Source: an uncultured Chloroflexia bacterium | Lineage (GTDB): Bacteria > Chloroflexota > Ktedonobacteria > Ktedonobacterales > JADMIN01 | DNA length: 64,000 nucleotides | Direction of reading: 5' to 3' | Assembly: GCA_963712005.1 (NCBI GenBank) | Contig: CAVQGK010000018.1 | Coordinates: 105,503 to 169,502, forward strand | Shown here: positions 1-64,000 of the stretch, piece by piece | Layout: each line of letters begins with the position of its first letter | Numbering within the stretch: the stretch's first letter is position 1 | Translations under genes and position numbers: made by a program | The notes under the pieces: model-generated | The model's input: the letters and a program-made list of their open reading frames with translations, nothing else | Told to the model about the DNA's origin: nothing | Database searches by the model: none

Positions 1-1
1 C

Positions 2-843
2 ATGCTCGAAGATGTCTATGGCGATGCCAACCGCTTTGACGTCATCCATTCGCACCTGGGCTATCTCACGCTGCCTTTCGCGCGCCGCAGCGGCACTCCG
101 ACTGTGCTGACACTGCACGGCGACCTTGCCACGCTCAATGCCCAGCGCGCATATCCGCGCTATCCCAACGCCAACTACGTCTCGATCAGCGACGCACAGC
201 GCGCCAGCCTGCCCGATCTGCACTATGTCGCCACGATTCATCATGGCGTCGATGTCGAAAGCTTCCCGTTCGTCGCCGAGCCGGGCGAGTATCTCGCGTT
301 CGTCGGTCGCATGTCACCGGATAAGCGCCCCGACGTCGCGATTGAGATCGCACTACGCGCTGGAATCCCATTGAAGATTGCCGCCAAGCTCGATCATCAT
401 GAGATGCCGTACTTTGATGAAGTGATCCGCCCGCTGCTCAACCATCCATCCATCGAGTGGCTGGGCGAGATCGATGAGGCGACGAAGCGCGAACTGATGG
501 CGCATGCCCTGGCGCTGCTCTGCCGATTGACTGGCCCGAGCCGTTTGGCATGGTCTTTATCGAGGCGCTTGCCTGTGGCACGCCCGTGCTCACCTGCCCA
601 ACCGGCGCTGCGCCGGAGCTGCTGGAGGACGGCGTGACCGGCTATAGCAGCACGGAGAAAGAAACACTCGTGGTCGCCGCGCAAAATATCGCCCGTATCT
701 CACGCCGAGGGTGCCGCGCCTACGCGCAGCGGCGGTTCGATACGCATGTGATGGCGTCAAATTATCTCAACATGTACCAGCAGGTGCTGAAGGCGAGCAC
801 CTGCTGCTTCCATGGGCCGAAGAGTTGCCCGTGGCCGACTTAG
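2..843 (+). pseudogene. GT4-type (GT-B) glycosyltransferase, 5' end outside window, one frameshift near 523-525
   Basis: ORFs 2..637 and 550..843 read as one protein only after a 1-nt frame change (ctc tgc cga ttg -> ...PIDWPEPFGMVFIEALACGTPVLT). The EPFG..IEA.ACGTPV block is the C-terminal signature of GT4 enzymes. Confidence 0.75.
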
Positions 844-884
844 ATGACGCCAGCGACGCCAGCGACGCACACAACACGCATCAC

Positions 885-3005
885 CTACTGACCAGCGACA
901 GCGAAGGGCGCCTCTTCGGGCACTGGCGCGGACGTGTTCAGCTTCGTCAGGTCTATGCGCCCACGGCCAAACGCATCGACATGTCCCCATCGGCCGGGGA
1001 TGTCGAGCAATTGGATTTCCGCCAAGCTGGGTGGGTACGGCAGGATCAACCAGCAGCTGGTCGCCGACTGGTTCGAGGCCGAGCAGCGCGCGGAGAATGA
1101 GAAGCGGCGCTCCGGTCGACCATGCCTGCGGGCTGCATGCCGTCGGGTATTCGACGGGGAACTGGGTGCGTTCGCGACGGTAGCCGCCGAACGCCTCCGG
1201 CAGCCGCCCACGGAAGAACTCGCGCCGCCTCCAGGATGCCGTAGCCGACACGCGCCGCCTCGTCACGGTAGCCGTAGCGCCGCAGGCCCAGCGCAATAAA
1301 CGAGTTGTCGAATGGCCAGACGGTGCCGACGTGATACCCAATCGGGTTGTAGCCAGCCTTCGCCCTCGGCCATCGTCCGTATACCCCAGCCGGAATAGAG
1401 CTTGTCGCTCATGAGATGCCGAACACAGGCCTCTGCTTTTTCATCATCGGCAATCCCGCTCCAGAGCAGATGCCCAATGTTCGAGGTCAGCGAGTTAACC
1501 TTGCGGCCATCGCCGTCGATCGCGAGGGCGAAGAACTTGCGGTCGGCGATCCAGTAATCGCGATTGAACCGCAGCTTTAGCTCCACGGCTTCGCTGTCCA
1601 GGCGATCCGCCAGCGCGTGATCGCCCCAAATCTCGCGCGCGAGCCGGGCGCAGCGCACCTTCGCGTCGTAGGCGTAGCCCTGGATCTCACAGGTCGCGCG
1701 TGGCAGCTTGGAGAGCGTGCCATCGGCGAAGACGATGGAGTTCCAGGAGTCCTTCCAGCACTGGTTGTCCAGGCCCGTCTCCTCATTGCGGCGCGCATAC
1801 TCGATGTAGCCGTCCCCATTGCGGTCACCGTAGTTGTCGATCCATTCGAGTGCGGCGCGCGCGTTCGGCTCGAGCCGCCGCACCAGGTCGGCGTTGCCGG
1901 TCCACCGCTCGTATTCGTCGAGGAGGACGAGGAAGAGCGGAGTCACGTCGGCAGAGCCATAGTAGGGCGAGTGCGGGCGTTCGAGAAACGCGGTCATCTC
2001 GCCGAAGCGCTGCTCGTGCATGATCTTGCCCGGCTCCTCGTCGCGGAAGTCATCTACCCGCCGACCCTGCCGCCCCGCGCAGGGTGCGTAGCGTTGACTC
2101 TGCCAGATCGGGCGCGAATGGCAGCGCCTGGAGACTCGTCAACACGCTATCGCGTCCGAAGACCGTCATGAACCAGGGTAGCCCCGCCGCTGGAAGCGCC
2201 GCGCCAGGGACTCCCATGGGGTAGAAGCGCAATGCCGCGAGGTCCACGAGGCTACGCTTATAGGTGTCGGTGAGCGTCTCCCACTCGCAGACCAGCCGTG
2301 GCGCATCGGCAATCCAGGCGTCTAGATCCTTCTGCATGTCGGGATGGGCATGATCGTCCGCCGAACGGTACTTGGCGGTTGGGTATCCGATTCCCTTGAA
2401 GATCTTGCCAAGGGAAACATCCAGTCCGGTGCTCCATTGCTCGTGCGACTCGATATGGACGTGATAGGTCAGGGTAGGTACGTCCGTGTCGGTTTTGCCA
2501 ATCTCGGCTGGAACGCTCGAGGTAATCCAGGTCTCGCGCTCGAAGGTCTCGCGACGATAGCCCAGCACGAGGCGACCGTCGCGACGCTGGTGTAGAATTC
2601 GCCTTTCTTCGCGAGCTTATCCTTGACCTCAAAGAGATCCGCGAAATCCGATCCGGCCTCGATCCTCACCTCCAGGTCCACAGGTTTGGCGCTGTGATTC
2701 AGGATGGTTAGATCCTCGTGGAACCCCTTCCCAACCGCCCGCTTGCGGATGATCGAGAGATCGGCATCCACATAGATGGTGCCCGTTCCAGGAACGAGAA
2801 AGAACTGGGCCGAGAAATACTGGAGATCGTCGGTCGAGAGTGAATTCGGCGTCTTGCCATTGATCGTGAGACGCCAGCGCGAGAGGTAGCGCGTATCAAA
2901 GGCGAACAATCCAGTCGTGTCGGTGGGGGTCGCGTCGATATCGCCGCGCAGATCGCTGACGACGAACGTGTTCCCTTCGAGGATGCTGACGGTGTTACCG
3001 GCCAT
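885..3005 (-). pseudogene. Amylo-alpha-1,6-glucosidase / glycogen debranching enzyme (GDE_C type) with five frameshifts
   Basis: Six ORF pieces on three frames concatenate into one protein (MAGNTVSILEGNTFVVSD; FMTVFGRDS; DDFRDEEPGKIMHEQRFGE; QCWKDSWNS; AGYNPIGYHVGTVWPFDNS; PTACSPQAWSTGAPLL; LLDIPGRWGHVDA). Frame changes lie near 2585, 2074, 1356, 1222 and 1020. RBS aaggagaagg precedes the ATG at 3005. Confidence 0.8.
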
Positions 3006-3067
3006 AGCCTTCTCCTTGGATGCATGCGCATCAATCGGCGACAATCCGCGACGCGGACCATCAGGGA

Positions 3068-3511
3068 CTAACGCGGCTGAGCGCCGGGCATGCCGACGGG
3101 ATCGAAGGTCACACTTCCTAATAGGGAAGTGGCGAAGCCACTATTTCCAGTGACCGTGACCAGGCCCTGGAGAAACGCCGCGAGGATGTTGAGGTTGCCC
3201 TCGCGATGAACGACGCGCAGAAAGTCATTCGCGGAGCATTCCACCGTGCAGTCGGCAGGCTCGTTCGCAGGCACGTCGTGTGTGATGGTGGGCAGACCAT
3301 TGGTGATGGTTGCGCGCCAGCTCCCCGCGTCAGTGATGTTGAATACACATGTGCCAGTGACTGATCGCAGCCGTGGCTGAACGCCAAGCGCCGCCACCTT
3401 GTCGAAGAACTCCGCTATCTCAGCGGTCGCTGGTTGTCCGCCTGTTTGTCCGCGCGCTGGTTGCGTCGGTTGCGCTGGTTGTGTCGGTTGTCTCGCGTCA
3501 TCATTGCTCAC
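3068..3511 (-). CDS. SCP2 sterol-binding-domain protein
   Basis: 147-aa ORF. The C-terminal ~100 aa resemble SCP2-fold proteins (NDFLRVVHREGNLNILAAFLQGLVTVTGN). The N-terminus has PTQPA repeats. Confidence 0.65.
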   Translation of the reverse strand: MSNDDARQPTQPAQPTQPARGQTGGQPATAEIAEFFDKVAALGVQPRLRSVTGTCVFNITDAGSWRATITNGLPTITHDVPANEPADCTVECSANDFLRVVHREGNLNILAAFLQGLVTVTGNSGFATSLLGSVTFDPVGMPGAQPR

Positions 3512-3514
3512 ACT

Positions 3515-3775
3515 CTATCCCTCACTTTCTCGAAGATTCGCGACAATCCCTGAATAACCCGCTTCCCCGATGGTGTGGCGAGGGAACGGAAGCGGACGCG
3601 CATACACTACCGTGTCGCCGTCAGTGTAGGACACAGGCGTGGTCGATTCGCCCGGCGCAGGGGGCATCTTTGGGGCCAGTCTTGGCATCCACCCACCGGG
3701 TAGCGCTTCTCTGGCCGTGGGGCGAGCGTTGCGATGTGAAAGCGCCATGAGAAGGCTCATATGCTCATATGTCAC
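3515..3775 (-). CDS. Hypothetical small protein (weak call)
   Basis: 86-aa ORF whose stop abuts the GTG start of the SCP2 gene (gag gga tag a gtg). No recognisable motif; the start is uncertain. Confidence 0.25.
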   Translation of the reverse strand: MTYEHMSLLMALSHRNARPTAREALPGGWMPRLAPKMPPAPGESTTPVSYTDGDTVVYARPLPFPRHTIGEAGYSGIVANLRESEG

Positions 3776-4115
3776 GCTGCTGTCACGCTGCCGCCGCCGC
3801 TGTCACACGGTTGGACCAGCGAAACACGGAATATCCACACTGACCTTGAGGCTAGGCATCAACCGCCACCTGGACGAGCGCTGAACTAGCCCGTGAAATG
3901 CTCCTTGCGCATGGGGTATCGGCTCATGCCGCCGCTTTATAGTAGAAGCACGGCATTTACCTGCCCTGGAAGCACCTTCCGCACGTGGCATGCCTCGTAT
4001 GCATGCGAGCGGAACATCCCTGGGCACAGCGTTGCCCTGCCACAGCGATACCAGAGCGATAGCAGACGCCGATGAGTGTATCCGCGGTTCGCGCCCTCCC
4101 ATGAAGGAGACGATC

Positions 4116-4625
4116 ATGTCTGAAGCACGCATGGAGCCAGATGCCAAACGGTCGAACACACCCACTACGACGACATCACGACCGGCCACCACTGATGATA
4201 TGCAATTGCAAGTCACCGGCAAACAGTCTGGTGATGCAGTTCAGTTGCAAACCGAGAATGGGAAAACGGTTATCTCCGATACCGTTGTCTCGAAGATCGT
4301 CGGAGCAGCCGCGCGTGAGATTGACGGGGTGTATGATCTTGTCGCGATGGGCGCTGGCGCGACGATTGCCGGGCTTGCGGGCCGTATCACGCGCACCGAT
4401 CAGCGGTCCACCGGAGTCAGCGTCGAGGTTGGGCAGCGTGAGGCCGCTGTAGACCTGAATATGGTCGTCGAATATGGGGTCAATATTCCACAGGTCGCCG
4501 ATGCGGTGCGCCAGAACGTCACCGATCGCGTGCGCGGGATGACCGGCCTCATCGTCAAAGAGATCAATGTCAACGTGGCTGACCTCCACTTCGCTACGGA
4601 GACAGAGCAGCCGCGCGTGCAGTAG
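4116..4625 (+). CDS. Asp23/Gls24 family envelope stress protein
   Basis: VISDTVVSKIVGAAAREIDGVYDL...VSVEVGQREAAVDLNMVVEYGVNIPQVADAVRQNVTDRV is the Asp23 fold signature. RBS aaggaga lies 5 nt before the ATG at 4116. Confidence 0.85.
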   Translation: MSEARMEPDAKRSNTPTTTTSRPATTDDMQLQVTGKQSGDAVQLQTENGKTVISDTVVSKIVGAAAREIDGVYDLVAMGAGATIAGLAGRITRTDQRSTGVSVEVGQREAAVDLNMVVEYGVNIPQVADAVRQNVTDRVRGMTGLIVKEINVNVADLHFATETEQPRVQ

Positions 4626-4703
4626 ATGTCTGGTCGTCGTAGGGACATTCGGCGTTACCGAAACCGCGATGGCGCCGATAATGACGCTGAAACGGAGGAG
4701 CGC

Positions 4704-5174
4704 ATGCCACACGCCACCGCCGCGCGGCCAACGGCGCGCTCCAGGTCAGCCGCAGCCGCGCCAAGCGAGACCGCGCCGCGAGAAAGCCCGACGGACCAGG
4801 TGAGTGACTTCATCATAGCCACCGCCGCCGCACAGGCTCTCCGCGCGGCGCCTGGCGTCGTAGATATCAGCCCAGGGGTCTTCGCGCTCGTGGCAACCTA
4901 TGGCTCAGGCAAACGGATAGCTGGTATCGTCGTTCACCACCTCACCCCGGACCAGATCGCGCTCGAGGCGCATGTGATTCTGAGCGAAGCCTACTGCCAG
5001 GAGATGTCGGCAGCCGCTGCCACAGCGTCGGCCAGGCGCGAGCGCGGGACGGCGGGGAAGAGCATCCTGGGTGAGATCGCCGACCGTCTTCGTGAGGCGG
5101 TGGTTGGTGGCCTGCGGGGTACGACCTCGCTGCCACTCGCGCGGGTTGACGTGTACATCGACGATCTGCGCTGA
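4704..5174 (+). CDS. Divergent Asp23-like protein
   Basis: DFIIATAAAQALRAAPGVVDIS...RVDVYIDDL is an Asp23-like pattern. RBS ggaggag precedes the ATG at 4704. An alternative ATG at 4626 abuts the upstream stop. Confidence 0.6.
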   Translation: MPHATAARPTARSRSAAAAPSETAPRESPTDQVSDFIIATAAAQALRAAPGVVDISPGVFALVATYGSGKRIAGIVVHHLTPDQIALEAHVILSEAYCQEMSAAAATASARRERGTAGKSILGEIADRLREAVVGGLRGTTSLPLARVDVYIDDLR

Positions 5175-5219
5175 ACATGCGCGAATGCCTGGGATGGCGC
5201 GCTGGAGGTTAGAGATATC

Positions 5220-5831
5220 ATGAACATCTTCAACCGCATCGTCATGCTCGTGCTGGCCCTCATCGTGTTCGCATTCGGCGCCACGACCTTCCTCCTGCTC
5301 ACCGGCATCGTCGTGCCCGAGAACTCGTACCTGCGCGCCATTCTCGCACTCTACAGCGCGTGGCGGGCGGTCGCGTTGTTGCGTGGGGCGACGACCAACA
5401 TCGCCGTCCTCGTCGCCCTCCTGCTGGCGATTGTCGGGCTGGTGGTGATCATCCTGGAGCTTCTGCCATTGGGCCGATTGTTCCGGCGGCGCGAACCGAA
5501 GCAGTACGTCGTCCGTCAGGACAGTCTGGGGCAGGTGACACTTGGACGCTCGATGGTGCGCGATCTCGTGCAGCACGTGGCGGAAGATGTGCCAGGGGTG
5601 GTACACGCCGACGAGCCAGAGGTGAAGGACGGCGCGGATGGTCTCCGCATCTCGACGCGCGCCTCACTGGCCTGGGATGCCGATGCGCCAGCCGTCGGAC
5701 AACAGCTTCAGGAGCGGGTCAAAGACTCCGTGCAGACGCAGCTCGGGCTGCCGGTCGCCGAGGTGCATGTCACCGCTCAAACCACTCCGGTGGTCAAAGA
5801 CCAGCGCCGCCGGACGCCGCGCGTAGCGTAG
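5220..5831 (+). CDS. amaP: Alkaline shock response membrane anchor protein AmaP
   Basis: Two N-terminal TM helices are followed by YVVRQDSLGQVTLGRSMVRDLVQHVAEDVPGVV. It sits after the Asp23 genes, as in known Asp23/AmaP loci. Confidence 0.7.
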   Translation: MNIFNRIVMLVLALIVFAFGATTFLLLTGIVVPENSYLRAILALYSAWRAVALLRGATTNIAVLVALLLAIVGLVVIILELLPLGRLFRRREPKQYVVRQDSLGQVTLGRSMVRDLVQHVAEDVPGVVHADEPEVKDGADGLRISTRASLAWDADAPAVGQQLQERVKDSVQTQLGLPVAEVHVTAQTTPVVKDQRRRTPRVA

Positions 5832-5896
5832 CGTAGGCTCAGCCGAATACGCGGACGAGAGAGGCCGACAGGTTCAGGAGGAAGGATAGCAACACC

Positions 5897-6103
5897 ATGA
5901 CATCAGCTCAAACACGCGGTCTCATGATCGGCCTGGCGCTCGGAGTCGTCTGGGCGTGGCTGGGATTTGGCGCCGTGGTGCTCACGGGTGTCCTCGGCCT
6001 CGTCGGCTGGCTGATTGGTTTCGCGGTCAACAGCCGCATCGCGGGCAATATCAATCTTGGCGATCTCTGGAGCGATTTGCAGGGACGGCGCTCGCAGCCG
6101 TGA
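5897..6103 (+). CDS. DUF2273 small integral membrane protein
   Basis: 68-aa two-TM ORF (GLMIGLALGVVWAWLGFGAVVLTGVLGLVGWLIGF), the usual third partner of Asp23/AmaP. Confidence 0.7.
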   Translation: MTSAQTRGLMIGLALGVVWAWLGFGAVVLTGVLGLVGWLIGFAVNSRIAGNINLGDLWSDLQGRRSQP

Positions 6104-6134
6104 ACCACTACTCGTGACGTGATGGGGGAGCCAG

Positions 6135-6539
6135 ATGGCGGGTGAGAAGGGCGCGGATGAGCCGACCACCACTGAGCGCCCGCCCAGCGACCTCGTCCGT
6201 GACCATCTTGCGAACAAGCGCACTATGCTCGCCTGGGCGCGCACCGGCATCGCCGTGATAGCGCTGGGATTCGTAGTGGCGCGATTTGGTCTGCTCCTGC
6301 GCGAGTTGAGGCTAGCGCTGCCTCGCCATCTTCCTGAGGGCGTCTCCACGGTCTTCGGCACGGCGCTCGTCGTGATTGGCGGCATTCTGATCCTCCTTGC
6401 CGGAGTGGACTATCTGCGCACCGGGCAGGCTATCGACCAGCATGTCTATCGCTGGTCTCCTGTCCTGGAGTTTACCTTGAGCCTGTTGCTGCTGCTTGCG
6501 GCCATTGTGCTGGCTGTCTATCTGGTTCTGACCAGTTGA
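6135..6539 (+). CDS. DUF202 (YidH-like) membrane protein
   Basis: LANKRTMLAWARTGIAVIALGFVVARF motif plus three TM segments. Confidence 0.7.
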   Translation: MAGEKGADEPTTTERPPSDLVRDHLANKRTMLAWARTGIAVIALGFVVARFGLLLRELRLALPRHLPEGVSTVFGTALVVIGGILILLAGVDYLRTGQAIDQHVYRWSPVLEFTLSLLLLLAAIVLAVYLVLTS

Positions 6540-6772
6540 GGTCGGCGTAGCGGCCATACGGGCTGCCCGTGAGGTGAGCTATGCGCTCTCCCCGCGAGGG
6601 ATGGCGACACTATCCGGTGAAACCGGCCCGTAATACGTGGCAGCGGGAATAGACGCAACCTACACTTCCGTCACAGCGAGCGCGGATCCAGGCGGGCCGT
6701 TTACGCGAGTACGCGAGACAGACCCGTAGATGCGCGCCCTGATGGCTGTCAGGTTGGGAAGGAGTGTTGTCC

Positions 6773-7657
6773 ATGTTTACCCGGTTGCCCCGTTGGGCAC
6801 GTGCAGGCGGTCGGCGGACGGTAAGGCTGTCGCGTCGGCAAGGGAATCTCATTGCACTGGCAGCGCTGATAGCCGCCGTCTGCCTATTGGGCGCGTGCGC
6901 TCTCAGCGCCACGGGCGCCGGAGCGAACGTCGCGGGTAGCGTGCGCTCGCTCTCCTCGGTGGAGCTGGCAGCCGAGACGGCAACCACGGAGCCGACAGCG
7001 CGACCAACTAACACACCGCGAGCAACCGTCACACCACAACCAACCGCCACGCCGCAGCCGACCGCAACCCCACAGTCAACCGCGACGCCCCAGGCTACGG
7101 CAACGCCCAATTCGAGTGGAGTCATCTTCTTCACCGGCAAAAACAATGCTGACGCGGGCTTTGCCATCCTGAGCATCGTCGTGCTACTGCTCTGCTTCGC
7201 GGTGATCGGACTCATTGTCTGGCTGGTCGCGCGGAACAACGCGGCCAAGCATGCCGCCGCCCAGCAGCAAGCGGCAGCGTCCGCGGCGATGGCTGGGCCT
7301 GGTATGACACAGGGAATGACGCCTGGCCAGACCCCGCCACCTGGCCCACCGGGCACACAGAGCGAATGGGAGCAGACCGAGCGTTATCGCACTGAGACGC
7401 CAGGAATGCCACCTACCTATCCGCAGGGGCCGCAAACGCCACCGCCCGGCGGACAGCCACCCTACCAGGGTGGGCAACCCTATCAAGGCGGCCAACCATA
7501 CCATCAAGGCGGGCAGCCGCCTTACCAGGGTGGACAACCATATCAGGGCCAGGGCGGGCAGCCCTATCAAGGCGGACAACCCTATCAAGGCGGGCAACCA
7601 CCCGAACAGCCCAACGAGTATCAGCAGTACGAGCGCGAGCAGCGGGACGACTACTAG
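6773..7657 (+). CDS. Low-complexity membrane or lipoprotein-like protein with TATPQ and GGQPYQ repeats
   Basis: RBS ggaaggag lies 8 nt before the ATG at 6773. It has a lipobox-like LLGAC, (TATPQP)n, a second TM helix and a cytoplasmic tail with about 8 GGQPYQ units. Confidence 0.6.
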   Translation: MFTRLPRWARAGGRRTVRLSRRQGNLIALAALIAAVCLLGACALSATGAGANVAGSVRSLSSVELAAETATTEPTARPTNTPRATVTPQPTATPQPTATPQSTATPQATATPNSSGVIFFTGKNNADAGFAILSIVVLLLCFAVIGLIVWLVARNNAAKHAAAQQQAAASAAMAGPGMTQGMTPGQTPPPGPPGTQSEWEQTERYRTETPGMPPTYPQGPQTPPPGGQPPYQGGQPYQGGQPYHQGGQPPYQGGQPYQGQGGQPYQGGQPYQGGQPPEQPNEYQQYEREQRDDY

Positions 7658-7769
7658 CGTCTGACGCCTGGACGCATCACTTACCCAATGCCGAAGGGGG
7701 CGACGCCGCATGCGGTACTGACCCTCCTTCGGCGCCTGGTCTGTCCTCGCGGCGCGGCAAGCACGAGCA

Positions 7770-9536
7770 TTGGAGTTCGCCAGCATGCATGTCTCCGTAC
7801 GAGGCGCGCTCAGTCGCATCGAACAGGCAACACCGGGGTTTCAGGTTGCCCGTGGCTACCGGCGACGGTGGTTGCGGGCCGATCTGATCGCCGGTGTCAC
7901 CATCGTCGCGATTCTGATCCCGCAGGGGATCGCTTATAGCGATCTGGCTGGCGCCGCCCCGGTGGCAGGTCTCTATACCGCGTTTGCCGCCATGATCGCC
8001 TATGCGTTCTTCGCCAGCTCGCCGCAGCTTATGGTTGGCCCAGAATCGGGAAATGCCATCCTGGTCGCGGCCACCCTGGCGCCCCTGGTTGCCGGAAATT
8101 CATCCCGCTATGTGGCGCTGGCGGCCATGCTCGCGCTGATGGTGGGCACGCTGCTGCTCATCGGGGGAATAGCCCGGCTCGCCTTCATCGCCAACTTCCT
8201 CTCAAAGCCAATCCTCATCGGCTACATCAATGGCGCCTCGCTGATCATCATCGCCAGCCAGCTGGGAAAGCTCTTCGGCGTCAAGCTGACGAGCCAGAAC
8301 TTCTTCCCGGCATTGTGGGAGTTGGTGACGCACCTCAATCAGGCGCAATGGCTGACCTTTGGGATTGGGATCGTCTTGATCGCGCTTATTGTCGCGCTCC
8401 GGCGTTTCGCGCCAAAGGCGCCCTCCGCGTTGGTGGCGGTAATCCTGGCGACGCTCGCCTCGGCCTTCTTTCAGCTCGATACGCGCGGCGTGACCGTGCT
8501 TGGCCAGATTCCCGCCGGGCTGCCAATTCCCAGACTCCCGGCGATTAGCTTCGGTGATATTGGGTTGCTCCTGCCGGGAGCGTTCGGTCTGGCGCTGGTC
8601 ACCTTCGCGGATACGATCTTGACGGGCCGGGCATTCTCCACAAAGAACGGGTACGAGCTGGATGCTGGCCACGAGTTGATCGCGATTGGCGCCGCCAATA
8701 TCAGCTCAGGGTTCTTTCAGGGATTTACCTGCTCGGCCAGTCAGTCGCGGACGGCGGTCAACGATCAGGCAGGGGGCAAGACCCAGTTGACAGGCATCGT
8801 CGCCGCGATTCTGGTGGCGGTCTTCCTGCTGTTTCTCTCGCCACTGCTGCAGAATCTGCCGCAGGTAGCGCTGGCGGCGATTATTCTCGTCGCCGCGGTC
8901 AGCCTGATCGACATGGCGTCTATACGGCGGCTCTACCGCATCCGGCCCATCGAGGCGTATCTGGCGATGGCAACGACGGTCGGCGTGCTGGTCATGGGCA
9001 TCCTTCCCGGCCTCGCGGCGGCGGTCATCCTCGACCTGCTCATCGTCATCTGGATGCTCGCACGCCCGCATGATACGGTGTTGGGCGTTTTCAAGGGCAT
9101 CGATGGCTACCACGGCCTCAACCCGGATACCAATAACCAGACCGAGCCGGGGCTAATCGCGTACCGGTTCGACGCGCCGCTGTTTTTTTGCAACGCCGAC
9201 TACTTTCTGCACCAGGTACGGACGCTGACGCATGACCCCGACCCACCGTTGCATTGGTTCCTGCTCGACGCGGAAGGGATCCATACGCTAGACACCACAG
9301 CGGCGGAGATGCTCAGGACACTCATTCTCGAGCTTCAGCAGCAGGGCATCGTCTTTGTTATGGCCCGCGCGAACACCGCGCTCAGAGACATGCTCACCAG
9401 CAACGAACTGACCAGCCTCATCGGCCCCGAGCATTTCTTCCCCACTGTCACGACGGGTGTCAGGGCATACCGCGAGCACCTGGCCCACCAGGAGCGAGAA
9501 GAAATTGCCCCGTCCATGGAGCACGCGGACGATTGA
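7770..9536 (+). CDS. SulP family anion (sulfate) permease with C-terminal STAS domain
   Basis: 588-aa polytopic ORF (GVTIVAILIPQGIAYSDLAG; SQSRTAVN) with a STAS-like C-terminus (AYRFDAPLFFCNADYF). The start could be the ATG at 7785. Confidence 0.9.
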   Translation: MEFASMHVSVRGALSRIEQATPGFQVARGYRRRWLRADLIAGVTIVAILIPQGIAYSDLAGAAPVAGLYTAFAAMIAYAFFASSPQLMVGPESGNAILVAATLAPLVAGNSSRYVALAAMLALMVGTLLLIGGIARLAFIANFLSKPILIGYINGASLIIIASQLGKLFGVKLTSQNFFPALWELVTHLNQAQWLTFGIGIVLIALIVALRRFAPKAPSALVAVILATLASAFFQLDTRGVTVLGQIPAGLPIPRLPAISFGDIGLLLPGAFGLALVTFADTILTGRAFSTKNGYELDAGHELIAIGAANISSGFFQGFTCSASQSRTAVNDQAGGKTQLTGIVAAILVAVFLLFLSPLLQNLPQVALAAIILVAAVSLIDMASIRRLYRIRPIEAYLAMATTVGVLVMGILPGLAAAVILDLLIVIWMLARPHDTVLGVFKGIDGYHGLNPDTNNQTEPGLIAYRFDAPLFFCNADYFLHQVRTLTHDPDPPLHWFLLDAEGIHTLDTTAAEMLRTLILELQQQGIVFVMARANTALRDMLTSNELTSLIGPEHFFPTVTTGVRAYREHLAHQEREEIAPSMEHADD

Positions 9537-9543
9537 GCAAATG

Positions 9544-9720
9544 GGCTGGCGGCTAAAGCCGCGCCTACGGGCTCCGCCGCAAAGCCCGCCCTTCGGGCCG
9601 CTGCCGCTTCGCGCGCCCTTGCGCGCTTCTCGCCTCGTGCCTCGGCTCGCGCGGCTGCCCTGCGCGGGCTAGCAGAAACGGACTCGCGCGTCTTCTCCCG
9701 GCCTCACAGACGGCGCACTA
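9544..9720. repeat. GC-rich hairpin-forming intergenic repeat, related to 38921-39170
   Basis: ggctggcggctaaagccgcgcctacgggctccgccgcaaagcccgcc aligns block by block with 38923-38986. It contains the hairpins gcggct-aaa-gccgc and gcgcgc-cctt-gcgcgc. Confidence 0.5.
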
Positions 9721-9883
9721 CCCCATTTGCCGTAGACGCAACCTCACCATAGGTTCTCACCCTGTGTGCGTGGCGCTCGCAACATCCTTCGATTACGCTT
9801 CCGTTGGCTACGCCTGTGTCCCTGTGACATCACATGAGCATCACCAGTAGAGGACACCAGCGAACAAGAGGAGGGAAGACACC

Positions 9884-10435
9884 ATGTTTCGTGGACGCAG
9901 AGAAGAACGCCGCGACGAGCGCGCGACCTTTGGGCGAGGCGGCAACGCGATACGCTATCAGATGCGCCAGCGCCTCGTCTCCATCGGGAATGACTACAAC
10001 ATCGAGAACGATCGCGGCGAGCACGCGTTCAAGGTGGATGGCAAAGCGCTACGCGTTCGCAACACGCTCATTTTCGAAGACCCCCAGGGCCGCGAGTTGT
10101 GCAAGATTCAGGAACGAATGTTGCGCGTGAAAGACACGATGGAGATCGAGGGACCGAACGGTGAGACGCTTGCTACGGTCAAGAAGGCGCTTATCACGCC
10201 GATCCGCGACCGCTGGACGGTAAAAGTGGGGAACGGTCCCGACCTGGAGATCCAGGGCAATATCGTCGATCACGAATATCAGATGGAGGCGGGTGGCCAC
10301 AAAGTCGCCGAGGTATCGAAGAAGTGGTTCCGCGTAGCGGACACGTACGGTGTCGAGATCGAGCCTGGCCAGAATGATGTGGTCATCCTGGCGGCGACGG
10401 CAGCGATAGACATGATGGCGCATCCAGACCGTTGA
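9884..10435 (+). CDS. LURP-one-related (DUF567, tubby-like fold) protein
   Basis: YQMRQRLVSIGNDYNIENDRGEHAFKVDGKALRVRNTLIFEDPQGRELCKIQERMLRVKDTMEI matches the bacterial LURP-one-related pattern. Confidence 0.75.
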   Translation: MFRGRREERRDERATFGRGGNAIRYQMRQRLVSIGNDYNIENDRGEHAFKVDGKALRVRNTLIFEDPQGRELCKIQERMLRVKDTMEIEGPNGETLATVKKALITPIRDRWTVKVGNGPDLEIQGNIVDHEYQMEAGGHKVAEVSKKWFRVADTYGVEIEPGQNDVVILAATAAIDMMAHPDR

Positions 10436-10625
10436 TCCCGCCCGGCTACGCTATTCTGAGTCGCTGACCCATATCCATACCCTGCCCTCTCGCGTTGCCC
10501 GGAGAGGGACAGGGATACACCAGGAGCAGGCTATTTAGCGCCTCGCTCCTACTTCCGCTCATGCTGCTGATACTACCCATGTGCTACCCGGAAATCAGAA
10601 TCTTCCGCTGAAAGGGGATTGTGGC

Positions 10626-12977
10626 ATGTCACTCAAGGAATACAAACCCGGAACAGCGTTCTCTGGTGTCATCGGGCTGACCACGGATCAGTCCAGCCCG
10701 GCATGGCCCGAACCGCTCCGCGCGCGGGATGGCGCGCCAAATGTCCTGTTTATCGTGTTGGATGATACCGGCTACGGCCAGCTCGGCTGTTTTGGTAGCC
10801 CCATCGAGACGCCCAACCTGGACGCGCTGGCGGCGAACGGATTGCGCTACAGCAATATGCACACCACCGCGCTCTGCTCGCCTACTCGTTCGTGTATCAT
10901 CACCGGGCGCAACCACCACTCCAACGCCATGGCGTGCATTACCGAAGGCGCCACCGGCTATCCCGGATATAACGGCCAGGTTCCGTTCGAGAACGGCTTC
11001 CTCTCGGAAATGCTGCTGTTGAACGGGTACAACACGTACATGATCGGGAAATATCACCTCCTGCCCTCTGAGCAGGAATCCGCCGCTGGCCCCTACGATC
11101 GCTGGCCGCTGGCGCGGGGCTTCGAGCGCTTCTACGGCTTCCTTGGCGGTGATACCTCGCAGTACTATCCCGACCTGGTCTACGATAACCATCAGGTCGA
11201 GCCACCACGGACGCCCGAAGAGGGATACCATCTGACCGAGGATCTGGCCGACAAGGCTATCCAGTTCATCGCCGACGCCAAGCAGGTGGCGCCAAATAAA
11301 CCGTTCTATCTGCATTTCTGCCCAGGCGCCACGCATGCTCCGCACCACGTTCCCAAGGAGTGGGCTGACAAGTACAAGGGAGCGTTCGACGATGGCTGGG
11401 ACGCCTATCGCGAGAAGGTTCTTGCCCGCCAGAAGGAGTTGGGCATCCTCCCGGACAACGCCGAGCTCTCGCGCCATGACCCAGATGTGCCCGACTGGGA
11501 GACACTCGCACCCGAGCGGAAGAAGCTCTACGCCCGCATGATGGAGGTCTTCGCTGGCTTCCTCGCGCATACCGACTTCCACATCGGACGTGTAGTGGAG
11601 TACCTTAAGTCCATTGGCGAGTTCGACAACACGCTCATCATGGTCATTTCGGATAACGGCGCCAGCGCTGAGGGTGGCCCTACGGGCACGACCAATGAGT
11701 TGCAGTTTTTCAACAACGCGCAGGAGACACTCGCAGAGAGCCTGGCGAAGCTAGATGAGTTGGGTAGCCCCAAGACCTTCAACCACTATCCCTGGGGCTG
11801 GACGTGGGCGGGCAATACGCCGTTCCGCCGCTGGAAGCGCGAGACATATCGTGGCGGTACCAGTGACCCGTTCATCGTGCACTGGCCACAGCGCATCGCG
11901 GCGAAAGGCGAAATCCGCGCGCAGTACGCCCACGCGATTGACATGGTTCCAACCGTGCTGGACGCGCTGGGTATCGAGGCGCCAGCGGTCATCAAGGGTG
12001 TCACACAGGCTCCCATCGAGGGCGTGAGTTTTGCCCACACCTTCCGCGACGCCACAGCGCCCACACAGCATAGCACACAGTACTTCGAGATGTTCGGCCA
12101 TCGCTCGCTCGATCACGATGGCTGGCGCGCCGTCTGTCCTTGGCCGGGCCTATCCTTTAAAGAGGCAGGCAAGCCCTTCGGCGCGCCCATCTCGGCCGAG
12201 ACACTGGCCGATCTAGATGCCCATCATTGGGAGCTTTACCACGTCGCTAAAGATATTGCTGAGAACCACAATGTTGCCGACGAGAACCGCGAACGACTCA
12301 TCGGGATGATCGCCGCCTGGTATGTTGAGGCAGGTAAGTACAAAGTGCTGCCGATTGACGGGAGTGCTGTGCTGCGGATGGCCACCGAGCGTCCGCAAAT
12401 CACAGTGGCGCATACCCACTATACCTACTTCCCAGACACGCAGACGGTTCCCTGGTTCGCCGCTGTCCATGTCCTCAACCGCTCGCACAGCATCACCGCT
12501 GACGTCGAGATTCCCAGGGACGGCGCGGAGGGCGTGCTGCTATGCCAGGGTACGGGGATGGGCGGCTATGCGCTCTACATCAAGGACGGCCTGCTCAAGT
12601 ACGCTCACAACTATCTCGGCAGGGCGATCTACGGGGTAGTGTCAGACGCGCCGGTCCCGGAAGGCCGTCATCAGTTGCGCTTCGAGTTTGAAGTGACCGG
12701 ACAGCCAGACATTCCGCACGGCAAAGGCGCGTCAGGGCGTGGCCAGCTGTATGTGGACGGCAAGCTCGTCGGAGCGGCTGATATTCCAGTCACCACCCCG
12801 CTTATTTTCAACCCGGGCGGCCTCACGTGTGGCGCCAATCCGAGCGTGCCAGTCACACCCGAGTATCAGTCGCCATTCAAGTTCACTGGCACGATCCATG
12901 AAATAACAGTGGACGTCAGCGGCGACCTGATAAAAGATGACGAAGCCGAGCTGAGCGCGGTCATGGCCCGACAGTAA
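10626..12977 (+). CDS. Arylsulfatase (formylglycine-dependent sulfatase family)
   Basis: Sulfatase active-site motif CSPTRSCIITGRNHH, plus LFIVLDDTGYGQLGCFGS and a long C-terminal domain. ATG at 10626 follows aaggggattgtggc. Confidence 0.9.
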   Translation: MSLKEYKPGTAFSGVIGLTTDQSSPAWPEPLRARDGAPNVLFIVLDDTGYGQLGCFGSPIETPNLDALAANGLRYSNMHTTALCSPTRSCIITGRNHHSNAMACITEGATGYPGYNGQVPFENGFLSEMLLLNGYNTYMIGKYHLLPSEQESAAGPYDRWPLARGFERFYGFLGGDTSQYYPDLVYDNHQVEPPRTPEEGYHLTEDLADKAIQFIADAKQVAPNKPFYLHFCPGATHAPHHVPKEWADKYKGAFDDGWDAYREKVLARQKELGILPDNAELSRHDPDVPDWETLAPERKKLYARMMEVFAGFLAHTDFHIGRVVEYLKSIGEFDNTLIMVISDNGASAEGGPTGTTNELQFFNNAQETLAESLAKLDELGSPKTFNHYPWGWTWAGNTPFRRWKRETYRGGTSDPFIVHWPQRIAAKGEIRAQYAHAIDMVPTVLDALGIEAPAVIKGVTQAPIEGVSFAHTFRDATAPTQHSTQYFEMFGHRSLDHDGWRAVCPWPGLSFKEAGKPFGAPISAETLADLDAHHWELYHVAKDIAENHNVADENRERLIGMIAAWYVEAGKYKVLPIDGSAVLRMATERPQITVAHTHYTYFPDTQTVPWFAAVHVLNRSHSITADVEIPRDGAEGVLLCQGTGMGGYALYIKDGLLKYAHNYLGRAIYGVVSDAPVPEGRHQLRFEFEVTGQPDIPHGKGASGRGQLYVDGKLVGAADIPVTTPLIFNPGGLTCGANPSVPVTPEYQSPFKFTGTIHEITVDVSGDLIKDDEAELSAVMARQ

Positions 12978-13141
12978 CAACGCTTTGGCATTCAGTATGA
13001 GGAGAGCGCTGTATGCGCTGACACGGCGGGCCGATAGAGACGGAGACGCCGAACACTGACCGAGTCGCCGCCGCAGCCGTTCGATCATACGACACGATGG
13101 CAGTATGACAGCGGTATGGCGGCGGCACGGAGGGTAACCGT

Positions 13142-13813
13142 GTGGGAAGCGTCCTCGTCCAACTGATTCCCCTCGTCATTGGTAGCGTAATGATGCCAAC
13201 GTGGGTCTTGCTTGTCGTCGTGCTGCTCAGAACTGGACGCGGACCCATCGAGGCCATCGCGTTTGTCTCCGGCATCGTCGTGGTGAAGCTCTTGCAAGGG
13301 CTTATCTTCGGGGCAATCTTCGGCGCATATGATGTGAACCATCATCGAAGCGAGATCGAGGCGATCATTGTCTCGACCCTGCTGATAGTCGTCGGGCTGC
13401 TGATGTGGGTAGCGGCGCTGAAGCTGTTCATCCAGGGCGATGACCCCGATGGTCCGCCGCCTGCGTGGACCAGGATGGTCAACTCGATCACGCCACTCAG
13501 GGCATTTGGTCTGGGGACGGTGCTCGTGACCACCTCGTCGCGCTCATGGCTTTTCACGCTGGCAGCGATTGGCATCATCACTCGGGCTGATCTGGGTCCC
13601 GCCCTGAGTATCCTGACTTTTCTGATCTACATCTTGGGAACGGTATCGCTGGTGATGACACCCATCATTCTCTCAATCCACTCGCCGGGGCGGTTCGACG
13701 CCGCGGCCTACTGGCTGGAGAAACATGAGCGCGTCGTCATGATCGTGGCCTCCCTCGCTGTTGGCGCATTCTTCATCTGGAACGGTGTGAGCAGCCTCTT
13801 GGCATTGGGATAA
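13142..13813 (+). CDS. GAP/Sap-family integral membrane protein
   Basis: 223-aa six-TM ORF with N-terminus MGSVLVQLIPLVIGSVMMPTWVLLVVVLL, typical of GAP family proteins. Confidence 0.6.
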   Translation: MGSVLVQLIPLVIGSVMMPTWVLLVVVLLRTGRGPIEAIAFVSGIVVVKLLQGLIFGAIFGAYDVNHHRSEIEAIIVSTLLIVVGLLMWVAALKLFIQGDDPDGPPPAWTRMVNSITPLRAFGLGTVLVTTSSRSWLFTLAAIGIITRADLGPALSILTFLIYILGTVSLVMTPIILSIHSPGRFDAAAYWLEKHERVVMIVASLAVGAFFIWNGVSSLLALG

Positions 13814-13989
13814 CTTCCTCGCACATCGAAAGCCAGCAAATGTCCCGACTGCGCTGACCTCGAAATAGTAATCATCTCCATACTCTCGCTGTTCAGGTGT
13901 TATAGTGCCCTGCGCAGACGCCCGCGCTTTTTCTAGCGATATTATTTGACGTTATTTGTTAGATTTTTATTAGTATATAGTTAGATGTC

Positions 13990-14018
13990 TTGACATGTGA
14001 CATGAACCGTTTTATCCT
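13990..14018 (+). promoter_or_regulatory. Sigma-70-like promoter of hsp20 (TTGACA-17-TATCCT)
   Basis: TTGACA at 13990-13995, a 17-nt spacer, then TATCCT at 14013-14018. It lies in a conspicuously AT-rich stretch about 80 nt upstream of the hsp20 ATG. Confidence 0.5.
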
Positions 14019-14066
14019 CTTGAATGTCGAAACGTGCTGCGGCATTCACTGGCGCCGCGGCAGTTG

Positions 14067-14085
14067 TTGCTCAACTTCTGAGTAA
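14067..14085 (+). promoter_or_regulatory. Inverted repeat TTGCTCA-N5-TGAGTAA abutting the hsp20 Shine-Dalgarno
   Basis: The 7-nt arms pair fully if one G-U pair is allowed, and the 3' arm overlaps the start of aaggagg. It could be a protein operator or an RNA thermometer stem. Confidence 0.35.
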
Positions 14086-14099
14086 GGAGGTAGTCTACT

Positions 14100-14657
14100 A
14101 TGTCTTCGCTCACTCGTTGGAACCCAATGTCCGAGACGACCAGCCTGCGCGACGCCGTGAACCAGCTTATGGAGCGGGCCGTAATGGGCCCCCCCTTCGG
14201 GTGGGGGGCGCTCGGCAACACCTACGGCGCAATGAACGTGTTTGAGGCGGGAGAGAGCTACTACTGCCAGGTGCTCCTGCCGGGCGCTTCCCTACAGGAT
14301 ATTGACCTAACGGTGCGCCAGAACACGCTTATTCTCAAAGGCAAGATCGCTGAGCCGATCACCGAGGAGCAGCAAAAGGGAGTGGTATACCTACTGCGCG
14401 AGTTCGGCGCGGGCGACTTCAGCCGCTCGATCACCTTCCCGAAGGATGTGGGTGGCGATGGCGTCCAGGCGCGCTACGCGAATGGCATCCTGACGATTGA
14501 GATACCCGTCGCCGAGCATGCCCAGCCACGGCGGATTACGATCCAGGAGGGCGCTGATGGGCAATCAAAGCGCCAGATTGTGGAAGGGCAGCCAACCCCC
14601 TCAGGGGTATCGCATGAATCTGATGCCGCAACCACGGGGGTAAATAGTCACAAGTGA
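14100..14657 (+). CDS. Hsp20/alpha-crystallin small heat shock protein
   Basis: Alpha-crystallin domain (MNVFEAGESYYCQVLLPGASLQDIDLTV...FSRSITFPKDV...ARYANGILTIEIP). RBS aaggagg. Confidence 0.9.
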   Translation: MSSLTRWNPMSETTSLRDAVNQLMERAVMGPPFGWGALGNTYGAMNVFEAGESYYCQVLLPGASLQDIDLTVRQNTLILKGKIAEPITEEQQKGVVYLLREFGAGDFSRSITFPKDVGGDGVQARYANGILTIEIPVAEHAQPRRITIQEGADGQSKRQIVEGQPTPSGVSHESDAATTGVNSHK

Positions 14658-14742
14658 TATGTAGCGATGCGAATAGCCGTGAGCCAGCGTCGTCTCTCGG
14701 CTGTTCGCGTCGCAGGCTACCGCATTAGAGGGCACGAGCGGC

Positions 14743-14795
14743 GAGGCATGGTCGGCTGGACATCACTTATTCGGCTGGCCGTGCCTCAGCCTTTT
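14743..14795 (+). terminator. Stem-loop plus T-tract after hsp20
   Basis: gaggcatggtcggctgg...ccggctggccgtgcctc forms a long stem with G-U pairs, followed by agcctttt. Confidence 0.45.
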
Positions 14796-14911
14796 GGGAA
14801 ACAAATGGGCTGAATGTATACTTATACTTGTGAGAAGCGGAGAAGCCAGGCGACTTCGGCGAGGAAGGTCTCTATAGGCCGAATTACCATTAGATTGCGA
14901 GATGAAGAGCT

Positions 14912-15298
14912 ATGCCCCGCAAACCCTATGGACCCAGACGTGGCAACCTCAATAGCGTTCCCAAATATTCCATCGCCGTGGCCTCCGATCTCTCTGGCGT
15001 TCCCCAGCAGCAACTGCGACGGATGGAGGAAAGCGGTCTAATTACACCCCAGCGCACGGACGGAAAAACGCGCCGCTATTCGGATGACGATATGACGCGG
15101 ATTGCCGAGGTTGGCGACCTGGCAAACGATGGGATCAACGCGGCAGGAATCCTCTATATTCGCAAGCTGCGCGAAGAGATGGAAGCCTTGCGCGCGGAGA
15201 ATGAAGCGCTACGCCAGCAACTTGCCGCCTTGCAGGATGCGTTACAGACCGCATTGAATCAAGAGAATGAACCAGCGACAGCGGCCAGCAACGAGTAA
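14912..15298 (+). CDS. hspR: MerR-family heat-shock regulator (HspR-like)
   Basis: YSIAVASDLSGVPQQQLRRMEESGLITPQRTDGKTRRYSDDDM is a MerR HTH. It has a C-terminal coiled coil and lies next to hsp20. Confidence 0.7.
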   Translation: MPRKPYGPRRGNLNSVPKYSIAVASDLSGVPQQQLRRMEESGLITPQRTDGKTRRYSDDDMTRIAEVGDLANDGINAAGILYIRKLREEMEALRAENEALRQQLAALQDALQTALNQENEPATAASNE

Positions 15299-15421
15299 GT
15301 GGCTCGTGAGCGAGTCGTGAGTGTCTCGGGTAAGCGTGAGCATGCTATGATACGCTGGACTGCGCGACGAGTGGACGCGCGCGAAAATCGTCTGACGACA
15401 TCAACATCAATGGAGATACCT

Positions 15422-17050
15422 ATGGCCGCCTATGACGCCGCGAACGTCCCCGCCGATGCTGTGCTTGGAAAGATTGGATTGCCCGCGCCGATGCGCGACC
15501 TAGCGGCGCAACGCTGGGATGCCATCATCGTGGGCGCGGGCCACAACGGGCTGACCTGCGCGGCCTACCTCGCGCGGGCGGGCAAGCGGGTGCTTGTGCT
15601 GGAGGCGCGCGAGCGGGTCGGCGGCGCCTGCACGCTGGAGGAGCTGTGGGAAAGTCGGGGCGGCGTCAAGATGTCGCCCTGCGCCTACCTCGTCGGCCTG
15701 CTGCATCCGCTGGTGGTCGACGAGCTGAAGATGCGCGAGCACGGTTTCTCCTGGACGCCCGCGACCAACGGCCTCTTCGTGCCGTTCGACGATGGCAGCA
15801 GCATCCAGCTTTGGGAGGATGACGCCGCCTGCGAGGAGGAGATTCGTCGCTTCTCGCCGCACGATGTCAATGGCTGGCGCGCGATGCAGAGCGTGATGTC
15901 GCGGCTGCGCCAGGCAATACGCCCGGATGGGGAGCGCGACGCCTGGCTGGGCGAGCCACCAACCCGTGAAGAACTAGACGACCGCATCGGCCACGACGAG
16001 GAGCTACGCGGGCTACTCTTCAACTGGAGCATCGCGGAGTACGTCGAGCGCTATCTCGAAGACGAGCGCCTACAGCTTGCCTACTACGGTCAGGGCATCA
16101 TCGGCACGCACGCCTCGCCGTTCGACAAGGGCACCGCCTTCATCCACTTCCATCACTCGTCCGGCGGCCTGGATGGGCTGCGCGGCGTCTGGGGCTACGT
16201 GACCGGCGGGATGGGCCGCGTCTCATTCATCCTCTGTGATATCGCCCGCGAACTGGGCGCCACCGTCGCGGCGGGCGTCCCGGTGGCGCGCATTCTCCCC
16301 GGCGAGGGCGTCCAGTTGGACGACGGCACGACGATTCACGCGCCGGTGGTCGTCAGCAACGCCGATCCGCGCGTCACGCTCCGGCTGCTGGGCGAGCAGG
16401 CGGATGGCGCATGGCAGCGGCAGGTAGAGTCAGTGCCGATTCAGGGCTGCACGGTGAAGTTCAATATGCTGCTGAATGAACTGCCCAACTTCACCGCCCG
16501 CCCCGGCATGAACGAGCCGCACCACGCCGGGCAGATCAATACGCCGCTCTCGAAGCAACAGTGGCGCGACGGCTACGCGGCGATGGAGTGCGGTGAGCTA
16601 CCTGAGCAACTCTGGACGGAGCTTTACTTCCAGACGGTGCACGATCCCTCGGTGGCGCCCGATGGGATGCACACGATGAGCGTCTTCTCGCAATACGTGC
16701 CCTATGAGTTCGCTGATGGGACATGGGATTCGCGCCGTGAAGAGGTGAAGCAACTTGGCATCGCCAGCATCGGGCGCTACGTCAGCAACTTCCCCGACGC
16801 GGTGGTGGAGGTCGATGTGCTCGGCCCGCCAGATATCGAACGCGAGGTGGGGCTGACCGGCGGCCACATCTTCCAGGGCGACTGCCTGCCGCAGTATATG
16901 TGGGACCAGCGGCTGCGCTATCGCACGCCGATGGAGGGCGTCTATCTCTGCGGCGCCTGCACGCATCCCGGCGGCAGCGTGATCGCGGCCAACGGGCGCA
17001 ACGCGGCGATGGCGGTGCTCCGCGAGACGAACCGTGAGTTAGTGCCATGA
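15422..17050 (+). CDS. Phytoene-desaturase-family NAD(P)/FAD-dependent oxidoreductase (CrtI-like)
   Basis: Rossmann motif WDAIIVGAGHNGLTCAAYLARAGKRVLVLEARERVGG. The C-terminal GACTHPGGSV motif is typical of this family. ATG at 15422 follows ggagatacct. Confidence 0.85.
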   Translation: MAAYDAANVPADAVLGKIGLPAPMRDLAAQRWDAIIVGAGHNGLTCAAYLARAGKRVLVLEARERVGGACTLEELWESRGGVKMSPCAYLVGLLHPLVVDELKMREHGFSWTPATNGLFVPFDDGSSIQLWEDDAACEEEIRRFSPHDVNGWRAMQSVMSRLRQAIRPDGERDAWLGEPPTREELDDRIGHDEELRGLLFNWSIAEYVERYLEDERLQLAYYGQGIIGTHASPFDKGTAFIHFHHSSGGLDGLRGVWGYVTGGMGRVSFILCDIARELGATVAAGVPVARILPGEGVQLDDGTTIHAPVVVSNADPRVTLRLLGEQADGAWQRQVESVPIQGCTVKFNMLLNELPNFTARPGMNEPHHAGQINTPLSKQQWRDGYAAMECGELPEQLWTELYFQTVHDPSVAPDGMHTMSVFSQYVPYEFADGTWDSRREEVKQLGIASIGRYVSNFPDAVVEVDVLGPPDIEREVGLTGGHIFQGDCLPQYMWDQRLRYRTPMEGVYLCGACTHPGGSVIAANGRNAAMAVLRETNRELVP

Positions 17051-17958
17051 CGCTCAGTTACAGCACCATCTGCGAGCGACTGCGGGCGCACGCGAAATAC
17101 ACCCCTGAAGCTGATTTTGGTGAGGGTCGTTTAGAATACCCACCTGCCTCTGAGCTATCGGTCCAGGTGTGTGAAGTGAAACTGGGATTCAAGTTACCGC
17201 CAATGCTACGTGAAATCTATAAGACCGTTGGCAACGGCGGTAACTTTTGGCCAGGATACGATTTTGCCACCATAGATGACCTCGTTGAGCAACATGACGG
17301 CTATCTTCGTTACAGTGTATCCTCACGCGATCAAAGCCGCCTGTTCGATGATGCGACCGTCGAGGCATTACGCGCCCATCCCGGCGCATATGCGTGTCCC
17401 GAACATCTACCGGATGGCTTTCTACGACTTGTGCATACCGGCTGCAATGTCTGGACCAACCTGGAAGGTTCTACGGGGCGCCTTTATCTCAATGATGAGG
17501 TTCCCGAGGATGCAACAGGCTACAGCTTTTGCGCAGATTCCCTTGAGGAATGGCTGGAACGCAGTTTGTCGGTTCTATCGTCCCGGAGCAACGAGGGCCG
17601 CTACCAGCCGCATTACCCATTAACCACTGAACTAGCCAACGGTAGTGGAGAAGGCGAAACGCAAACCGAGAAGCAAGAGGCCGACGATGGGATGACGATG
17701 CCACATCATCACCAGTACAGAGATGGGATGGCTGATTTTCGTAATCAACTGCTCACGGGGCTGGAAAAGGCGCGGATGGAAATCACCCGGCAGATTTACG
17801 GAGTAGATGCCATGCAACGTAGCATTACGGAGAGTAATTGGCCAACTTCTTCTAAGCATGATTGGTTGTTCGATCTGAGTTTGACGATGCGTGAACTGGC
17901 AGAGTCTGAAGCTCAGCTTGACCACTCGATAGCGGCGCCCTGGCTGTTCAGGTCGTGA
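17047..17958 (+). CDS. SMI1/KNR4 (SUKH-1) family protein
   Basis: KLGFKLPPMLREIYKTVGNGGNFWPGYDF is the SMI1/KNR4 signature. Its ATG overlaps the upstream stop (gccATGAcg). The gene looks less GC-rich than its neighbours. Confidence 0.65.
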   Translation: MTLSYSTICERLRAHAKYTPEADFGEGRLEYPPASELSVQVCEVKLGFKLPPMLREIYKTVGNGGNFWPGYDFATIDDLVEQHDGYLRYSVSSRDQSRLFDDATVEALRAHPGAYACPEHLPDGFLRLVHTGCNVWTNLEGSTGRLYLNDEVPEDATGYSFCADSLEEWLERSLSVLSSRSNEGRYQPHYPLTTELANGSGEGETQTEKQEADDGMTMPHHHQYRDGMADFRNQLLTGLEKARMEITRQIYGVDAMQRSITESNWPTSSKHDWLFDLSLTMRELAESEAQLDHSIAAPWLFRS

Positions 17959-18004
17959 CACCACAATATTCGAGCAATCACAGCGAAGTGAAAGAGTAAT
18001 TCCA

Positions 18005-19117
18005 ATGCCCATACAGACGCGCGCGGCAGTGCTGCGCAACTACGATTCGCCGCTGACTGTGGAAGAGATCGTGCTGGACGAGCCGGAGTCGGGTGAGGTG
18101 GTCGTGCGGCTGGCGGCGTGTGGCGTCTGCCACTCCGACCTGCATATGGTCAGCCCCGTCTTCAAGGAGGCGCTGCCCGCCGTGCTCGGCCACGAGGGCG
18201 CCGGTATCGTCGAGCGCGTTGGTCCGCAGGTGACTAGCGTCGCGCCCGGCGATCATGTCGTGCTTACCTGGATTCCCAGTTGCGGCCGCTGTCGCTACTG
18301 CGCCACCGGACGGCCCGCGCTCTGCAACAACCGCCAAGGCGTCGAGCGTAGCGGCGGCGCGATACGACGACGGCTGCATGATACCGGGGGCGAGGGCATT
18401 CACCAGCTGCTCGATGCGGGCGCGTTCGCCGAACATGTGCTGGTGCGCGAGGAGGGCGTCATCCCAATAGCCGCCGATATTCCCCTGGAGGTCGCCTCGC
18501 TGATTGGCTGTGGCGTGCTGACGGGCCTTGGGGCGGTCACTCGTACGGCACGCGTGGAGCCGGGCAGCGTCGTCGCCGTCATCGGCGCGGGCGGAGTCGG
18601 CCTCAACGTCATCCAGGGGGCGGCATTGGTCGGCGCGGCGCGCATTATCGCGGTGGATATGCGTCCGGCGGCGCTTGAGATGGCCCGCCAATTCGGCGCG
18701 ACAGATACCGTAGACGCCAGCGACCCGACGAACAGCAATCCAGCCAAGGCGCTGCGCCAGATGACCGGCGGCGGGGTGGACTATAGCTTCGAGGTGGTCG
18801 GCAGGCCAGAGACCGTCGCCCAGGCGTGGGAGTGTCTCGCGCCCGGTGGGACAGCCGTCGCGGTGGGGCTGACGCCGCAGAACGCAACCGTTCCGCTGCG
18901 CGCCGACTTCCTGAGCGAGAAGACGCTCAAGGGCTGCATCTTCGGCTCCTCGATCCCACGGGTTGACGTGCCGCGCGCGCTCAGCCTCTATCGCAGTGGC
19001 CGCCTCAAACTAGATGAACTGGTGGCGCAGCGCTACCCGCTCGACGCGGTCAACGACGCGCTCGACGCACTCCGTGCGGGGACAAGCGGACGCGGCGTGC
19101 TGGTATTTGGGGGGTAG
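18005..19117 (+). CDS. Zn-dependent alcohol dehydrogenase (MDR superfamily)
   Basis: GVCHSDLH catalytic Zn motif, CGRCRYCATGRPALC structural Zn motif, and the GAGGVGLNVIQGA Rossmann motif. Confidence 0.9.
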   Translation: MPIQTRAAVLRNYDSPLTVEEIVLDEPESGEVVVRLAACGVCHSDLHMVSPVFKEALPAVLGHEGAGIVERVGPQVTSVAPGDHVVLTWIPSCGRCRYCATGRPALCNNRQGVERSGGAIRRRLHDTGGEGIHQLLDAGAFAEHVLVREEGVIPIAADIPLEVASLIGCGVLTGLGAVTRTARVEPGSVVAVIGAGGVGLNVIQGAALVGAARIIAVDMRPAALEMARQFGATDTVDASDPTNSNPAKALRQMTGGGVDYSFEVVGRPETVAQAWECLAPGGTAVAVGLTPQNATVPLRADFLSEKTLKGCIFGSSIPRVDVPRALSLYRSGRLKLDELVAQRYPLDAVNDALDALRAGTSGRGVLVFGG

Positions 19118-19225
19118 GCAGCGCATAACGTAAAAGGTGAGGTCCAGGGAATACCCATCCCTGGACCTCGTTGTGTCGCCCATTTGCGCACACCAACACG
19201 TTTACAAGAATTGCCCAGAAAGCCT

Positions 19226-20056
19226 CTAGAGCCTGTTATGCACTAGCAGTACAGGAATCTGGCGATGCAGCATCAGGCAGGCAAAGGCCACGAAATGCAG
19301 ACCCGCCAAGACCTCGGGCAGCCGCTCGTAGTCACGCGCCAAGCGGCGGAAGCGGGAGGCCCAGGCAAAGCCGCGCTCGACGACCCAGCGGCGCGGCAGG
19401 AGGACAAAGCCGTGCTTGGCCGCGGGCAGCTTGACCACTTCCAGGCGGATACCATGTGCTTGGGCGGCATCGGCAGCATCTTGGCCGGTGTAGCCTTGAT
19501 CCACGTAGGCGACTGCCACCGACTCCCCCGTTACTTCCTGCACCGCGGCGCTCAAGCGTTCAACCTGCGCCCGATCCTGGGCATCCGCCGGAGTGACATG
19601 GAGCGCGAGCAGATGGCCCAGCGTGTCGACGGCGGCATGCACTTTGGAGCCCTTCCGGCGCTTGTGCCCGTCGTACCCGCCCCGTGCGCCGCTTTCCGGC
19701 GTCGATTGCAGGGTACGACTGTCGAGAATCGCGGCCGACGGCTGGCCCGGGCGCCCCGCGGCCACGCGGAGCAGCAGACGCAGGTCGTCGACCATCGCCT
19801 CGAAGACGCCGGCGGTCAGCCAGCGGCGGGTCTGTTGATAGACGGCTTCCCAGCGCGGGAAGTCATGGGGCAACAGGCGCCATTCCGCGCCCGTGCGCAC
19901 CAGCCAGCGGAGCGCGTTGAAGACCTCGCGCAGGTCGTGCCGTCGTTGCGGCGCGTCTTCCCGCACCAGGGCCAAATACGGCGCGACGAAGGCCCATTCT
20001 TCGTCGCTGACATCACTGGGGTAGGGTTTGCGTGGAGCAAGTGGTGGAGTAGCCAT
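19226..20056 (-). CDS. IS5-family DDE transposase with DUF4096 N-terminal domain
   Basis: 276-aa ORF: [17 protein letters not shown]...[15 protein letters not shown] (DUF4096), then DSRTLQST...[10 protein letters not shown]...YVDQGYTG...[11 protein letters not shown] (DDE_Tnp_1). Confidence 0.9.
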
Positions 20057-20104
20057 GCCTCCATCCTATCACCCCCTCCAGGGCGAGTTCATAACAGCCT
20101 CTAG
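19226..20104 (-). mobile_element. IS5-family insertion sequence (~0.88 kb) flanked by CTAG
   Basis: Terminal inverted repeats GAGCCTGTTATG (19229-19240) and CATAACAGCCTC (20090-20101) have one mismatch. CTAG is present at 19226-19229 and at 20101-20104. Confidence 0.8.
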
Positions 20105-20118
20105 TACTACAGTGACGG

Positions 20119-20715
20119 TTACGTGACGAACGGGGCGTCAGCCTCCGGGTGCAGGATGCCCAGGATGGTGTCCCAGAGACCGCGGGTGCGCCAGAGGCTG
20201 TAGCGCTGGTAAAGAATTGGCCATCGGATGGCCGAGGCTGGAGCTGGGGCTGGGGCTGGGGCTGGGGCTGGGGCTGGGGCTGGGGCTGGGGCTGGGGCTG
20301 GGGCTGGGGCTGGGGCTGGGGCTCGCCAACTGCGCCCGCTGCGCATCACGGCGAGGATCCCCTCCAGGACGCCCCGATGTGGGTAGCTTGTGCGCCAGCG
20401 CGCCAGCTGCAGCGGAGGCAGCAGCGGGGCAATCTGGTCCCAGGCAGCCTCGCTAAGGGCCGCTGTTCCGGCCAACTGGGACGCAGGTCCCGGTGCTGCC
20501 GGATCACGGGTGACTTCCCAACGCTCCGGGGTCTGGTCTCGCGCCCGCCGCAGGGCATGCGCGTGTCCTGCACCCGCTTGGTGGGTGCGCCGAAAGCGCG
20601 ACCAGGCTAGCAGGTGCCGCTGCTGCTCCGGTGCGGTTGCCGCCGCACAGACGAAGCGGCGTATCTCCGGGACGCTCAGCGGAACGAGGGCGTTTGCTTT
20701 CATGCCTCCCCCTTT
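20119..20715 (-). CDS. Downstream -1 frame of IS701-like copy A: transposase C-tail plus DUF4096-like HTH with an (AP)n insertion
   Basis: The -1 frame reads ...RKGGGMKANALVPLSVPEIRRF...WSRFRRTHQ... then LSEAAWDQIAPLLPP...GILAVMRSGRSWR(AP)nASAIRWPILYQRYSLWRTRGLW. It is entered at the heptamer A_AAG_GGG (20709-20715). Confidence 0.55.
   Translation of the reverse strand, partial: KGGGMKANALVPLSVPEIRRFVCAAATAPEQQRHLLAWSRFRRTHQAGAGHAHALRRARDQTPERWEVTRDPAAPGPASQLAGTAALSEAAWDQIAPLLPPLQLARWRTSYPHRGVLEGILAVMRSGRSWRAPAPAPAPAPAPAPAPAPAPAPAPAPAPASAIRWPILYQRYSLWRTRGLWDTILGILHPEADAPFVT
20234..20323. repeat. Hexanucleotide microsatellite (GGGGCT), 13 perfect plus 2 degenerate units
   Basis: Direct reading: gaggct ggagct then ggggct x13 (20246-20323). 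On the minus strand it translates as (AP)n. Confidence 0.95.
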
Positions 20716-21911
20716 TCGTGCCGCCTGGTAGTGGGCGCAGGTGGCGTGGGAGTGAGACGGGCGCGGGCGACTTCGAGGGCCGCGTGCGTCAGCAGGGCCA
20801 AGGTCATATGGCGCAGCCACGCATCGTAGCGACGGACTTCGTACTCGTCCAGACCGACCTCCCCCTTCGCCTGCTCAAAGGCCACCTCAATCGTCCAGCG
20901 CCGCCCCGCTACCCCTACCAGCTCCTCCAACGGGGTCACTTCAGGCCCGTACGCCCGGAAATACTTCAACTCCGGTGCCGCAGCGAGCTGCTGGGGGTCG
21001 GGCCGCTCGGGCAGGCTGCGCCGTATCAGCAGCCACTGCGCCCGTCCCGGCGCCACATCCACGTAGGGCAGGCGCAGCCACGCCCACTCATACCAGCGCG
21101 GCCCTTGGCTCCCCTGTCCAGCGCTCAATCGGGTCCAGGCTCGGGCGGGCAGGGCCGCAGCCAACGCAACCACCGTGCGTGGACGCCCCCGACTCCACAC
21201 GGTATGGCTGCTGGTCACTCCCAGGACATAGGCGCGGTCCTGCCCTTCGAGCCAGCCGCGCAGCTCATCGCTGCCACAAACGGTGTCGCCGACGACCCAG
21301 CGGGCCGGTACCCCGGCCGCAAATGCGCGCGCCAGCATCACGCGGGCCAGCTCTCCCTTCGTCGCAAAGGCCACCTCGGCAGGAATATGGGCTTCGGCCC
21401 GGCGCGCGCCGTCCGCCGCCCAGGCTTCGGGCAGATACAGCGCCCGGTCCAGGAAGGCCGCTCCGCGGGCGCTGGCATAGAGCAGAAACACCCCGATCTG
21501 CTGATTCTCGCGCCGCCCCGCCGTCCCGCTATACTGGCGTGCCACCCCCGCCGACTTGGTCCCCTTCTTCACGAAACCCGTCTCATCGACCACCAACACG
21601 CCACTGGCTTCCTCGCCCAAATGCTCCACCACATACGCGCGCAGCGTATCCCGGACCGCCTCCGCGTCCCAGCCAGCGTCGGTAAACAGCCGCTGGACCC
21701 CTTGGGGACCGGGCTCGCCCAGCGCCTCGGCCAGCTGCCAGCTATTACGTCGCTCCACCGGACCGAGCAACCCTGCCAGATACCGCCGGGCTCGCTCGCG
21801 CATCTCGTTGCGGTGAAAGGCGCGGCCAATGCGCGCCTGGATCTCGTCGAGGGTTGTCCGTACCACGCTCGCTTCTTCTGGTGTTTCCTCTACTGCCTTC
21901 CCCATGAGCAC
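20700..21911 (-). CDS. IS701-family DDE transposase (copy A)
   Basis: 403-aa ORF with VVDETGFVKKGTKSAGVARQYSGTAGRRENQQIGVFL...WVVGDTVCG...RWTIEVAFEQAKGEVGLDEYEVR, the IS701/DDE_5-type catalytic core. Confidence 0.9.
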   Translation of the reverse strand: MLMGKAVEETPEEASVVRTTLDEIQARIGRAFHRNEMRERARRYLAGLLGPVERRNSWQLAEALGEPGPQGVQRLFTDAGWDAEAVRDTLRAYVVEHLGEEASGVLVVDETGFVKKGTKSAGVARQYSGTAGRRENQQIGVFLLYASARGAAFLDRALYLPEAWAADGARRAEAHIPAEVAFATKGELARVMLARAFAAGVPARWVVGDTVCGSDELRGWLEGQDRAYVLGVTSSHTVWSRGRPRTVVALAAALPARAWTRLSAGQGSQGPRWYEWAWLRLPYVDVAPGRAQWLLIRRSLPERPDPQQLAAAPELKYFRAYGPEVTPLEELVGVAGRRWTIEVAFEQAKGEVGLDEYEVRRYDAWLRHMTLALLTHAALEVARARLTPTPPAPTTRRHEKGEA

Positions 21912-22152
21912 TCCTCCCTCCAGCTCTCTCGGGAAGTGTACCCATCTTGTCTCTAACCGTCACTGTAGTACTAGATAGAGGCAGGAAAATATATAGACTT
22001 GCCATTCCCTTGCTTGAATGCTATATTGCCTGTGAGCTATCGCTCTCGCCCTGGGGCATCATGGCGTGGAGCGCGACCCCTGGAAGCTCCTGGTGTGAAT
22101 CGGGAGAGATGTCACACCGTCGTGTTCTGCCATAGAAACACGACAAAACTTG

Positions 22153-22183
22153 GCTCCCTATTCACATAGGGAGCAATTTTATT
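22153..22183. terminator. Bidirectional stem-loop (gctcccta-ttcaca-tagggagc) with T-rich flanks
   Basis: Perfect 8-bp stem. On the plus strand it is followed by aattttatt; on the minus strand by caagttttgtcgtgtttc, 5 nt after the minus-strand stop at 22179. Confidence 0.5.
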
Positions 22184-22262
22184 GGTGCGCCTCGGTCAGC
22201 TCCTGGAACGAGCGGCTCTTGATGCCTTTCTCGACCGCGATGATCTGATTCAGCTTTGCCAT
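22179..22262 (-). pseudogene. 27-codon N-terminal remnant of a conserved hypothetical gene
   Basis: MAKLNQIIAVEKGIKSRSFQELTEAHQ* looks like the start of a longer protein. It stops abruptly and runs into a terminator hairpin next to the IS cluster. Confidence 0.4.
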
Positions 22263-22402
22263 GGTATGCCCCCGTTCCGTTCCCGCCCGCTGGCGAACAG
22301 CAACAACAAACCGACCAGGGAGTATACCACATGTGGCTGGACCTGAAACAATCAACTCAGATATGATTGGCTCAGGTCCGGGAGAGCGCACGTGTTCGTG
22401 CT

Positions 22403-22831
22403 TTACTTTGCGGCGAACGCCGAGCGCAGACGTCTGCCGTTGATGATTAGCACGACGCCGAGCAGGAGCAGCCCACAGACGCCCTGCTCGATCTTCAGCC
22501 ACAGCGGGAACGGATCGGGAAGCGCGATGATGGCCACGATGGCCACCAACATGACCGCGGAGACGATTCGCAGCCGCAGATACCCGCCCCTGGAGCCGCG
22601 CGCCATCATCGCGGCAAGAAGGGTCGTGAGCAGGGCGCTGGCCGCAACAATGGTTCCCCGGACCCAGACGGCTGGGGTCACCACTGCTGAGTTGTCGCGC
22701 AGCACTATAATCGCCACCAGGGTGAGTACGCTGATACCGAGATAACCGCCGACCAGCAATTTCGCGGAGCGGAGCGCCCGCTGGCTCTGTGGATGATTCA
22801 GGTGTGCCTCGGTGAGGCTTCGCGTCGTCAT
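22403..22831 (-). CDS. Four-TM membrane protein of unknown function
   Basis: 142-aa hydrophobic ORF, divergent from the adjacent two-component system. Confidence 0.55.
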   Translation of the reverse strand: MTTRSLTEAHLNHPQSQRALRSAKLLVGGYLGISVLTLVAIIVLRDNSAVVTPAVWVRGTIVAASALLTTLLAAMMARGSRGGYLRLRIVSAVMLVAIVAIIALPDPFPLWLKIEQGVCGLLLLGVVLIINGRRLRSAFAAK

Positions 22832-23135
22832 GTGAAGATCCTTTCTGTTTCGCGTCGGTTATTGCTCTCTGGCAAGCCCGACGCGCTGAGTATAGGGGGG
22901 TGGAGCGGGGCAGCACATGACCCTACGGTCACGTCGCGGGGCCTATTTTGAGGCGTGTGGGTGGCAGTGGGGCCTATGACTGGCGTCATAGGCCGATGGG
23001 GGCCAGAGCGTGACTACACGCACTGGCGGGCACGAAGCTCAGCGCCATATACTGACACCAGTCCAGGATGATCGCAGCACGAACCAGTGGAAAACGCGCG
23101 CGTTTGTCCGTGTCTCCGCAACATCAGGTAGACCC

Positions 23136-24434
23136 ATGACGTCAATGCAGGCTCAGAAGATCACGACTTCCACACCATCGGCGCTCCGATTCTCGCGGTG
23201 GGTTGTCCGTCGGTGGATTGTGTATTTCGTCTTCGGTATCGCCTACCTCTCCAGGGTCTTGACTACCGAGCGGCTGACCCTGGTCAGCTTCCTGCTGCTC
23301 ACCATCACCTATGGCGCCTGGCTGGTAATCTTCCAGCTGGGAGGGCGACTCGACGAACGCCCGCCGCGCCGGTGGTGGTTCATTGGCCTCTTTGGCCTGG
23401 CCTGCGCTTCCCAATTCATCGCCATCTCAAGCGCGAGCCTGGCGTGGCTCCCGATCCTGACGACGATGACGGCGTGCTTGCTGACAGGGATCACCCCACG
23501 CGCTCTCAGCCTGCTGGCGGCCGGGGGCCTCTGGCTAAGCTCCAGTCTCGCGTTCGCTCTCATCATGCATGGCTGGGATCTGAACGCCCAGCTCACGCTG
23601 CTACTCTCGTTCGGCTCCTTCGTGGGATTCAGCATGATGTTCCGTGAGCTTCTGCTGGCCCATAAGGCGCTGGAAGGCTCGAATGCCGCATTGGCGGTAG
23701 CCCACAGCCAACTGCAGGCGTATAGCGCCCAGATGGAGGAGGTGGCGGCTATCCGCGAGCGCAACCGCATTGCGCGCGAGATTCACGATACGCTTGGCCA
23801 CTCGCTGACCTTGCTGGCAGTCCAGCTGGAAACCGCGACACAGTTCGAGGCGCGGGGCGATCCGGGTCTGCACGAGGAGTTACGGGAGGCGCAGCGAGTG
23901 GCGAAAGGCTGCCTGGCGGATGTGCGGCACTCCGTGGCGGCGCTGCGGCCCGACAATGCCTCTGCCGATTCGCTTCAGGACGGGTTGCGGTCGTTGGTCG
24001 CGGAATTTGCCATGACCTGCCGTGACATCGCGATTGAGCTGGACCTCGACGAGGCGACGCGGCCTTTGAGTCCAGAGATCTCCATGACGCTCTACCGCTG
24101 CGCGCAAGAGGCGCTGACCAATATTCGCAAACATGCCCGCGCCACCAAAGTACTGGTCTCCTTAACTACCAGCGATGAGCCAGCGAGTCAGGTGGAACTG
24201 ACCATGCTGGACAACGGCCAGGGAGCCGCCGACCAGAACGAAGCGCACGAAGCAAACGAAGCGCAGCCAGCGGGCTATGGCTTGCTAGGCATGCGCGAGC
24301 GGGTTGCGCTCCTCAGCGGCACGGTCATAGCCGGACCTGGGCCAGCGCAGGGCTGGCGCGTAGAGGTGGTGATCCCGCTCACGCCTCCGGTCGCGCACGT
24401 AGCAGGGGATGAAGCAAGGGATGAGGGTGTGTAA
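23136..24434 (+). CDS. NarL-type (HisKA_3) sensor histidine kinase
   Basis: Multiple N-terminal TM helices, the H-box REIHDTLGHSLTLLAVQLE, and an ATPase region (QEALTNIRKHA...GYGLLGMRERVALLSG). ATG at 23136. Confidence 0.85.
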   Translation: MTSMQAQKITTSTPSALRFSRWVVRRWIVYFVFGIAYLSRVLTTERLTLVSFLLLTITYGAWLVIFQLGGRLDERPPRRWWFIGLFGLACASQFIAISSASLAWLPILTTMTACLLTGITPRALSLLAAGGLWLSSSLAFALIMHGWDLNAQLTLLLSFGSFVGFSMMFRELLLAHKALEGSNAALAVAHSQLQAYSAQMEEVAAIRERNRIAREIHDTLGHSLTLLAVQLETATQFEARGDPGLHEELREAQRVAKGCLADVRHSVAALRPDNASADSLQDGLRSLVAEFAMTCRDIAIELDLDEATRPLSPEISMTLYRCAQEALTNIRKHARATKVLVSLTTSDEPASQVELTMLDNGQGAADQNEAHEANEAQPAGYGLLGMRERVALLSGTVIAGPGPAQGWRVEVVIPLTPPVAHVAGDEARDEGV

Positions 24435-25165
24435 TGACCGAGCCGATCCAGGTTTCCCATGTGTTGCGGGTATTGATCGTCGACGACCAGCGCCTGCTCT
24501 GCGAGGGCTTTCGCAAATTGATCGAGCTGGAGCCGGACCTGGAGGTCGTCGGCATGGCGGGTGATGGCGAGGGAGCCCTCGCGACCATCGAACGTCTCGC
24601 GGCTGCCCACACTCCACCCGACGTCGTCCTCATGGATGTGCGCATGCCCCGTCTGGATGGCATCACGGCGACGCGCATCGTCCGGGAGCGCTGGCCCGAG
24701 ATCCATGTGGTTATCCTGACCACCTTCGACGAACGCGATCTCATCCAGGCGGGTCTGCAAGCGGGCGCGCAGGGCTACGTGCTCAAAGATATCAGCGCCG
24801 AGCAGCTCGCCGCGGTTATTCGGGCGGCCGCCCAGGGGCAGGTGCTCCTCCATCCCGAGGTGGCCAGCGCCGTGCTGGCCTCGCTCTCGTCCTCCGCGTC
24901 CACCCCATCAGCTCCGGGCGAGCTTGCCGCGACCGCTCCCTCCTCCTCGACGATCGTGGGTATGGGCCTGTTTGCGCCGTTGACCGAGCGGGAGCGAGAG
25001 ATCCTGTCCCTGCTGGCACGCGGCGCCTCCAATCGCGAGATCAGCCAGTCCCTCTTCATCGCCAGCGGCACAGTCAAAAACCACCTCAGCAACATTATGG
25101 GCAAGCTGGGTGTGCGCGACCGCACGCAGGCAGCGCTGAAAGCCAGAGAACTCGGCTTTCTGTAG
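24434..25165 (+). CDS. NarL/LuxR-family response regulator
   Basis: Receiver domain (VLIVDDQ...VVLMDVRMPRLDG...ILTTF) plus LuxR HTH (LTEREREILSLLARGASNREISQSLFIASGTVKNHLSNIM). Start overlaps the kinase stop (gtgTAATGa). Confidence 0.9.
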   Translation: MTEPIQVSHVLRVLIVDDQRLLCEGFRKLIELEPDLEVVGMAGDGEGALATIERLAAAHTPPDVVLMDVRMPRLDGITATRIVRERWPEIHVVILTTFDERDLIQAGLQAGAQGYVLKDISAEQLAAVIRAAAQGQVLLHPEVASAVLASLSSSASTPSAPGELAATAPSSSTIVGMGLFAPLTEREREILSLLARGASNREISQSLFIASGTVKNHLSNIMGKLGVRDRTQAALKARELGFL

Positions 25166-25239
25166 CGAGGCACGGATAGCAAGCCGCGCGTGTGAGGCTA
25201 CATCAAACCAGTGGCCCTGGGCTTACCTCCACCATCGCA

Positions 25240-26460
25240 TCAATGCTCAACGTTGACGAGAGAAGACATCTGCTGATCGCGCTCCCAATAGACTGTGCCG
25301 CGCGATCCATCGAGCGCGGCGAGGCGTTCCGGCACGTTCGGCCCGAACATATTGGGCGGCGCGAAGAGGCTGACGAAGACGACACCTTGTTCCTGAGCAA
25401 TCGAATCGACGCGATAGCCGGGGAACTCAACTTGCCATAGCCTTGCCCCGTTCGCCATGCTCAGCGCGATGAAATGCTGGTGCTGGCCATCGGTGTCCGT
25501 GACGTATAGGGCTGTCGGCGTCTGCATCATACTGTTCCATCCCGCATAGGAGCCGTCCGCGCTCCATATGATGCTCCCTGTCACTGCGTCAAGGCAGGCG
25601 ACACTGTGTATGCCGCCGAGAATACCGAGGGTGATCGTCTGGTCATCGACGCCGACGATGCCGCCCGCCATATCCTGGCGCCAGAGCTGCCTGCCAATGC
25701 GCGCGGCGTAGGCAATGAGGCCGGTTTGGTCTGTGAGGTACACGGCGGTATGGTTGATGCCGATAGTGCGGACATCATTCGCGCCCCCAGAGGAAGAATC
25801 GTCTCCCTGCCAGAGAAGTTGCCCATCGTCCTCTTGATAGACCGCCACATGCGTCGTGTCGCCCTGGGGGTCAGGAAGCGTCGCGACGGCGAGGCCATCC
25901 CTGACGGCGAGCGGCCACATCGCTGGCTCATCCAGATGCCAACGCACAGCGCCCGTCGTCGCGGCGAGTGCGTAGAGCCCCGTAGTTGGATCGGTGACCA
26001 GCACCGTTATGCGATCGGTCGCGATGCGGAAATCCCGGTCGTCGGTTCCATCTCCGGTAGGCAGCGTCACTTGCCAGAGGATACGCCCATCCGTGGCGCG
26101 GACCGCAGCCACAGTGCCCGTTTGATCCACGGAGCCTTGTGACCCCGGAACGACGCCCCCTTCTGCATAGATAATGCCGTTGACCTCCACTGGCGGAACC
26201 TGCGAGTTAGGCTCTCCCGTGGTGGCGTGCCACGCATAGGCGCCATCGCGCGCCCGCAGGCCAGTCAGCCCCGGTGTTGCGGGCGGATTGGACTCGCCAA
26301 CCGCGTACGGGACTGTGATATCCGCGGGAAGCGGCGCGGGAGCATTGAAGACGCTGGAGGTATGTGTCGCCGTTCCGCATCCCGCCATGACGCCTGGAGT
26401 GACACACAGAACAAAGCTGAGAACAGCGATGACCCATCGAGACGTTCTCGTATCAACCAC
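25240..26460 (-). CDS. PQQ-like beta-propeller repeat lipoprotein
   Basis: Signal/lipobox GVMAGCG, then repeated ...G..LW... blades (ILWQVTLP, VRWHLDEP, LLWQGDDS, QLWRQDMA, IIWSADGS, RLWQVEFP). Confidence 0.75.
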   Translation of the reverse strand: MVDTRTSRWVIAVLSFVLCVTPGVMAGCGTATHTSSVFNAPAPLPADITVPYAVGESNPPATPGLTGLRARDGAYAWHATTGEPNSQVPPVEVNGIIYAEGGVVPGSQGSVDQTGTVAAVRATDGRILWQVTLPTGDGTDDRDFRIATDRITVLVTDPTTGLYALAATTGAVRWHLDEPAMWPLAVRDGLAVATLPDPQGDTTHVAVYQEDDGQLLWQGDDSSSGGANDVRTIGINHTAVYLTDQTGLIAYAARIGRQLWRQDMAGGIVGVDDQTITLGILGGIHSVACLDAVTGSIIWSADGSYAGWNSMMQTPTALYVTDTDGQHQHFIALSMANGARLWQVEFPGYRVDSIAQEQGVVFVSLFAPPNMFGPNVPERLAALDGSRGTVYWERDQQMSSLVNVEH

Positions 26461-26530
26461 GACACACTCCGATCAGATCACGTGCGAGCGCAGGCGCGTA
26501 CAGGCAGGGGCGCGTCGGCGTATGAATGGC

Positions 26531-27181
26531 TCAGGATTGCACCGAGGGGAGCGAAGTGGCCGAACGTGACTTGCGCCGCAGACTGATCGAGCGCCAGATG
26601 CGCCAGACACCGTATGCAAGATAGAGGAGCAGGATCGCGAGCAGAACGACCACAATGACCAGATGCGTCTGGGCCAATCGCACGTCCCGCGCATACGTGT
26701 AGAGCGGATTGGAGTAGTCTGTGCCTGCCTGAGGCACGGGGATAGTCCATAAGAACAGAAGAGGCGACAACAAGGTGAGCGCGCCCGCGACCGCAGCAGC
26801 GATGATCCAGCCGCGCTGGCGCGACAACGCTGAGAGAACCACTACGCCGATGCCAAGCCCCAGGAGCACAGGCAGTGCGAGCAGCTACCAGTAAATTATC
26901 GCAAAGCTGATCCCCAACGAAGCCCAACTCTGTGGCTCCGCAAGCTCCAGCTTGAGGCTCTGCCGCATCCCTAGCAACATCAACACCGAGAACCACACAT
27001 AGTATGCTGCGCCGAGGATCGTCAGGACGGTGAAGGCAATGCCGCGTCCCCACTTCCAGTCGATCACGGCAACCAGGACGTTGATCAGCAGCAAGACCCC
27101 GACAGCCAGGATGTATTTCTTGGGTTGGTCAGCGGGAGAGACAATGAAATTCAGGAAGTTGAAGAAACCTTCATAAAACAT
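26531..27181 (-). pseudogene. Polytopic membrane protein interrupted by an in-frame TAG (26885-26887)
   Basis: ORFs 26885..27181 and 26531..26869 share one frame. Read-through gives ...SFAIIYW*LLALPVLLGLGIGVVVLSAL..., a continuous hydrophobic protein. Confidence 0.5.
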
Positions 27182-27262
27182 CGCGCGGCCTCCCCTGGGC
27201 GGGTACGTCCCTGGCTAGCGTATCGTGCCGGTCATGGCTTGAACTCGCCCCTCATGTCGCTG

Positions 27263-27757
27263 TCAGAACCCGTTCATCGAGGCGATGAGGAAAAGCGCAA
27301 TCACACCGAGAAAGGCCAGCAGGCTCAGATAGCCCACGACCAGTCCGACGATGGCCATCCAGCGGCGCGCGGCCCGGCGCGAGTAGCGTTTGGCGATCAC
27401 CAGCGCGACATGCCCCGTCGCGATGGCCGTGAGCATCGCCGGAAGACCCAGTGTTCCCAGGCCGCCACCGATCGTGAAGAAGAGCGCCATAGCCCTCTGC
27501 GGAATCAGGTGGTTGGCCACCGCGACCGCTCCCAGCAGGTTAATAGTGACGGCCAGTGGAAAGATAAGGCTGGCAAGCAGCGAGACGAGCGCCAGCACGT
27601 TGCGGCCGGAGTCGCTGGGGAGTGTGGCGTTCTCGCCGGGCATTGGCGTCCAGACGGTGGGCATATCGCTAGACGGATCAGGCGCCATCGACATGCGCGA
27701 TGCTGGTGGCGTAGCAGATGTTGGCAGTGTCATCGTGGCTTTCCTTTCGCGGCTCAC
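27263..27757 (-). CDS. DUF4190-like membrane protein with Pro/Ser-rich N-terminus
   Basis: 164-aa ORF with four TM helices, ending in GLVVGYLSLLAFLGVIALFLIA. The start is uncertain. Confidence 0.5.
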   Translation of the reverse strand: MSRERKATMTLPTSATPPASRMSMAPDPSSDMPTVWTPMPGENATLPSDSGRNVLALVSLLASLIFPLAVTINLLGAVAVANHLIPQRAMALFFTIGGGLGTLGLPAMLTAIATGHVALVIAKRYSRRAARRWMAIVGLVVGYLSLLAFLGVIALFLIASMNGF

Positions 27758-27920
27758 AACAGCCAGAACAGACCTCGCGTTAGCGGTGTATCAGCGGTTA
27801 TTGGTAGTGTGCCCGAAGTGGACCGCGGATACCACGGAGCATCCGCACGATGACTCGCAGAACCAGCCGCAGAATGAGCGCAGAACATGCCGCGATGATC
27901 CGCAAGAGGCGGAGAAGAGC

Positions 27921-27949
27921 TTGACAGATGCCTGCGCGCCATGTATAAA
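27921..27949 (+). promoter_or_regulatory. Sigma-70-like promoter (TTGACA-17-TATAAA) of the ArsR-family gene
   Basis: TTGACA at 27921-27926, a 17-nt spacer, then TATAAA at 27944-27949. The inverted repeat GCATAA-N6-TTATGC (27969-27986) follows. Confidence 0.45.
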
Positions 27950-28027
27950 CCATGTAAGTCACTTAAATGCATAATGCGATTTATGCTCACCGCATACCAT
28001 TTATCCCGGAATGAGAGGAGCGCATCC

Positions 28028-29104
28028 ATGCCAGCGCCCACCAGCCGGACTCCGCAGCCGCCCGCGCGCTTCCGTGTCGCGCTCGAACCGGCCATCAGTT
28101 GCCTTGATAGCCTGATGCTGCTCAACTCGATTGCTGAGGTCTCCGGGCTGGGCGAGTGGCTGGTGCGGACGGCGGAGGCATTACCGCCGGAGATTGCGTG
28201 GATGAACCGGCTGGTCCTCCAGGGGCTGTACTTCGCGATGCTCCCCGATGGCCACTGGCCGGACTTCCCCGCCTATATCGCCGATCTGGCGGCGCGCGAC
28301 CCCGAGACGTTACGCGATCGGCTGCTCAGTGCGATTACGCGGCGTGGCGGCGATCAACCGGGCGAGTGGGGACCGCTCCTCGCCAGCGTGGGCGCCTATC
28401 TGGCCTACCTGCGCGAGCGCTTCCCCGACGCGACGATAGATGAGGATATCGAGACGGAGGTGCACCGCCTGCTGAACCACCCTGATGAGCTGCGGCACGT
28501 CATCGTCGCGCATCTCCAGTACATGTGGGAGCGCTACATGGCGCCGGAATGGCAGCGCAACGAGCCGCTGCTGCGCGAATCAGTGGCGGCGTTGGAGCAC
28601 GTGCCGTTGCGGGGGTTATCCGCCATAGAGGCGGTCTATGCCATCACCGGGCAGCGGCTGATGGGCGAGCGCGAGAAGATTCTCGGCGGCGCCAGCGAGA
28701 TCATCTTCGTGCCCTCGGCGCACAAGGGGCCGTACCTCGATACCTTCGTTCATGGCGACCTGATGTGGCTGATCTTCGGCGCGCGCCTGCCCGAAAGTGA
28801 GGCTGACCATGCCTCGGTGTTGCATCGCTCGGACCTGCTGGTGCGCCTGAGCGCGCTGACCGACGATACGCGGCTCTCGATGCTGGCGCTACTCAGCCGC
28901 CATGACGAGCTCTGCTCGCCCGATATTATGGCGCAGCTTCACCTGACCCAGTCGGCGACCTCGCGCCATCTCCGGCAGCTCGGCGCGGCGGGCTATATCG
29001 TGGAGCGCCGCCGCGAGGGCGCGAAATGCTATAGCATCAACCGCGCGCGCATTGCCGAGACGTTCCACGCACTCGACCGTTTCCTTGGCAATCCTGCGTC
29101 ATAG
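28028..29104 (+). CDS. ArsR-family transcriptional regulator with large N-terminal (DUF5937-like) domain
   Basis: C-terminal winged HTH: LSALTDDTRLSMLALLSRHDELCSPDIMAQLHLTQSATSRHLRQLGAAGYIVERRREGAKCYSIN. RBS gaggagc precedes the ATG at 28028. Confidence 0.8.
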   Translation: MPAPTSRTPQPPARFRVALEPAISCLDSLMLLNSIAEVSGLGEWLVRTAEALPPEIAWMNRLVLQGLYFAMLPDGHWPDFPAYIADLAARDPETLRDRLLSAITRRGGDQPGEWGPLLASVGAYLAYLRERFPDATIDEDIETEVHRLLNHPDELRHVIVAHLQYMWERYMAPEWQRNEPLLRESVAALEHVPLRGLSAIEAVYAITGQRLMGEREKILGGASEIIFVPSAHKGPYLDTFVHGDLMWLIFGARLPESEADHASVLHRSDLLVRLSALTDDTRLSMLALLSRHDELCSPDIMAQLHLTQSATSRHLRQLGAAGYIVERRREGAKCYSINRARIAETFHALDRFLGNPAS

Positions 29105-29141
29105 CGCCGCCAACTCGACCTCACGAAAGCGAGGAATCACC

Positions 29142-30269
29142 ATGCGACCACACGCGCAAAAAAACCAGACTACCGGTGTATTGCCATGGCGGGCGAGCCT
29201 TCTCCTGCTCTGCGCGCTTGGCATGCTCGTAGGATGTGGCGGCACATCGGCCAATACACATGCAACGCCGACCGCCAGCGTCGATCTGCGGCTTCACGCG
29301 CTGACGCTCTACATCAGCGTGGGCGATGGCTACGTCTACGCGCTGAATGCGGCGACCGGCGAGCAGCGCTGGCGCTTCCAGATCAACAGCGCGGGCGACT
29401 CGTCGGCGACCGTCGCGGACGGCATTGTCTATGTGGGGTCATCCGACCACTACATCTACGCGCTCAACGCCCAGACGGGCAAGCTGGTCTGGCGCTACCA
29501 GACGGGCGCTGAGGTCGTCGCCTCGCCAGCCGTTGCTCGTGGCGTCGTCTATGCTGGCTCCAACGACCACTATCTCTACGCGCTCAAGGCGTCGGATGGC
29601 TCGCTGCTCTGGCGCTATCAGGCGGGCGATGCGGTGGAGGCGTCTCCGGCGCTCGACGATACCAGGGTGTATATCGGCTCGTGGGACCAGCATGTCTACG
29701 CGCTCAATTTCGCCGACGGCTCGCTCGCCTGGCGCTATGACGCCGCGGGCGGCAGAATCCGCATGTCACTTGCCACGGGCGGCGGGCTGGTCTATGCGGG
29801 CACGGAGAATAATCTGCTGGTCGCAGTCAACGCTGCCACCGGCACGCTGGCGTGGCGATTCGAGGCGCAGGGGCCGTTCCTCTGGCGCAGCCCGACGATT
29901 GACGGCGATACGCTCTATATCGGCTCGCTCGATACGCATCTCTATGCCCTCGACGCGCAATCGGGTAAGCAGCGCTGGAGCTACCAGACGCAGGGTGAGG
30001 TACATACTGCCCCAGCCATCAGCGATGGCCTGGTCTACTTCGGCAGCGACGACAGCTACTTCTACGCGCTCCATGCCAGCGATGGCACGCTGGTCTGGCG
30101 CTATAAGACGGGAGGAACGCTCGGCACGAAACCGACGCTCGCCCACGGCGTCTTCTATGCGGGCAGCGACGACAACCACCTCTACGCGCTCAACGCCCAG
30201 ACCGGCGCGCTGATCTGGAGCCGTTTATTCCCGGGCGTGGTGAACTCGAACGTCGCCATCGCGCCGTAA
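29142..30269 (+). CDS. PQQ-like beta-propeller repeat lipoprotein
   Basis: Lipobox LVGCGG, then eight very regular blades (VYVGSSDHYIYALNAQTGKLVWRYQTG and similar). Confidence 0.85.
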   Translation: MRPHAQKNQTTGVLPWRASLLLLCALGMLVGCGGTSANTHATPTASVDLRLHALTLYISVGDGYVYALNAATGEQRWRFQINSAGDSSATVADGIVYVGSSDHYIYALNAQTGKLVWRYQTGAEVVASPAVARGVVYAGSNDHYLYALKASDGSLLWRYQAGDAVEASPALDDTRVYIGSWDQHVYALNFADGSLAWRYDAAGGRIRMSLATGGGLVYAGTENNLLVAVNAATGTLAWRFEAQGPFLWRSPTIDGDTLYIGSLDTHLYALDAQSGKQRWSYQTQGEVHTAPAISDGLVYFGSDDSYFYALHASDGTLVWRYKTGGTLGTKPTLAHGVFYAGSDDNHLYALNAQTGALIWSRLFPGVVNSNVAIAP

Positions 30270-30454
30270 CCCTGGTCACGGCAATGTGTGCGAGGCGTCG
30301 CCGGGAGGAAGCACGAAGGAGTCTGAGAAGCAAATGCGCTTTTTCCGCCGACGCTTCATGGAATGTCCTCCCGACGCGCTGCTGGAGCTTATCGAGGATA
30401 AACACGTGCACTTGGGGAATCCTCCCGCATGCCAGTGTGTCTTCGCACGATCGG

Positions 30455-31639
30455 CTATCGATCGGTGAGCCAGATAAAGAACATGGCAGCCAGCGCCGAG
30501 AGAAGGAAATACCCTGCCAGCGCTTCAACTGACTCGATCACGCCAGTCAATGGCCCGCAGGGCGTTGGGCCAGTGCCTAACGAAGTGAGTGTGGTGACAG
30601 AGACATAGAGCGACTCGCCGAAGTGCCGTATGGTAGAGGGAGAACAGGCGCCAAGCACGGAGTCGTCGGCACGATAGGCGCCAGCGAATGCGGTGATCGT
30701 CCCCGCCAGAGTTCCCAGCACGCGGCGGGGTTTGAAGCCGAATCCACAGGTAATCATGAACAGCCACAGGACGACCACCACGAGTAGCGAGCCAACGAAC
30801 AGAAGCAACCCCCATGGCAGTCTACAGAACGTGCTGATCACCCACAGAATACGGTTCGATGATTTTGGCCTCCACAGTGTAGTGGGCAGCTCGGCACACC
30901 GCTCACGGAGAATCGCTCTATAGCGGAGGTAGCGGAACTCGCGGCTGACGATGCGTCGGAAACGGCTCCATCCCTCTTCAGCGGTATCGGCAGCGCCAAA
31001 TATCTGGCTCCATTGGTCGAAGATGTCGGCGTCAGAAGCCGCTTTCCATCCACGAGGGAGATATCTGTGAACACGCCATGTATGCAATTGCTTATCGCAT
31101 TGACCGATAGCCTCGCGAAACTTCTCCAGGGTGGTTTGCGAATTTGGAAGATAAAACCTGTCACCGAGTTCAGGTTCACGACGTTGCTGAAACGCCGTTT
31201 CATTATAGTTCGCACGCTCGGTACAGAGGCGTGCGAGTAACATGAGCCGCATTGCCAGAACGACCTGGCTTGCGAGAATGCGACGGTTGGCGCGCATGAA
31301 TGGCTTGCGTCCCCGCGGCTGTTGGTCAAGCTCCATCTGGATGCGAGATGCTACGATGCCAATATCGCTCGTCAATCGCTGCCAGTTGTCAACAATGCCC
31401 CCTTCGCGATAGCGCTCGTCGAGGTAAAAGGTCGTGTCCTGCTTCTGGTTCGAGTAAAGAATCGCTGAGCGAGCCGCCTCTACCTGCACAACGTAGAACT
31501 CAAGTATTTCCGCGAAATCACTTGTGGATCGCGCGTTAGTGAGGTGTATTTGCTCGTAGTCAGTATGCCAGAAACTGGATGCGATCCACTCGTCGCGAAG
31601 GTCCCGAACAAACATTTCACTGGGCGTGTGTGTGTCCAT
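30455..31639 (-). CDS. Two-TM pore-loop ion-channel-like protein with unassigned ~260-aa N-domain
   Basis: The C-terminus has TM - SLYVSVTTLTSLGTGPTP (P-loop-like) - TM. The juxtamembrane RFRRIVSREFRYLRYRAILRER resembles the pentapeptide-channel gene at 45570. RBS ggagagggtgga. Confidence 0.65.
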   Translation of the reverse strand: MDTHTPSEMFVRDLRDEWIASSFWHTDYEQIHLTNARSTSDFAEILEFYVVQVEAARSAILYSNQKQDTTFYLDERYREGGIVDNWQRLTSDIGIVASRIQMELDQQPRGRKPFMRANRRILASQVVLAMRLMLLARLCTERANYNETAFQQRREPELGDRFYLPNSQTTLEKFREAIGQCDKQLHTWRVHRYLPRGWKAASDADIFDQWSQIFGAADTAEEGWSRFRRIVSREFRYLRYRAILRERCAELPTTLWRPKSSNRILWVISTFCRLPWGLLLFVGSLLVVVVLWLFMITCGFGFKPRRVLGTLAGTITAFAGAYRADDSVLGACSPSTIRHFGESLYVSVTTLTSLGTGPTPCGPLTGVIESVEALAGYFLLSALAAMFFIWLTDR

Positions 31640-31736
31640 GTTCAGCTATCCACCCTCTCCGTTGAGAAGCAGATGTATGCTCACACTCTTTATGCAAACT
31701 ATTCTCGAACTGCCGCCTGCGCTTTTACGATGTCAT

Positions 31737-32150
31737 TCACAACCCCTCAATGAATCGCTTGATCGCAACGCTCTCTTCGTGCGCGCCCTTCGATCGCTCG
31801 TACGTTTTGACATGCCCGGCGATTCCACTATCCAGGTTATTGAGAATACTGGTGCTTTGACTCAACACTAGCACTTGTATGCTCGCCAGCAGATTTTCAC
31901 TGCGCAACCAGTCGAGAAAGGCGTTCGTCCCCTTGCTATAGTGAAACTGCTCGCTTCCGGGTGAGATATCGAGCACTAAGTCCACGATGGCATAGCGAAA
32001 TTCAGAAGCATGTCCTCGAACTGTGGCAATGGCATCCTTCGTGGTATGGACAACATCGATCACCGCATCACGATCCGCTGTCTGCACCGCATTGGCCATA
32101 GCTTTGGCATTTTGTTTCGAGTTATCCAGGACGAGAACCCTATGTGACAT
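31737..32150 (-). CDS. Stand-alone receiver (REC)-like protein
   Basis: 137 aa with VLVLDNS, AIVDLVLD, VLVLSQS and GHVKTY at the expected receiver positions, and no output domain. RBS aagagg. Confidence 0.55.
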   Translation of the reverse strand: MSHRVLVLDNSKQNAKAMANAVQTADRDAVIDVVHTTKDAIATVRGHASEFRYAIVDLVLDISPGSEQFHYSKGTNAFLDWLRSENLLASIQVLVLSQSTSILNNLDSGIAGHVKTYERSKGAHEESVAIKRFIEGL

Positions 32151-32181
32151 CGAAGTACCTCTTGACTCAACGACTGACGAG

Positions 32182-35100
32182 CTATCTGGACACGGGCGGT
32201 CTATGCGGATTGTGCTTTACCGGTAGGTCAATGTAGAACACATTGGCGCCGCCTCTGCGTTTATAACCGGCCTGTCCCCCATGGGCAGACTCGACGATCC
32301 GGCGGACATGATCTAGTCCAATCCCCACTCCCATGCCGTTATCCACTGATCGTGCCTGGGTAAAGTGTCGCTCGAACATGGTTTGGCGCACATCCCGTGT
32401 AATAGGCGCCCCCCTGTTCTCAACTTCAACGCGGCCCCGACCCCGTCCTGTCATAGTCACCCTCACTGCAATCGTTGTATAGCGCTCCGCATGCTTGATG
32501 GCATTGTGCAGCAGCGCAAAAATGGCGACGGTGATGAGGTCACTAGAACACTCCACGACAACATCACGGTCAGACGTCTGGAAACTGATGGTGCGCTCGG
32601 TATCGCTGGCGAGAAACTCGGTACTCGCGACCAACCGTGTCAACAGTTCGCCAAGATTGACGGGCACACTCCGAATTTCTCGCCCACGCGTTTCATATTC
32701 GGCCAGTTCCTGGATGCAGTAGATAAAGGTTCGGAGTAACGCGAATGCGCTCGTCAACGACGAAAAGCTCTTGCTGTAGTCTGCCTGGCGCGCCTTGAGT
32801 AGAATGTCACGAATGCCGCCGTCCTCTAACTCCATGAGTATGGCGTCAACCTGGCTGGCAATCGAAGGTGGCCCATGCGAGAAATCCTCGATGAATTTCA
32901 ACTTCTCGTTATACATGCCACCGAGCCGGATAGATGTGACCATGATCTGCGCCAGAATCTCAAGGATATTGATATCGCGCCCGCTAAATGCCGCTTTGCT
33001 CCTGCTTTCTACGTTCAACACCCCCATAACGCGCTGGGGATCGCCTGGAGCGACGTCTGGATTCAGCAGGGGCACAGCCAACTCAGATTTTGTGTATCTG
33101 AAGGTTCTGGTAAAGATTGGCGCAAACGCGGGATCGTCGACATCGAGAACAACCAGTGGCGCCTGGGACTCCAGAACCCTGTTGACGATTCCCGGTTTGA
33201 TCTGCAAGGTTTCGTCGTGGGGCATTGGCGTGGGCTTCCCCTCCACGCCGATAAAAGAGCAATCTGGCTGGAGATTCCCGCGATTGTCCACGAACCAGAG
33301 GCTGGCATATCCGTCGGTCTGTTCCGTCAGATCAAGCGTCAATCTCATGATGTCATCGCGAATCTCGGGGTGAATTCGCTCTTTGATCTCGGTGAGGCTT
33401 CCCGTCATGACTCGATCAATGAGCTTGAGGATTGTACGGAGTTTCCTGCGATACAGGTAAAGATTGGCGGCGGAGATAATACTTGCCGCCTGCGATGCAT
33501 TGATCTCAACACGTTTGATCTGTGCTGGCGAATACATCCGGCGAACATCACTTTCCAGACAGATGACGCCCGTGATGCGATCACCACCAGGAATAGGGAC
33601 TACTAGCGCAGAGCGCATGGCGGCGCCAAGCATCGGCGCCTCCGCGACAATCTGCTCAAGCTCAATGCCATCCGAACTAAGCTCAGCCACGCGTTCCATC
33701 GGTGCGACGGATGTTGCGAAGTACTGGCGCACCTCGCCAGCGCTAAACGCCCGTGCCGCGATATTCGATGGCGCGCGATCAACTGGGATCTGAATGACGC
33801 TGTCGCTACTCGACGATGACGCTTTGGAAAACGTGGCCAACTCAACCAGTTCAACCGATTCCTTTTGCGGGACTTCAGCGGAACCGTCTGGGAGACGCAC
33901 TGCGGCAAGGATGACACCCTTCGATGAGTTTGTATATTCTGTCGCGACCTTCACCAGCTTTTGCAACAGTTCCCTGCGGCGGTGGCGAATCAGACTCAGA
34001 TTCTGGTTGTCCTGGTCTTGCCCTGACCTATCCAACCTCAACATGCTGGCGACGTCGTCGTTGATTTCGCGCAGTTGCTGCAGATTCGTCTGCGCCAGCC
34101 ACCCGCCTCGTATGACTTTGGCATGTTCGAGCGTGCGCGCCGCACAGCGGGCAAGCTCCTCAACCCGTTGCTGATCGCGATCGGTGAAGGCGTTCGGTTC
34201 AGTTGACACCATATCGATAACGCCAAGTACCTGCTTGCCCAGGAGGAGCGGAACCACCAGCTCTGACTGGATCGTTGGATCCTGCTCGAAGTAGATATCC
34301 CGGTACTTCTTGTCATGGACATCCGCTATGCACTTGGATTTACGATCCCGGCGCGCCCAGCCAGTGAAACCCTTCCCTTCCGGCCAGGACCAGACCTGAA
34401 TCATCTCTGGGGCGTAGTTGTAGGCTGCGTCCATAGTGATCGTAAATACGCCGTCACCGCAGAACGCGATAGCCGCTCTGGCGTCGGGCTGCCCGATCAC
34501 CTGTATGATTCGTCGGAGCAGTAACTTATAGAGCGCTGAGAGGCGTCGCGAGTCAAGCACGTTGGGGAACTGGGTCTCGAATCTGGCGCCAAAAGCGCTG
34601 AACGAGGTGGCGGACGCCCATGCTGATGTTGTGATATCCCGTAGACATGCCTCGGCGCTCGCGCGACATTCCGCGACGATCGGATCATCTTCAGTGAGGG
34701 TATTGGGTTGCGAGGTCTCGACGCTAACGACGCCAATGGGGCGACCTCGTCCATCCCGAATCGGTAAGGCCAGCGCACATGTTGACCCCATAATATTGGT
34801 CATGGGGTGACCTGGCTGATGGTTCTTGATATAGTATGTGTTATCTTTCACAATCGCCTGCCACGCCGCGACGGTGTTTCGCGCGTAATATCCCGGAAGC
34901 ACGTGAACGGTGGGGCTGGCAGCCCCCAGTGTGACGAGCGCGTCACTGTCACTGGTGAGTCCCAGGATTTCAACGACGATTCTCGTCGTTTTTTGCTCCT
35001 GGCTTTTGCCCCTGTCGGTGTCCTTCCCCTTTTTTCTCGCGTCTTCGCGGGTTCTCGCCCGCTGCTTCTCCCGCTCCTCCGCTAACGCCTTCGCGCACTT

Positions 35101-35664
35101 TTCCGCGAGCCGTTGAAATTCATTGAAAATCCCTGCCGAAGTGGCTGGAGTCCGGTCTGTGGCGTTGGCCAGCGTTATCTGGAAACGCGATTGCTCCCAG
35201 AGGACCGCCTGAGTGATCTGGTGCGCGAGAATGTTTATCCAGGGTAGGACGCTGGTCGTGAATTGCCGTGGCTTCTCGCTCCCGACGAAGATGGCTCCAG
35301 GACAGATATTGCCGTAGAGAAGAGGAATCACCAGCACAGATTGAAGGTGATGCGATTGATGTAACTGCAAATTGTCGAGCCGGAGGACGTTATCGGTATC
35401 TATCGCGCGAACGAGCAGATGATCAACCTCTGAAACCATGGATTCCGTCCAGGGTCCACCAAAGTAATTCTCCGGCCCGGGATGATTCGGAGCATCTTGC
35501 AGCCAGATTCTCACCAGCGTTTCAGGGTCACCAGTCAGGTGCGCGATTCCCCGCGCCAGATCATGCATTATCTCTTGAAACGGGACGCTTTCCATCATTC
35601 CTTTCGTGTGCTCGGACACTATACGTTCCAGCCGGAATTGGCGCGTGCCGCTCTGCATGGCCAT
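32182..35664 (-). CDS. Soluble multi-GAF sensor histidine kinase (1160 aa)
   Basis: No TM segment and several GAF-like blocks (e.g. SVLVIPLLYGNICPGAIFVGS; ALALPIRDGRGRPIGVVSVE; ELVVPLLLGKQVLGVIDMVS; ALVVPIPGGDRITGVICLES; ELAVPLL...VMGVLNVES). The C-terminal kinase region reads FSHGPPSIAS, LLHNAIKHA, GMGVGIGL. Confidence 0.85.
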   Translation of the reverse strand: MAMQSGTRQFRLERIVSEHTKGMMESVPFQEIMHDLARGIAHLTGDPETLVRIWLQDAPNHPGPENYFGGPWTESMVSEVDHLLVRAIDTDNVLRLDNLQLHQSHHLQSVLVIPLLYGNICPGAIFVGSEKPRQFTTSVLPWINILAHQITQAVLWEQSRFQITLANATDRTPATSAGIFNEFQRLAEKCAKALAEEREKQRARTREDARKKGKDTDRGKSQEQKTTRIVVEILGLTSDSDALVTLGAASPTVHVLPGYYARNTVAAWQAIVKDNTYYIKNHQPGHPMTNIMGSTCALALPIRDGRGRPIGVVSVETSQPNTLTEDDPIVAECRASAEACLRDITTSAWASATSFSAFGARFETQFPNVLDSRRLSALYKLLLRRIIQVIGQPDARAAIAFCGDGVFTITMDAAYNYAPEMIQVWSWPEGKGFTGWARRDRKSKCIADVHDKKYRDIYFEQDPTIQSELVVPLLLGKQVLGVIDMVSTEPNAFTDRDQQRVEELARCAARTLEHAKVIRGGWLAQTNLQQLREINDDVASMLRLDRSGQDQDNQNLSLIRHRRRELLQKLVKVATEYTNSSKGVILAAVRLPDGSAEVPQKESVELVELATFSKASSSSSDSVIQIPVDRAPSNIAARAFSAGEVRQYFATSVAPMERVAELSSDGIELEQIVAEAPMLGAAMRSALVVPIPGGDRITGVICLESDVRRMYSPAQIKRVEINASQAASIISAANLYLYRRKLRTILKLIDRVMTGSLTEIKERIHPEIRDDIMRLTLDLTEQTDGYASLWFVDNRGNLQPDCSFIGVEGKPTPMPHDETLQIKPGIVNRVLESQAPLVVLDVDDPAFAPIFTRTFRYTKSELAVPLLNPDVAPGDPQRVMGVLNVESRSKAAFSGRDINILEILAQIMVTSIRLGGMYNEKLKFIEDFSHGPPSIASQVDAILMELEDGGIRDILLKARQADYSKSFSSLTSAFALLRTFIYCIQELAEYETRGREIRSVPVNLGELLTRLVASTEFLASDTERTISFQTSDRDVVVECSSDLITVAIFALLHNAIKHAERYTTIAVRVTMTGRGRGRVEVENRGAPITRDVRQTMFERHFTQARSVDNGMGVGIGLDHVRRIVESAHGGQAGYKRRGGANVFYIDLPVKHNPHRPPVSR

Positions 35665-35837
35665 CTATTCCACCTTCGGTATACTTCTTCATGTAACAGT
35701 ACGTCAGTATATCTAGGGTTTGTGCGTCGCAGAGAATCGAGACGCCGGGAAAGTGGTCATTCAAACCAAGCGTTGCGCCCCGGCGCCGTTATCTTAGCAC
35801 AACATATGCTGTTTGCAACAGGGAACGCTTGCGAACT

Positions 35838-35886
35838 CTGAAGACGACAAATCGTCCCGCTCTCTAGTAGTGGAGCAGGGACGATT
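35838..35886 (-). terminator. Rho-independent-type terminator after gcvPB
   Basis: Minus strand: aatcgtccctgctc-cactactaga-gagcgggacgatt (13-bp stem, one bulge), followed by tgtcgtctt. Confidence 0.55.
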
Positions 35887-35916
35887 GAGATCGTGCAAGG
35901 ATGGATATAGCGGTCG

Positions 35917-37413
35917 CTATGCCCGCGACGCCGCAGTGGCCTCCGGTTCGCCTTCCGGCTGCCAGCGCAGGTTGGGCTTGCGCGCGGCAAGCGCCTCATC
36001 CAGCCGCCCAACGACGGTGATGTGGGGCGCCTCCAGGACTAACCCCGGCTGGCGCTCGGCCTCTTCGGCGATCTGCCGCATGATGGCGATGAACTCGTCG
36101 AGCGTTTCCTTCGTCTCCGTCTCGGTCGGCTCGATCATCAGCGCCTCGGGCACGATCAGCGGGAAGTAGTTGGTCGGCGGGTGGACACCGAAGTCCAGCA
36201 GCCGCTTGGAGATGTCCAGCGCGCGCACGCCCAGCGCCTTCTGGCGGTTGGCCGAGAAGACGAACTCGTGCATGCAGGTGCGGTCGAACGGCAGGTCGTA
36301 GTACTCCTGTAACGCCCGCATGACATAGTTGGCATTCAGCACCGCGCTATTGCTGACGTGGCGCAGCCCGTCCGGCCCGTTGCTGCGGAGGTAGGTGTAG
36401 GCGCGCACCAGCACCAGGAAGTTGCCCGCGTGGGCGCGTACGCGGCCAATCGAGAGCGGGCCAGCGTCCTCCCAGAAGTAGCCCTGGCGCCCCTTCGCGG
36501 GGAGCGGCCCTGGCAGGAACGGCACGAGATGCTTGGCGACGCCGATGGGGCCAGCGCCCGGCCCGCCCCCGCCGTGCGGTGTGCTGGCGGTCTTATGCAG
36601 GTTGAGGTGGACCACGTCGAAGCCCATATCGCCGGGCCGCGTGATGCCCAGAATCGCGTTGGCGTTCGCGCCGTCGTAGTAGAGTTGGCCGCCCACCTCA
36701 TGCACAAGCTTCGCGATCTCGACGATATTCTCATCGAAGACGCCGAGGGTATTGGGATTAGTCATCATCAGCGCGGCGATCTTGCCCTCGTGTGTGGCGA
36801 GCACCTGCTTGAGATGCTCCACATCCACGCCCCCGCGCGCATCCGACTTCAGCTCGACAGTCCGGTAGTCGGCCAGCGTCGCGCTCGCCGGATTGGTGCC
36901 ATGCGCGCCGTCGGGGATGAGCACGATATCACGGTGCGCCTCGCCGCGATGAACGTGGTATGCCTTGATAATCATCAGGCCGGTGATCTCGCCGTGCGCG
37001 CCCGCCGCTGGCTGCAACGTCACCCGCTCCATCCCGGCAATCTCGGCGAGATAGCCTTCCAGTTCGTAGAGCAACTGGATCGCGCCCTGGGTCATGCTCT
37101 CGTGCTCTAGCGGATGAATCCGCGCGAAGCCGGGCATGCCTGCCATCTCTTCGTTCACCTTGGGGTTGTACTTCATCGTGCACGACCCCAGCGGATAGAA
37201 GCCGGTATCCACGCCAAAGTTGCGCTGCGAGAGATGGGTGAAGTGGCGCACCACCTCGATCTCGCTCACCTCTGGCAGCGGCGCTGGCGCGGCGCGCAGC
37301 ATATCGCGCGGCACCAGTTGGTCCAGCGGTTTCGTCGGCACATCCATCGCGGGCAGCAGCGCGGCGCGGCGTCCGGGCGCGCCCATCTCGAAAATCAGTT
37401 TCTCAGTGCTCAT
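35917..37413 (-). CDS. gcvPB: Glycine dehydrogenase (aminomethyl-transferring) subunit 2
   Basis: 498 aa: [12 protein letters not shown]...[11 protein letters not shown]...[16 protein letters not shown] (PLP-lysine region). It overlaps gcvPA by 4 nt. Confidence 0.95.
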
Positions 37414-38765
37414 CGGTTCTCACCCGCCACTTCTTCCATCGCCGCTACCAGCGCCTCGATATCCTCGCGCGTGCGGGTCTCCGTCACACAGAAGAGCGCC
37501 GCGTTGCCCAGTTCGGGATAGTCGCGGCTCAGGTCGTAGCCGCCGCTGATGCCCTCATCGCGCAGCCCGGCGTTGAGTTGCTCCACGGGTATCGGGCAAC
37601 GCACCGCGAACTCGTCGAAGAATGGCCGCGCAAACAGCGGCTCGAAGCCCGGCAGCGCGCAGATGCGCTCCTGGGCGTAGTGGGCGCGTTGCAGGCACTG
37701 CTCGCCAAGCTCCTGAAAGCCCTGCTTGCCCAACGCGGCGAGGTAGATCGTCGCGGCGACCGCCAGCAGCGATTGATTGGTGCAGATATTCGAGGTGGCG
37801 CGCTCGCGGCGAATCTGCTGCTCGCGGGTCTGGAGCGTCAACACGTAGGCGTCCTGCCCGCGCGAATCGAGCGTCTTGCCCGCCAGCCGTCCCGGCAGCT
37901 TGCGCAGATACTCGTTGCGCGCGGCGAAGAGTCCCAGTGCTGGACCGCCGTAGCCCATCGGGTTGCCCAGGCTCAGCCCCTCCGCCGCGACGATATCGGC
38001 GCCATAGTCTCCCGGCGCGGCCAGCACGCCGAGCGAGGCTGGCTCGGTGATAGCGACGATGAACGACGCCTTGCCCGCATGCGTCATCTTCTCGATGCCG
38101 CGCACGTCTTCGAGCGCGCCGAGGAAATTCGGCTGCTGGATGATGACCGCTTTCGTTTCGGGTGTCATCGCCGCCTCAAGCGCGGCCACTGAGGTGATGC
38201 CATTGTCCAGGCCAATCTCGCGTACCGTGAAGCCGCGCGCGTTGGCGTAGGTCTGGAGCGTGGCGCGATACTGCGGATCGAGCGCCCGCGAGACGAGCAC
38301 CTCGCCGCGCCCCGAGGGACCAACCGCCATCAGCGCGCCTTCCACTACCGCCGTCGAGCCGTCGTAGAGCGAGGCGTTGGCGACATCCATGTTGGTGAGC
38401 TGGCAGACCATCGTCTGATACTCGTAGATCGCCTGGAGCATCCCCTGGCTGACCTCTGGCTGATAAGGCGTATACGAGGTCAGGAACTCGCTCCGCTTCA
38501 CCAGCGCGGGGACGAGGCTCGGCACGAAATGGTCGTACGTGCCCGCGCCTAGGAAGGAGATGTAGTGATCGAGATCGGCGTTCTGCTCGGCCATGCCCTG
38601 CATCAGCCGCCGCAGATCAGGCTCGGCGAGCGACGGGGGAAGCTCCAAGGGACGTTTGAGGCGCACCGCCTCCGGGATAGGCGTCAGCAGATCCTCGATG
38701 GAGGAGGCTCCAACCGTGCGCAGCATCTCCTGCTGCTCGGCGGAGGTGTTTGGCACATAGCTCAT
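37410..38765 (-). CDS. gcvPA: Glycine dehydrogenase subunit 1
   Basis: [15 protein letters not shown]...[13 protein letters not shown]...[24 protein letters not shown] at 38765. Confidence 0.95.
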
Positions 38766-38920
38766 GATGCGTTCGATTCCTCGCCAGCCCGCGATGGTTG
38801 GCCTGGCTCGGATGGCCAGCATCGCCGGGACGTAGTGGTGTCTTTGCAGGAGGTCGCCAATGAACTCCTGAGTAGCATTATATACTGTGACACCACACTG
38901 GCCTGACCAACGGGCAAGAA

Positions 38921-39170
38921 GAGGCTGGCGACTGAAGTCGCGCCTGAACGGCCTCGCTCGCGCTCCGCCACAAAGTCCGCCTGCGCGGACTACCCAGAGG
39001 CAACCTATTGGAACGCACGCCGGGCAAGCTGGAAGAAACCTGCCTACCCAGGTTGCAAAGGCGCACTCGCCCGTGGACGATCCCGTTGGGGCACGGTCTG
39101 GCAGTCCGCGACGGCAGACTTCGTGGCCGCAGGCCGTTCAGGCGCGGTTTTAACCGCCCGCGCACCGCCG
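38921..39170. repeat. MITE/REP-like nested palindromic element in the gcvH-gcvPA spacer
   Basis: Perfect 15-bp inverted repeat gcgcctgaacggcct (38940-38954) with aggccgttcaggcgc (39131-39145). Outer hairpins are gcgac-tgaa-gtcgc and gcggtt-tt-aaccgc. Inner repeats are agtccgc/gcggact and gcaacct/aggttgc. Confidence 0.6.
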
Positions 39171-39214
39171 CGCGGTATCCCCAGTAATTGCTAAAACCAC
39201 ATTAACCGCCAGCG

Positions 39215-39634
39215 CTAGTGGCCCGCCGTCTTGAGGAACTCGGTGTAGGCGGCGGCGTCCAACAGCTTATCAAGCTCGGCGGGATCGGAGAGCCGCACGC
39301 GCAGCATCCAGCCACCACCGTATGGCTCGCTGTTCACCAGTTCCGGCGTGGTCTGGAGGGCGCTGTTAACGGCGACGAGCGCTCCACTCACTGGGATGAA
39401 TAGCTCCGAGGTCGCCTTGACCGATTCGATATCGCCAAAGTGCTCATTCGCCTTGAAGTCGCGGCTACCCGCGTCATCCCAGGGAAGATCGAGGTAGACG
39501 ACATCGCCCAGCTCATCCTGAGCGTAGTCGGAGATGCCAATGGTCGCCTCGTCACCGTCGACGTGCACCCACTCGTGGGTCTGAGCAAAAAACATCGGTG
39601 TCGAAGACCCAGTGGAATTCGTACCTTGGCTCAT
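39215..39634 (-). CDS. gcvH: Glycine cleavage system H protein
   Basis: THEWVHVDGDEATIGISDYAQDELGDVVYLDLP...ESVKATSELFIPVSG (lipoyl-lysine motif ESVKA). RBS gggaga lies 8 nt before the ATG. Confidence 0.9.
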   Translation of the reverse strand: MSQGTNSTGSSTPMFFAQTHEWVHVDGDEATIGISDYAQDELGDVVYLDLPWDDAGSRDFKANEHFGDIESVKATSELFIPVSGALVAVNSALQTTPELVNSEPYGGGWMLRVRLSDPAELDKLLDAAAYTEFLKTAGH

Positions 39635-41222
39635 GTGTTTTCTCCCATAGATAGGCCCGTACTCCGAAGCGGTACAAAATCATCCGCTTCTCTTTCATCG
39701 ACGCGCCCTCCAGGTTGCGCACAGCCTGGGGAGCCGCTTCCTGGAATGACTTTATCACAGCCGCTTGTTCTTTGCGTTCGGCTTCCGTCGCAGTCAGTTC
39801 CTCCAACGTCCCGGTGAGAGTAACATACTGCTCGTGCGCTTCCTCGGCAAGCTGGACAAACCGCTCTCGCATATCGTCTGACTTGGCGCTTCCGACTGCC
39901 GCAAGGTAGCTGTCTTCCTGCTCCTTCGCCTGTTTGCGCGCAAGCTCGACCGCAGTGCGCTGGCTGGAGCCTTCCTCCTGCGCCTGGGCGACGTTGGCGA
40001 GGTAGACCTCGTACTGCGCTTGCAACCGCTCCGGGTGAGTAAGCTGCTCGATGAACCACGCCCAGCAGGCGTCATCCAGGGTAGACGACTTAATGAGGTT
40101 GACGCCGGGATAGCTACATGCGCCCTGCCTGTCCCCTGTGCCCGTGCGGACACGGTTGGCGCAGCGGTAGAAGTGGTAGCCACGTTTCTTCTCGTAGATC
40201 GTCGTGAGGCTGCCCTCACAGTAGCCGCAGCAGCCAAGCGGGTGGTGGAGCAACACGTCGCCCGCATGAGAGAGCCGCCGCGAAGACAACTCCTTGTTCT
40301 CAGTCAGGCGTTGCTGGGCGGTGTTGTACGCTTCCTCGCTCACCAGCGCAGGGCAGACATCCGGGCTGTACTCAAACCGATTGACATCGTCTGGCGCACG
40401 CTTGACCCGCCGCATCACGACACGCACCTCGCCGGTAACGGGGTGGATGACTGTCTTGGGAATGCGCGTCGTCTCCATGCCTACCATGTGACCGGTGTAC
40501 GACTGATCGCGGAGGATTTTGCGGATGCTGGTTGGTCCCCAGTGTTCGGAGCGGCGACTGGTGATTCTCCAGCCCTGAGACTGCTGATAGCGAGAAGGGG
40601 ACGGGATGCCGTCTCTGGTGAGCGCAAGACTGATTTGCCGCATGGTGTTCCCGGCCACATACTCCGCAAAGATACGGCGGACAATCGGCGTAGAGTTGGG
40701 GTCAGGGCGAAACTTCTCCTTGCGGTCGTCCGCGAACATATAGCCGTACTTGGGGCAGTTCATCGCAGGCAGCTTGCCGGAATGAACACGCGCCTTCTTG
40801 CCGCCTGCTGTTCTTGCCCTCACGTTGTTCAGTTCTGTCTCAGCTGCGAAGATGATGCCGTTCCGCACGAACTCACCAACTGCGCCCTCCGGGAGTTCTT
40901 CGGTTGCCGAGAAGACCTCGACACCGACCTCACGGAACTGGAAGATTGCTACTGTACACTGCACCTGAATGCGTGAGAAGCGATCAAACCGTCCAACGCA
41001 AACGATGTCGAACTTACCTTTACGGGCCTCACCCAGCATCTCCTGGAAGACCGGACGATTCAGTGTATAGGACTTGCCGCCTGGGTCGGAATACTTGGCC
41101 ACAATTACGTGTCCTTGCCGTTCCGCCCAGGCTTCAATGTCGTTATGCTGATTCTCGATGCTGTAGTTCTTGTCCTCCTCGCCCGGACTCGACCGGCGAA
41201 GATAAGCTGCGACTCGCGCCAT
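39552..41222 (-). CDS. Large serine recombinase (integrase-type)
   Basis: 556 aa: N-terminal resolvase domain (AAYLRRSSPGEED...GRFDRFSR), a recombinase domain, a zinc ribbon (CCGYCEGSL...YRCANR) and a coiled coil. The 3' end overlaps gcvH by 83 nt. Confidence 0.9.
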   Translation of the reverse strand: MARVAAYLRRSSPGEEDKNYSIENQHNDIEAWAERQGHVIVAKYSDPGGKSYTLNRPVFQEMLGEARKGKFDIVCVGRFDRFSRIQVQCTVAIFQFREVGVEVFSATEELPEGAVGEFVRNGIIFAAETELNNVRARTAGGKKARVHSGKLPAMNCPKYGYMFADDRKEKFRPDPNSTPIVRRIFAEYVAGNTMRQISLALTRDGIPSPSRYQQSQGWRITSRRSEHWGPTSIRKILRDQSYTGHMVGMETTRIPKTVIHPVTGEVRVVMRRVKRAPDDVNRFEYSPDVCPALVSEEAYNTAQQRLTENKELSSRRLSHAGDVLLHHPLGCCGYCEGSLTTIYEKKRGYHFYRCANRVRTGTGDRQGACSYPGVNLIKSSTLDDACWAWFIEQLTHPERLQAQYEVYLANVAQAQEEGSSQRTAVELARKQAKEQEDSYLAAVGSAKSDDMRERFVQLAEEAHEQYVTLTGTLEELTATEAERKEQAAVIKSFQEAAPQAVRNLEGASMKEKRMILYRFGVRAYLWEKTHEPRYEFHWVFDTDVFCSDPRVGARRR

Positions 41223-41855
41223 TTGTGTTTCCTCCAGCTATGGGTGTGTGTGTCCTGCTGGAAAGTATACCCAAGTAATCTTCCACAGTCAAGTTGCTAT
41301 CCGAGAATAGCCAGACTGCGAAGGCACGATACCAAGGGTCGTCGAACATATCAGGCACGCTTTCTCGGTAGGGCAAAGGGAGCGTCCTCGTCCAACTCTG
41401 CCTGAAGGGTAGCAATGTGACGGCGGGCGGTCTTGGTCGAGCAGCCGACTCGGCGGGCCAGCTCGTCCGCTTTCATCCCACGACGCCACTCCAGACGGCA
41501 CTGCTCAAGCAGGGGAGCGGTACGGCCACGCAGAGGAAGCGGCGGGGGAGCGATGACCTGGGGCGCAGCGGACTCGCCACGCGCCAAGCGGGTGATCGTG
41601 GACTGGATAGAAGCCAGGATGTTGCCCGTTTTCTTCTCGTTCGCAGCCGTAGCCACGGTGACGATAGCCTCGGACATGTCCACCATAGTCCCGTCAAGCT
41701 CGGTGATGGCCTGCTTGCGCTGCCGGGTCAGCACCTTGAGGAAGGCTTCCAGAGTCTTGTGGGCCTCGCCCTGGAGCTTCTGGCTGATCCGTCTTGGCCA
41801 TGGTGTTCTGCTCCTCTGGCGCCCGCGCGCCCGCTCACATCACGACGTGTGAAAA
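39635..41855 (-). mobile_element. Putative minimal integrative cassette (serine recombinase plus HTH protein) between gcvT and gcvH
   Basis: Two foreign genes fill the gcvT-gcvH spacer exactly. The boundaries are inferred from the flanking gcv stop and start only; the att cores were not resolved. Confidence 0.45.
41351..41734 (-). CDS. Small HTH protein (possible recombination directionality or regulatory factor); likely 5' frameshift
   Basis: C-terminal HTH MKADELARRVGCSTKTARRHIATLQ. A good RBS+ATG (aggagcagaacaccATG, 41801) is one frame off. Deleting one G at ~41788 gives MAKTISQKLQGEAHKTLEAFLKVLTRQRK... Confidence 0.55.
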   Translation of the reverse strand: MLTRQRKQAITELDGTMVDMSEAIVTVATAANEKKTGNILASIQSTITRLARGESAAPQVIAPPPLPLRGRTAPLLEQCRLEWRRGMKADELARRVGCSTKTARRHIATLQAELDEDAPFALPRKRA

Positions 41856-42992
41856 TTACTTTGCGCGCTTATAGAACGGCAGCGCGACGATGACCGCGGG
41901 AACTGCCTTACCGCGAATCTCGATGGCAATCTCGGAGCCGGGGACGGCGTGCTCCGGTGGGACGTAGCCCATGCCAATCGCTTTGCCAATGGTAGGGCCG
42001 ACGGTGCCGCTGGTCAGCTCACCAATGGCCGCGCCCTCGCGCAGAATGGGATATCCGGCGCGCGGAACGCCCCCGCCGCGCAGCTCGATCCCCACACGCT
42101 TGCGCGGCAGCCCCTGCTCCTTCTGCGCCAGCAGCGCATCGCGCCCGATGAAGTCGTGGCCCTTCTCCAACTTGACCGACCAGCCAAGGCCAGCCTCCAG
42201 CGGCGTGATCTGCTCAGTCAGTTCGTGGCCATAGAGACAGAAGCCCGCCTCCAGCCGGAGCGTATCACGCGCGCCCAGCCCGGCCGGGAGCAGCCCCGCT
42301 GAGCCGCCCGCCGCCAGCAGCGCACGCCAGAGCGCCACCACATCGCCACTGGCGCAGCACAACTCGAAGCCATCCTCGCCGGTATAGCCGGTGCGCAAGA
42401 TCAGACAGGATATGCCCGCGACGGTCCCTTCGGCAAAGTGGTAGTAGACGACGGTGTTGAGGTCGGTGTTGGTCAGGGAGCTCAGGATGTCGCTGGCGCG
42501 CGGGCCTTGCAGCGCGAGAAGCCCCGTCTCATCAGAGATGTTGGTCAGCGTGACATCGGCGCGTCCTGCCGCCTGCCGCGTGAACCAGTCCCAGTCCTTC
42601 TCCGTCGTATCCGCGTTGACCACGGCCATATAGCGCGTGTCGCCGAAGCGGTAGATCGTGAGATCGTCCAGCGTGCCGCCCTGCTCATTGCAAATCTGGG
42701 TGTAGAGCGCCTGCCCGTCGGTCAGCCGGGCGACGTTATTGGGGACGAGACCCTGCAAGAAATCGAGCGCCCCCGGACCCTCAACGCGAAACTCGCCCAT
42801 ATGCGAGACATCGAACATGCCCGCGCGCTCGCGGACGGCGCGGTGTTCTTCGAGAATGCCGCTATACTGAACGGGCATTTCCCAGCCGCTGAACTCGACG
42901 AGACGCGCGCCCAACGCGCGATGCTCCTCGTAGAGCGGGGTACGCTTGAGCCGCGGCGTCGCGGCATCGGTCGAAGATGTATCTGCGCTCAT
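41856..42992 (-). CDS. gcvT: Glycine cleavage system aminomethyltransferase T
   Basis: 378 aa: LKRTPLYEEHRALGARLVEFSGWEMPVQYSGILEEHRAVRERAGMFDVSHMGEF. Confidence 0.95.
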   Translation of the reverse strand: MSADTSSTDAATPRLKRTPLYEEHRALGARLVEFSGWEMPVQYSGILEEHRAVRERAGMFDVSHMGEFRVEGPGALDFLQGLVPNNVARLTDGQALYTQICNEQGGTLDDLTIYRFGDTRYMAVVNADTTEKDWDWFTRQAAGRADVTLTNISDETGLLALQGPRASDILSSLTNTDLNTVVYYHFAEGTVAGISCLILRTGYTGEDGFELCCASGDVVALWRALLAAGGSAGLLPAGLGARDTLRLEAGFCLYGHELTEQITPLEAGLGWSVKLEKGHDFIGRDALLAQKEQGLPRKRVGIELRGGGVPRAGYPILREGAAIGELTSGTVGPTIGKAIGMGYVPPEHAVPGSEIAIEIRGKAVPAVIVALPFYKRAK

Positions 42993-43150
42993 GCTGCTCG
43001 GCTACCTTCTGGGCAACGTCCGGGATTCATCCCGGCACTGGCTCACGCACGCCGTTGCGCAATGGGCCGTTGGGTTGCCGTTCCACATTCTAGCCGGGTA
43101 GCGTATCGTTTGTCCAGCAGGGGGTGAGGTCAGCCGCGCCTCAATACGCA

Positions 43151-44743
43151 TCAATAGATGAAGCTGACGCCGGAACGGACATAGGCGAAGCGGTAGCTCA
43201 CACGCCCCCAACCACCGCCATTCCAGTAAAAGTTCATCTCCGAGACGAGGAACCAGCCACCAGGGTAGACCTTCTCGACATGGGCGACGTGGCCCGCGCC
43301 ACCCGCGCCCTCGACACCCGGCTGGAAGACAACCGTTGCTCCGGCGCGTGGCGTATGCCCGACCCGATAGCCGCGCGACGCCGCGCCCGCCGCCCAGTAG
43401 CGCGCGTTGCCCATGCGGCGCAGATTCTCATCCTGCCGCTTATTTTGCGCCCACCAGGTGCACTGGCCAAACGCCCACCAGTAGAAGCCATTCGCCGGGC
43501 GGTTCATCTTGAAGGATGGATGGCCGGGGACGTACATATAGGCCCACCTGGGCGGCCAGGGACGGACCGGCGCGGGCGAGATGCCGGTATTCGAGGAGGG
43601 CGACGAGTTGCCAGACGGCGCGCCGCCGCTACCCGAAGAATTCCCCGCGGGCAGTCCGGCGCTCCCCGGCGCTTTGACGCCAGGGCCAGCGCCGCCGCCA
43701 AGACCGAGCACCGCGCCCGCCTGCGTATCCCACGGCCCGCTTGGATCGCCGGTCGCGTTGTTGCTGGCCGTCTGCGCCGCCAGCAGCCCAAAGGGGAGTG
43801 TTGCTGAGGCGAGGGGATTGGTCTCCGCGAGCACGCCGACCACCAGGGCCAGCGTCATCAGGCAGGCGACGAATCCCGCGACCAGGCTGCGTCGTCCGTG
43901 CCGTCGCGGCTGGAGCCAGATCGGCGTCGGCGCGAGCTTACCCGCAGGCACGACGGTGACAGGCATACGCGGCATCGTATCGGCATCCATGACCGCCATA
44001 TCAGTCGGCAGGTAGACGGTGGGCGCCTCATCGGCGGCGACCCGCGCATCCTCGATGACAGCCTCCAGCGCGTTCAAGATCATCGTCTGGCGCGTCACCA
44101 GCGTGGTATCTTCCGGGCGCACTGGCCGCGCGGTGGATGGCCGCCGTCGGCGATTCGGTCCGCCGTAAACGCCTGACATACCGGAGATACCGGAGTTAGC
44201 CGGGCCATCGTCGGGGCGCGCAGGCATGATGATCGTGTCTGGTGGCAGCGTCGTACCCATCCAGGGCGGGGACGAGCCAGGTGGTGTGCCTGGTTTCTTC
44301 GTGGGCGCGTAGGGCGCTTCAGGCGCCGCCGACGCGGCACGCAGGCCGCCATTTGTCTGGCGCGGTCTGCTGATGGGCGTCTCGGTGTCGCTGGTGAGGC
44401 GGGGTATGTTGGTGAGCCATGGCGCGGTGGAGCGTCGCGGCTGGCTCACTGGCCCATGCTCGTCGGGACGCACCCGTGGGATGCGGTTGGTCGGCTCATG
44501 CGTCGCCCGCATGCGTTGTCTTGCGGTTGGTGTATCCGCTCCCCATCCCGTCTCCCACTCTGTCCACTGCGTATCCGGTCTCGCTCCGGCAGATGGCTTG
44601 CGTCCGCGCTTGTGCTGGCCTGCCACGGCATCCCTCCCTGCTTCCCAATCGCATCCACCCTGTACAGGGGAGTATGGCCAGGAGCGGCTGAGTTTCGCGA
44701 CAAGCGAGCGCGAAATTCGGGCGGTCAGGGAGGCGTTAGACAA
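43151..44743 (-). CDS. CHAP-domain protein with long disordered N-region and one TM helix
   Basis: The C-terminus has GQCTWWAQNK (Cys) ... GHVAHVEKV (His) ... SEMNFYWNGGGWGRVSYRFAYVRSGVSFIY, after a Pro/Arg-rich N-half and a TM helix (LVAGFVACLMTLALVVGVLA). The start is uncertain. Confidence 0.75.
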   Translation of the reverse strand: MSNASLTARISRSLVAKLSRSWPYSPVQGGCDWEAGRDAVAGQHKRGRKPSAGARPDTQWTEWETGWGADTPTARQRMRATHEPTNRIPRVRPDEHGPVSQPRRSTAPWLTNIPRLTSDTETPISRPRQTNGGLRAASAAPEAPYAPTKKPGTPPGSSPPWMGTTLPPDTIIMPARPDDGPANSGISGMSGVYGGPNRRRRPSTARPVRPEDTTLVTRQTMILNALEAVIEDARVAADEAPTVYLPTDMAVMDADTMPRMPVTVVPAGKLAPTPIWLQPRRHGRRSLVAGFVACLMTLALVVGVLAETNPLASATLPFGLLAAQTASNNATGDPSGPWDTQAGAVLGLGGGAGPGVKAPGSAGLPAGNSSGSGGAPSGNSSPSSNTGISPAPVRPWPPRWAYMYVPGHPSFKMNRPANGFYWWAFGQCTWWAQNKRQDENLRRMGNARYWAAGAASRGYRVGHTPRAGATVVFQPGVEGAGGAGHVAHVEKVYPGGWFLVSEMNFYWNGGGWGRVSYRFAYVRSGVSFIY

Positions 44744-44816
44744 GAACCACAGCGGGATGGAGGTGGTATTTGTGTGGCTACCCAGATAGGCTATGCCGCT
44801 TCGCAGCAGAGAGCGT

Positions 44817-45560
44817 TTAATCCTTCAGAAACCGTTCGACCCAGGCTACCATGCGCTGCCGAGCCGTTTCCCACAACTCTGGCGAAAGGCTATGACCTGC
44901 ACCGGGATACTCCAGGTAGCATAGGCGCTCCGGGGCGGTGGCGTATAACGGTGTGAGTTGCTCGTGGAAGGTGCGGATATAGCGGGCTGGCACGGCCTCA
45001 TCCTTCTCCGCTGCCTGGGAGAACAGCGCGACCGGGAAGAAGCGCTCAACATGGCGGTGCGGACTCTCAGGCAAGGGCAGCTCCCATTCGGGAGAGCCAA
45101 GGATAGGGGTCGCTACGCACAGGCGAGGTTCATCAACAATCGCCGCATAGGTGATCTCGCCACCCATGGAGACTCCTCCTATGCCCAGGCGCCTGGGCCG
45201 CGCCCATCCACGAGCGTACAGTTCGTCTATGATCAGGGGCACTTCACCTGCCGTTTGGCGCACAATCGCAAGGTAGTCGGCCTCGGTGGCTTCTGGTCCC
45301 CCTGCCCAGCGCTCATCATTGAACATCTCAGCGAAATGGGGGAAGCGGCGCTGCCCATGGCCAACAGCGTCCAGGCCGATCACGAGAAACCCGGCCTGTG
45401 CGAGGCTCACGAGATGAGCCTCGATCTTCTCTTTGCTTCCGCCAAAGCCATGATAGAACAACATCGTGCCCTGCTCGGCACAGGGCTGGATCGCATCCTG
45501 GAAGAAGAGCAATGCGGGAACCGAGGCAATGGTGGTCACTTCTTGCGTGAGGGGCATCAT
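44817..45560 (-). CDS. Alpha/beta hydrolase (dienelactone hydrolase / S9-like)
   Basis: Nucleophile elbow GGVSMGG, then HGFGGSKE, and a C-terminal GAGHS. Confidence 0.8.
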   Translation of the reverse strand: MMPLTQEVTTIASVPALLFFQDAIQPCAEQGTMLFYHGFGGSKEKIEAHLVSLAQAGFLVIGLDAVGHGQRRFPHFAEMFNDERWAGGPEATEADYLAIVRQTAGEVPLIIDELYARGWARPRRLGIGGVSMGGEITYAAIVDEPRLCVATPILGSPEWELPLPESPHRHVERFFPVALFSQAAEKDEAVPARYIRTFHEQLTPLYATAPERLCYLEYPGAGHSLSPELWETARQRMVAWVERFLKD

Positions 45561-45569
45561 GGCAATCCT

Positions 45570-47100
45570 TTAGTTCCCCGTGACCCGGCGGGTGAATGCC
45601 GCAATGAAGATACCTTCAATCAACAGGCCAAAGAACGCCTCGACCGCCGTAAGCGTCGCCAGCGTATCGGTCATCGTCAGCCCCGGTGGCTGCACACCGC
45701 GCCCATGAAACGAGGTGATGCTCAGCACGAAGACATCACGGATGGCATCGAATGAGACGACGCGCCCTGCCGCCAGAAACATCGCCCCAGCAAACGCGCT
45801 CACCACCAGCAGATACGTCAGCAACAGCCGCCCGAAGTAGTCGCCGTAGCCCGCGAATGTGCCCAACAGCCACGAGAACAGCCAGCGCCCGAAGAATGCC
45901 GGAGCGGTATAGAAGCGCCTCGACAGCACGTTGGCGAATATCTGCCAGAAATAAGACTTGCGCTCCATCAATTCGGCACGGTAGTGGAAGCGTGTAGCAT
46001 CGGCGCCTAATCCCTGGTTGCGCAACGCAACCGAGAGCGACCGGTAGGCCCGCGCTGCCTTATGGAATGCCTCCACCTTCCAACTGGTACTTCTTGCCTT
46101 CCTAGCATCGCGCTCATCACCTAGGCGCTTTAGCGTTGCCCATGAAACGACCGTGAGATTAGTATTGTCGAACGTCACTTGGTCTAGGCTCACTTCAACT
46201 AGATTAGCATCGTCAAGCCGCGAAGTCTTATCAAAGGATGAGGCACGCAGGTCCGCTTGTAGTAACTGCGCCTTACGCAGATCGGCACCTTCCAAACGGG
46301 CGCCATAGAGGTTGGTATCTTGCAACTGCGAGGTAAGTAAATTGGCATTTTGTAACTGTGCACCATAGAGATTGGCATTCTGCAGCCGAGCACCACTTAG
46401 GTTGGCTTGCTGTAACAGCGTCTCACGTAGATCAGCGTGTACCAATATTGCCACACCTAAGTCGGCGCCGTCCAATTGGGCTCCACTGAGAAAGGCTTGC
46501 TGCAGGTTCGCGCCGTGCAGTATGGCTCCCTGCAAGTTAGCCTCTTCCAATACAGCATGCTGTACCTGCGCTCCACCTAAGTATGGCGCCTTGCAGTTGC
46601 GCTCCGCGCAAGTAGGTGCCCTGGAGTTGCGCCCAATGCATCATGGCACGTTGCAATTGGACTCTATGCAGTTTCGCGTGTTGTAATTTTGCTTCGGTTA
46701 AGTTGGCTCTCTCCAAGTGAAGCTCCGAGAGATCAGGTGAATTGAATGGGTGCTTGAGCGCTGCTGCTGTCTCGCCAAGATTACCGTCCGGATCATTAAG
46801 CGCCAGCGCTGCCAGCCAGAAGACGTCTGCACCGGTCAATTTCACATCCTTGAAGACACTCTGATTGACGTTGCGGTCTAGCTGCGCCACCCATATTTTC
46901 TGCCGCTCAAACATCTCCTTCAGTTCGACCAGCCGCTCGGGGCTGATATCGTCTCCCCAGGCTATCCCCGTTGACTCCGTTGTCGTACCAGCTGGCTGCT
47001 GGCTTTCGGGCGTCTCGCTCATGCACATATGCTCCTGCTGGCTCATCAGCTGCTCGGTTGTGAAGACATTATACAGGAGAGAAGATGGTTTGTAAGCCAC
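45570..47100 (-). pseudogene. Pentapeptide-repeat protein fused to a two-TM pore-loop channel module, one frameshift near 46578
   Basis: ORFs 46537..47100 and 45570..46550 join as ...YLRGAQLQGAIL|GGAQVQHAVLEEANLQGAILHGANL... if one nt is removed, keeping the 5-residue register. The C-terminus reads VLSITSFHGRGVQPPG between two TM helices. Confidence 0.75.
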
Positions 47101-47111
47101 AATCCTTCAAT

Positions 47112-47140
47112 TTGACTCGCCCATCACATCGCACTATAAT
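47112..47140 (+). promoter_or_regulatory. Near-consensus sigma-70 promoter TTGACT-17-TATAAT of the TetR gene
   Basis: TTGACT at 47112-47117, a 17-nt spacer, then TATAAT at 47135-47140. Confidence 0.6.
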
Positions 47141-47166
47141 CGTACCGTACGGTACGGTACGGTACG
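47141..47166. promoter_or_regulatory. Candidate TetR operator: perfect 16-bp palindrome CGTACCGTACGGTACG extended by two GTACG units
   Basis: It starts directly after the -10 box and covers the predicted transcription start. The palindrome was verified base by base. Confidence 0.55.
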
Positions 47167-47184
47167 CACCATGGAGACGAGGCG

Positions 47185-47811
47185 ATGGAAGATCGAGCGA
47201 GCGGGCGCGCCCAGCAGACGCGCGAACGGCTCAGGGAAGCCGCGCATCGGCTATTTCTGCGGCAGGGCTATCTGGCGACCAGCATTGACGCGATTCTGGC
47301 GGAAGCTGGTATTTCCTCGAAGGAAACGCTCTATCGCCACTACGCCAATAAAGAGGCGCTCTTTGCGGATGTCCTGAGCCACCTGACGATGGAGCAGCCA
47401 GGCTTTTCCGAACGGCTCACAGCGCTGCCCGCCCCGCACGATCTCCAGTTGCTCCGCCAGGCGCTGACCGCGCTCGCCCGCGAGATCCTGACCATGATGA
47501 ACCGGCCGGGCTATCTGCCGCTGGTTCTGATGGTGATCGCCGAATCGCCGCGCTTCCCAGAGCTTGGCTCGCTCTTCTTCTCGACCGTCACGCAGCGCGG
47601 CCTCTCGCTCATCCTGGAGCTGCTGCAATCGGCGCGGGAGCAGCGGTTGATCGCCGACGTTGACCTGGAGGCGGTAGCACACACCTTGCTCGGCGGACTG
47701 TTGACGTTCGCCCTCATGAACCTGGTGTCTGCCAGGGAAGAAGCGCAACCCATCCCGCTTGCGCGCGCCGACGCCGTTGTCGACATCATCATGCGCGCTT
47801 TGACTCCATAG
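47185..47811 (+). CDS. TetR/AcrR family transcriptional regulator
   Basis: TRERLREAAHRLFLRQGYLATSIDAILAEAGISSKETLYRHYANKEALF is the TetR N-terminal HTH. RBS ggag precedes the ATG at 47185. Confidence 0.9.
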   Translation: MEDRASGRAQQTRERLREAAHRLFLRQGYLATSIDAILAEAGISSKETLYRHYANKEALFADVLSHLTMEQPGFSERLTALPAPHDLQLLRQALTALAREILTMMNRPGYLPLVLMVIAESPRFPELGSLFFSTVTQRGLSLILELLQSAREQRLIADVDLEAVAHTLLGGLLTFALMNLVSAREEAQPIPLARADAVVDIIMRALTP

Positions 47812-47832
47812 ATAGAGGATTGGGAAACCGAT

Positions 47833-48222
47833 ATGCCCAAAGATAACAGGCGCCTGCGCACCTTCGCCAAACATATCGTCAATCCGGTGCTGCGCAACGC
47901 CGCTCGCTCGTCCTATGGCCCGTTCGCGCTGCTACGCCATGTGGGCCGACATAGCGGGAAGCAGTATGAGACACCGATCATGGTCTGGCGGATGAAAGAC
48001 GGCTTTATGATCGTCCTGACCTATGGCCCAAATACGGACTGGCTACGCAACCTTCAGGCCGCCGACCAGGGGAGCCTGCGCTGGCACAAGCGGGAGCACG
48101 TTTTCAAAAGGCCGGAGTTCATCGACGCGGCAGCCGCCCGACAGGCGCTTCCGCCGTTTATCAAGTTCGTGCTGGGGCTGCGTGGCGCACACGAGTATGT
48201 CATATTGGCCGACGCTCGTTAG
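47833..48222 (+). CDS. DUF385 / deazaflavin-dependent nitroreductase-family protein
   Basis: LLRHVGRHSGKQYETPIMVWRMKDGFMIVLTYGPNTDWLRNLQA resembles the F420-dependent nitroreductase family. Its TAG stop lies in the TTAG duplicated by the adjacent IS. Confidence 0.6.
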   Translation: MPKDNRRLRTFAKHIVNPVLRNAARSSYGPFALLRHVGRHSGKQYETPIMVWRMKDGFMIVLTYGPNTDWLRNLQAADQGSLRWHKREHVFKRPEFIDAAAARQALPPFIKFVLGLRGAHEYVILADAR

Positions 48223-48249
48223 TACTACAGTGACAGTTAAGCAGGAAGA

Positions 48250-49509
48250 ATGGTAGACTGCTTCGAAGAGGTGAAGCAGATGACCAACGAAGAGAGCAAA
48301 AGCCAACCAGCCGAAGGCGTAGACGATTTGTCGGAGTACGCCGAGGCGGAGCTGACCCAGGTGCATGCCCGCATCGGGCCGCACTTTCGGCGAGCGGAGG
48401 CACGCCAGCGAGCGCACCGCTTCCTGCACGGATTACTGGCTCCGATCGAACGCAAGAATGGGTGGCAGCTGGCAGAAGAACTGGGGGAGCGCGGACCACA
48501 CGGCGTGCAGCGCCTCTTGGGGGAAGCCGACTGGGATGCCGAGGCGGTCCGCGAGGAGCTGCGGGGGTATGTGCTGGAGCATCTGGCAGAGGAGTCCGCG
48601 GTGCTGGTCGTGGATGAAACGGGCTTTCTCAAGAAAGGCAAGAAATCGGCTGGAGTCGCGCGCCAGTATAGTGGGACGGCGGGTCGGCGGGAGAATTGCC
48701 AAGTCGGGGTATTTCTGCTCTATGCCAGCGCCACAGGCGCCGCGTTCTTGGACCGTGCGCTCTATCTGCCCGAAGAATGGACCACGGACCGGGTCCGGTG
48801 CCGCGAGGCGGGTATTGCTGACGACGTGACGTTTGCCACCAAAGGGGTGCTGGCTCAACAAATGCTCCAGCGGGCTTTTGACGCGGGGGTCTCTGCGAGC
48901 TGGGTGGTCGGTGATACGGTCTATGGCTACGATGAATTGCGCCTGTGGCTGGAGGAGCAGGGCCGTCCCTATGTGGTCGCCGTGACCGGGACGCATACCG
49001 TGTGGGCGGCGGGACAGCAGCAGTCCGTGGCGCTGTTGGCCGCCCTCTTGCCGCCGGAGGCGTGGGTGGTGCTCTCGGCCGGAGAGGGAAGCCAAGGGCC
49101 ACGCCTCTATGAATGGGCGTGGCTGCAGTTGCCGCCCTCTCCCCAGCAACGCCGTGGACTGACCCGGTGGGTGCTGATCCGGCGGAGCTTGACGGATCCC
49201 AGCAAGAGAGCCTATTACCGGGTGGCCGGTCCCGCCACTACCACCTTAGCGGAGCTGGTGCAGGTGGCGGGCAGCCGTTGGCGGATCGAAGAGAGCTTTG
49301 AACAGGCCAAAGGAGAAGTCGGGCTCGATCACTATGAGGTCCGCGGCTTTAGCGCCTGGTATCGCTATGTGACCCTGGCGCTGTTGGCACACGCCGTGTT
49401 GGTCGTCCTGCGCGCGCAAGTGAACCCACCGGGGAAAAGGGGGAGCAGATTCAGGTGGTCTGCGCTGGAGCGTCGCAGAACTCCGCCGGCTGATGCACGC
49501 GCTAGGTGA
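48250..49509 (+). CDS. IS701-family DDE transposase (copy B)
   Basis: 419 aa, collinear with copy A (VVDETGFLKKGKKSAGVARQYSGTAGRRENCQVGVFL...RWRIEESFEQAKGEVGLDHYEVR). The last ~25 codons look out of frame. Confidence 0.85.
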   Translation: MVDCFEEVKQMTNEESKSQPAEGVDDLSEYAEAELTQVHARIGPHFRRAEARQRAHRFLHGLLAPIERKNGWQLAEELGERGPHGVQRLLGEADWDAEAVREELRGYVLEHLAEESAVLVVDETGFLKKGKKSAGVARQYSGTAGRRENCQVGVFLLYASATGAAFLDRALYLPEEWTTDRVRCREAGIADDVTFATKGVLAQQMLQRAFDAGVSASWVVGDTVYGYDELRLWLEEQGRPYVVAVTGTHTVWAAGQQQSVALLAALLPPEAWVVLSAGEGSQGPRLYEWAWLQLPPSPQQRRGLTRWVLIRRSLTDPSKRAYYRVAGPATTTLAELVQVAGSRWRIEESFEQAKGEVGLDHYEVRGFSAWYRYVTLALLAHAVLVVLRAQVNPPGKRGSRFRWSALERRRTPPADARAR

Positions 49510-49939
49510 GCCCGAGGAGGTGCGGGTGCGGCGCCTGTGGTGGTCCCACTTCCGTCGCGGGCATCAAGCCCAGGCTCAACGCTGTCATCGAGATCACCGG
49601 GCGACTCAAGCTCCCCACATTCCTGCCCGGCTTCCCCAGCCCACCCTGTTGCTCGGTCTCCCTCCGCTCACGGATGAATCCTGGGAGCAGCTTCGCCTCC
49701 TGCTTCCTCCTCACAAGCCTCCCACCGGCCGACCGGCAATCGATCATCGCCTGATCGTTGAAGGGATGCTCTGGATAGCACGCTCCGGCTCCTCGTGGCG
49801 CGAGCTACCCGGGCGGTATGGGCCCTGGACTACGGTAGCCAGTCGCTATCAACGCTGGTGGAAAGAGGGGTTGTGGATGCGCATCGTACAGACCTTGTTG
49901 GCTCCGGATAATCCTCCTTCTCCGGCTTCATCCCCGTAA
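49436..49939 (+). CDS. Downstream frame of IS701-like copy B: transposase C-tail plus DUF4096-like HTH
   Basis: The frame reads KGGADSGGLRWSVAELRRLMHALGEPEEVRVRRLWWSHFRRGHQ... then LTDESWEQLRLLLPPHKPPTGRPAIDHRLIVEGMLWIARSGSSWRELPGRYGPWTTVASRYQRWWKEGLW. It contains the same GAAAAGGGGGAG motif as copy A. Confidence 0.55.
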   Translation, partial: KGGADSGGLRWSVAELRRLMHALGEPEEVRVRRLWWSHFRRGHQAQAQRCHRDHRATQAPHIPARLPQPTLLLGLPPLTDESWEQLRLLLPPHKPPTGRPAIDHRLIVEGMLWIARSGSSWRELPGRYGPWTTVASRYQRWWKEGLWMRIVQTLLAPDNPPSPASSP

Positions 49940-50053
49940 CTGTCACTGTAGTATTAGAAACTGTACGAGAAGGGGTGATGTCCTCAAGAGCCCTCCAGGA
50001 GATACCCTACCCGAAATGAGTGTCTCAAACACAGTTCGGAGGGCATCCCTGGT

Positions 50054-50165
50054 ATGGCATCTCAAGTGGACCCGGTGGACCCGGTCTATCCCAGCGATCT
50101 CAGCGATGCGGAGTGGGCGATTCTGTCTCCACTGCTCCCGCCTGCACGACCCGGCGGACGACCGC
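50054..50165 (+). pseudogene. 3'-truncated N-terminal fragment of another IS5-type (DUF4096) transposase
   Basis: VDPVYPSDLSDAEWAILSPLLPPARPGGRPRA matches the start of DUF4096 transposases, then loses similarity where the antisense terminase remnant begins. Confidence 0.5.
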
Positions 50166-50662
50166 GTGCACGCTGTTATCCGCTCGTTGCGCCCGTGACG
50201 CCAACCCCTCACGCGCCAGCGCGGCGGCAAGCGCGTCGATATGCTCCGGCTCATCCGGCCCGCAGTACCACGTTTCGACGCCGTAGCGCCGGGTCAGGTC
50301 CAGCAGCACGGGCAGCAGCGTCTCCTCCAGCCCGGCGCGCCGCTGATAGAACTCGTCCACCTGCCAGACGCCGCCATCGCCATCCAGCGCGAAGATGGCC
50401 GCCGCCGAGGGATTGGTGTAGCCACAGTCCACGCCGCCAATGACCCACTGCCAGCGGTCGCGCTGCGGCGGCTCGGCCAGATGCCCGTTCGCGCTGGCGT
50501 CCAGCGTATAGACCAGCCCCTCGAAGGCGACGAATTGGCCTTCGATCTCCTGTTTCGCGAACGCGCCGCTATAGCCCAGCTCGCTGATATAGTCTGGCGG
50601 CAGGTTGTGCGCATTGGTCCAGGTGGAGGCGCGAAAGAGCGCGTGGCCGGGCCGCTGAGCTA

Positions 50663-51766
50663 AGTAGGTAGCCAGAACCGCATGGACCAGATCCTGCAGC
50701 GAAGGCCTGTAGAGGAGGGACAGGCGATGCAGTTGCAGATGAGTGCGACAGAGTGGGACGACTTGGAGCGGGCGCAGCGCAACGAACGGCGCGTGCGCCA
50801 CTGGCGGCGCTACCAAGCCATCCGCTTAGTGGCGCAGGGACAGACGCCGGACGAGGTCGCCGCCGTGCTGGGGTGCCGGCGATCAAGTGTGTACAACTGG
50901 CTCGCGGCATGGAAGAGCCGGGGGAGTCAGGGACTGGCTGAACCGCGCCACGGCGGACGGCAGCGGCGGGTAGATGGCTCAGGGATCGTCCAGCTCGAGA
51001 GGCTTCTGGCCATCGATCCGCACGAGTTGGGCGAACAGGCGACGAATTGGACGGTTCCCCTGCTCCTGACCCATCTGAGTCGCAGGGGGTATGCAGTGAG
51101 TGAGCATACGCTGCGGCGGACGCTGCATCGGTTGGGATGGCGCTGGAAACGGCCCCGCTACGAACTGGGGCGGCCCGATCCCGCCTATGAGGTAAAAAAA
51201 ACGCGGTTGTGGCGCAAATGAGCCAAGTGCTCGCCGAGGGAGGCGAGGTGTGGATGGCCGATGAGACCATGTTACGCGAGTTTCCGCCCCTGCGCGCCTG
51301 TTGGACCCGACGCGGCGAACAGGCGAAGGTGGTGGTCAGCGGGCGCAATCCCCATCGTCTGCTGCTGGGCGCGCTCAACATCGTGAGTGGCCAGCTGGTG
51401 CGGCTCATCCGCGCACACGGGCGGACAGCCGACGTCCAAGCGTTTATTGAGCAGCTGGGCACAGTGCGTCCCCACATTCCCAAACTGGTGGTGTGGGACA
51501 ATGCGCCCCCGCATCACCCCAAGGTGGTGCGCCACGCCGCTGAGGCGGCGCACATCCGGCTCGCGTTCTTGCCGTTTCGTGCCCCCGAACTCATGCCGTG
51601 TGAAGATCTCTGGCGCCAACTCAAGGCGGTGGTCGCCGCCAACCGGGCGTATGCTGATATCACGGAGTTAGCCGAGCGGGCCCTGGCGTGGTTGGACGCT
51701 ATCCCTCCGGCTGATCGGTTACGGCGAGCAGGCGTCACCTCGTCCAAGTTCAATTGGTTACCGACT
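50663..51766 (+). mobile_element. IS630-family insertion sequence (1104 bp) with TA target duplication
   Basis: Inverted ends agtaggtagcca... and ...tggttaccgact, flanked by TA at 50661-50662 and 51767-51768. Removing it restores the terminase reading frame. Confidence 0.85.
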
Positions 51767-51769
51767 TAG
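50727..51769 (+). CDS. IS630-family transposase (orfA/orfB joined by -1 slippage on an A8 run)
   Basis: orfA has an HTH (RRSSVYNWLAAWKSRG) and orfB a DDE_3 domain (VWMADETML...VVWDNAPPHH...CEDLW). The run aaaaaaaa at 51194-51201 links the frames: ...AYEVKK|NAVVAQMSQVL... Confidence 0.85.
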
Positions 51770-52548
51770 CTCGAAGTCGCGGGCGAAACCGTCGCGCCCC
51801 TTCGGCGTACCAGTCGCCCAACCCGACGTCGCGTAGCCACGCTGGCGCAGCCGCCCCTTCAGCACCTGCCAGGCATAGTAGCCACAGAGCGGCGCTTCGT
51901 CCAGCCAGAACCAGGCGAGATTAAGGCCGCGCAGCCCGTCCGGCGCATCCAGCGAACGGAAGAGGATCTCGCTGCCGTTGCGCAGGATCAGGTGACCCTC
52001 GGTCTTGTTGTAGCTGGCAATCAGGGAGGCTGGCAGCAGCGCAAAGAACGTGCGGGCCGTGGCGTCACGCAGCATCGGATAGGTTGGCGCGCCGATGACG
52101 CCGAGCGAGCCGGGATGCTCAATGGCGCGCAAAAGCTGCTCGGCCCGTTCGGCGCGCTCCTCCTGCGCGAGTGTCTCTAGCCGGGCACGCAGCCAACGGC
52201 GGATGGTCGTCTCGCTGACGGCGAGCGTCACCGCGATCTCCGCGATCCGCATCCCCTGGCAGTAGAGCGTGAACGCCCGCTCCTCGCGGCTATGTTCCAG
52301 TTCGTCCAGATCGTTACCTGACGTGTTATTCATATCGGTCCCCATAATTTCTGCCTCCCCGCTCTTCCGAAGGGGTTGAGCGCCCCGCCCCTGCGCTCCG
52401 GTGCCCAAAGGCCCCACATTGACCGCTTCCGCCTCCACCCCGCAACACCAGGAAAAACACAACAGCGCCCCAGCCTCCCCATGTCAGGAAGCCAGGGCGC
52501 CGTCCTCCGGCTTACCCCATTTCAACCATTCAGATCAAAGTAACCAGC

Positions 52549-52878
52549 CTACAGTTGCGTGCGAATGTCGCCGTCAATTGATTGCGGCCCCTCGCCCTTC
52601 CAGGTCAGCCAGATTTGGCCGCTCTCTGGCGCGGTCTCGTTGATGCGCGTCTGGTGTCCGGCCAGCCAGAGGATGAGGCGCAACGCCCGTCCGCGCAGAC
52701 GCATGCGCAGGCTGCCATAACGCAGTTCGCCCTCGTGACTCTCGCCATGCTGCCCCTTCTCGATATCCCCCATGATTCCCTGCCCCATGACCCGTGACCA
52801 GACATCCACACCATATGAATCGCCCGCATGCTGTGCACGCTGTGCGTTCGTCAGCCATCCTTGCCGAGCAATTCGCAC
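52549..52878 (-). CDS. Hypothetical protein (weak call)
   Basis: 109-aa ORF with plausible composition (GELRYGSLRMRLRGRALRLILWLAGHQTRINETAPESGQIWLTWKGEG). A TTGTGG-17-TATAGT promoter-like motif lies at 52912-52884 on the minus strand. The start is uncertain (GTG 52878 or ATG 52788). Confidence 0.35.
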   Translation of the reverse strand: MRIARQGWLTNAQRAQHAGDSYGVDVWSRVMGQGIMGDIEKGQHGESHEGELRYGSLRMRLRGRALRLILWLAGHQTRINETAPESGQIWLTWKGEGPQSIDGDIRTQL

Positions 52879-53000
52879 CCCAAACTATAGAACAAATATT
52901 CTAATTCCACAAGGGCGGAAGACCGCTTTTTGGCTGCGCGGCTGAAGGTGGTGGGAGACTCTGGCCAGCAATGGCGGCAGGTGTGGGAGCGGGAACACGT

Positions 53001-54113
53001 TCACGCGCCGACGATACCAGACGTGAGTGTCATGTTGACGCCAAGAAACGTGCCGATACGGGCGGCCTCCCTCGCAAGCTGCTTGTGCTGCCGGGCGCTC
53101 AGCTGGACGAATGATTCTACGCGCAGCTCGTTCGCCTTCCCCTGCTTGCGACGCTCCCATATCCCGGCGACGGCGCCGTCTATCAGCAGCACAGGAAGTC
53201 CCGTCGCACTCTCGAAACGCCCGCGCCCATAGGTGTTCACACGTGGTCGCGCCACCTCAGGCACGATGCGCTCGCGGGGGCCGCAGCCGAGCAGGTAGCA
53301 ATCGTATTGCGGGAGCAGCCAGAGCGAGGACTCGTCGGCCTCTTGCAGGTCGTCATGTCCGTCACCGGCCAGCAGCCAGGCGGCAAGTGACTCCATCAGT
53401 CCGCGCGCCTGCTCAGGCTTGAGCCGGAACCAGTGGGCGATGTCCTGGTGAGTGGCGGGGCCATAGGTCACGATATAGCGGCGGCATAGCTCGATCAGCG
53501 CATCCTTGGGATCGTGCGCCTCCCAGTGTCCGATCCACTGGTCCGCCCGGACGAAGCTCACCTGGCTCCCCGTGCCTGGGCCGAAACAGAGCTTCCCAGC
53601 CAGCGCGGCGGGAGCAAGCAGCTCGCCCCAGGCGGAGAGCAGCCGCTCGCGCGCCCACTCGCCCACCTGGCTGGTCACCGCGTCGGCAAGCTCCTTGCGG
53701 GTGAGACAGCGGCCATCGAGCGCAGCGCCAATGGCATCGAGCAGATCGTCCGCCTGCGATGGCTCCAGGCCCGTGCGCTGATACCACGGCGGCCCGCTGA
53801 GCGCCTCGGCAGCTTGCAGCGCCGCCATCCAGAGCGGCAGCTCATCCGCGGGGAGCAGGTGCAGCGTTCCGCGCGGGCCGTGGGTCTTGACCAGCGCGTG
53901 CTGCTCCCAGAGCGCCGCCCGCACGTCCTGCCGCGTGATATCGGCCACGCGCGCGCTGATGGCAAGCTCGGCGGCGGAGAGAATCTGCGCCTGGATGCCG
54001 CCGACCGCGCGCACCGTCTCGACCAACTGGACGGCTGGCGCGGGCGCGAGTAGGCGCTGGCGAGCAAGCCGCCGTCGGCACGCCGATTCCCACGTGAACG
54101 ATATCATGCTCAT
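53001..54113 (-). CDS. Winged-helix YcaQ/AlkZ-family protein (interstrand-crosslink DNA glycosylase family)
   Basis: RRRLARQRLLAP...VETVRAVGGIQAQILSAAELAISARV...LVKTHGPRGTLHLLPADELPLW is the N-terminal pattern of DUF1006/YcaQ proteins. Confidence 0.75.
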   Translation of the reverse strand: MSMISFTWESACRRRLARQRLLAPAPAVQLVETVRAVGGIQAQILSAAELAISARVADITRQDVRAALWEQHALVKTHGPRGTLHLLPADELPLWMAALQAAEALSGPPWYQRTGLEPSQADDLLDAIGAALDGRCLTRKELADAVTSQVGEWARERLLSAWGELLAPAALAGKLCFGPGTGSQVSFVRADQWIGHWEAHDPKDALIELCRRYIVTYGPATHQDIAHWFRLKPEQARGLMESLAAWLLAGDGHDDLQEADESSLWLLPQYDCYLLGCGPRERIVPEVARPRVNTYGRGRFESATGLPVLLIDGAVAGIWERRKQGKANELRVESFVQLSARQHKQLAREAARIGTFLGVNMTLTSGIVGA

Positions 54114-55087
54114 GACATCTCCTCATCCGCCCGCTCATAGAGCGCGACCGTCGCCTGGGCGGCGTCGAGGATGGCGAGGCGCAGTGCGTCTGGCTTGATC
54201 ACCTCGACCTGCGGCCCATAGCTCAGGATGAACTCGCGGGCGCTATGGTCATCCTCGAAGAGCACCACCACCCGCGCCCAGCCATCGGCGCCGGGCGGCT
54301 CCTCGCGCTCGACCCGCGTATAGCGGCCACCGGAGCGCACCGCGCCCAACGCGCCAGCCGCCACGCGCAACGTCGCGGGAAAGCGGGGGATGCGCTCGCT
54401 AAAACGTGCCGACGACTCCGCCCAGTGGGCCACCAGATCGAAGCCCGGCGGGCGCTCGAAGAGATCGTCCAGCAGTTCGGCGCTGCGCACGCGCGAGACG
54501 CGGTAGGTGCGCGGCTGGCCCTCTATCGCGACGATCATATACCAGACGCTGCCCTTCGCCACCAGCCCCAGCGGATCGCCCAGCCGCTCGCCCGCGTCCT
54601 CTCCCTCATAGCCGTAGGTGAAGCGCAGGCGACGTTGCTGCCAGACGGCCTGCTGGATGATCGGCAGCAGTGGCACGGCGTCGTCGCGCTGGCCCCAGCC
54701 AGCCACGTCGATGTGGATGCGCTGGCGGATATCCTCAGCGTTCTGGCGCGAGATCGCGGGCAGCGCCGCCAGCAGCTTGATGAGCGCCGCGTCCGACGCC
54801 TGCTCCATCCCCAGATCGGCCATCAGCCGCGAGGGGCGAGTCAGAAAGAGCGCCTGAATCTCGGCGGCGTTCATGCCGGTCAGGTTGGTGCGATACTCCT
54901 CCAGCAGCCGCCAGCCCCCACCGGTGCCGCGCTCCGCCGTGACGGGGATACCTGCGATGCCAAGCGCCACCATGTCGCGGTGGATGGTGCGCTCCGAGAC
55001 CTCCAGCCGCCGCGCCAGCTCGCCCGCCGTCATCTGGCGATGCACCTGGAGCAGCAGCAGAATCGAGAGTAAGCGATCCGCGCGCAT
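54110..55087 (-). CDS. YafY-type HTH-WYL-WCX transcriptional regulator
   Basis: MRADRLLSILLLLQVHRQMTAGELARRLEVSERTIHRDMVALGIAGIPV (HTH_11), then a WYL core (VWYMIVAIEGQPRTYRVSRV). It overlaps the YcaQ-like gene by 4 nt. Confidence 0.85.
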   Translation of the reverse strand: MRADRLLSILLLLQVHRQMTAGELARRLEVSERTIHRDMVALGIAGIPVTAERGTGGGWRLLEEYRTNLTGMNAAEIQALFLTRPSRLMADLGMEQASDAALIKLLAALPAISRQNAEDIRQRIHIDVAGWGQRDDAVPLLPIIQQAVWQQRRLRFTYGYEGEDAGERLGDPLGLVAKGSVWYMIVAIEGQPRTYRVSRVRSAELLDDLFERPPGFDLVAHWAESSARFSERIPRFPATLRVAAGALGAVRSGGRYTRVEREEPPGADGWARVVVLFEDDHSAREFILSYGPQVEVIKPDALRLAILDAAQATVALYERADEEMS

Positions 55088-55110
55088 AGTCCAGCCCGCC
55101 CTATCCGTCT

Positions 55111-55180
55111 CAGCCCAACTCCACCCAACTCCACCCAACTCCACCCAACTCCACCCAACTCCACCCAACTCCACCCAACT
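55111..55180. repeat. Tandem decamer (CCACCCAACT), 5 perfect plus 2 degenerate units
   Basis: cagcccaact, then ccacccaact x5 (55121-55170), then gtgctcaact. It begins 24 nt upstream of the WYL regulator ATG. Confidence 0.95.
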
Positions 55181-55603
55181 GTGCTCAACTCTGCCTATCT
55201 CCGACCGTGGCTTTGCGCCGGAAATGGGGCGTACGTCTGCACTATGCCATATCGCGCGCAATCGTGCAGAGTTTCACAGGGCATCAGGCACGCGAAGAGG
55301 AAGTGACGCGGGCCACGGACCTCACTCGCGCATGGATGCTATGCAACAGCGGCGCATGTGGACGTGGATGTGGACGTTTCGGAAACGCGGGATGGGTACA
55401 CTCTTTTCCAGAGCGTGACAGTCTCGCTCAGGCCGCTCGAATGACAGAAATGGACGAAGGAGCATGCGCGGAACCACGCAGGCTGACATGACCACGACGC
55501 TCAGGATGAGCAGCGTCAGTGCAACGCGCATCCGTATGTATGGCACTATCAGTCGCCTGAACCTTCCAGGAGGGATTGGCCAGGTGTGCGGGGAGGTGAT
55601 GCT

Positions 55604-56086
55604 ATGACGGACGAGCAAGCGTTTCAGGACGCATTGGATGAAAACTATTGTTGGGGCTGCGGGCCGCTCAATCCGCACGGCCTACAGATCAAGAGTTACT
55701 GGTCCGACGATGGCGATGAGGCGATCTGCACGTGGCAGCCACAGCCCTATCACACATCCGGCGCGCAGCACATCCTCAACGGTGGGATCATCGCCGTGCT
55801 TATGGACTGCCAGTGTGTCTGTACCGCCGTGGCAGCCGCATACCGCGCGGAAGGGCGCGCGATGACATCGAAGCCATCCTTGTTCTATGCGACCGCCTCC
55901 CTACAGGTTACCTATCTGCGCCCCACGCCAGTCGCCGAGCTGGTGGTGGTCCGGGCGCGGATCACCAGTATGACGGAGCGGAAGACGCTGCTCACCTGTT
56001 CTCTCTATTCCGGTGGCGAGGAGTGCGCCCGCGGCGAATTGGTGGCGGTCCGGGTGCCCGCCACGTGGTACGCGGCGCCAACGTAA
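55604..56086 (+). CDS. PaaI-family hotdog-fold thioesterase
   Basis: YCWGCGPLNPHGLQIKSYW...HILNGGIIAVLMDCQCV. RBS ggaggtg precedes the ATG at 55604. Confidence 0.7.
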   Translation: MTDEQAFQDALDENYCWGCGPLNPHGLQIKSYWSDDGDEAICTWQPQPYHTSGAQHILNGGIIAVLMDCQCVCTAVAAAYRAEGRAMTSKPSLFYATASLQVTYLRPTPVAELVVVRARITSMTERKTLLTCSLYSGGEECARGELVAVRVPATWYAAPT

Positions 56087-56211
56087 ACTGGCACGCTGCG
56101 GCGAACGCGCATACCCAGCGCCACCAAAACAACCGGCCAACCATCATTTTGTCAGTTGCACATGAAAACAAGACGCCAATAGGGCGCATACCAGAAGAAT
56201 GGAGGAGTGAG

Positions 56212-57216
56212 ATGCCAGGTTCTTTCCGGGCGTTTGTCGTCAATCAAACTGCTGAGCGGTTTCAGATGGGCATCCAAAGGCTGGACCAGCGTGATTTACC
56301 GCAGGGAGACGTGCTGATCCGGGTGGCATATGCGGCGATGAACTACAAGGATGCCCTCGTCTGCATCCCCAATGGCAATGTGGCCCGAACCTACCCCCTG
56401 ATACCCGGCCTTGAGCTGACCGGAACGGTGGTTGAGTCAACGGACCCGCGATTCCAGCCGGGCGATGCGGTGGTGGCCTCTGACGGTGGCCAGACTCAGG
56501 GGGTTTCGCGCCATGGCGGCTACAGCGAGTATGCCCGTGTGCCAGGCGATTTTATCTTTCCCCTGCCTGCCAATGTAGACCACAAGCAGGCTCTTGTGCT
56601 CTCAGCCGGACTGACTGTAGCGATGGCGCTGCGCCAACTGGAGAAGAATGGCCTGACTCCCCAGAAGGGTCCGGTGCTGGTCACTGGCGCCACGGGAGGA
56701 GTGGGAAGCCTGGCCGTCCACCTGCTGTCAAGGCGAGGCTATACGATGGCCGCCAGCACAGGCAAGTCCGACGCCGAGGATTATCTCAGACGACTTGGGG
56801 CCAGCGAGATCCTGAGCCGCGCGGAGACCGAGGCCGAGAGCGCGCGACCACTGGAAGCAGAGCGGTGGGCCGGGAGCATCGACACGGTAGGGGGCGCAAC
56901 CCTGGCTTATCTGATGCGGACGACGAAAAAAGGTGGGGGGATCGCGGCCATCGGGGTCGCCGGTGGGGCCGCGTTTCGGGCGACCGTGTATCCCCTCATT
57001 CTGCGGGGCATCATTGTCCTGGGCATTGATATGCCATCGACATCACGTGAGGTGCGCCAAGAACTGTGGGACGAGGTCATCGAGGAAGCAAGCCTCCCCG
57101 GCCTGGGAGACGTAATGCTCACTGAAGTCACGCTAGAGGACATCCCCAGCGTGACCCAGGCGATGTTAAGTGGGAAGACGCGCGGGCGCATCCTGGTCAG
57201 GCCGAATGAACTGTGA
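56212..57216 (+). CDS. YhdH/AcuI-type MDR oxidoreductase (acrylyl-CoA reductase family)
   Basis: FRAFVVNQTAERFQMGIQRLDQRDLPQGDVLIRVAYAAMNYKDAL...PVLVTGATGGVGSLAV. RBS ggaggag precedes the ATG at 56212. The longer ORF from 55732 overlaps the thioesterase gene. Confidence 0.85.
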   Translation: MPGSFRAFVVNQTAERFQMGIQRLDQRDLPQGDVLIRVAYAAMNYKDALVCIPNGNVARTYPLIPGLELTGTVVESTDPRFQPGDAVVASDGGQTQGVSRHGGYSEYARVPGDFIFPLPANVDHKQALVLSAGLTVAMALRQLEKNGLTPQKGPVLVTGATGGVGSLAVHLLSRRGYTMAASTGKSDAEDYLRRLGASEILSRAETEAESARPLEAERWAGSIDTVGGATLAYLMRTTKKGGGIAAIGVAGGAAFRATVYPLILRGIIVLGIDMPSTSREVRQELWDEVIEEASLPGLGDVMLTEVTLEDIPSVTQAMLSGKTRGRILVRPNEL

Positions 57217-57305
57217 GCTTGCTCCGCAACCACCACTGCCCGCCGAGCGCCGCACGCCGGATACGTATCCGGCGTGCCTCTTCGCCCGCCCAATACTTCT
57301 CAAGC

Positions 57306-58259
57306 CTAATAGATGAAGCTGACGCCAGAGCGGACGTAGACGTAGCGGAAGTCCACCTTGCCAAAGCCGCCGCCGTCCCAGTAGAAGTTCATCTCCGAGA
57401 TGATGAACCAGCCGCCGCCGAGCACCGCCTCGACGTGTCCGGCATGCCCGGTGCCGCCCGCGCCTTCAACACCCGGCTGGAAGATCACCGTCGCGCCGAC
57501 GGCGGGCTGGCTGCCAACCGAGAGGCCGTACTTCGGCGCGTTGGCTGGCCAGGTGTGGGAGACGCCAAGCTTCATCAGCGGCTCGCTCTGGTGGCGATAC
57601 CAAGCGTACCACGTGCAGACGCCGTAGGCGCTGGCGTAGGGATCGCCCGCGAAGTCCCTGAGGCTGTAGGTGGGGTGGCCCGGCACAGGCGACCAGGGAT
57701 TGTAGCCGCCGCTGGGCGCGGAGCTACCGGTCGTGCCCTGCGGGAAGGTGGTCGTGTGGACGCTGGTCGTTGCCGTGGTGGTCGTCTTGCGCTTCATCAC
57801 AGGCTTGAGAACATTCGCTGTTCGGACATGCTGATGGGTGGTCTGGTCGAAGGCCAGTAGATCGCTGGCAACAGGCCATTCGCCCGTGGGATTCGGCGCC
57901 CAGGAGCCATCATCGGAGAGCAGGCGCATCGAGGCATCGACATGCCAGCGGGTGGTGCAATGGGTCAGCATCTGCCCGGCGACGTTGTATGCTCGATCGT
58001 CGGCGAGATCGTAGTCCCAGACGACTTGGCCCATGCCCGTGCTGGCCGCCAGCCCCGGCAGCACCACCTTCACCACTGGAGCAGAGGCGCTCCAGCTCCG
58101 GCAGAACCACTGCCCATCGAAGTTGACCCAGGTGTAGCCTGGCGCGGCGTGCGCCTGTGGCGTGGCATTGGCGGCGCCTGCGCCGAGCGCTATCCCGCCC
58201 AGTAGAACGAGCGAGAGCAGTTGCCCGCGCGACATCCGTCGAATCTGTGCTGCTAACAA
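57306..58259 (-). CDS. Secreted CHAP-domain protein (paralog of 43151..44743)
   Basis: Signal peptide (LLSLVLLGGIALGAGAANA). The C-terminus has GVCTWYAWYRH ... GHAGHVEAV ... SEMNFYWDGGGFGKVDFRYVYVRSGVSFIY. Confidence 0.85.
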   Translation of the reverse strand: MLAAQIRRMSRGQLLSLVLLGGIALGAGAANATPQAHAAPGYTWVNFDGQWFCRSWSASAPVVKVVLPGLAASTGMGQVVWDYDLADDRAYNVAGQMLTHCTTRWHVDASMRLLSDDGSWAPNPTGEWPVASDLLAFDQTTHQHVRTANVLKPVMKRKTTTTATTSVHTTTFPQGTTGSSAPSGGYNPWSPVPGHPTYSLRDFAGDPYASAYGVCTWYAWYRHQSEPLMKLGVSHTWPANAPKYGLSVGSQPAVGATVIFQPGVEGAGGTGHAGHVEAVLGGGWFIISEMNFYWDGGGFGKVDFRYVYVRSGVSFIY

Positions 58260-58967
58260 GAGCCGTACCTCCCTTTAGAGGGAAGTCACGGGCGCAAGCA
58301 TGCCCGCGTCTCCCCTCCCCGGCAGCGAAGGCGCGCTCCTGCGCCCTGCCATCCGCTCCACACCGCGCCGACAATCCTGCGGCGATCCACCACCCACTCC
58401 ACATCGCTGACCCCTGGGTTAACCGAGAACGGCCGACCCTGCCAGCGCCCTGTGGCGACTCTTCACCATTTGCTCTCCTCTCGCCCACCGAGAGCTAGAA
58501 CAAATGTGCTTTCTGAGATCCAACAGCACTATACCTGGGTTTGCGACAACTGGCCAGCGCTATCATGCCCGCCTGGTACCAATGGGCTACGCTGCCCGCT
58601 GCCGCGATGCGCCCGACCTGTGTAGTGCCAATGCAGTATTTCCTGTGTGACAGGAAGTAATGCATTGCATTCACAGTGGATGATACCATACCAGCCACAT
58701 CCGTGCAAACGAGTACTATTTGGCGGCCCCATGCAAACGGACATGCGAAAGGGCCTGCCGGATGTACACGACAAGCCCTTGAGTCTATGAGTGATCTCAT
58801 AAATGGTTGACACGCTTCATATGGATGCAGCGTGCCGTTGACGATAAGTTGACGGTATGTGGCTTGCCATTAAGGGTACAATGGTAGCTGACGGGCAATT
58901 CTTGGGTTCGCGTGTACATGTACACCCGTTGCATACGTCCTCCTATCACAAGACCAGGAGATTAGCG

Positions 58968-59384
58968 ATGGCCGAACCGCTGCTCACAATTACCTCGATC
59001 AACGATGGCGTGGAGCTCGTGCTCACCGACACCTCCGTCAGCATGAAGCTCTCCGACACGATCCTGCAGCAAGCCCAACACGAGATGCAGCAGGACTTGC
59101 AGAATGACCGCGACGTGCAGAAGGGCGGCCTGGTGGCGCGCTTCGCACATTTCGTCACCAGTGCGGTAGAGGGTCTCCTGCACCATACCATCGAATATTC
59201 CATCCACGACATCGCCTCGGTAGCCTATCAGGATGGCGGTCTGGTCTTCACCTATAGCAAGAAGCATGCGCTCTCTTTCGAGACCGTCAATATAGACGGA
59301 ACATCGGCGCTCAAGTCGTTTGCCGAGGCCGACGCCCGCGCGTTTGTGCAGCGCTTTGCCGACGTGAAGGCACGCCAGCGTTGA
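58968..59384 (+). CDS. Hypothetical protein
   Basis: 138 aa from the ATG at 58968 after aggagattagcg. No motif recognised. Confidence 0.5.
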   Translation: MAEPLLTITSINDGVELVLTDTSVSMKLSDTILQQAQHEMQQDLQNDRDVQKGGLVARFAHFVTSAVEGLLHHTIEYSIHDIASVAYQDGGLVFTYSKKHALSFETVNIDGTSALKSFAEADARAFVQRFADVKARQR

Positions 59385-59605
59385 CCGACTCACAGGTGGG
59401 CCAGTAGCCCCCAGATCGCCAACTCCAGAAGAGGGGATAGGTCGTGCGCTACGAGTCAATTACCTGGGTGTCATTCCTGCTGACGGCATCCTGATCTTGC
59501 GTATACACGCTTTATGAGATGGCTTGCATTGTCCCACCTATGCGAAAAGGCTCACCGGGGAGGCGCTTTCGCCCGGCAAGCCTTTGTGCGTCTGCGTCGA
59601 GTGGT

Positions 59606-61072
59606 TTAGCCTGGATATTGCGTCCAGTTGCCGTTCTGGTAGTGGTAGAGGGCAGAGCGGCCTCCGGCTGTGCCGATGGCCCAGCCTTCGTCATCGGCCA
59701 CCAAACTGAAGGTACTCGGAAAGATTGTCGAAGGCGCTACCACCGCTTCCCATGAGCCATTGAGGTAGCGAGCGACCGCGCCATTGTGTCCGGAGTCGTC
59801 AATATCAAATAGCCACGCCCCGCCAGATGGCGAAATCACCGCTGCATAGCTGCTACTGGACGGTCCGGTGAAACTGGCGGGAATCGCCACCTTTGTCCAG
59901 GTGGAACCGTCGAAGTGATAGAGCGGAGTGCTGTTGGCGTTGATGCCGGTCAGCCAGCCATTCTCCGATGTGTCCATGGTGATATGGTATTCCTGGACGC
60001 CGGGCAGCGTATAGGCCACCTGGAAGGAGTCGCCTGTATAGCGCAGAATCTCGGTGCTATTACTGCTAGCGACACGATACAGCAACCAGCATTCGCCCGA
60101 CTCGGTCACAGAGAAATCGAGCTGTGTCTCATCGCTAATCTCCCGCAAGGCCGGTGGCAGTGGGACGACAGACCATGCGCCCCCGGTATAGCGCAGCATC
60201 CCAAATACGCCACTCTGCTTATCGGCGGACTGGATGAAGGCTTTCGCCCAGCCATCGGTTCGCGAGACCATTTGTACTTTAGAGATTCCGCCAACACCGG
60301 GTACTGCGACGGCCACCCACTGCCCGTTGGTATAGTGCAGCATGCCACCATCGCCGGTCATCCAGCCATCGGTTGGCGAATCCATCGAGAGGCTATCGGC
60401 GCTCAATAACAATTGCAACTGGGGTAGGGTACCCGGCCAGATTGCCCATTGCCCATCGTGGTAGCGCAACAGGAGAACATGCTGGGGGTCGCCAGCCACC
60501 CCTGCCGCCCAGCCGTCGGTTGGTGAAGTCATCGAGAGAGCTAGCAGCGCGGTTCCCGCTGGCAGATGCAGCGGCGCGAGTGGCTGGTGGGCAATCGCCG
60601 TTGCGGTTGGCGCGCTGTTCCGTGCGGGGCCATGCGATGTCTGGGAAAAGAGGGCGAAGAGCGTGGCCGCCAGCCCCACCAACAGCAGCGCGGCCGCCAC
60701 CGCCGCGATACCGGTGAGCCGACCGGGACGGTGCTGCGGGCGGTTGGGCGGCTCAGCGAGCGGGGGCGTTGGCGCGAAGCCAGTGGACGGCTGTGTCGAC
60801 GGATCCTGCGTATCGATACTATTCACGATGTTCTCCATAGTGAGAAAAGGTGGCGTGCCCGGTGACAGCTCGCCAAAATGGCGTTGCAGAGCGCCATCCA
60901 CGATAGCATGGGCGGCGTACTCACGCGCGCACCACGCGCAGGTTTTCAGGTGGGCGCGGGCGCGGATAGCTTCTTCGGCACTGAGATCGGATGAATCAAG
61001 CAGTGGGAGGAGTGGCGCGATGGCCGCGCAGTCCGGGCCTGGGAGAACAGTTTGTGGCTCTATGGTAGTCAT
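59606..61072 (-). CDS. Anti-sigma factor (zf-HC2) with TM helix and seven-repeat extracytoplasmic domain
   Basis: HLKTCAWCAREY zinc-finger motif, a TM helix (IAAVAAALLLVGLAATLFALF), then seven ...TDGW...L(R/H)Y.nG.W... repeats. The start overlaps the sigma gene stop (ATGA). Confidence 0.8.
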   Translation of the reverse strand: MTTIEPQTVLPGPDCAAIAPLLPLLDSSDLSAEEAIRARAHLKTCAWCAREYAAHAIVDGALQRHFGELSPGTPPFLTMENIVNSIDTQDPSTQPSTGFAPTPPLAEPPNRPQHRPGRLTGIAAVAAALLLVGLAATLFALFSQTSHGPARNSAPTATAIAHQPLAPLHLPAGTALLALSMTSPTDGWAAGVAGDPQHVLLLRYHDGQWAIWPGTLPQLQLLLSADSLSMDSPTDGWMTGDGGMLHYTNGQWVAVAVPGVGGISKVQMVSRTDGWAKAFIQSADKQSGVFGMLRYTGGAWSVVPLPPALREISDETQLDFSVTESGECWLLYRVASSNSTEILRYTGDSFQVAYTLPGVQEYHITMDTSENGWLTGINANSTPLYHFDGSTWTKVAIPASFTGPSSSSYAAVISPSGGAWLFDIDDSGHNGAVARYLNGSWEAVVAPSTIFPSTFSLVADDEGWAIGTAGGRSALYHYQNGNWTQYPG

Positions 61073-61671
61073 CGCGGATCCTCCCCCTGCGTGCGGTTCT
61101 GGTCGAAATAAGAGATGCGCAGCCGCTGCTTGGCGCGGGTCAGTCGCTTCTTCGCCGCCGCGACCGAGATATCCAGAATTGCGGCGATTTCAGTGGAGGT
61201 CAGCCCCCACACGGCATGCAGCAGCACGCAGGCGGTGTCTTCAATTGAAAGTTGTTGCAGCGCATCACGCAGAGCCTCTCGCTCAACGATCTGGTCATCG
61301 AACGGCTTTGGCTCGCCGTCCCAGGGGAGCAGCGTCTCCATCGACGGCTCAAGCGGTTGCCAGTTGATGATTTTTCTGCGCCGATACGCTGAGACCGCTC
61401 GACGATAGGCCACATGGAAGAGCCAGCGCCGTATTCCATCTTCATTGTCGGCGGCGCTTGTGAATGGCGGTGAACCCTGACGAGCAAGCTTCCACGCATC
61501 CACGAACACATCCTGAACGATGTCGCGCGCCTGCTCCTCGTCCCGTACTAACCCACGCACGAAGCCAACCAGTGGCCATTGCAGCGTATTCAGCGCCTGG
61601 GCAAAGGCATCCGTGGGATGCGGATCAGAGGCGACGACATCATGCAGGTGGGACTCCTGTGAATGACGCAC
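61069..61671 (-). CDS. ECF (group IV) RNA polymerase sigma factor
   Basis: Region 2 (DIVQDVFVDAWK...WLFHVAYRRAVSAYRRR) and region 4 (LTSTEIAAILDISVAAAKKRLTRAKQRL). GTG start. Confidence 0.9.
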   Translation of the reverse strand: MRHSQESHLHDVVASDPHPTDAFAQALNTLQWPLVGFVRGLVRDEEQARDIVQDVFVDAWKLARQGSPPFTSAADNEDGIRRWLFHVAYRRAVSAYRRRKIINWQPLEPSMETLLPWDGEPKPFDDQIVEREALRDALQQLSIEDTACVLLHAVWGLTSTEIAAILDISVAAAKKRLTRAKQRLRISYFDQNRTQGEDPR

Positions 61672-61897
61672 GCTTCGCTGTATAACCGGTTACACCCCGC
61701 TATCGCGCGGGCAGAACAGATGTGGACACATCATGCTCCGGTTCATGGTGGATACACTGCCCAGATCACCTGGCTCATGGCCTAGTAGCTTATCCAAAAC
61801 ACGCTGAGGGCTTGCTGGTGAGTAGGACACCCCACAGCAAGCCCCTGGAAATATTCGATTGGAGGTCGGCGACGGACACCGTTCGGTTCAAACGCTG

Positions 61898-63240
61898 CTA
61901 CGGCGCGCAGACGTATTTGTCCGTCGTATCACTGGCGGGAATCTGGCTCAGCAGCGGCGGTTTGGTACAGTTGCTGCCGTTCCACTTTACTGCGGCGCTA
62001 TCGAAGATTGTCGGCTGCATCGTCGAGATGTGCGCTGATGTGCTGGCGTCGTAATTCAGCCCGAAGGCGAAGGTGTACGTGCCCGGCGCGGTTGGAGGCG
62101 TCATCCTGATAGCAATGAAGAGCATCTGGCCGGGGCCGAGGCTCACTGGCAACGGCGGCGCGTTTCCAATATTGCTACTGTCCTGAATCGCCGTTACCTG
62201 TGCCCCCGATGTCGCGTTCGCGGCGAAGTCCACCCGGAGCCATTCATCAGCGGCAAGTCCACCGCCGCAGCCACCACCAGCCACACCGTTTGGCCGCTGA
62301 TAATACTGGTCACAGAACATGTAGGTGTTAAGCGGCCCGCTATAGGCCGTGAACGCCGCGATACGGACGGTCAGGCTTCGAATCACATGGCTGGTGGTGT
62401 TCGAGGTGTTGCAGACCGTCAGGTCGTACCAGGGCTGTGGGTTGACCGGTGGATTCGGCGGATTGGGCAAGTTATTCGGCAGTTGATAGGGCTTCGCCTG
62501 ATCGAGATTGGCCGGTAGCTCATTGGCGGGATACGCATTCGCGAAACCCACCTGACTCACCTTCAGGTCGCCAATCTGCACGTAGCTGGTCTGGCCAGAG
62601 GTGTCTGTGCTACATGGGTGCCCAGAGTTCACAACACCGGTTGTGGTGTTCTGCGTCGGCTCAGGCGTCGCCGTTGGTTGTATGGTCGCTGTCGGTAGTA
62701 TCGGTCGCGGTGGGCGTGCTGCTCTGCGCCGGGCCGCTGGATGGCCGCCCGAAGACAGCGAAGAGTGTCGCCGCCAGGCCAATCAGCAACACCACCGCAA
62801 TGGTCGCCAGCACCGGGCGCTTGCGCGTGTTCGGTGTATGCTGCGGTGGCCGTCGGTCTGATCGCGGCAGGTTGGACATTTCGTAGGTTGTCTCATCCCA
62901 GTCATTGAACATAGAGTTATCTCTCTGACCTCCCCATGATGCCTGGGACTGATGATGATTCATCCGCGCGGGGGATGTCGATGGAACGCGCGTGACGGCG
63001 ATCTGCACGAGATCATCGGCGGCGGCCGCGGTCCGCGCGAAATGGCCCATGTAGGTGTAAGCGCGGCATCCAGCCGGTCGTAGGCCGCCAGTTGCGCCTG
63101 GCAGTAGCCGCAGGTGGCGAGATGGGCGCGCAGAGACGCTCTTCGGCGCGAGTGAGCGTTCCCTGCCGGAATTGCGGCAATAGCTCGGCATACCTGGCGC
63201 ATTCAGGGCCGGACGGATGCCGCATGTTGAACGTGTTCAT
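61898..63240 (-). pseudogene. Second anti-sigma factor, three frameshifts
   Basis: The pieces 63013..63240, 62960..63202, 62661..63191 and 61898..62782 chain as MNTFNMRHPSGPECARYAELLP...|HLATCGYCQAQLAAYDRLDAAL|...LLIGLAATLFAVF...|...PTATPEPTQNTTTG.... Frame changes lie near 63125, 63060 and 62690. Confidence 0.7.
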
Positions 63241-63804
63241 GGCCGTCCTCCCGGGTTGGAGGCGTTTTGCGCCAGATAGGCAGAGAGCAGGCGGCGCTTC
63301 GCCCGGCCGATGCGCTTGCCCATCGCCGTCGCGGACGAGCCGATGATTGCGGCGGCTTCCTGGGCGGTGAATCCCTGGACGACCATCAGCAGCAGGCAGG
63401 CGCTATCTTCCGGGTTGAGTGTGGCCAGCGCGCGTTGCATCGCCTCGCTCTCGGCCACCAGCTCCTCGAACGAGTAAGATGTCCGTCCTCGGGAGTCGCT
63501 CGAAGTCCAGCAGTTCATGGAGCGACTCCCAGCGAATCAGCCGCCTGCGCCGCAGGCTATCGACCGCGCGCCGATAGGCGACACGATAGAGCCAGCGCCG
63601 TATTTCCGCCTCATCGCCGTTGGCCAGCAGCGGCGGAGCGCCCTGTAGCGCCGCACTCCACGCCGCGATGAACGTGTCTTGCAGCAGGTCGCGCGCAAGC
63701 TCCGGATCATGCACGAGGCCGCAGAGAAACACATGCAGCGGCTGGGTGTAGCGCCGAGCCAGCGCGGTGAATGCATCGAGCGAGAGATTGCTCACAAGCT
63801 CCAC
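63237..63804 (-). pseudogene. Second ECF sigma factor, one frameshift near 63500
   Basis: LLQDTFIAAWSAALQG...WLYRVAYRRAVDSLRRRR (frame of 63403..63936) continues as ...EELVAESEAMQRALATLNPEDSACLLLMVVQGFTAQEAAAIIGSSATAMGKRIGRAKRRL (frame of 63237..63518). The start is uncertain. Confidence 0.7.
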
Positions 63805-64000
63805 AGAGACCACTTTCTGCCGAGACGACGAGAAGCGCCTGCCTTCTCTCTCAGTATTTCTATCGAATGAGGCGGCTGCTTTTTGACAGGTCCCCTTGAA
63901 ACAGGCCGAGAACGATGCGCGCGTGGCGCGATACAATCCCAGTGCGTAGGTAGAACGGCTGAGCGCGGCGAGAAGCAGCAGGCCAGAGACAGGACGAGGA

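Follow-up and report, generated by a model that had tools for sequence, protein, structure and literature searches.

A split IS701-family transposase gene in an uncultured Chloroflexia bacterium and its candidate programmed -1 recoding site

The window, by which we mean the whole 64,000-nucleotide stretch of DNA that was analysed, carries at positions 20105-21970 a complete insertion sequence of the IS701 family, 1866 bp in length, which we refer to as copy A; a related element, copy B, lies at 48223-49953. The preliminary description of copy A had reported perfect 16-bp terminal repeats and a CTAG duplication. The repeats are perfect and the duplication is CTAG, but the repeats are 17 bp long (TACTACAGTGACGGTTA, at 20105-20121 and 21954-21970). 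The transposase of copy A is encoded on the reverse strand in two overlapping frames, which meet at a slippery AAAAGGGGG run. We call the upstream frame ORF1 and the downstream frame, containing the tail and a helix-turn-helix (HTH) domain, ORF2. The features of copy A are as follows.

20101-20104, no strand: target-site duplication CTAG at the tail-proximal end, read off the sequence
20105-20121, reverse strand: terminal inverted repeat at the downstream end of the gene, exact 17-mer match
20122-20457, reverse strand: HTH-type domain DUF4096 (PF13340), -1 frame, broken up by a microsatellite (Pfam, 1.1e-10)
20236-20323, no strand: hexanucleotide microsatellite of 14.7 copies inside DUF4096 (TRF)
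20575-20688, reverse strand: conserved IS701 C-terminal tail (LVPLSVPEIRRF ... WSRFRRTHQ), -1 frame relative to ORF1
20700-20703, reverse strand: ATGA overlap of the ORF1 stop TGA (20702-20700) and an ATG in the ORF2 frame (20703-20701)
20700-21905, reverse strand: ORF1, DDE_5/IS701 catalytic core (Pfam, NCBIfam; P0001 is 100% identical)
20708-20716, reverse strand: slippery run A4G5, the proposed recoding site, with A_AAG_GGG in phase at 20709-20715
21954-21970, reverse strand: terminal inverted repeat at the transposase-start end, exact 17-mer match
21971-21974, no strand: target-site duplication CTAG on the other flank, read off the sequence

ORF1 is open from 20700 to 21911 and encodes 401 aa from an ATG at 21905 or 403 aa from a GTG at 21911; the ATG, which is preceded by GGAGGA, is the likely start. 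The protein matches Pfam DDE_5 at 5e-48 and reaches 398 bits with the NCBIfam IS701 model NF033540 (cut-off 150), the latter match covering residues 21-382 of the conceptual fusion of the two frames. Reading frames and Pfam bear out the earlier account of the gene, in which ORF1 stops at 20700 and the -1 frame continues with the IS701 tail (RKGGGMKANALVPLSVPEIRRF...WSRFRRTHQ) and then DUF4096. The latter domain scores 42.1 bits against the Pfam cut-off of 34.3, and the match reaches only profile positions 1-48 of 76 because the microsatellite interrupts it; on the gene strand the microsatellite encodes (PA/AP)n, and the relative P0121 has WREGPAGDMPWPILYQRY in this place. As its HTH is split by the 14.7 repeat copies, copy A may itself be impaired. 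The stop codon of ORF2, a TAA at 20119-20121, is located inside the downstream terminal repeat.

Across the run, the zero-frame codons are GAA AAG GGG GAG GCA TGA, and the stop codon of ORF1 follows 5 nt past the A4G5 run. The A_AAG_GGG heptamer that had been pointed out at 20709-20715 is therefore present and in the zero frame, and in E. coli it is reported to rank with the most efficient heptamers for -1 shifting (PMC4066793). As one in-phase heptamer in an overlap of 175 nt is not improbable by chance, however, its significance rests on the relatives of copy A.

The relative at hand in the window is copy B, with the following features.

48223-49953, forward strand: copy B, related insertion sequence with 17-bp inverted repeats and a TTAG duplication (mean column identity 78% in the alignment)
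49435-49443, forward strand: run A4G5 of copy B, with AAA AGG GGG as the codons in the frame of ORF1

Copy B is 1731 bp long, its ORF1 spans 48250-49509, and the frame with its tail and DUF4096 (87.5 bits) ends at 49939. The preliminary description had stated that the motif is kept in copy B, and the 12-mer of copy A is indeed found at 49434-49445, but the frame relation is a different one, as the tail of copy B is in +1. The nearest relatives of copy B, L162 (A5G5) and L161 (A6G5), both have the tail in -1 and A_AAG_GGG in phase. As the run of copy B is one A shorter than theirs, its tail falls in +1, and copy B is probably a slippage mutant. For these reasons we rejected copy B as independent support for the -1 heptamer.

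We surveyed 123 related loci from genomes and metagenomes of many phyla, at 50-90% protein identity. The tail is in the -1 frame relative to the core in 111 of them, in +1 in eight and in the same frame in four; a change of frame thus separates core and tail in both copies and in 119 of the 123 relatives. The +1 cases are separate G6 or A7 lineages, or single variants. Among the best 120 homologues of the conceptual fusion, 118 consist of ORF1 only, with lengths of 350-455 aa (nearly all 390-415), and stop just past a K-G-E or K-G-G motif, while the homologues of the tail and DUF4096 are short separate ORFs in 119 of 119 cases, with called starts inside LSVPEVRRLL. These surveys of homologues and loci exclude a private frameshift mutation in copy A, which is not merely a mutated element, since the -1 split is the rule among its relatives.

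Inverted repeats are intact in split relatives, which are also flanked by 4-bp duplications (CTAG, TTAG or CTAA), and in one genome a split element has recently multiplied, as four copies (L028-L031) that are 99.9-100% identical are found between unrelated flanks. The split is present also in IS701 relatives of 1.36-1.43 kb that have no DUF4096, and single-ORF proteins made up of DDE_5, tail and DUF4096 exist too. The proposed frameshift would thus join the core to the conserved IS701 tail and is not a device to reach DUF4096. The earlier proposal of a programmed fusion of an IS701 transposase to an HTH is hence upheld with regard to the conserved split and abandoned with regard to its purpose. 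True single-ORF relatives without the run are L145, L150 and a clade of 506-554 aa that includes P0263 and P0365, whereas in-frame variants that retain the run are rare (P0088, P0309). P0088 was considered as a run-length "ON" allele and rejected, as it shares the A5G5 run of its split relatives and has its additional base in the spacer. From the same 90% clusters, P0121 and P0123 were considered as natural fusion alleles; the former has a downstream compensating indel and no proper LxPLSVPE motif, and the latter is a zero-frame read-through. No CDS is listed under the copy in Deinococcus sp. QL22, and PGAP appears to call some copies pseudogenes. Judged by the sequences of these relatives, the split looks like a conserved, apparently programmed trait, and we consider it very probable that some form of programmed recoding operates in this family.

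The run goes together with the split: an A(n)G(m), A8 or G7 run is located within the frame overlap in 105 of the 111 loci with a -1 tail, and a zero-frame stop codon near the run is common among the loci. The sublineage of copy A retains the codons (GAA or CTA) AAG GGG GAG GCA TGA, with the heptamer strictly in phase; where the first codon is CTA, chosen for only 3.6% of the Leu residues in those ORFs, the heptamer thereby retains its first A. In the family as a whole, an in-phase X_XXY_YYZ is found in 50 and absent in 37 of 87 unique -1 windows, and the first G occupies codon position 1, 3 or 2 in 39, 37 and 7, respectively, of 83 unique contexts. As 37 windows have no in-phase heptamer, ribosomal slippage is not the sole candidate mechanism, and as the phase of the run varies family-wide, slippage by RNA polymerase or a mixture of the two is suggested. 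The conservation of heptamer and phase on which the preliminary description had made its reading depend is accordingly a property of the copy A sublineage, and of the relatives of copy B, and not of the family as a whole.

The total length of the run is 9-10 nt in 57 of the 83 contexts, with n(A) and m(G) each ranging from 0 to 8, and between close relatives the A/G boundary moves while the total is kept (A4G7 vs A3G8, A4G5 vs A5G4). Lys is encoded by AAA in 43% of cases at the run vs 23% in the bodies of ORF1. The A residues precede the G residues in every two-base run recovered with a search pattern that covered that order only. Pure A8 runs and G7 loci have the tail in -1, A7 runs (L071) have it in +1, and so does a G6 clade (L046, L048, L056, L065, L077), which ISMdi28 matches in its AIGGRG reading and its +1 tail. 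A mostly actinobacterial clade has C_CCA_AAA, in phase, in place of the run. When folding energies were compared with those of control windows from the same genes, we found no excess structure in the 45 nt upstream (z = -0.28) or the 60 nt downstream (z = +0.81).

The part of the protein that the split sets apart was examined in an AF2 model of the single-ORF relative P0088 (pLDDT 85, pTM 0.86), using an alignment anchored on full-length sequences. The IS701 C-terminal tail is predicted to form two helices, and the run corresponds to a low-confidence linker in the model (residues about 384-395), leading from the last core helix to the tail helices. The best PDB match of the model is Tn5 transposase (E about 1e-10, about 485 alignment columns, 12% identity). 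In Tn5 transposase, helices at the C-terminus bring about dimerisation within the synaptic complex.

We suggest that copy A obtains its functional transposase through programmed -1 recoding at the A4G5 run, with tandem slippage of the ribosome as the likeliest means, and we put the probability of this at roughly 0.55; on whether the recoding in copy A is ribosomal, taken by itself, we are evenly divided. The DDE catalytic core and the region N-terminal of it would come from ORF1. In a minority of cases translation would shift to the -1 frame and continue into the conserved IS701 tail and, in this subgroup, the DUF4096 HTH. In copy A and its sublineage, tandem tRNA slippage on the in-phase A_AAG_GGG would create the junction ...HEKG-GGMKANALVPLSVPEIRR.... 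By analogy with IS1 and IS3, the abundant product may be the core without the tail and the rare product the full-length enzyme, which would keep transposition low. The clade with C_CCA_AAA counts for the ribosome, as this is a ribosomal-type heptamer and a poor motif for polymerase slippage.

The same fusion could, however, arise by normal translation if RNA polymerase slipped back on A(n)G(m) and added one nucleotide to some of the mRNAs, the shifted hybrid being tolerated through rG:dT wobble, and the ribosome would then have no special role. We regard such programmed transcriptional realignment as possible but doubtful. It would account for a run whose phase varies by lineage, with 43% of the unique windows lacking a canonical heptamer, and for the fact that the conserved property is the total length, which peaks at 9-10 nt, about the length of the RNA:DNA hybrid, and is kept when the A/G boundary shifts among relatives. 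The enrichment of AAA at the run points in the same direction, and so does the order of A before G (the only order sought), which permits insertion and not deletion and thereby leads to the -1 frame. Both frame directions occur in one family (A8 in -1, A7 and G6 in +1), which is the criterion used in PMC3711429, and stimulatory RNA structure was not found near the run in the comparison of folding with control windows. Precedents are the editing site of Sendai virus, A6G3, and the T5C5 site of a Roseiflexus IS630 element (PMC5009743). Slippage of bacterial RNA polymerase at T5C5 is reported to be undetectable without an adjacent nascent hairpin, though (PMC5009743), and hairpins are not enriched here; A4G5 and G7 are short for unaided slippage, and realignment explains neither the C_CCA_AAA clade nor the strict phase of the heptamer in the sublineage of copy A. 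We raise only tentatively the idea that a multi-phylum IS701 clade uses insertional slippage of the host polymerase on short A(n)G(m) runs, as a bacterial counterpart of paramyxovirus P-gene editing, and it is equally speculative that this would require neither a long homopolymer nor a nascent hairpin and that sister clades reach +1 via G6 or A7. In the literature on programmed realignment we did not find insertional A(n)G(m) slippage by cellular polymerases described.

Recoding of either kind would be unnecessary if the two frames gave two separate proteins. Given the ATGA overlap and the GGGGGAGG upstream of it, ORF2 of copy A could be initiated separately, with GGGGGAGG as Shine-Dalgarno sequence, and in this sublineage a polypeptide of tail and HTH might cooperate with the ORF1 product or antagonise it. 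Both the ATGA and the upstream GGGGGAGG are kept in the sublineage (L081, L163-L168), where gene callers start ORF2 at that ATG, and in the subgroup of copy B the V of LSVPEV is often replaced by M or encoded by GTG. We nevertheless find two proteins very improbable, as most loci with a -1 tail have no ATG, GTG or TTG from the run to the conserved tail, and in L019, L025, L027 and L034 the -1 frame is closed by a stop codon immediately before the run and is open from there on. Moreover, the core continues into the tail without a break in every single-ORF relative, the tail helices are part of a Tn5-like fold in the model, and in copy A only 1 nt separates GGAGG from the ATG, a poor spacing. 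The lack of an in-frame start past the run in most loci also led us to reject, as a general account, that the G-rich run is a mere Shine-Dalgarno sequence for ORF2. It is very improbable, finally, that the split reflects ordinary decay or phase variation at the DNA level, in which an indel in a homopolymer inactivates the gene and rare in-frame alleles mobilise the other copies in trans. Homopolymer runs are indel hotspots, the run of copy B is one A shorter than those of its relatives, P0088 and P0309 are in frame and have the run, P0121 has its compensating indel downstream, and PGAP appears to treat some copies, such as the one in Deinococcus sp. QL22 without a CDS, as pseudogenes. Against this, the -1 state is found in 90% of the loci across 50-90% protein identity and many phyla, and ORF2 is intact and strongly DUF4096-like, as seen in nine relatives (72-98 bits, E 1e-20 to 1e-28). 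P0088 is in frame through an insertion in the spacer and not a change of run length, the four identical copies in one genome are split, and the single-ORF clades have no run at all.

Programmed -1 recoding by the ribosome, which we favor for copy A, is known from insertion sequences of the IS3 family (IS911, IS3) and from IS1, whose transposase is likewise encoded in two overlapping frames, the second in -1 relative to the first, with a slippery heptamer in the overlap. There, as proposed here, the full-length transposase is the rare trans-frame product, and in both cases the arrangement is conserved over many elements. In IS3 and IS1, however, the product of the upstream frame is a small protein that binds DNA, and the catalytic domain is gained through the shift, whereas the upstream frame of copy A encodes the whole DDE core and the shift would add a C-terminal tail, either alone or followed by an HTH. 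The heptamers of IS3 and IS1 are usually A_AAA_AAG, A_AAA_AAA or A_AAA_AAC, in contrast to A_AAG_GGG or a phase-variable A(n)G(m), and many IS3-type sites have a stimulator, whereas we found no stem-loop or pseudoknot signal downstream of the run. A further difference concerns Tn5, which makes an inhibitor by N-terminal truncation from an internal start, while the truncation proposed for the ORF1 product is C-terminal. Among systems with transcriptional realignment, IS630 and IS5 elements likewise have a slippery run in the transposase gene and both frame directions among relatives, and the T5C5 of Roseiflexus IS630 is, as here, a heteropolymeric two-base run in a Chloroflexota host (PMC5009743). 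The Roseiflexus site deletes a C and needs a nascent hairpin, whereas A followed by G predicts an insertion of one nucleotide and hairpins are not enriched. In the paramyxovirus P-gene site (Sendai A6G3) a G-run likewise comes after an A-run, and the -1 frame becomes accessible when one G is inserted (PMC5009743), but there the template is RNA and the enzyme a viral RNA-dependent RNA polymerase, and the likeness to A(n)G(m) is one of motif only.

Copy A shares with canonical IS701 elements (IS701, ISRso17, members from Deinococcus) the NCBIfam model, terminal repeats that start with TACTACAG and a 4-bp YTAG duplication. In tables of IS families, IS701 is entered with a single transposase ORF and no frameshift; an example from Deinococcus has a single transposase of 432 aa, in contrast to the split gene and extra domain of copy A. 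The length of the family is given as 1400-1550 bp (PMC2266710), which copies A (1866 bp) and B (1731 bp) exceed by the DUF4096 segment and, in copy A, by the 88 bp of the microsatellite, and the absence of frameshifting is stated as a hallmark for IS4 (PMC2266710). Of the IS701 traits named in the preliminary description, the YTAG duplication thus applies to both copies (CTAG, TTAG), while the single ORF and the length of about 1.4-1.5 kb do not. In the IS5-family transposases that carry it, DUF4096 is located at the N-terminus, and a domain search finds it there, as had been said, also in the adjacent IS5 element at 19226-20056. In copy A it is found at the extreme C-terminus, past the IS701 tail and on an unrelated (DDE_5) transposase.

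We found no literature that links IS701 to frameshifting, slippage or recoding in a search that covered the main recoding surveys other than Sharma et al. 2011 (MBE). A programmed frameshift in the IS701 family was not found described, and it escapes curated annotation. Should the recoding prove real, many IS701 copies now logged as truncated transposases, pseudogenes, separate "DUF4096 hypothetical proteins" or wrong-frame read-throughs, of which ISMdi28 is an example, would be intact and active, and censuses of insertion sequences and counts of pseudogenes would shift for Chloroflexota, Actinobacteria and Deinococcus, among others. The A(n)G(m) site, with its variable phase, amounts to a set of natural variants on which ribosomal and polymerase slippage could be told apart, and the C-terminal DUF4096 shows that an HTH of the kind usual in IS5 transposases can become attached to another transposase scaffold. 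IS701 would be another family of insertion sequences that controls transposition by recoding, with an unusual layout, as the catalytic core would be encoded ahead of the shift, which would contribute a C-terminal tail probably required for synapsis.

We find that copy A, an IS701-family element, divides its transposase between two overlapping frames: ORF1, with the DDE catalytic core, and ORF2, with the conserved IS701 C-terminal tail followed by a DUF4096 helix-turn-helix (HTH). The features concerned are:

20105–21970, genes on the minus strand: copy A element, 1866 bp
20700–21911, minus strand: ORF1, Pfam DDE_5 match (5e-48)
48223–49953: copy B element, related to copy A, with a TTAG duplication

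Copy A is bounded by perfect 17-bp terminal inverted repeats, TACTACAGTGACGGTTA, with a CTAG duplication on both sides. The probable start of ORF1 is an ATG at 21905, preceded by GGAGGA, and its zero frame ends GAA AAG GGG GAG GCA TGA. The -1 frame reads AAA GGG GGA GGC ATG and then KANALVPLSVPEIRRF...WSRFRRTHQ, followed by the DUF4096 domain and a stop codon within the terminal repeat. The conceptual fusion scores 398 bits against the NCBI IS701 model (NF033540) and thus passes its cut-off of 150. The heptamer A_AAG_GGG, named in the preliminary description as the slippery site, does lie at 20709–20715, within an A4G5 run. A microsatellite of the hexanucleotide GGCTGG (20236–20323, 14.7 copies, 97% matches) is in-frame within DUF4096, coding (AP)n. 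As a related protein, P0121, has WREGPAGDMPWPILYQRY at this position, the microsatellite is a recent expansion; it probably disrupts the HTH and may leave copy A itself impaired. Just past it, inside ORF2, lies a terminator-like hairpin (GGCCATCCGATGGCC, then a T-rich stretch; 20219–20233, minus strand), a single consensus match of uncertain meaning.

Copy A is not simply mutated, as fusion, tail and locus searches all agree. With the fusion as query, 118 of the 120 best matches (66–100% identity) were proteins of 350–455 aa, nearly all 390–415, whose ends lie at most a few codons from a conserved K-G-E or K-G-G, and only two of the 120 were single DDE_5+DUF4096 polypeptides. All 119 matches to the tail and DUF4096 were short separate ORFs, whose starts as called, GTG or ATG, lie within the conserved LSVPEVRRLL motif and are therefore gene-caller artefacts. 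We collected 160 loci by scans with ORF1 peptides alone, so that the sample is unbiased as to the junction, and determined, in the 123 loci having both motifs, the frame of the tail motif (WSxWRRxHQ) relative to the last core motif (GLDxYEVR). The tail was in -1 in 111, in +1 in 8 and in-frame in 4, so the frame relation of copy A holds in most related loci. Hosts of the surveyed loci include Chloroflexota, Actinobacteria, Planctomycetota, Deinococcus, Cyanobacteria, Acidobacteria, Gemmatimonadota and Proteobacteria, and the tail-frame products of relatives show strong likeness to DUF4096 (E from 1e-20 to 1e-28). In split relatives the inverted repeats are intact and 4-bp duplications are present, and one split element (L028–L031) is present in four copies in one genome, 99.9–100% identical and with unrelated flanks; by their ends and near-identical copies, the split elements look alive.

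The run and the split go together. Of the 111 -1 loci, 105 have A(n)G(m), pure A8 or G7 within the frame overlap. The -1 frame of some loci does not open until the run itself, right behind a stop codon, and in most loci the tail frame has no start codon from the run to the conserved tail. Among the four in-frame loci, L049 and L050 contain additional indels, and the other two (L145, L150) are genuine single ORFs without a run, as is a single-ORF clade of 506–554-aa DDE_5+DUF4096 proteins. P0088 is a single ORF with a run, an A5G5 identical to that of split relatives plus one additional spacer base. The ORF1 stop is very often a TGA that the conserved LxPLTVPE motif yields in the zero frame, out of its CTG ACC or CTG AGC codons (Leu-Thr, Leu-Ser; L172, L173 and L020–L036 among many), which explains the recurrent run-to-stop distance of ~23 nt.

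Copy B has the ends of copy A except for one base, and the two show a mean column identity of 78% in a DNA alignment. The motif reported as kept in copy B is indeed there, as the shared 12-mer GAAAAGGGGGAG, but the frame relation is not: ORF1 reads AAA AGG GGG and the tail is in +1. Its nearest relatives (ORF2 products 88–90% identical) have runs of A5G5 (L162) and A6G5 (L161), with A_AAG_GGG in phase and the tail in -1. The copy B run is thus one A short, for which the simplest explanation is replication slippage or a misassembly.

We consider ribosomal frameshifting the most likely mechanism in copy A, with a probability of about 0.5. A_AAG_GGG is kept in phase in copy A and its whole sublineage, where a Leu codon before the heptamer is the rare CTA, and in E. 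coli the heptamer ranks with the most efficient ones (PMC4066793). The -1 direction in 90% of loci also counts toward the ribosome, as does a mostly actinobacterial clade in which an in-phase C_CCA_AAA replaces the A(n)G(m) run (L039, L061, L068, L072; hosts Lentzea, Nocardia, Actinokineospora and Saccharothrix, with L061 from a Pyrinomonadaceae MAG); L059, grouped with this clade, has G_CCA_AAA.

The serious alternative, somewhat unlikely in our estimate, is that RNA polymerase slips on the run and the transcript is realigned. The phase of the run is divided 39, 7 and 37 over 83 unique contexts, and an in-phase heptamer is missing from 37 of 87 unique windows. The runs most often total 9–10 nt, with A and G counts each ranging from 0 to 8, the A/G boundary moves between relatives while the total stays constant, and AAA is over-represented at the run. 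No sign of a stimulatory RNA structure was found at the run, which we also count toward polymerase. Separate G6 and A7 lineages moreover require the +1 frame: a G6 clade (L046, L048, L056, L065, L077) has, at the corresponding place in the linker, ATCGGGGGGAGAG or a sequence like it, and L071 has A7 with its tail in +1, the A8 loci being -1. The occurrence of both +1 and -1 lineages is by a rule of thumb an indicator of realignment (PMC3711429). However, the runs in IS701 relatives are short, and at a heteropolymeric T5C5 site bacterial slippage reportedly needs an adjacent hairpin (PMC5009743). While we favor the ribosome for copy A, a mixture of both mechanisms over the family is plausible.

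The proposal that the frameshift makes a transposase-HTH fusion holds as far as the split is conserved, but not as to DUF4096 being its purpose. Relatives of normal IS701 size (1.36–1.43 kb) have the same run and -1 split, with a tail frame ending 25–35 aa beyond the tail motif, so DUF4096 rides on the recoding event; the extension marks a subgroup comprising copies A and B, part of L001–L017 and most soil-metagenome loci. The conserved role of recoding would therefore be to fuse the IS701 tail onto the catalytic core. The observation on copy A is thus confirmed and its interpretation supported in part. In the predicted structure of P0088 (pLDDT 85, pTM 0.86) the run position falls in a low-confidence linker (residues about 384–395), beyond which lie tail helices (396–406 and 410–441) and then the DUF4096 helices. 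The best solved match to this model is Tn5 transposase (E about 1e-10, about 485 columns), in which C-terminal helices mediate dimerisation. By this analogy the ORF1 product may bind the element ends without forming a synaptic complex, and the rare full-length product may be the active enzyme.

Copy A is inserted at a CTAG (20101–20104) adjoining the end of an IS5-family element (19226–20104; DUF4096 + DDE_Tnp_1, NF033580). IS5-type genes also directly adjoin the IS701-like element in two further loci, L171 (1–521) and L172 (1–822), and a Deinococcus radiopugnans paper remarks on the same neighbourhood; this is likely because IS701 targets YTAG sequences formed at IS5 ends. A perfect tandem repeat of the 10-mer CCCAACTCCA (55114–55180, 6.7 copies) has no relation to the IS701 finding.

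IS701 elements have been described as 1400–1550 bp long with 4-bp repeats, and the IS4 family, of which IS701 was once a part, as marked by the lack of a frameshift (PMC2266710). We did not find IS701 relevantly paired with frameshifting, slippage or recoding in the literature searched, nor listed in two large recoding surveys, though an earlier listing may exist elsewhere. Curated resources appear unaware of the split. The 363-position NCBI profile NF033540 ends at fusion residue 382, just upstream of the recoding site, leaving out the conserved tail, and the plasmid table lists no CDS for a split Deinococcus copy. For the ISfinder-named ISMdi28 (L169; NC_012987.1 48955–50313), the RefSeq protein WP_012778786.1 (452 aa) reads on in the zero frame past the G-rich AIGGRG as low-complexity sequence and the conserved tail, WSVWRRRHQ, is in +1; the annotated C-terminus is probably the wrong one. 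In conclusion, the finding fits best as a case of programmed recoding, in an IS family to which none has been ascribed, with the recoding site, its position in the protein and the C-terminal HTH graft as further unusual features.

Follow-up and report, generated by a model that had tools for sequence, protein, structure and literature searches.

A low-GC three-gene block encoding a multi-GAF histidine kinase, a divergent single-domain receiver and a predicted pore-loop channel protein

To our knowledge, nearly all characterised two-component systems deliver their output to transcription, to receiver-fused enzyme domains or to the flagellar motor. The stretch of DNA analysed here (64,000 nucleotides of a soil Ktedonobacterales genome, hereafter the window) contains a block of three genes for a soluble histidine kinase, a receiver without output domain and a membrane protein terminating in a predicted pore-loop module, which raises the question of where a phosphorelay composed of these proteins would direct its signal. 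The features of the block are compiled in Table 1.

Table 1 Features of the three-gene block (positions are those of the window)
Feature	Position	Strand	Basis
Low-GC island with the three-gene module	30300..35900	.	GC, GC3; sharp edges near 35.9 kb and 30.3–30.45 kb
Gene 1, predicted soluble multi-GAF histidine kinase, 1160 aa	32182..35664	-	Pfam: five GAF/GAF_2 stretches and HATPase_c; no TM segment
Kinase sensor region, residues ~1–915, five tandem GAF domains	32920..35664	-	Pfam GAF_2 (E=5.8e-42), five stretches; alignment A3
Kinase DHp and catalytic ATP-binding domains, residues ~916–1160	32185..32919	-	Profile A7 versus PDB
His930 codon, predicted phospho-accepting His, H-box 'DFSHG'	32875..32877	-	Invariance and alignment to solved kinases
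Gene 2, predicted divergent CheY-like single-domain receiver, 137 aa, no output domain	31737..32150	-	AF2 fold, Foldseek, hhalign
Asp57 codon, predicted phospho-accepting Asp of the receiver	31980..31982	-	Invariant in A2 and A4; aligned to CheY D57
Gene 3, predicted membrane protein with helical N-domain and C-terminal pore-loop channel module, 394 aa	30455..31639	-	AF2, profiles
All-alpha N-terminal domain, residues 1 to ~260	30860..31639	-	AF2; conserved stretch 194–229
Predicted membrane module: hydrophobic helix 270–304, outer helix 304–329, pore helix 337–353, filter, inner helix 365–392	30458..30859	-	Profile, Foldseek, hydropathy
Selectivity-filter equivalent T352-S-L-G355-T-G, in place of the K+ signature T-x-G-Y-G	30569..30586	-	Alignment to KirBac3.1 TIGYG

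Layout and base composition of the block

The three genes are co-directional and separated by spacers of 31 nt (kinase/receiver) and 97 nt (receiver/channel). Putative ribosome-binding sites precede the two downstream genes, 'aagagg' 8 nt upstream of the ATG of the receiver gene and 'ggagagggtgga' about 10 nt upstream of that of the channel gene. Coordinates, strand, spacers and the purine-rich character of these sites agree exactly with a preliminary description of the locus, which had also judged the block by eye to be much less GC-rich than its flanks. Calculation of GC content and codon usage revealed this drop to be real: GC amounts to 0.553 for the block versus 0.620 for the whole window, placing the block in the bottom 0.85 % among all windows of 5.2 kb, and GC3 of the kinase, receiver and channel genes (0.64, 0.58 and 0.63, respectively) contrasts with that of the flanking genes gcvPB (0.86), gcvPA (0.83) and the PQQ gene (0.79). 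The base composition of the block is foreign.

The island borders the 3' end of gcvPB on one side and, on the other, that of a convergently oriented PQQ beta-propeller gene. Neither flanking direct repeats nor att-like sites were found at its edges, and an Rfam search of the window yielded no match. No DNA-binding response regulator is encoded in the block, as had been described, or adjoining it; the closest HTH protein is of the ArsR type and contains no receiver domain.

Predicted properties of the three proteins

Judged by its catalytic residues, the product of gene 1 is a predicted HisKA-type sensor kinase. Its hydropathy (19-residue window) reaches a maximum of 1.86, which falls in GAF strands and the N-box helix, in agreement with the hydrophobic segment reported earlier as missing, and the five GAF stretches and the HATPase_c domain (E=5.8e-15, above threshold) recognized by Pfam correspond to the about five GAF-like blocks and the ordinary ATPase region of the preliminary description. 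Neither a cNMP-type NKFDE motif nor a bilin-type Cys-His motif was seen by eye in the GAF domains. Comparison of kinase profile A7 with the PDB retrieved HisKA-type kinases (E=3e-22) across the DHp and CA domains and placed His930 (in 'FIEDFSHG') opposite the phospho-accepting His of kinases with known structure ('lqdvsHgle' versus 'FLRHLSHELKTPL'). The H-box is indeed atypical, as had been noted, in that the Pfam HisKA model does not match the kinase and the residue following the His is Gly, Ala or Asp instead of the usual Glu; His930 nonetheless does not vary in alignment A3, and all six A7 sequences spanning the H-box have it. Conserved ATPase boxes comprise the N-box (N1054), the G1 box 'VENRGAPI', the stretch 'MFERHF' and the G2 box 'GVGIGL', i.e., N, G1, F and G2 boxes of a GHKL ATPase are all present. 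The change from Asp to Asn in the G1 box might point to an inactive kinase; this reading was dismissed, since the best PDB match, the solved kinase 7zp0, has a G1 box of the same form ('VENPGTPI').

Gene 2 is confidently assigned, on the basis of its modelled fold, as coding for a divergent receiver with CheY fold. This class assignment is based on fold and profile-profile comparison, and the Pfam model Response_reg (PF00072) matched neither the receiver of the window nor three homologues nor a receiver-like fragment at a further locus (L021) at E<=1. The AF2 model (pLDDT 90.7, pTM 0.87) has a (beta-alpha)5 fold, all of the top 50 Foldseek matches in the PDB are receiver domains (E ~1e-5, TM 0.6–0.7), and hhalign against canonical receivers gave a probability of 81 % (E=1.3e-5). 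RcpA and CheY were matched in the PDB profile search, with RcpA being best by sequence. Residues D9, D57 and S97 align with D12, D57 and T87 of CheY, respectively, D57 and S97 being invariant in alignments A2 and A4. The acidic pocket of the window protein reads D9-N10, with Asn at the second position, and that of its relatives DD or ED. Of the receiver residues listed in the preliminary description, the phosphoacceptor Asp57 and Ser97 stand, together with the fold; the Lys position has to be revised, as no fixed Lys follows beta5 and its place is taken by a basic residue at the end of this strand, either Arg (R119, without exception in A4) or, in distant members, Lys or Lys-Arg.

The product of gene 3 matched no model in Pfam, NCBIfam, PADLOC or PHROG, and its family comprises about 170 cluster representatives. 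Its N-terminal domain is predicted by AF2 to consist of helices only, with pLDDT values of 80–94 across most of residues 31–250 and dips to 63–66 at residues ~61–70 and 151–170. A conserved stretch (LP.GW..SDA..F..W..F......E.GW) extends from residue 194 to 229, and the N-domain of the distant member P0034 is homologous (hhalign 99.7 %). Fold matches were found neither in the PDB nor among viral structures, and profile and structure searches of the ~260 aa, which had previously been regarded as unassignable, retrieved no enzyme or domain. A receiver fold within gene 3, of the kind present in DtcC of the Detocs system (see below), was rejected, as the AF2 model is all-helical and the receiver HMM matches no protein of the channel family. 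On these models, gene 2 would encode the only phospho-acceptor receiver of the operon, and the channel protein would possess no receiver domain of its own.

The C-terminal part of gene 3 is predicted, by fold and sequence, to form a K-channel-type pore. The pore profile matched KirBac3.1 in the PDB (E=3e-4), and the same protein was retrieved by Foldseek with a probability of 1.0 and an rmsd of 2.9 Å over 98 columns (26 % identity), as were NaK, KcsA and GsuK. Gene 3 itself scores below the threshold of Pfam Ion_trans_2; at its weak-scoring end, the profile of the channel family reaches a protein carrying this domain and merges with it. The TM/P-loop/TM end recognized in the preliminary description is hence retained as a pore module and supplemented by a very hydrophobic extra helix (270–304) preceding the outer pore helix, a region of low AF2 confidence.

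The filter (T-S-L-G-T-G) lacks the T-x-G-Y/F-G signature of K+ channels. Gene 3 was not filed as a K+-selective channel because the GYG signature is missing, and for the same reason non-selective cation conduction is probable. In the core subfamily, Tyr-Gly was lost and P..C361-G362 acquired, with Ser, Thr or Gly at the position of the Tyr and a variable residue following it. Across 152 representatives, T352 is found in 116, L354 in 115 and G355 in 146, and the pore-lining positions T352, G355, E372 and G376 are conserved. This strong conservation favours a functioning pore.

Conservation of the trio and proposed mechanism

Synteny, which the preliminary description had raised as a check on the trio, was found: seven further lineages (L001, L003, L004, L005-7, L015-17, L018 and L019) display neighbouring genes for kinase, receiver-family protein (135–173 aa) and channel in the same order, at sequence identities down to ~20 %. 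At an eighth locus (L021), the channel gene directly follows a gene fragment that was recognized as receiver-like by eye only (hmmsearch E=1.1); L022 is a near-identical copy. Abutting or overlapping genes occur at L018 (0 and -4 nt), L001 (-4 nt) and L004 (-20 nt). Kinase homologues are encoded upstream of all channel homologues with enough flanking sequence, and wherever upstream sequence was available, a receiver-family gene stands before the channel gene, its place being taken in the variant represented by L012 by the gene for a GAF protein. The trio recurs in unrelated metagenomes, and at least one NCBI MAG (GCA_021794755.1) carries the variant system. Two peptide-pattern scans detected no relative of the channel among 185,579 species genomes, the patterns being so narrow that distant members could escape. 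Both the receiver and the channel family are rare. Pairwise identities of the three proteins are correlated across 8 loci (Mantel r 0.67–0.84, p 2e-4 to 4e-3), most strongly for receiver and channel (r 0.84), a joint divergence that linkage alone could explain.

These observations bear on the possibility that gene 1 encodes an ordinary kinase with a distally encoded DNA-binding regulator, gene 3 then being a co-transcribed but independent membrane protein or a non-conducting anchor. Large Chloroflexota genomes commonly contain orphan kinases and single-domain receivers, the window covers 64 kb of a 666-kb contig, and the filter without K+ signature would fit a protein that does not conduct. 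However, a gene order kept in at least eight lineages with overlapping genes, the rarity of the receiver and channel families, the constant placement of the channel gene behind a receiver-family or GAF protein gene, and the conserved pore lining all speak against this assumption, which is considered very improbable.

The joint explanation that accounts best for the data, and to which an even chance is assigned, is that the block constitutes a single horizontally acquired operon coding for a complete signalling pathway with non-transcriptional output, in which the phosphorylated receiver acts on the channel. This accords with the inference of the preliminary description that the phosphorelay may gate the channel, in whose favour the checks on synteny, N-domain, base composition and nearby regulators came out. 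The cytoplasmic kinase would sense an intracellular cue via its five GAF domains, autophosphorylate at His930 and in turn phosphorylate Asp57 in the receiver of the same operon. Because the latter has no output domain, it would act in its phosphorylated form through partner binding, like CheY on FliM, the likeliest partner being the conserved helical and presumably cytoplasmic N-domain of the gene 3 protein. Binding would open or close the putatively tetrameric K-channel-type pore and, since this pore is probably non-selective for cations, the output would consist in an altered membrane potential or ion content. Domain identities, catalytic residues, fold assignments, gene order, joint divergence and foreign composition are established by the data presented here, whereas phosphotransfer, receiver-channel contact, ion conduction and its selectivity, and the physiological role are what we infer from the locus. 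Counting for the mechanism are operon structure, synteny, the correlated identities of the three proteins, the predicted competence of kinase and receiver, the position of the receiver as sole phospho-acceptor of the operon, the pore match and the lack of a nearby DNA-binding regulator. Counting against it are the H-box without the acidic residue that usually follows the His and assists autophosphorylation, the Asn in the acidic pocket of the receiver together with its missing canonical Lys and the failed Pfam model, the variant lineage L012-14, the low AF2 confidence at helix 270–304, and linkage as a sufficient cause of the correlated divergence.

In the variant lineage L012-14, the channel gene comes immediately after that of a multi-GAF protein with degenerate ATPase, and no separate receiver gene is present. 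A link between sensor and channel can therefore exist without classical phosphotransfer, and direct contact of the kinase protein with the channel may occur. Channel proteins of the P0034 variant possess an extra N-terminal alpha/beta domain of ~135 aa. Fusion of a receiver to the channel in this variant is unsupported (hhalign probability of 0.5 % versus the small-protein family and 1.5 % versus canonical receivers), and the PDB profile search with the extra domain retrieved no receivers.

The arrangement in L012-14 agrees with a different role of the receiver, namely as a phosphate sink or feedback regulator of the kinase, with the multi-GAF protein itself binding and controlling the channel protein; DtcB, a lone receiver reported to serve as a buffer, would be the precedent. 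The trio systems would then be devoid of an output-bearing phospho-acceptor, leaving an intact kinase with no signalling target. Moreover, the receiver gene adjoins, and often overlaps, the channel gene, and the identity correlation is highest for precisely this pair, and a role as sink or feedback regulator is considered rather improbable.

Relation to known systems and biological significance

The closest analogue in layout is Detocs, a defensive two-component system (DtcA/DtcB/DtcC) described as a three-gene operon for kinase, stand-alone receiver and effector (Rousset et al., bioRxiv 10.1101/2023.01.24.525353). Both systems share the order kinase, lone receiver and effector, the non-transcriptional output (predicted for the trio) and horizontal mobility, and some Detocs effectors are likewise membrane-spanning. 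They differ in the sensor, which is TPR-based in DtcA and composed of five GAF domains in the trio, and in the effector, which in DtcC carries an N-terminally fused receiver and in gene 3 an all-helical N-domain without receiver match. Since the effector of the trio itself lacks a receiver domain, the lone receiver would, unlike that of Detocs, have to transmit rather than buffer the signal. A DtcB-like stand-alone receiver is present as middle gene of the trio, the likeness to Detocs being one of layout only, and an effector of the K-channel pore type is not mentioned in the passages of the preprint that were consulted.

Detocs logic also provides the model for a reading of the trio as an anti-phage or abortive-infection module, in which the GAF kinase would sense infection, the receiver relay the signal and the pore act as suicide effector collapsing the membrane potential. 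Foreign composition and sharp island bounds agree with such a role, as do the rare and patchy distribution, with no relative in the pattern scan of species genomes, and the use of two-component logic with effectors that can be membrane-spanning, as described for Detocs. At L001, the trio adjoins a transposase, a ThsB-like TIR-TPR protein (PADLOC E=3.6e-50) and a CHAT protein; the channel homologue at L010 adjoins a PDC-S13-like Bro-N protein (E=1.7e-60); and a gene for a Phd-type antitoxin is located upstream in L018. Within the trio, PADLOC yielded no named system, its release possibly lacking Detocs models, and only a weak match between the defence candidate PDC-M43B and the ATPase domain of the kinase, and neither receiver nor channel matches a PADLOC or PHROG model. 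Furthermore, the module of the window follows the housekeeping gcv operon, the flanks of L012 and most of those of L018 are metabolic, and defence-type genes occur in only 2–3 of ~6 informative neighbourhoods. A defensive role is considered less likely than not, though more likely than the two alternatives above. It concerns the biological role of the trio and is compatible with gating of the channel as mechanism.

Other known systems resemble parts of the trio. In CheA-CheY-FliM, as proposed here, an output-less receiver in its phosphorylated form binds a membrane-associated machine; the kinase of the trio, however, is predicted to be dimeric and of the HisKA type rather than a CheA, the target would be the N-domain of the channel instead of the motor switch, and no chemotaxis genes are located near the trio. 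Phytochrome-type systems such as Cph1/Rcp1 and RcpA likewise pair a soluble GAF-containing HisKA kinase with a co-encoded lone receiver, but the kinase of the trio possesses five GAF domains, neither a PAS nor a PHY domain and, judged by eye, no bilin-type Cys-His motif, and a channel gene is the constant third member of its operon. With the prokaryotic 2TM K+ channels (KirBac3.1, MthK/GsuK and NaK), gene 3 shares outer helix, pore helix, filter and inner helix (rmsd ~3 Å), the conserved filter Thr and Gly, the inner-helix Gly and a cytoplasmic domain that presumably gates the pore. It differs from them in the filter (T-S-L-G-T-G-P..C-G versus T-x-G-Y-G-D), in the extra hydrophobic helix before the pore, and in its regulatory domain, which is N-terminal, all-helical and unrelated to the Kir, RCK or CNBD domains.

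The searchable literature yielded no account of a kinase-receiver-channel system, in line with the preliminary description, which knew of none. The recurrence of the trio suggests a hitherto undescribed pathway whose signal terminates at an ion channel instead of gene expression. Tentatively, and with a probability somewhat short of even, the trio may represent a horizontally mobile class of two-component systems, in which a phosphorylated lone receiver directly gates a non-selective P-loop cation channel and thereby converts a GAF-sensed intracellular chemical cue into a change of membrane potential within seconds, maybe serving filamentous bacteria of the soil as a switch for abortive infection; the receiver and channel clades, the latter with a docking domain of its own at the N-terminus, would then be new families missed by the domain libraries.

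The two families that escaped Pfam, NCBIfam, PADLOC and PHROGs comprise a divergent receiver clade and a pore that putatively derives from K channels and bears a new N-terminal domain. If the proposed mechanism is true, membrane excitability would join the known outputs of bacterial phosphorelays, and the trio would be a small system of three proteins whose steps (phosphotransfer, phospho-dependent docking and conductance) are each testable. Should its role be defensive, the regulated P-loop channel would be a new type of effector for two-component-based immunity and would extend Detocs-like logic to an effector without its own receiver domain.

Layout and base composition of the block

The three minus-strand ORFs were recovered exactly at the positions assigned to them in the preliminary description and are separated by the same 31- and 97-nt spacers. 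The purine-rich ribosome binding sites reported there for gene 2 (aagagg) and gene 3 (ggagagggtgga) are located 8–10 nt ahead of the start codons, and gaaggtgga precedes the start codon of gene 1. The drop in GC content, initially noted by eye, proved real and strong upon computation (0.553 for the block vs 0.620 for the window), the block representing the lowest-GC 5.2-kb stretch of the window (bottom 0.85 % of sliding windows). GC3 amounts to 0.64, 0.58 and 0.63 for genes 1, 2 and 3, respectively, as compared to 0.86 for gcvPB, 0.83 for gcvPA and 0.79 for the PQQ propeller gene. The low-GC block is sharply delimited on both sides (near 35.9 kb and 30.3–30.45 kb); a search for direct repeats flanking the block as marks of insertion detected none. 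The contig that contains the window measures 666 kb, and the gcvPB of the window shares a 90 %-identity cluster with proteins bearing names from Ktedonobacterales MAGs.

Elsewhere in the window, a lone serine recombinase gene without evident accompanying cargo genes breaks the otherwise contiguous gcvT-gcvH-gcvPA-gcvPB operon between gcvT (41856–42992) and gcvH (39215–39634), overlapping the start of the gcvH ORF by 83 nt. An Rfam scan of the window (1–64000) yielded no family at gathering score, and no glycine riboswitch was called upstream of the glycine-cleavage genes.

Features of the window and of the two-gene variant found on other contigs
Feature	Position	Strand	Remarks
Gene 1, kinase	35664->32182	-	ORF, 1160 aa
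Gene 2, divergent receiver	32150->31737	-	ORF, 137 aa
Gene 3, channel (putative)	31639->30455	-	ORF, 394 aa
Large serine recombinase	39552-41222	-	Pfam Resolvase + Recombinase; GC3 0.70
CHAP-domain protein	43151-44743		
Alpha/beta hydrolase	44817-45560		
Pentapeptide-repeat protein	45570-46550		in second low-GC patch (46-47 kb, GC 0.54)
DDE_5 transposase	48250-49509		
Two-gene variant	L012 358-5440; also L013, L014		two genes; NCBI GCA_021794755.1

Kinase, receiver and channel proteins

The roughly five GAF blocks and ordinary ATPase region proposed for gene 1 correspond to five GAF stretches and HATPase_c in Pfam, which returned no match to HisKA. As described before, a membrane segment is absent by hydropathy; three mildly hydrophobic stretches are located within two GAF domains and the N-box helix. 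Seven homologues were used to build a profile of the last 256 residues, which matched solved HisKA-type kinases in the PDB (E = 3e-22), covering both the DHp and the catalytic domain and aligning His930 (FIEDFSHG) on their phospho-accepting His. This residue is invariant in the kinase alignment A3 and was found in 6/6 sequences covering the H-box in alignment A7 of the C-terminal part. The H-box is indeed atypical in that His is followed by Gly, Ala or Asp, not Glu. Conservation extends to the N, G1, F and G2 boxes, the G1 box of the window (VENRGAPI) having a form shared with the best-matching solved kinase.

Gene 2 has no Pfam, NCBIfam or single-sequence PDB match. Its family profile, searched against the PDB, ranked RcpA and several CheY proteins highest (E = 0.01–0.3). 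The confident AlphaFold model has a (beta-alpha)5 fold (pLDDT 90.7, pTM 0.87), and its best 50 fold matches in the PDB are all receiver domains. Alignment of the family by hhalign with a profile of five canonical receivers gave a probability of 81 % (E = 1.3e-5) and paired D12, D57 and T87 of CheY with D9, D57 and S97. D57 and S97 are invariant across the family, which bears out the phosphoacceptor and S/T positions recognized earlier. The canonical Lys is not a constant feature: all sequences of the receiver-family alignment A4 have R119, and in distant members beta5 ends with Lys or Lys-Arg. Taken together, this profile, model, fold-match and residue-alignment evidence shows gene 2 to be a divergent receiver, apparently phosphorylatable and, as described before, devoid of an output domain.

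Gene 3 is not recognized by the Pfam, NCBIfam, PADLOC or PHROG libraries. Its last ~85 residues match the pore of KirBac3.1 (single sequence E = 0.009, profile E = 3e-4), on which the AlphaFold model superposes with probability 1.0 (rmsd 2.9 Å over 98 columns, 26 % identity); NaK, KcsA and GsuK superpose as well. The filter reads T-S-L-G-T-G in place of the T-x-G-Y-G of K+ channels. Among 152 cluster representatives of the family, conservation is strong at T352, L354, G355, E372 and G376. Tyr-Gly has disappeared from the core subfamily, which has acquired a P..C-G motif, and the weak-scoring end of the family grades into Pfam Ion_trans_2 proteins. The lack of the K+ signature points to a non-selective cation pore. 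While the TM/P-loop/TM end was thus confirmed as a pore module, its earlier outline lacked a further, very hydrophobic helix ahead of the pore (residues 270–304; window 30728–30826). No other helix of gene 3 is as hydrophobic, and KPRR comes after it; in distant members its equivalent is shorter and contains charged residues. Should this helix cross the membrane completely, the pore would have the opposite orientation to that of classical K+ channels (GluR0-like). The N-terminal 260 residues, unassignable at the outset, are modelled as helices only, mostly with good confidence, have their strongly conserved stretch at residues 194–229 and gave no match to PDB or viral structures.

Conservation and genomic neighbourhood of the trio

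The channel family is rare, with eight relatives in 5.8 billion clusters by word-indexed search and ~170 representatives by exhaustive profile search, and the receiver family is equally rare. The same gene order was found on every channel-homologue contig with enough upstream sequence, L012–14 harbouring a two-gene variant. Full trios (L001, L003, L004, L005-7, L015-17 and L018) comprise a multi-GAF HATPase_c kinase of ~1060–1300 aa, a receiver-family protein of 135–173 aa and the channel. The L019 trio has a shorter kinase with one weak GAF match, and L021 is partial, its receiver-like fragment upstream of the channel being recognized by eye only (hmmsearch E = 1.1). The genes adjoin directly or overlap at several loci. 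Over eight loci, the three proteins show correlated pairwise identities (Mantel r 0.80, 0.84, 0.67; p 4e-4, 2e-4, 4e-3), which fits long co-inheritance of the trio as one unit; linkage alone could yield the same.

The module copy on L022, from another metagenome, is 97.5 % identical to that of the window, slightly above the flanking PQQ gene (94.8 %), which is the neighbour in both; ~18 nt separate the convergent stop codons (4330–4346) vs ~185 nt in the window (30270–30454). At the L001 locus (6079–9264 and 9685–10909), the kinase carries N-terminal pentapeptide repeats ahead of the GAF array. The channel protein of this locus, of 302 aa, has a shorter N-terminal part, and immediately upstream of it lies a separate ORF of 59 aa, which may reflect a split or mis-called start.

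In the two-gene variant, a 1191-aa multi-GAF protein retaining the H-box His (QDFAH) and possessing a degenerate ATPase domain directly precedes a channel-family protein of 487 aa. The latter bears an additional alpha/beta domain of ~135 aa at its N-terminus, present in at least nine cluster representatives. A receiver was not detectable in this domain by hhalign against receivers or by PDB profile search. The variant cautions that the sensor protein may also contact the channel directly.

The foreign base composition and patchy distribution of the trio could also point to a mobile conflict or defence module, a less probable role that would be compatible with channel gating. On L001, an 80-kb metagenome contig, the trio adjoins a DDE transposase, a ThsB-like TIR-TPR protein (PADLOC E = 3.6e-50) and a CHAT protein (11170–18238); on L010 (1628–2497) the channel homologue adjoins a Bro-N protein matching defence candidate PDC-S13 (E = 1.7e-60), and a Phd antitoxin gene is located near the L018 trio. 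A precedent is Detocs (DtcA/DtcB/DtcC), described in a preprint as an operon of kinase, lone receiver and effector that can act against phage (bioRxiv 10.1101/2023.01.24.525353). However, other neighbourhoods are housekeeping, including the gcv operon of the window, and the sole PADLOC model match of any trio protein is a weak one of the kinase domain to candidate PDC-M43B. The trio is not Detocs itself, as it has no TPR sensor, its effector has no receiver and no named PADLOC system was matched.

Proposed signalling route

The constituents of the trio fall into known superfamilies (HisKA kinase, CheY-like receiver, P-loop channel); receiver and channel are divergent clades under library thresholds and the N-domain of gene 3 is new. 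No account of a kinase-receiver-channel operon was found in the searchable literature, in line with the preliminary description. The trio resembles CheY-type signalling in logic and, with respect to the pore fold of gene 3, KirBac or NaK. The only phospho-acceptor of the operon is a receiver without output domain, and the channel protein, with its own type of conserved, predicted cytoplasmic N-domain, is the sole candidate for the output. In the simplest and most likely model, each step of which we infer, the GAF array of the kinase would sense a cue, His930 would hand phosphate to Asp57 of the receiver, and the phospho-receiver would dock on the N-domain of gene 3 and thereby gate its pore.

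Follow-up and report, generated by a model that had tools for sequence, protein, structure and literature searches.

The right end of a probable serine-integrase prophage stranded in the first codons of gcvH in a Ktedonobacterales genome

In the window, i.e., the whole 64-kb stretch of DNA analysed here, a 2.2-kb block carrying a large serine integrase gene (int) lies between gcvT and gcvH, and this block is very probably the right end of a prophage that was once integrated in the first codons of gcvH and now survives as a stranded remnant. As in a defective prophage, the block is collinear with part of a phage genome and absent from related hosts, its left att site is replaced by a deletion joint, and no other phage genes or phage-gene homologues were found in the rest of the 64-kb window. 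An attractive reading of the locus is thereby corrected, since the block is neither a minimal mobile element composed of an integrase and an RDF nor a DNA switch.

All features of the locus lie on the minus strand. The host gene upstream of the insertion is gcvT (aminomethyltransferase, 41856–42992; Pfam GCV_T, E 1e-101, and GCV_T_C), the DNA of which is 84–92% identical to that of Ktedonobacterales relatives, and gcvH is found at 39215–39634 (Pfam GCV_H, E 5.5e-36). A 127-aa ORF (41351–41734, GTG start) and a 556-aa recombinase ORF (39552–41222) lie between them, at the positions given in an earlier note on this DNA. The claim of that note that exactly two same-strand genes separate gcvT from gcvH holds as far as these two ORFs are concerned, but there is a third, conserved small ORF of 68 aa (MFDDPWYRAFAVWLFSDSNLTVEDY..., 41146–41349), which overlaps the start of int. 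No glycine riboswitch or other RNA was found in 35000–45000 (Rfam, E ≤ 0.01), and the minus strand showed no terminator-like site from gcvT to gcvPA.

That foreign DNA has entered a normally contiguous gcvT–gcvH pair, as first suspected, was borne out by the comparison with relatives, which showed empty sites in 80 genomes and 6 metagenome contigs. A recombinase between gcvT and gcvH is present in none of the 80 related genome loci (0/80), and the metagenome contigs with the 23-mer ATGGCCAAGACGGATCAGCCAGA of the gcvH start are uninterrupted (6/6); one of the empty-site loci, ~92% identical to the window (L083), has 12 nt in place of window positions 39588–41778. The candidate attB in the empty-site loci L126 and L083 comprises ~50 bp centred on ACGCACGA.

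The insert had been placed in the gcvT–gcvH spacer; instead, it lies after the RBS and start of the original gcvH. The native spacer (41802–41855) holds the original gcvH RBS (GAGGAGCAGAACACC) and, following the gcvT stop, the small palindrome previously pointed out (TCACA-N8-TGTGA, 41834–41851), which arises from a 9-nt difference from the empty-site contig L087. The spacer is followed by an orphaned 5′ stump of the original gcvH (41779–41801), consisting of the ATG and 20 nt (MAKTDQP-E), which is the same 23-mer as the gcvH start in L002 and L082–L087; the 59 nt from 41779 to 41837 are 100% identical to L087, and the stump, when translated, now begins a 35-codon out-of-frame ORF. The two GGAG...AACAC(C)ATG motifs reported at the junctions are both present, but their likeness is not that of an att core repeat: the GGAG/AACACCATG copy adjoining gcvT is the RBS and start of the original gcvH, and the other copy is integrase coding sequence (W-E-K-T-H-E-P).

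The left border (41779|41778) links the original gcvH, which keeps its native RBS and ATG and ends here at nt 23, to the middle of a phage gene. Because the native gcvH start abuts the middle of a phage gene, the left border is, as judged from the sequence, a deletion joint inside that gene and not attL. Nucleotides 24–45 of native gcvH (~22 nt) are absent from both junctions and from the whole window, a loss for which conservative site-specific recombination cannot account, and no direct or terminal repeats flanking the insert were found. The two hybrid junctions do not jointly hold a whole attB, the "attB" rebuilt from them being out of frame, and no att core or crossover dinucleotide is shared by both ends, the left border lying in coding sequence collinear with phage genes. 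A crossover placed where the 23-mer ends (GA or CA dinucleotide) was also considered; the rebuilding of attB and attP from it failed on frames and symmetry, and it was dropped after the phage homology was found.

The phage homology concerns the segment that had been described as a small protein with a C-terminal HTH. The HTH is confirmed by an HTH_11 match of 27.1 bits (cutoff 25) in the 127-aa ORF, but the ORF is not a small standalone gene, as its frame continues without a stop, and with homology to a longer phage gene, up to 41778; the segment 41351–41778 (~141 codons and a stop) is the 3′ fragment of that phage gene. In blastp searches, its product is 51% identical (E 2e-43) and 47% identical (E 6e-37) to that of the gene upstream of int in the phage contigs L090 and L091, respectively. 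The homology begins at QKLQGEAHKTLEAFL, immediately after the 23-mer, and covers residues ~158–298 of a ~298-aa gene, and the DNA is collinear with the phage contigs from 41766. This gene is full length in L088–L091 (298–300 aa), is frameshifted in L123/L124, where residues 27–298 are seen, and is represented only by its 3′ part at a contig end in L125 and L092; in the short contig L092, its last 27 codons adjoin int. The module of the ~298-aa gene and int recurs in L088–L091, L123/L124 and L125, and the order of fragment, small ORF and int in the window is collinear with L090, L091 and L123. An arrangement with attP inside the HTH gene, in which this gene and gcvH would exchange their 5′ ends on integration, was rejected: the ORF of the rebuilt circle is in frame, but in the phages the homologue precedes int and has a length of ~298 aa.

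The 68-aa ORF is present upstream of int in L090, L091, L092, L123 and L125, has no Pfam match, and shows substitutions of 153:98:210 by codon position. A promoter scan located within it a conserved sigma70-like promoter, TTGACT-17-TATACT, at 41264–41292. In L090 and L091, genes for a holin, a head protein (Gp80/phrog_240) and a PDDEXK nuclease adjoin the int homologue, and the sole long related phage contig measures 49 kb. A 126/135-aa ORF lies downstream of int in the phages; it showed no similarity to the HTH ORF in a comparison weakened by a wrong reading frame for the latter, and a further search set the 126-aa protein against the other loci rather than the window. As to chromosomal neighbours, the family member in L092 is at the 3′ end of an ABC ATPase gene, and that in L123 adjoins an Aminotran_5 gene.

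The assignment of the recombinase as a phage-type large serine integrase was upheld by a match to the PHROG integrase family phrog_95 (E 6e-85) and by its closest homologues, which are 52–55% identical and reside in phage contigs. The full-length 556-aa protein contains the Pfam domains Resolvase (PF00239, E 3.6e-24) and Recombinase (PF07508, E 4.4e-15); Zn_ribbon_recom (PF13408) scores 19.3 bits, below the cutoff of 25.3, and its four Cys (C332, C335, C354 and C369) are invariant in the family alignment. All invariant family residues are retained, including Ser11 of the catalytic-region motif YLRRS, which is invariant in 19 family members. The N-terminal domain aligns with the TP901-1 and phiC31 integrases, and the catalytic domain with that of TP901-1, with an identity to characterised integrases of ~25%. 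A scan of IMG/VR with the family alignment found only distant integrases with ≤40% identity, mostly in the catalytic domain. A fully intact int is unexpected for an old fossil and could reflect either a recent deletion or a retained function.

At the right border, the recombinase ORF passes the gcvH ATG (39634) by 83 nt and stops at 39552, as had been described, and the accompanying proposal that its 3′ end abuts a real att junction also proved correct: phage sequence extends to ~39575–39579, after which host gcvH resumes. The sequence GATGTTTTTTGCTCAGACCCAC matches the 3′ end of the L090 phage int at 17/22 positions without a gap, and an alignment of this region to native gcvH requires gaps and yields a ~50% match. 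The window agrees with the phage int up to CAGACCCAC and with native gcvH beyond it, host identity restarting at CACGAGTGGGTG in the conserved H-E-W codons of gcvH. By this comparison, the right border is a genuine attR, with a crossover zone CCCAC (39575–39579) which can be placed only to about 5–10 nt.

The phage (P) arm of attR (39575–39650), recognised by the match to the L090 int 3′ end, would provide gcvH with a replacement RBS GGGAG (39642–39646), an ATG (39632–39634) and 20 codons (MSQGTNSTGSSTPMFFAQTH). This start region overlaps the int 3′ end in a different frame, and the last ~8 codons and the stop of the integrase come from host gcvH sequence. The resulting gcvH is a chimera with phage-derived codons 1–20, host sequence from E21-W22 on and an intact lipoyl-lysine motif, and its product is 94% identical to the native protein P0064 over 91% of its length. 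The native MAKTDQP... N-terminus occurs in all of the best 120 GcvH homologues, and no GcvH with the phage-type N-terminus was found in other organisms among these best 120 matches. The int–gcvH junction is also present, identical, in the Logan contig L001, which possibly stems from the sequencing data that also gave the window, and, as an independent case, in a JGI contig of a second metagenome (3300045391), where an integrase (P0185) with 97% aa identity overlaps the GCV_H gene. The adjacency of the fragment and int is reproduced in L001, and int is open over the 244 codons seen in the P0185 lineage. Translation of gcvH would start at the phage-supplied ATG at 39634 (MSQGTN...), the alternative being the ATG at 39595 (MFFAQ...), and gcvH-PA-PB would be transcribed via read-through from gcvT and/or from the conserved int promoter.

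The proposed history of the locus is as follows. A temperate Ktedonobacterales phage would have integrated via its large serine integrase into an attB within the 5′ part of gcvH, crossing over at the conserved Thr-His-Glu-Trp codons. The phage module would be ordered as the ~298-aa HTH/membrane gene, the small ORF with its promoter, int and attP, with attP in the 3′ end of int. Integration would leave the native RBS, ATG and first ~16 codons of gcvH next to gcvT as attL and set the int 3′ end before the rest of gcvH as attR; because the phage arm holds a Shine-Dalgarno sequence, an ATG and 20 codons in the other frame, gcvH would be rebuilt with a new N-terminus. A later single deletion, starting at nt 24 of the gcvH stump and reaching codon ~158 of the gene for the 298-aa protein, would have taken most of the prophage together with the attL core and what remained of the B arm, leaving 2.2 kb with the truncated gene, the small ORF and promoter, an intact int and attR. 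As attL is gone, the remnant could not excise. We infer this order of integration and deletion, and no full-length prophage in gcvH was found among the loci examined. The nearest phage attP is that of L090, the integrase of which is only 55% identical to that of the window and the P arm of which would not restore a gcvH start, so that a shared target is not proven.

A complete 2.2-kb minimal integrative element, with an integrase and an HTH directionality factor between attL and attR and an excisable circle, is very unlikely, although the compact same-strand genes, the empty sites in relatives, the intact int and the RBS/ATG-like motif at each border would all suit it. Its left border lies midway through a conserved phage gene of ~298 aa, of which the HTH ORF, put forward as a standalone candidate directionality factor, is the 3′ half preceding int in related phages. 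In addition, the ~22 nt of native gcvH lost from both junctions are not producible by conservative serine recombination, there is neither a shared core nor a flanking repeat, the "left" ATG motif is merely the native gcvH start, and the circle and the empty site derived from the mapped borders would both be out of frame. The cargo-less element with two att sites suggested in the earlier note is abandoned on account of the deletion joint and the missing nucleotides. The other suggestion, a reversible or developmental DNA switch, is implausible, as there is no attL and the phage arm has already restored gcvH. Some Ktedonobacteria differentiate and form spores, and a large serine recombinase does interrupt a housekeeping operon here, both of which would be in keeping with an intervening element of the skin/SpoIVCA or heterocyst XisF type that is excised during development in sporulating Ktedonobacterales. 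However, such an element is exceedingly improbable, given that there is no attL, that gcvH is rebuilt rather than split so that excision gains nothing, and that the closest integrase relatives are in phage genomes. An assembly chimera, in which the left junction is an artefact joining gcvT-side reads to prophage reads, is highly improbable as well. The joint at 41779|41778 is known only from the window's own 666-kb contig, and the gcvH start resembles the phage gene over 10 nt (TGGCCAAGAC in L090, GCCAAGACGG in L091). However, this similarity, also considered and rejected as a recombination substrate or captured host segment, is at chance level in shuffles, and the collapse of a ~40-kb prophage would require a longer repeat. 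The fragment–int adjacency in L001 and the int–gcvH junction in L001 and the independent JGI contig with P0185 likewise argue against an artefact.

The remnant may also have been domesticated, with int, its promoter and attR selected as promoter, RBS and start for gcvH-gcvPA-gcvPB, uncoupled from gcvT, or with the destroyed attB blocking lysogeny by related phages. The full-length int with all family-invariant residues, the 244 uninterrupted int codons in a second lineage (97% identical) that shares the junction, the conserved sigma70-like promoter upstream of int, the lack of a minus-strand terminator-like site between gcvT and gcvPA, and the location of the gcvH RBS and ATG inside int are consistent with such selection. 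However, the gcvH start needs only the last ~80 nt of int, and a recent deletion would also leave the ORF intact; domestication is quite unlikely. It is rather unlikely, too, that the phage lineage evolved the second-frame RBS, start and N-terminus for gcvH and that the host kept int, the promoter and attR as indispensable gcvH-gcvPA-gcvPB signals, with the occupied attB perhaps protecting against related phages; if true, part of the glycine-cleavage operon would have been rewired under a phage-derived promoter.

As the stranded right end of a prophage, the block identifies the 5′ codons of gcvH as the integration target of a serine-integrase phage, an attB previously undescribed; a literature search found no report of gcvH as attB and nothing specific on prophages of Ktedonobacteria. 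The related contigs document a little-known group of temperate phages of Ktedonobacterales (Chloroflexota) sharing the module of a 298-aa HTH gene, a small ORF and a serine integrase, and the locus offers a clean example of a phage arm that uses another frame of int to re-create the 5′ end of the gene it targets. Once an intact phage yields the P′ arm, a new orthogonal serine-integrase attB/attP pair could be built from the P arm and the attB seen in the empty-site contigs.

Like the integrases of phiC31, Bxb1, TP901-1, A118 and SPbeta (SprA), the integrase of the window has an N-terminal resolvase catalytic domain, a recombinase domain and a putative zinc ribbon, and it shares with them a phage origin, an attP beside or inside the int 3′ end and a short target in a host protein-coding gene. 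It differs from these characterised enzymes in its low sequence identity (~25%), in an attB in the 5′ codons of gcvH and in the survival of attR alone. Cryptic or "grounded" prophage remnants likewise keep int and the attR end after losing almost every phage gene along with the second att site, and are chromosomally fixed and vertically inherited. However, the remnant in the window is unusually small, has a clean single joint with the deletion ending in an orphaned host-gene stump, and retains an arm that would be functionally needed, as it is predicted to supply the start of a host gene. In phages and integrative elements with an attP that copies or takes the place of a target-gene end, such as tRNA 3′ ends and protein-gene termini, the phage arm also rebuilds the gene and allows lysogeny without inactivation, and the related L092 and L123 integrases also sit at gene ends. 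In contrast to these elements, it is the 5′ end (RBS, ATG and 20 codons) that is replaced here, the int 3′ coding sequence encodes it in a second frame, and the replacement N-terminus of gcvH is not homologous to the native one. Finally, skin/SpoIVCA of B. subtilis, SPbeta/SprA in spsM, the fdxN element with XisF in Anabaena and A118 in comK ("active lysogeny") are similar in that an element with a serine recombinase lies within a host gene or operon. Both att sites persist in those elements, and their excision restores a split gene, whereas the locus in the window lacks attL and has a gene that is already complete.

On the minus strand of the window, ORF calling places gcvT (41856-42992), a GTG-initiated 127-aa ORF (41351-41734), a 556-aa recombinase ORF, int (39552-41222), gcvH (39215-39634), gcvPA (37410-38822) and gcvPB (35917-37413). 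Pfam assigns GDC-P, GCV_T and GCV_H to the host genes, Resolvase and Recombinase with a sub-threshold zinc ribbon to the 556-aa protein, and a weak HTH_11 match (27.1 bits) to the C-terminus of the 127-aa ORF. Gene order, coordinates and strands agree with the earlier note, as do the palindrome after gcvT, both GGAG...AACAC(C)ATG motifs and the 83-nt overlap by which int reads into gcvH, all found in the window sequence.

A GcvT scan using one genome per species returned 80 loci, the best being Ktedonobacterales/Chloroflexota MAGs at 84%, 70% and then lower. A recombinase or HTH ORF was found in none of the 80, and wherever gcvH was found it follows gcvT by 0-560 nt (about 250 nt or less except in L020). 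In the nearest relative, L002, gcvH starts with ATGGCCAAGACGGATCAGCCAGAGGAT... (MAKTDQPEDLRYAETHEW), preceded by GCGCCAGAGGAGCAGA; the same RBS and an identical 23-mer stand directly after gcvT in the window (41801-41779). This 23-mer was found in six metagenome contigs, all with gcvT-gcvH uninterrupted. One of them, L083 (80 kb), matches the window at about 92% identity to either side of the insert and has 12 nt in place of window 39588-41778. The 2.2-kb block is thus a foreign insertion in a normally adjacent gene pair, as had been proposed. It does not sit in the gap between gcvT and gcvH, where it had been placed, but within the first codons of gcvH. The "RBS + AACACCATG" beside gcvT is the native gcvH start, left stranded, and AACAC(C)ATG at the two junctions does not represent an att repeat.

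The assignment of int to the large serine recombinases holds. It matches phrog_95 "integrase" (E 6e-85) and keeps all invariant residues of a 19-member family alignment. Some 60 homologues were found, the nearest of them 52-55% identical, and IMG/VR contains no close relative. The contigs encoding two homologues, P0001 and P0007, are clearly phage, carrying a holin (PF09682/phrog_608), a head protein (Gp80/phrog_240), a PDDEXK nuclease and many small ORFs. Its catalytic domain is alignable to those of the phage integrases TP901-1 and phiC31, and identity to mycobacteriophage and other serine integrases is about 25%.

The right border is attR, the att junction that the earlier note expected at the 3' end of int. 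Here the window (GATGTTTTTTGCTCAGACCCAC) matches the int 3' end of phage contig L090 (GATGAATTAAGTTCAGACCCAC) at 17/22 positions without gaps; native gcvH at the same place, GATCTCAAATATGC(T/G)(C/G)AAACGCAC, requires a 2-nt gap and matches at about 50%. From CACGAGTGGGTG on, the sequence is host gcvH (92% identical to L083; protein 94% identical to native P0064). Because the phage match lies upstream and host gcvH follows, the crossover is placed among the conserved T-H-E-W codons, in or beside CCCAC (39575-39579). The phage-derived arm contributes an RBS-like GGGAG (39642-39646), 7 nt, an ATG (39634) and 20 codons that read in frame with gcvH. These overlap the int codons W-E-K-T-H-E-P...S-D-P in a different frame, and GcvH would therefore be rebuilt with a new N-terminus, as MSQGTNSTGSSTPMFFAQTH + EWVHVDGDEATIG.... 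None of the 120 best GcvH homologues carries the phage-type N-terminus; all are of the native 135-aa form. The junction recurs in other assemblies: Logan contig L001 (run ERR11594399), which may share its sequencing data with the window, carries the fragment 3' end, int and gcvH exactly as in the window, and a JGI contig (sample 3300045391) encodes P0185, 97% identical to the C-terminal 244 aa of int, in a gene overlapped by a GCV_H gene. The P0185 tail is longer owing to a synonymous change in gcvH, which shows the int tail past the crossover to be incidental.

At the left border, nt 23 of native gcvH abuts about codon 158 of a conserved phage gene (joint at 41779|41778), and the orphaned ATG at 41801 now heads a 35-codon out-of-frame ORF. 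In phage contigs the gene directly upstream of int encodes a protein of 298-300 aa that has hydrophobic segments towards its N-terminus and a weak HTH at its C-terminus. The gene is complete or nearly so in L088-L091 and, frameshifted, in L123/L124; L125 retains only its last ~120 codons, at a contig end. The 127-aa ORF, which had been taken for a stand-alone candidate directionality factor, shows homology to this protein over its C-terminal half only (L090: 51% identity, E 2e-43; L091: 47%, E 6e-37), and the only possible starts of the fragment are internal GTG or ATG codons. Homology begins at QKLQGEAHKTLEAFL (phage counterpart EKLSEEAHRTLEAFL), the first codons past the native 23-mer, and the DNA is collinear with phage contigs from 41766. 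The left joint, seen only in the window's own 666-kb contig, is a deletion joint rather than attL. In every family copy the 298-aa gene is followed, ahead of int, by a small conserved ORF of ~68 aa (MFDDPWYRAFAVWLFSD..., M.DD.W.RAFA.WLFSD.(N/D)LT..DY) without a Pfam match (window 41146-41349, minus; L090 1870-2070; L091 4882-; L092 105-; L123 3631-; L125 400-). It overlaps the int start, embeds a conserved promoter-like TTGAC(A/T)-17-TAtACT and shows a coding pattern of substitutions (153:98:210 at the three codon positions). Its product may serve these phages as a small regulator or directionality factor.

Conservative serine recombination splits the whole attB between attL and attR. Native gcvH nt 24-45 is absent from both borders and the entire window, no direct repeats or common core flank the insert, the left border cuts a phage gene, and no further phage genes occur within the 64 kb. 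These features argue for a prophage remnant and against the cargo-less integrative element of integrase plus directionality factor that was first suggested. The simplest history has two steps: a full prophage would have integrated at gcvH, and a single deletion, with one end in the gcvH stump and the other in the 298-aa gene, would then have removed attL and almost the whole prophage. With attL gone, the remnant cannot excise, whether or not a directionality factor is present.

Promoter-like sites precede gcvT (43087-43116) and int (41264-41292), and between gcvT and gcvPA the minus strand shows no site resembling an intrinsic terminator. Transcription of gcvH-PA-PB could therefore read through from gcvT, start at the phage int promoter, or do both. 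It seems improbable that selection has preserved int together with its promoter and attR for the expression of gcvH-P. An Rfam search of 35000-45000 detected neither a glycine riboswitch nor any other RNA family. The palindrome (41834-41851) arises from a 9-nt difference (CGTCGTGAT) between the native spacers of the window and L087; it lacks a T-run, is not conserved among relatives and lies outside the phage-derived DNA.

Several family integrases likewise lie at gene ends. In L092, from the same run as L001 (ERR11594399), a second family integrase, P0016, overlaps with its 3' end that of a convergent ABC-transporter ATPase gene. Its contig retains the last 27 codons of the 298-aa gene, 96% identical to the window's, but the integrase is only 46% identical and sits at another gene, which suggests mosaic phages with a common upstream module and differing integrases and targets. 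In L123 (2866-5365) and L124, int overlaps an Aminotran_5 gene (a 213-aa ORF) adjoining tilS; the module is degraded here, with the 298-aa gene split into two frames, and a DDE transposase lies nearby in L124. Window 61907-62590 resembles a 308-aa ORF upstream of the degraded L123 module (tblastn 33% over 247 aa, E 5e-23). In L121 (2639-7671), the P0008 integrase (50% identical) ends a ~5-kb block that also contains HTH_17 (excisionase-like) and AAA_25 genes and small ORFs, with host genes for cytochrome-oxidase assembly on its flanks; this block, unlike the window remnant, has the appearance of a genuine small integrative element.

Within this lineage the gcvH-gcvPA spacer seems to be variable. 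It comprises ~390 nt of non-coding DNA without an Rfam match in the window (38823-39214), holds a 3.7-kb opposite-strand cluster (ECF sigma factor, putative anti-sigma membrane protein, ABC-2 permease, ABC ATPase) in L083 (5804-9555), and is enlarged in L004 and L007 too. In P0172, a GcvH homologue on a 551-nt ENA contig, the first ~35 residues (MAKTEAGFSTRCIHVGQEPEQLTGAVGVPIYATSTY) appear to resemble a Cys/Met-metabolism PLP enzyme at its N-terminus, and the fusion point is the AQDELGD motif; P0172 is either an assembly chimera or another gcvH 5'-end rearrangement. Directly upstream of gcvT, a 530-aa protein (43151-44743, minus) has a CHAP domain at its C-terminus and a long stretch of low complexity rich in Pro, Gly and Ser; it appears host-encoded, not part of the prophage, because L086 aligns with window 41860-44494, most of this region.

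Prophage remnants that keep int and one att site are common, and the window insert is the same in both respects. Nothing on gcvH as an integration target was found in the literature. What stands out here is the attB at the gcvH 5' end, the dual-frame phage arm that rebuilds the gene start, and a poorly sampled Ktedonobacterales phage group.
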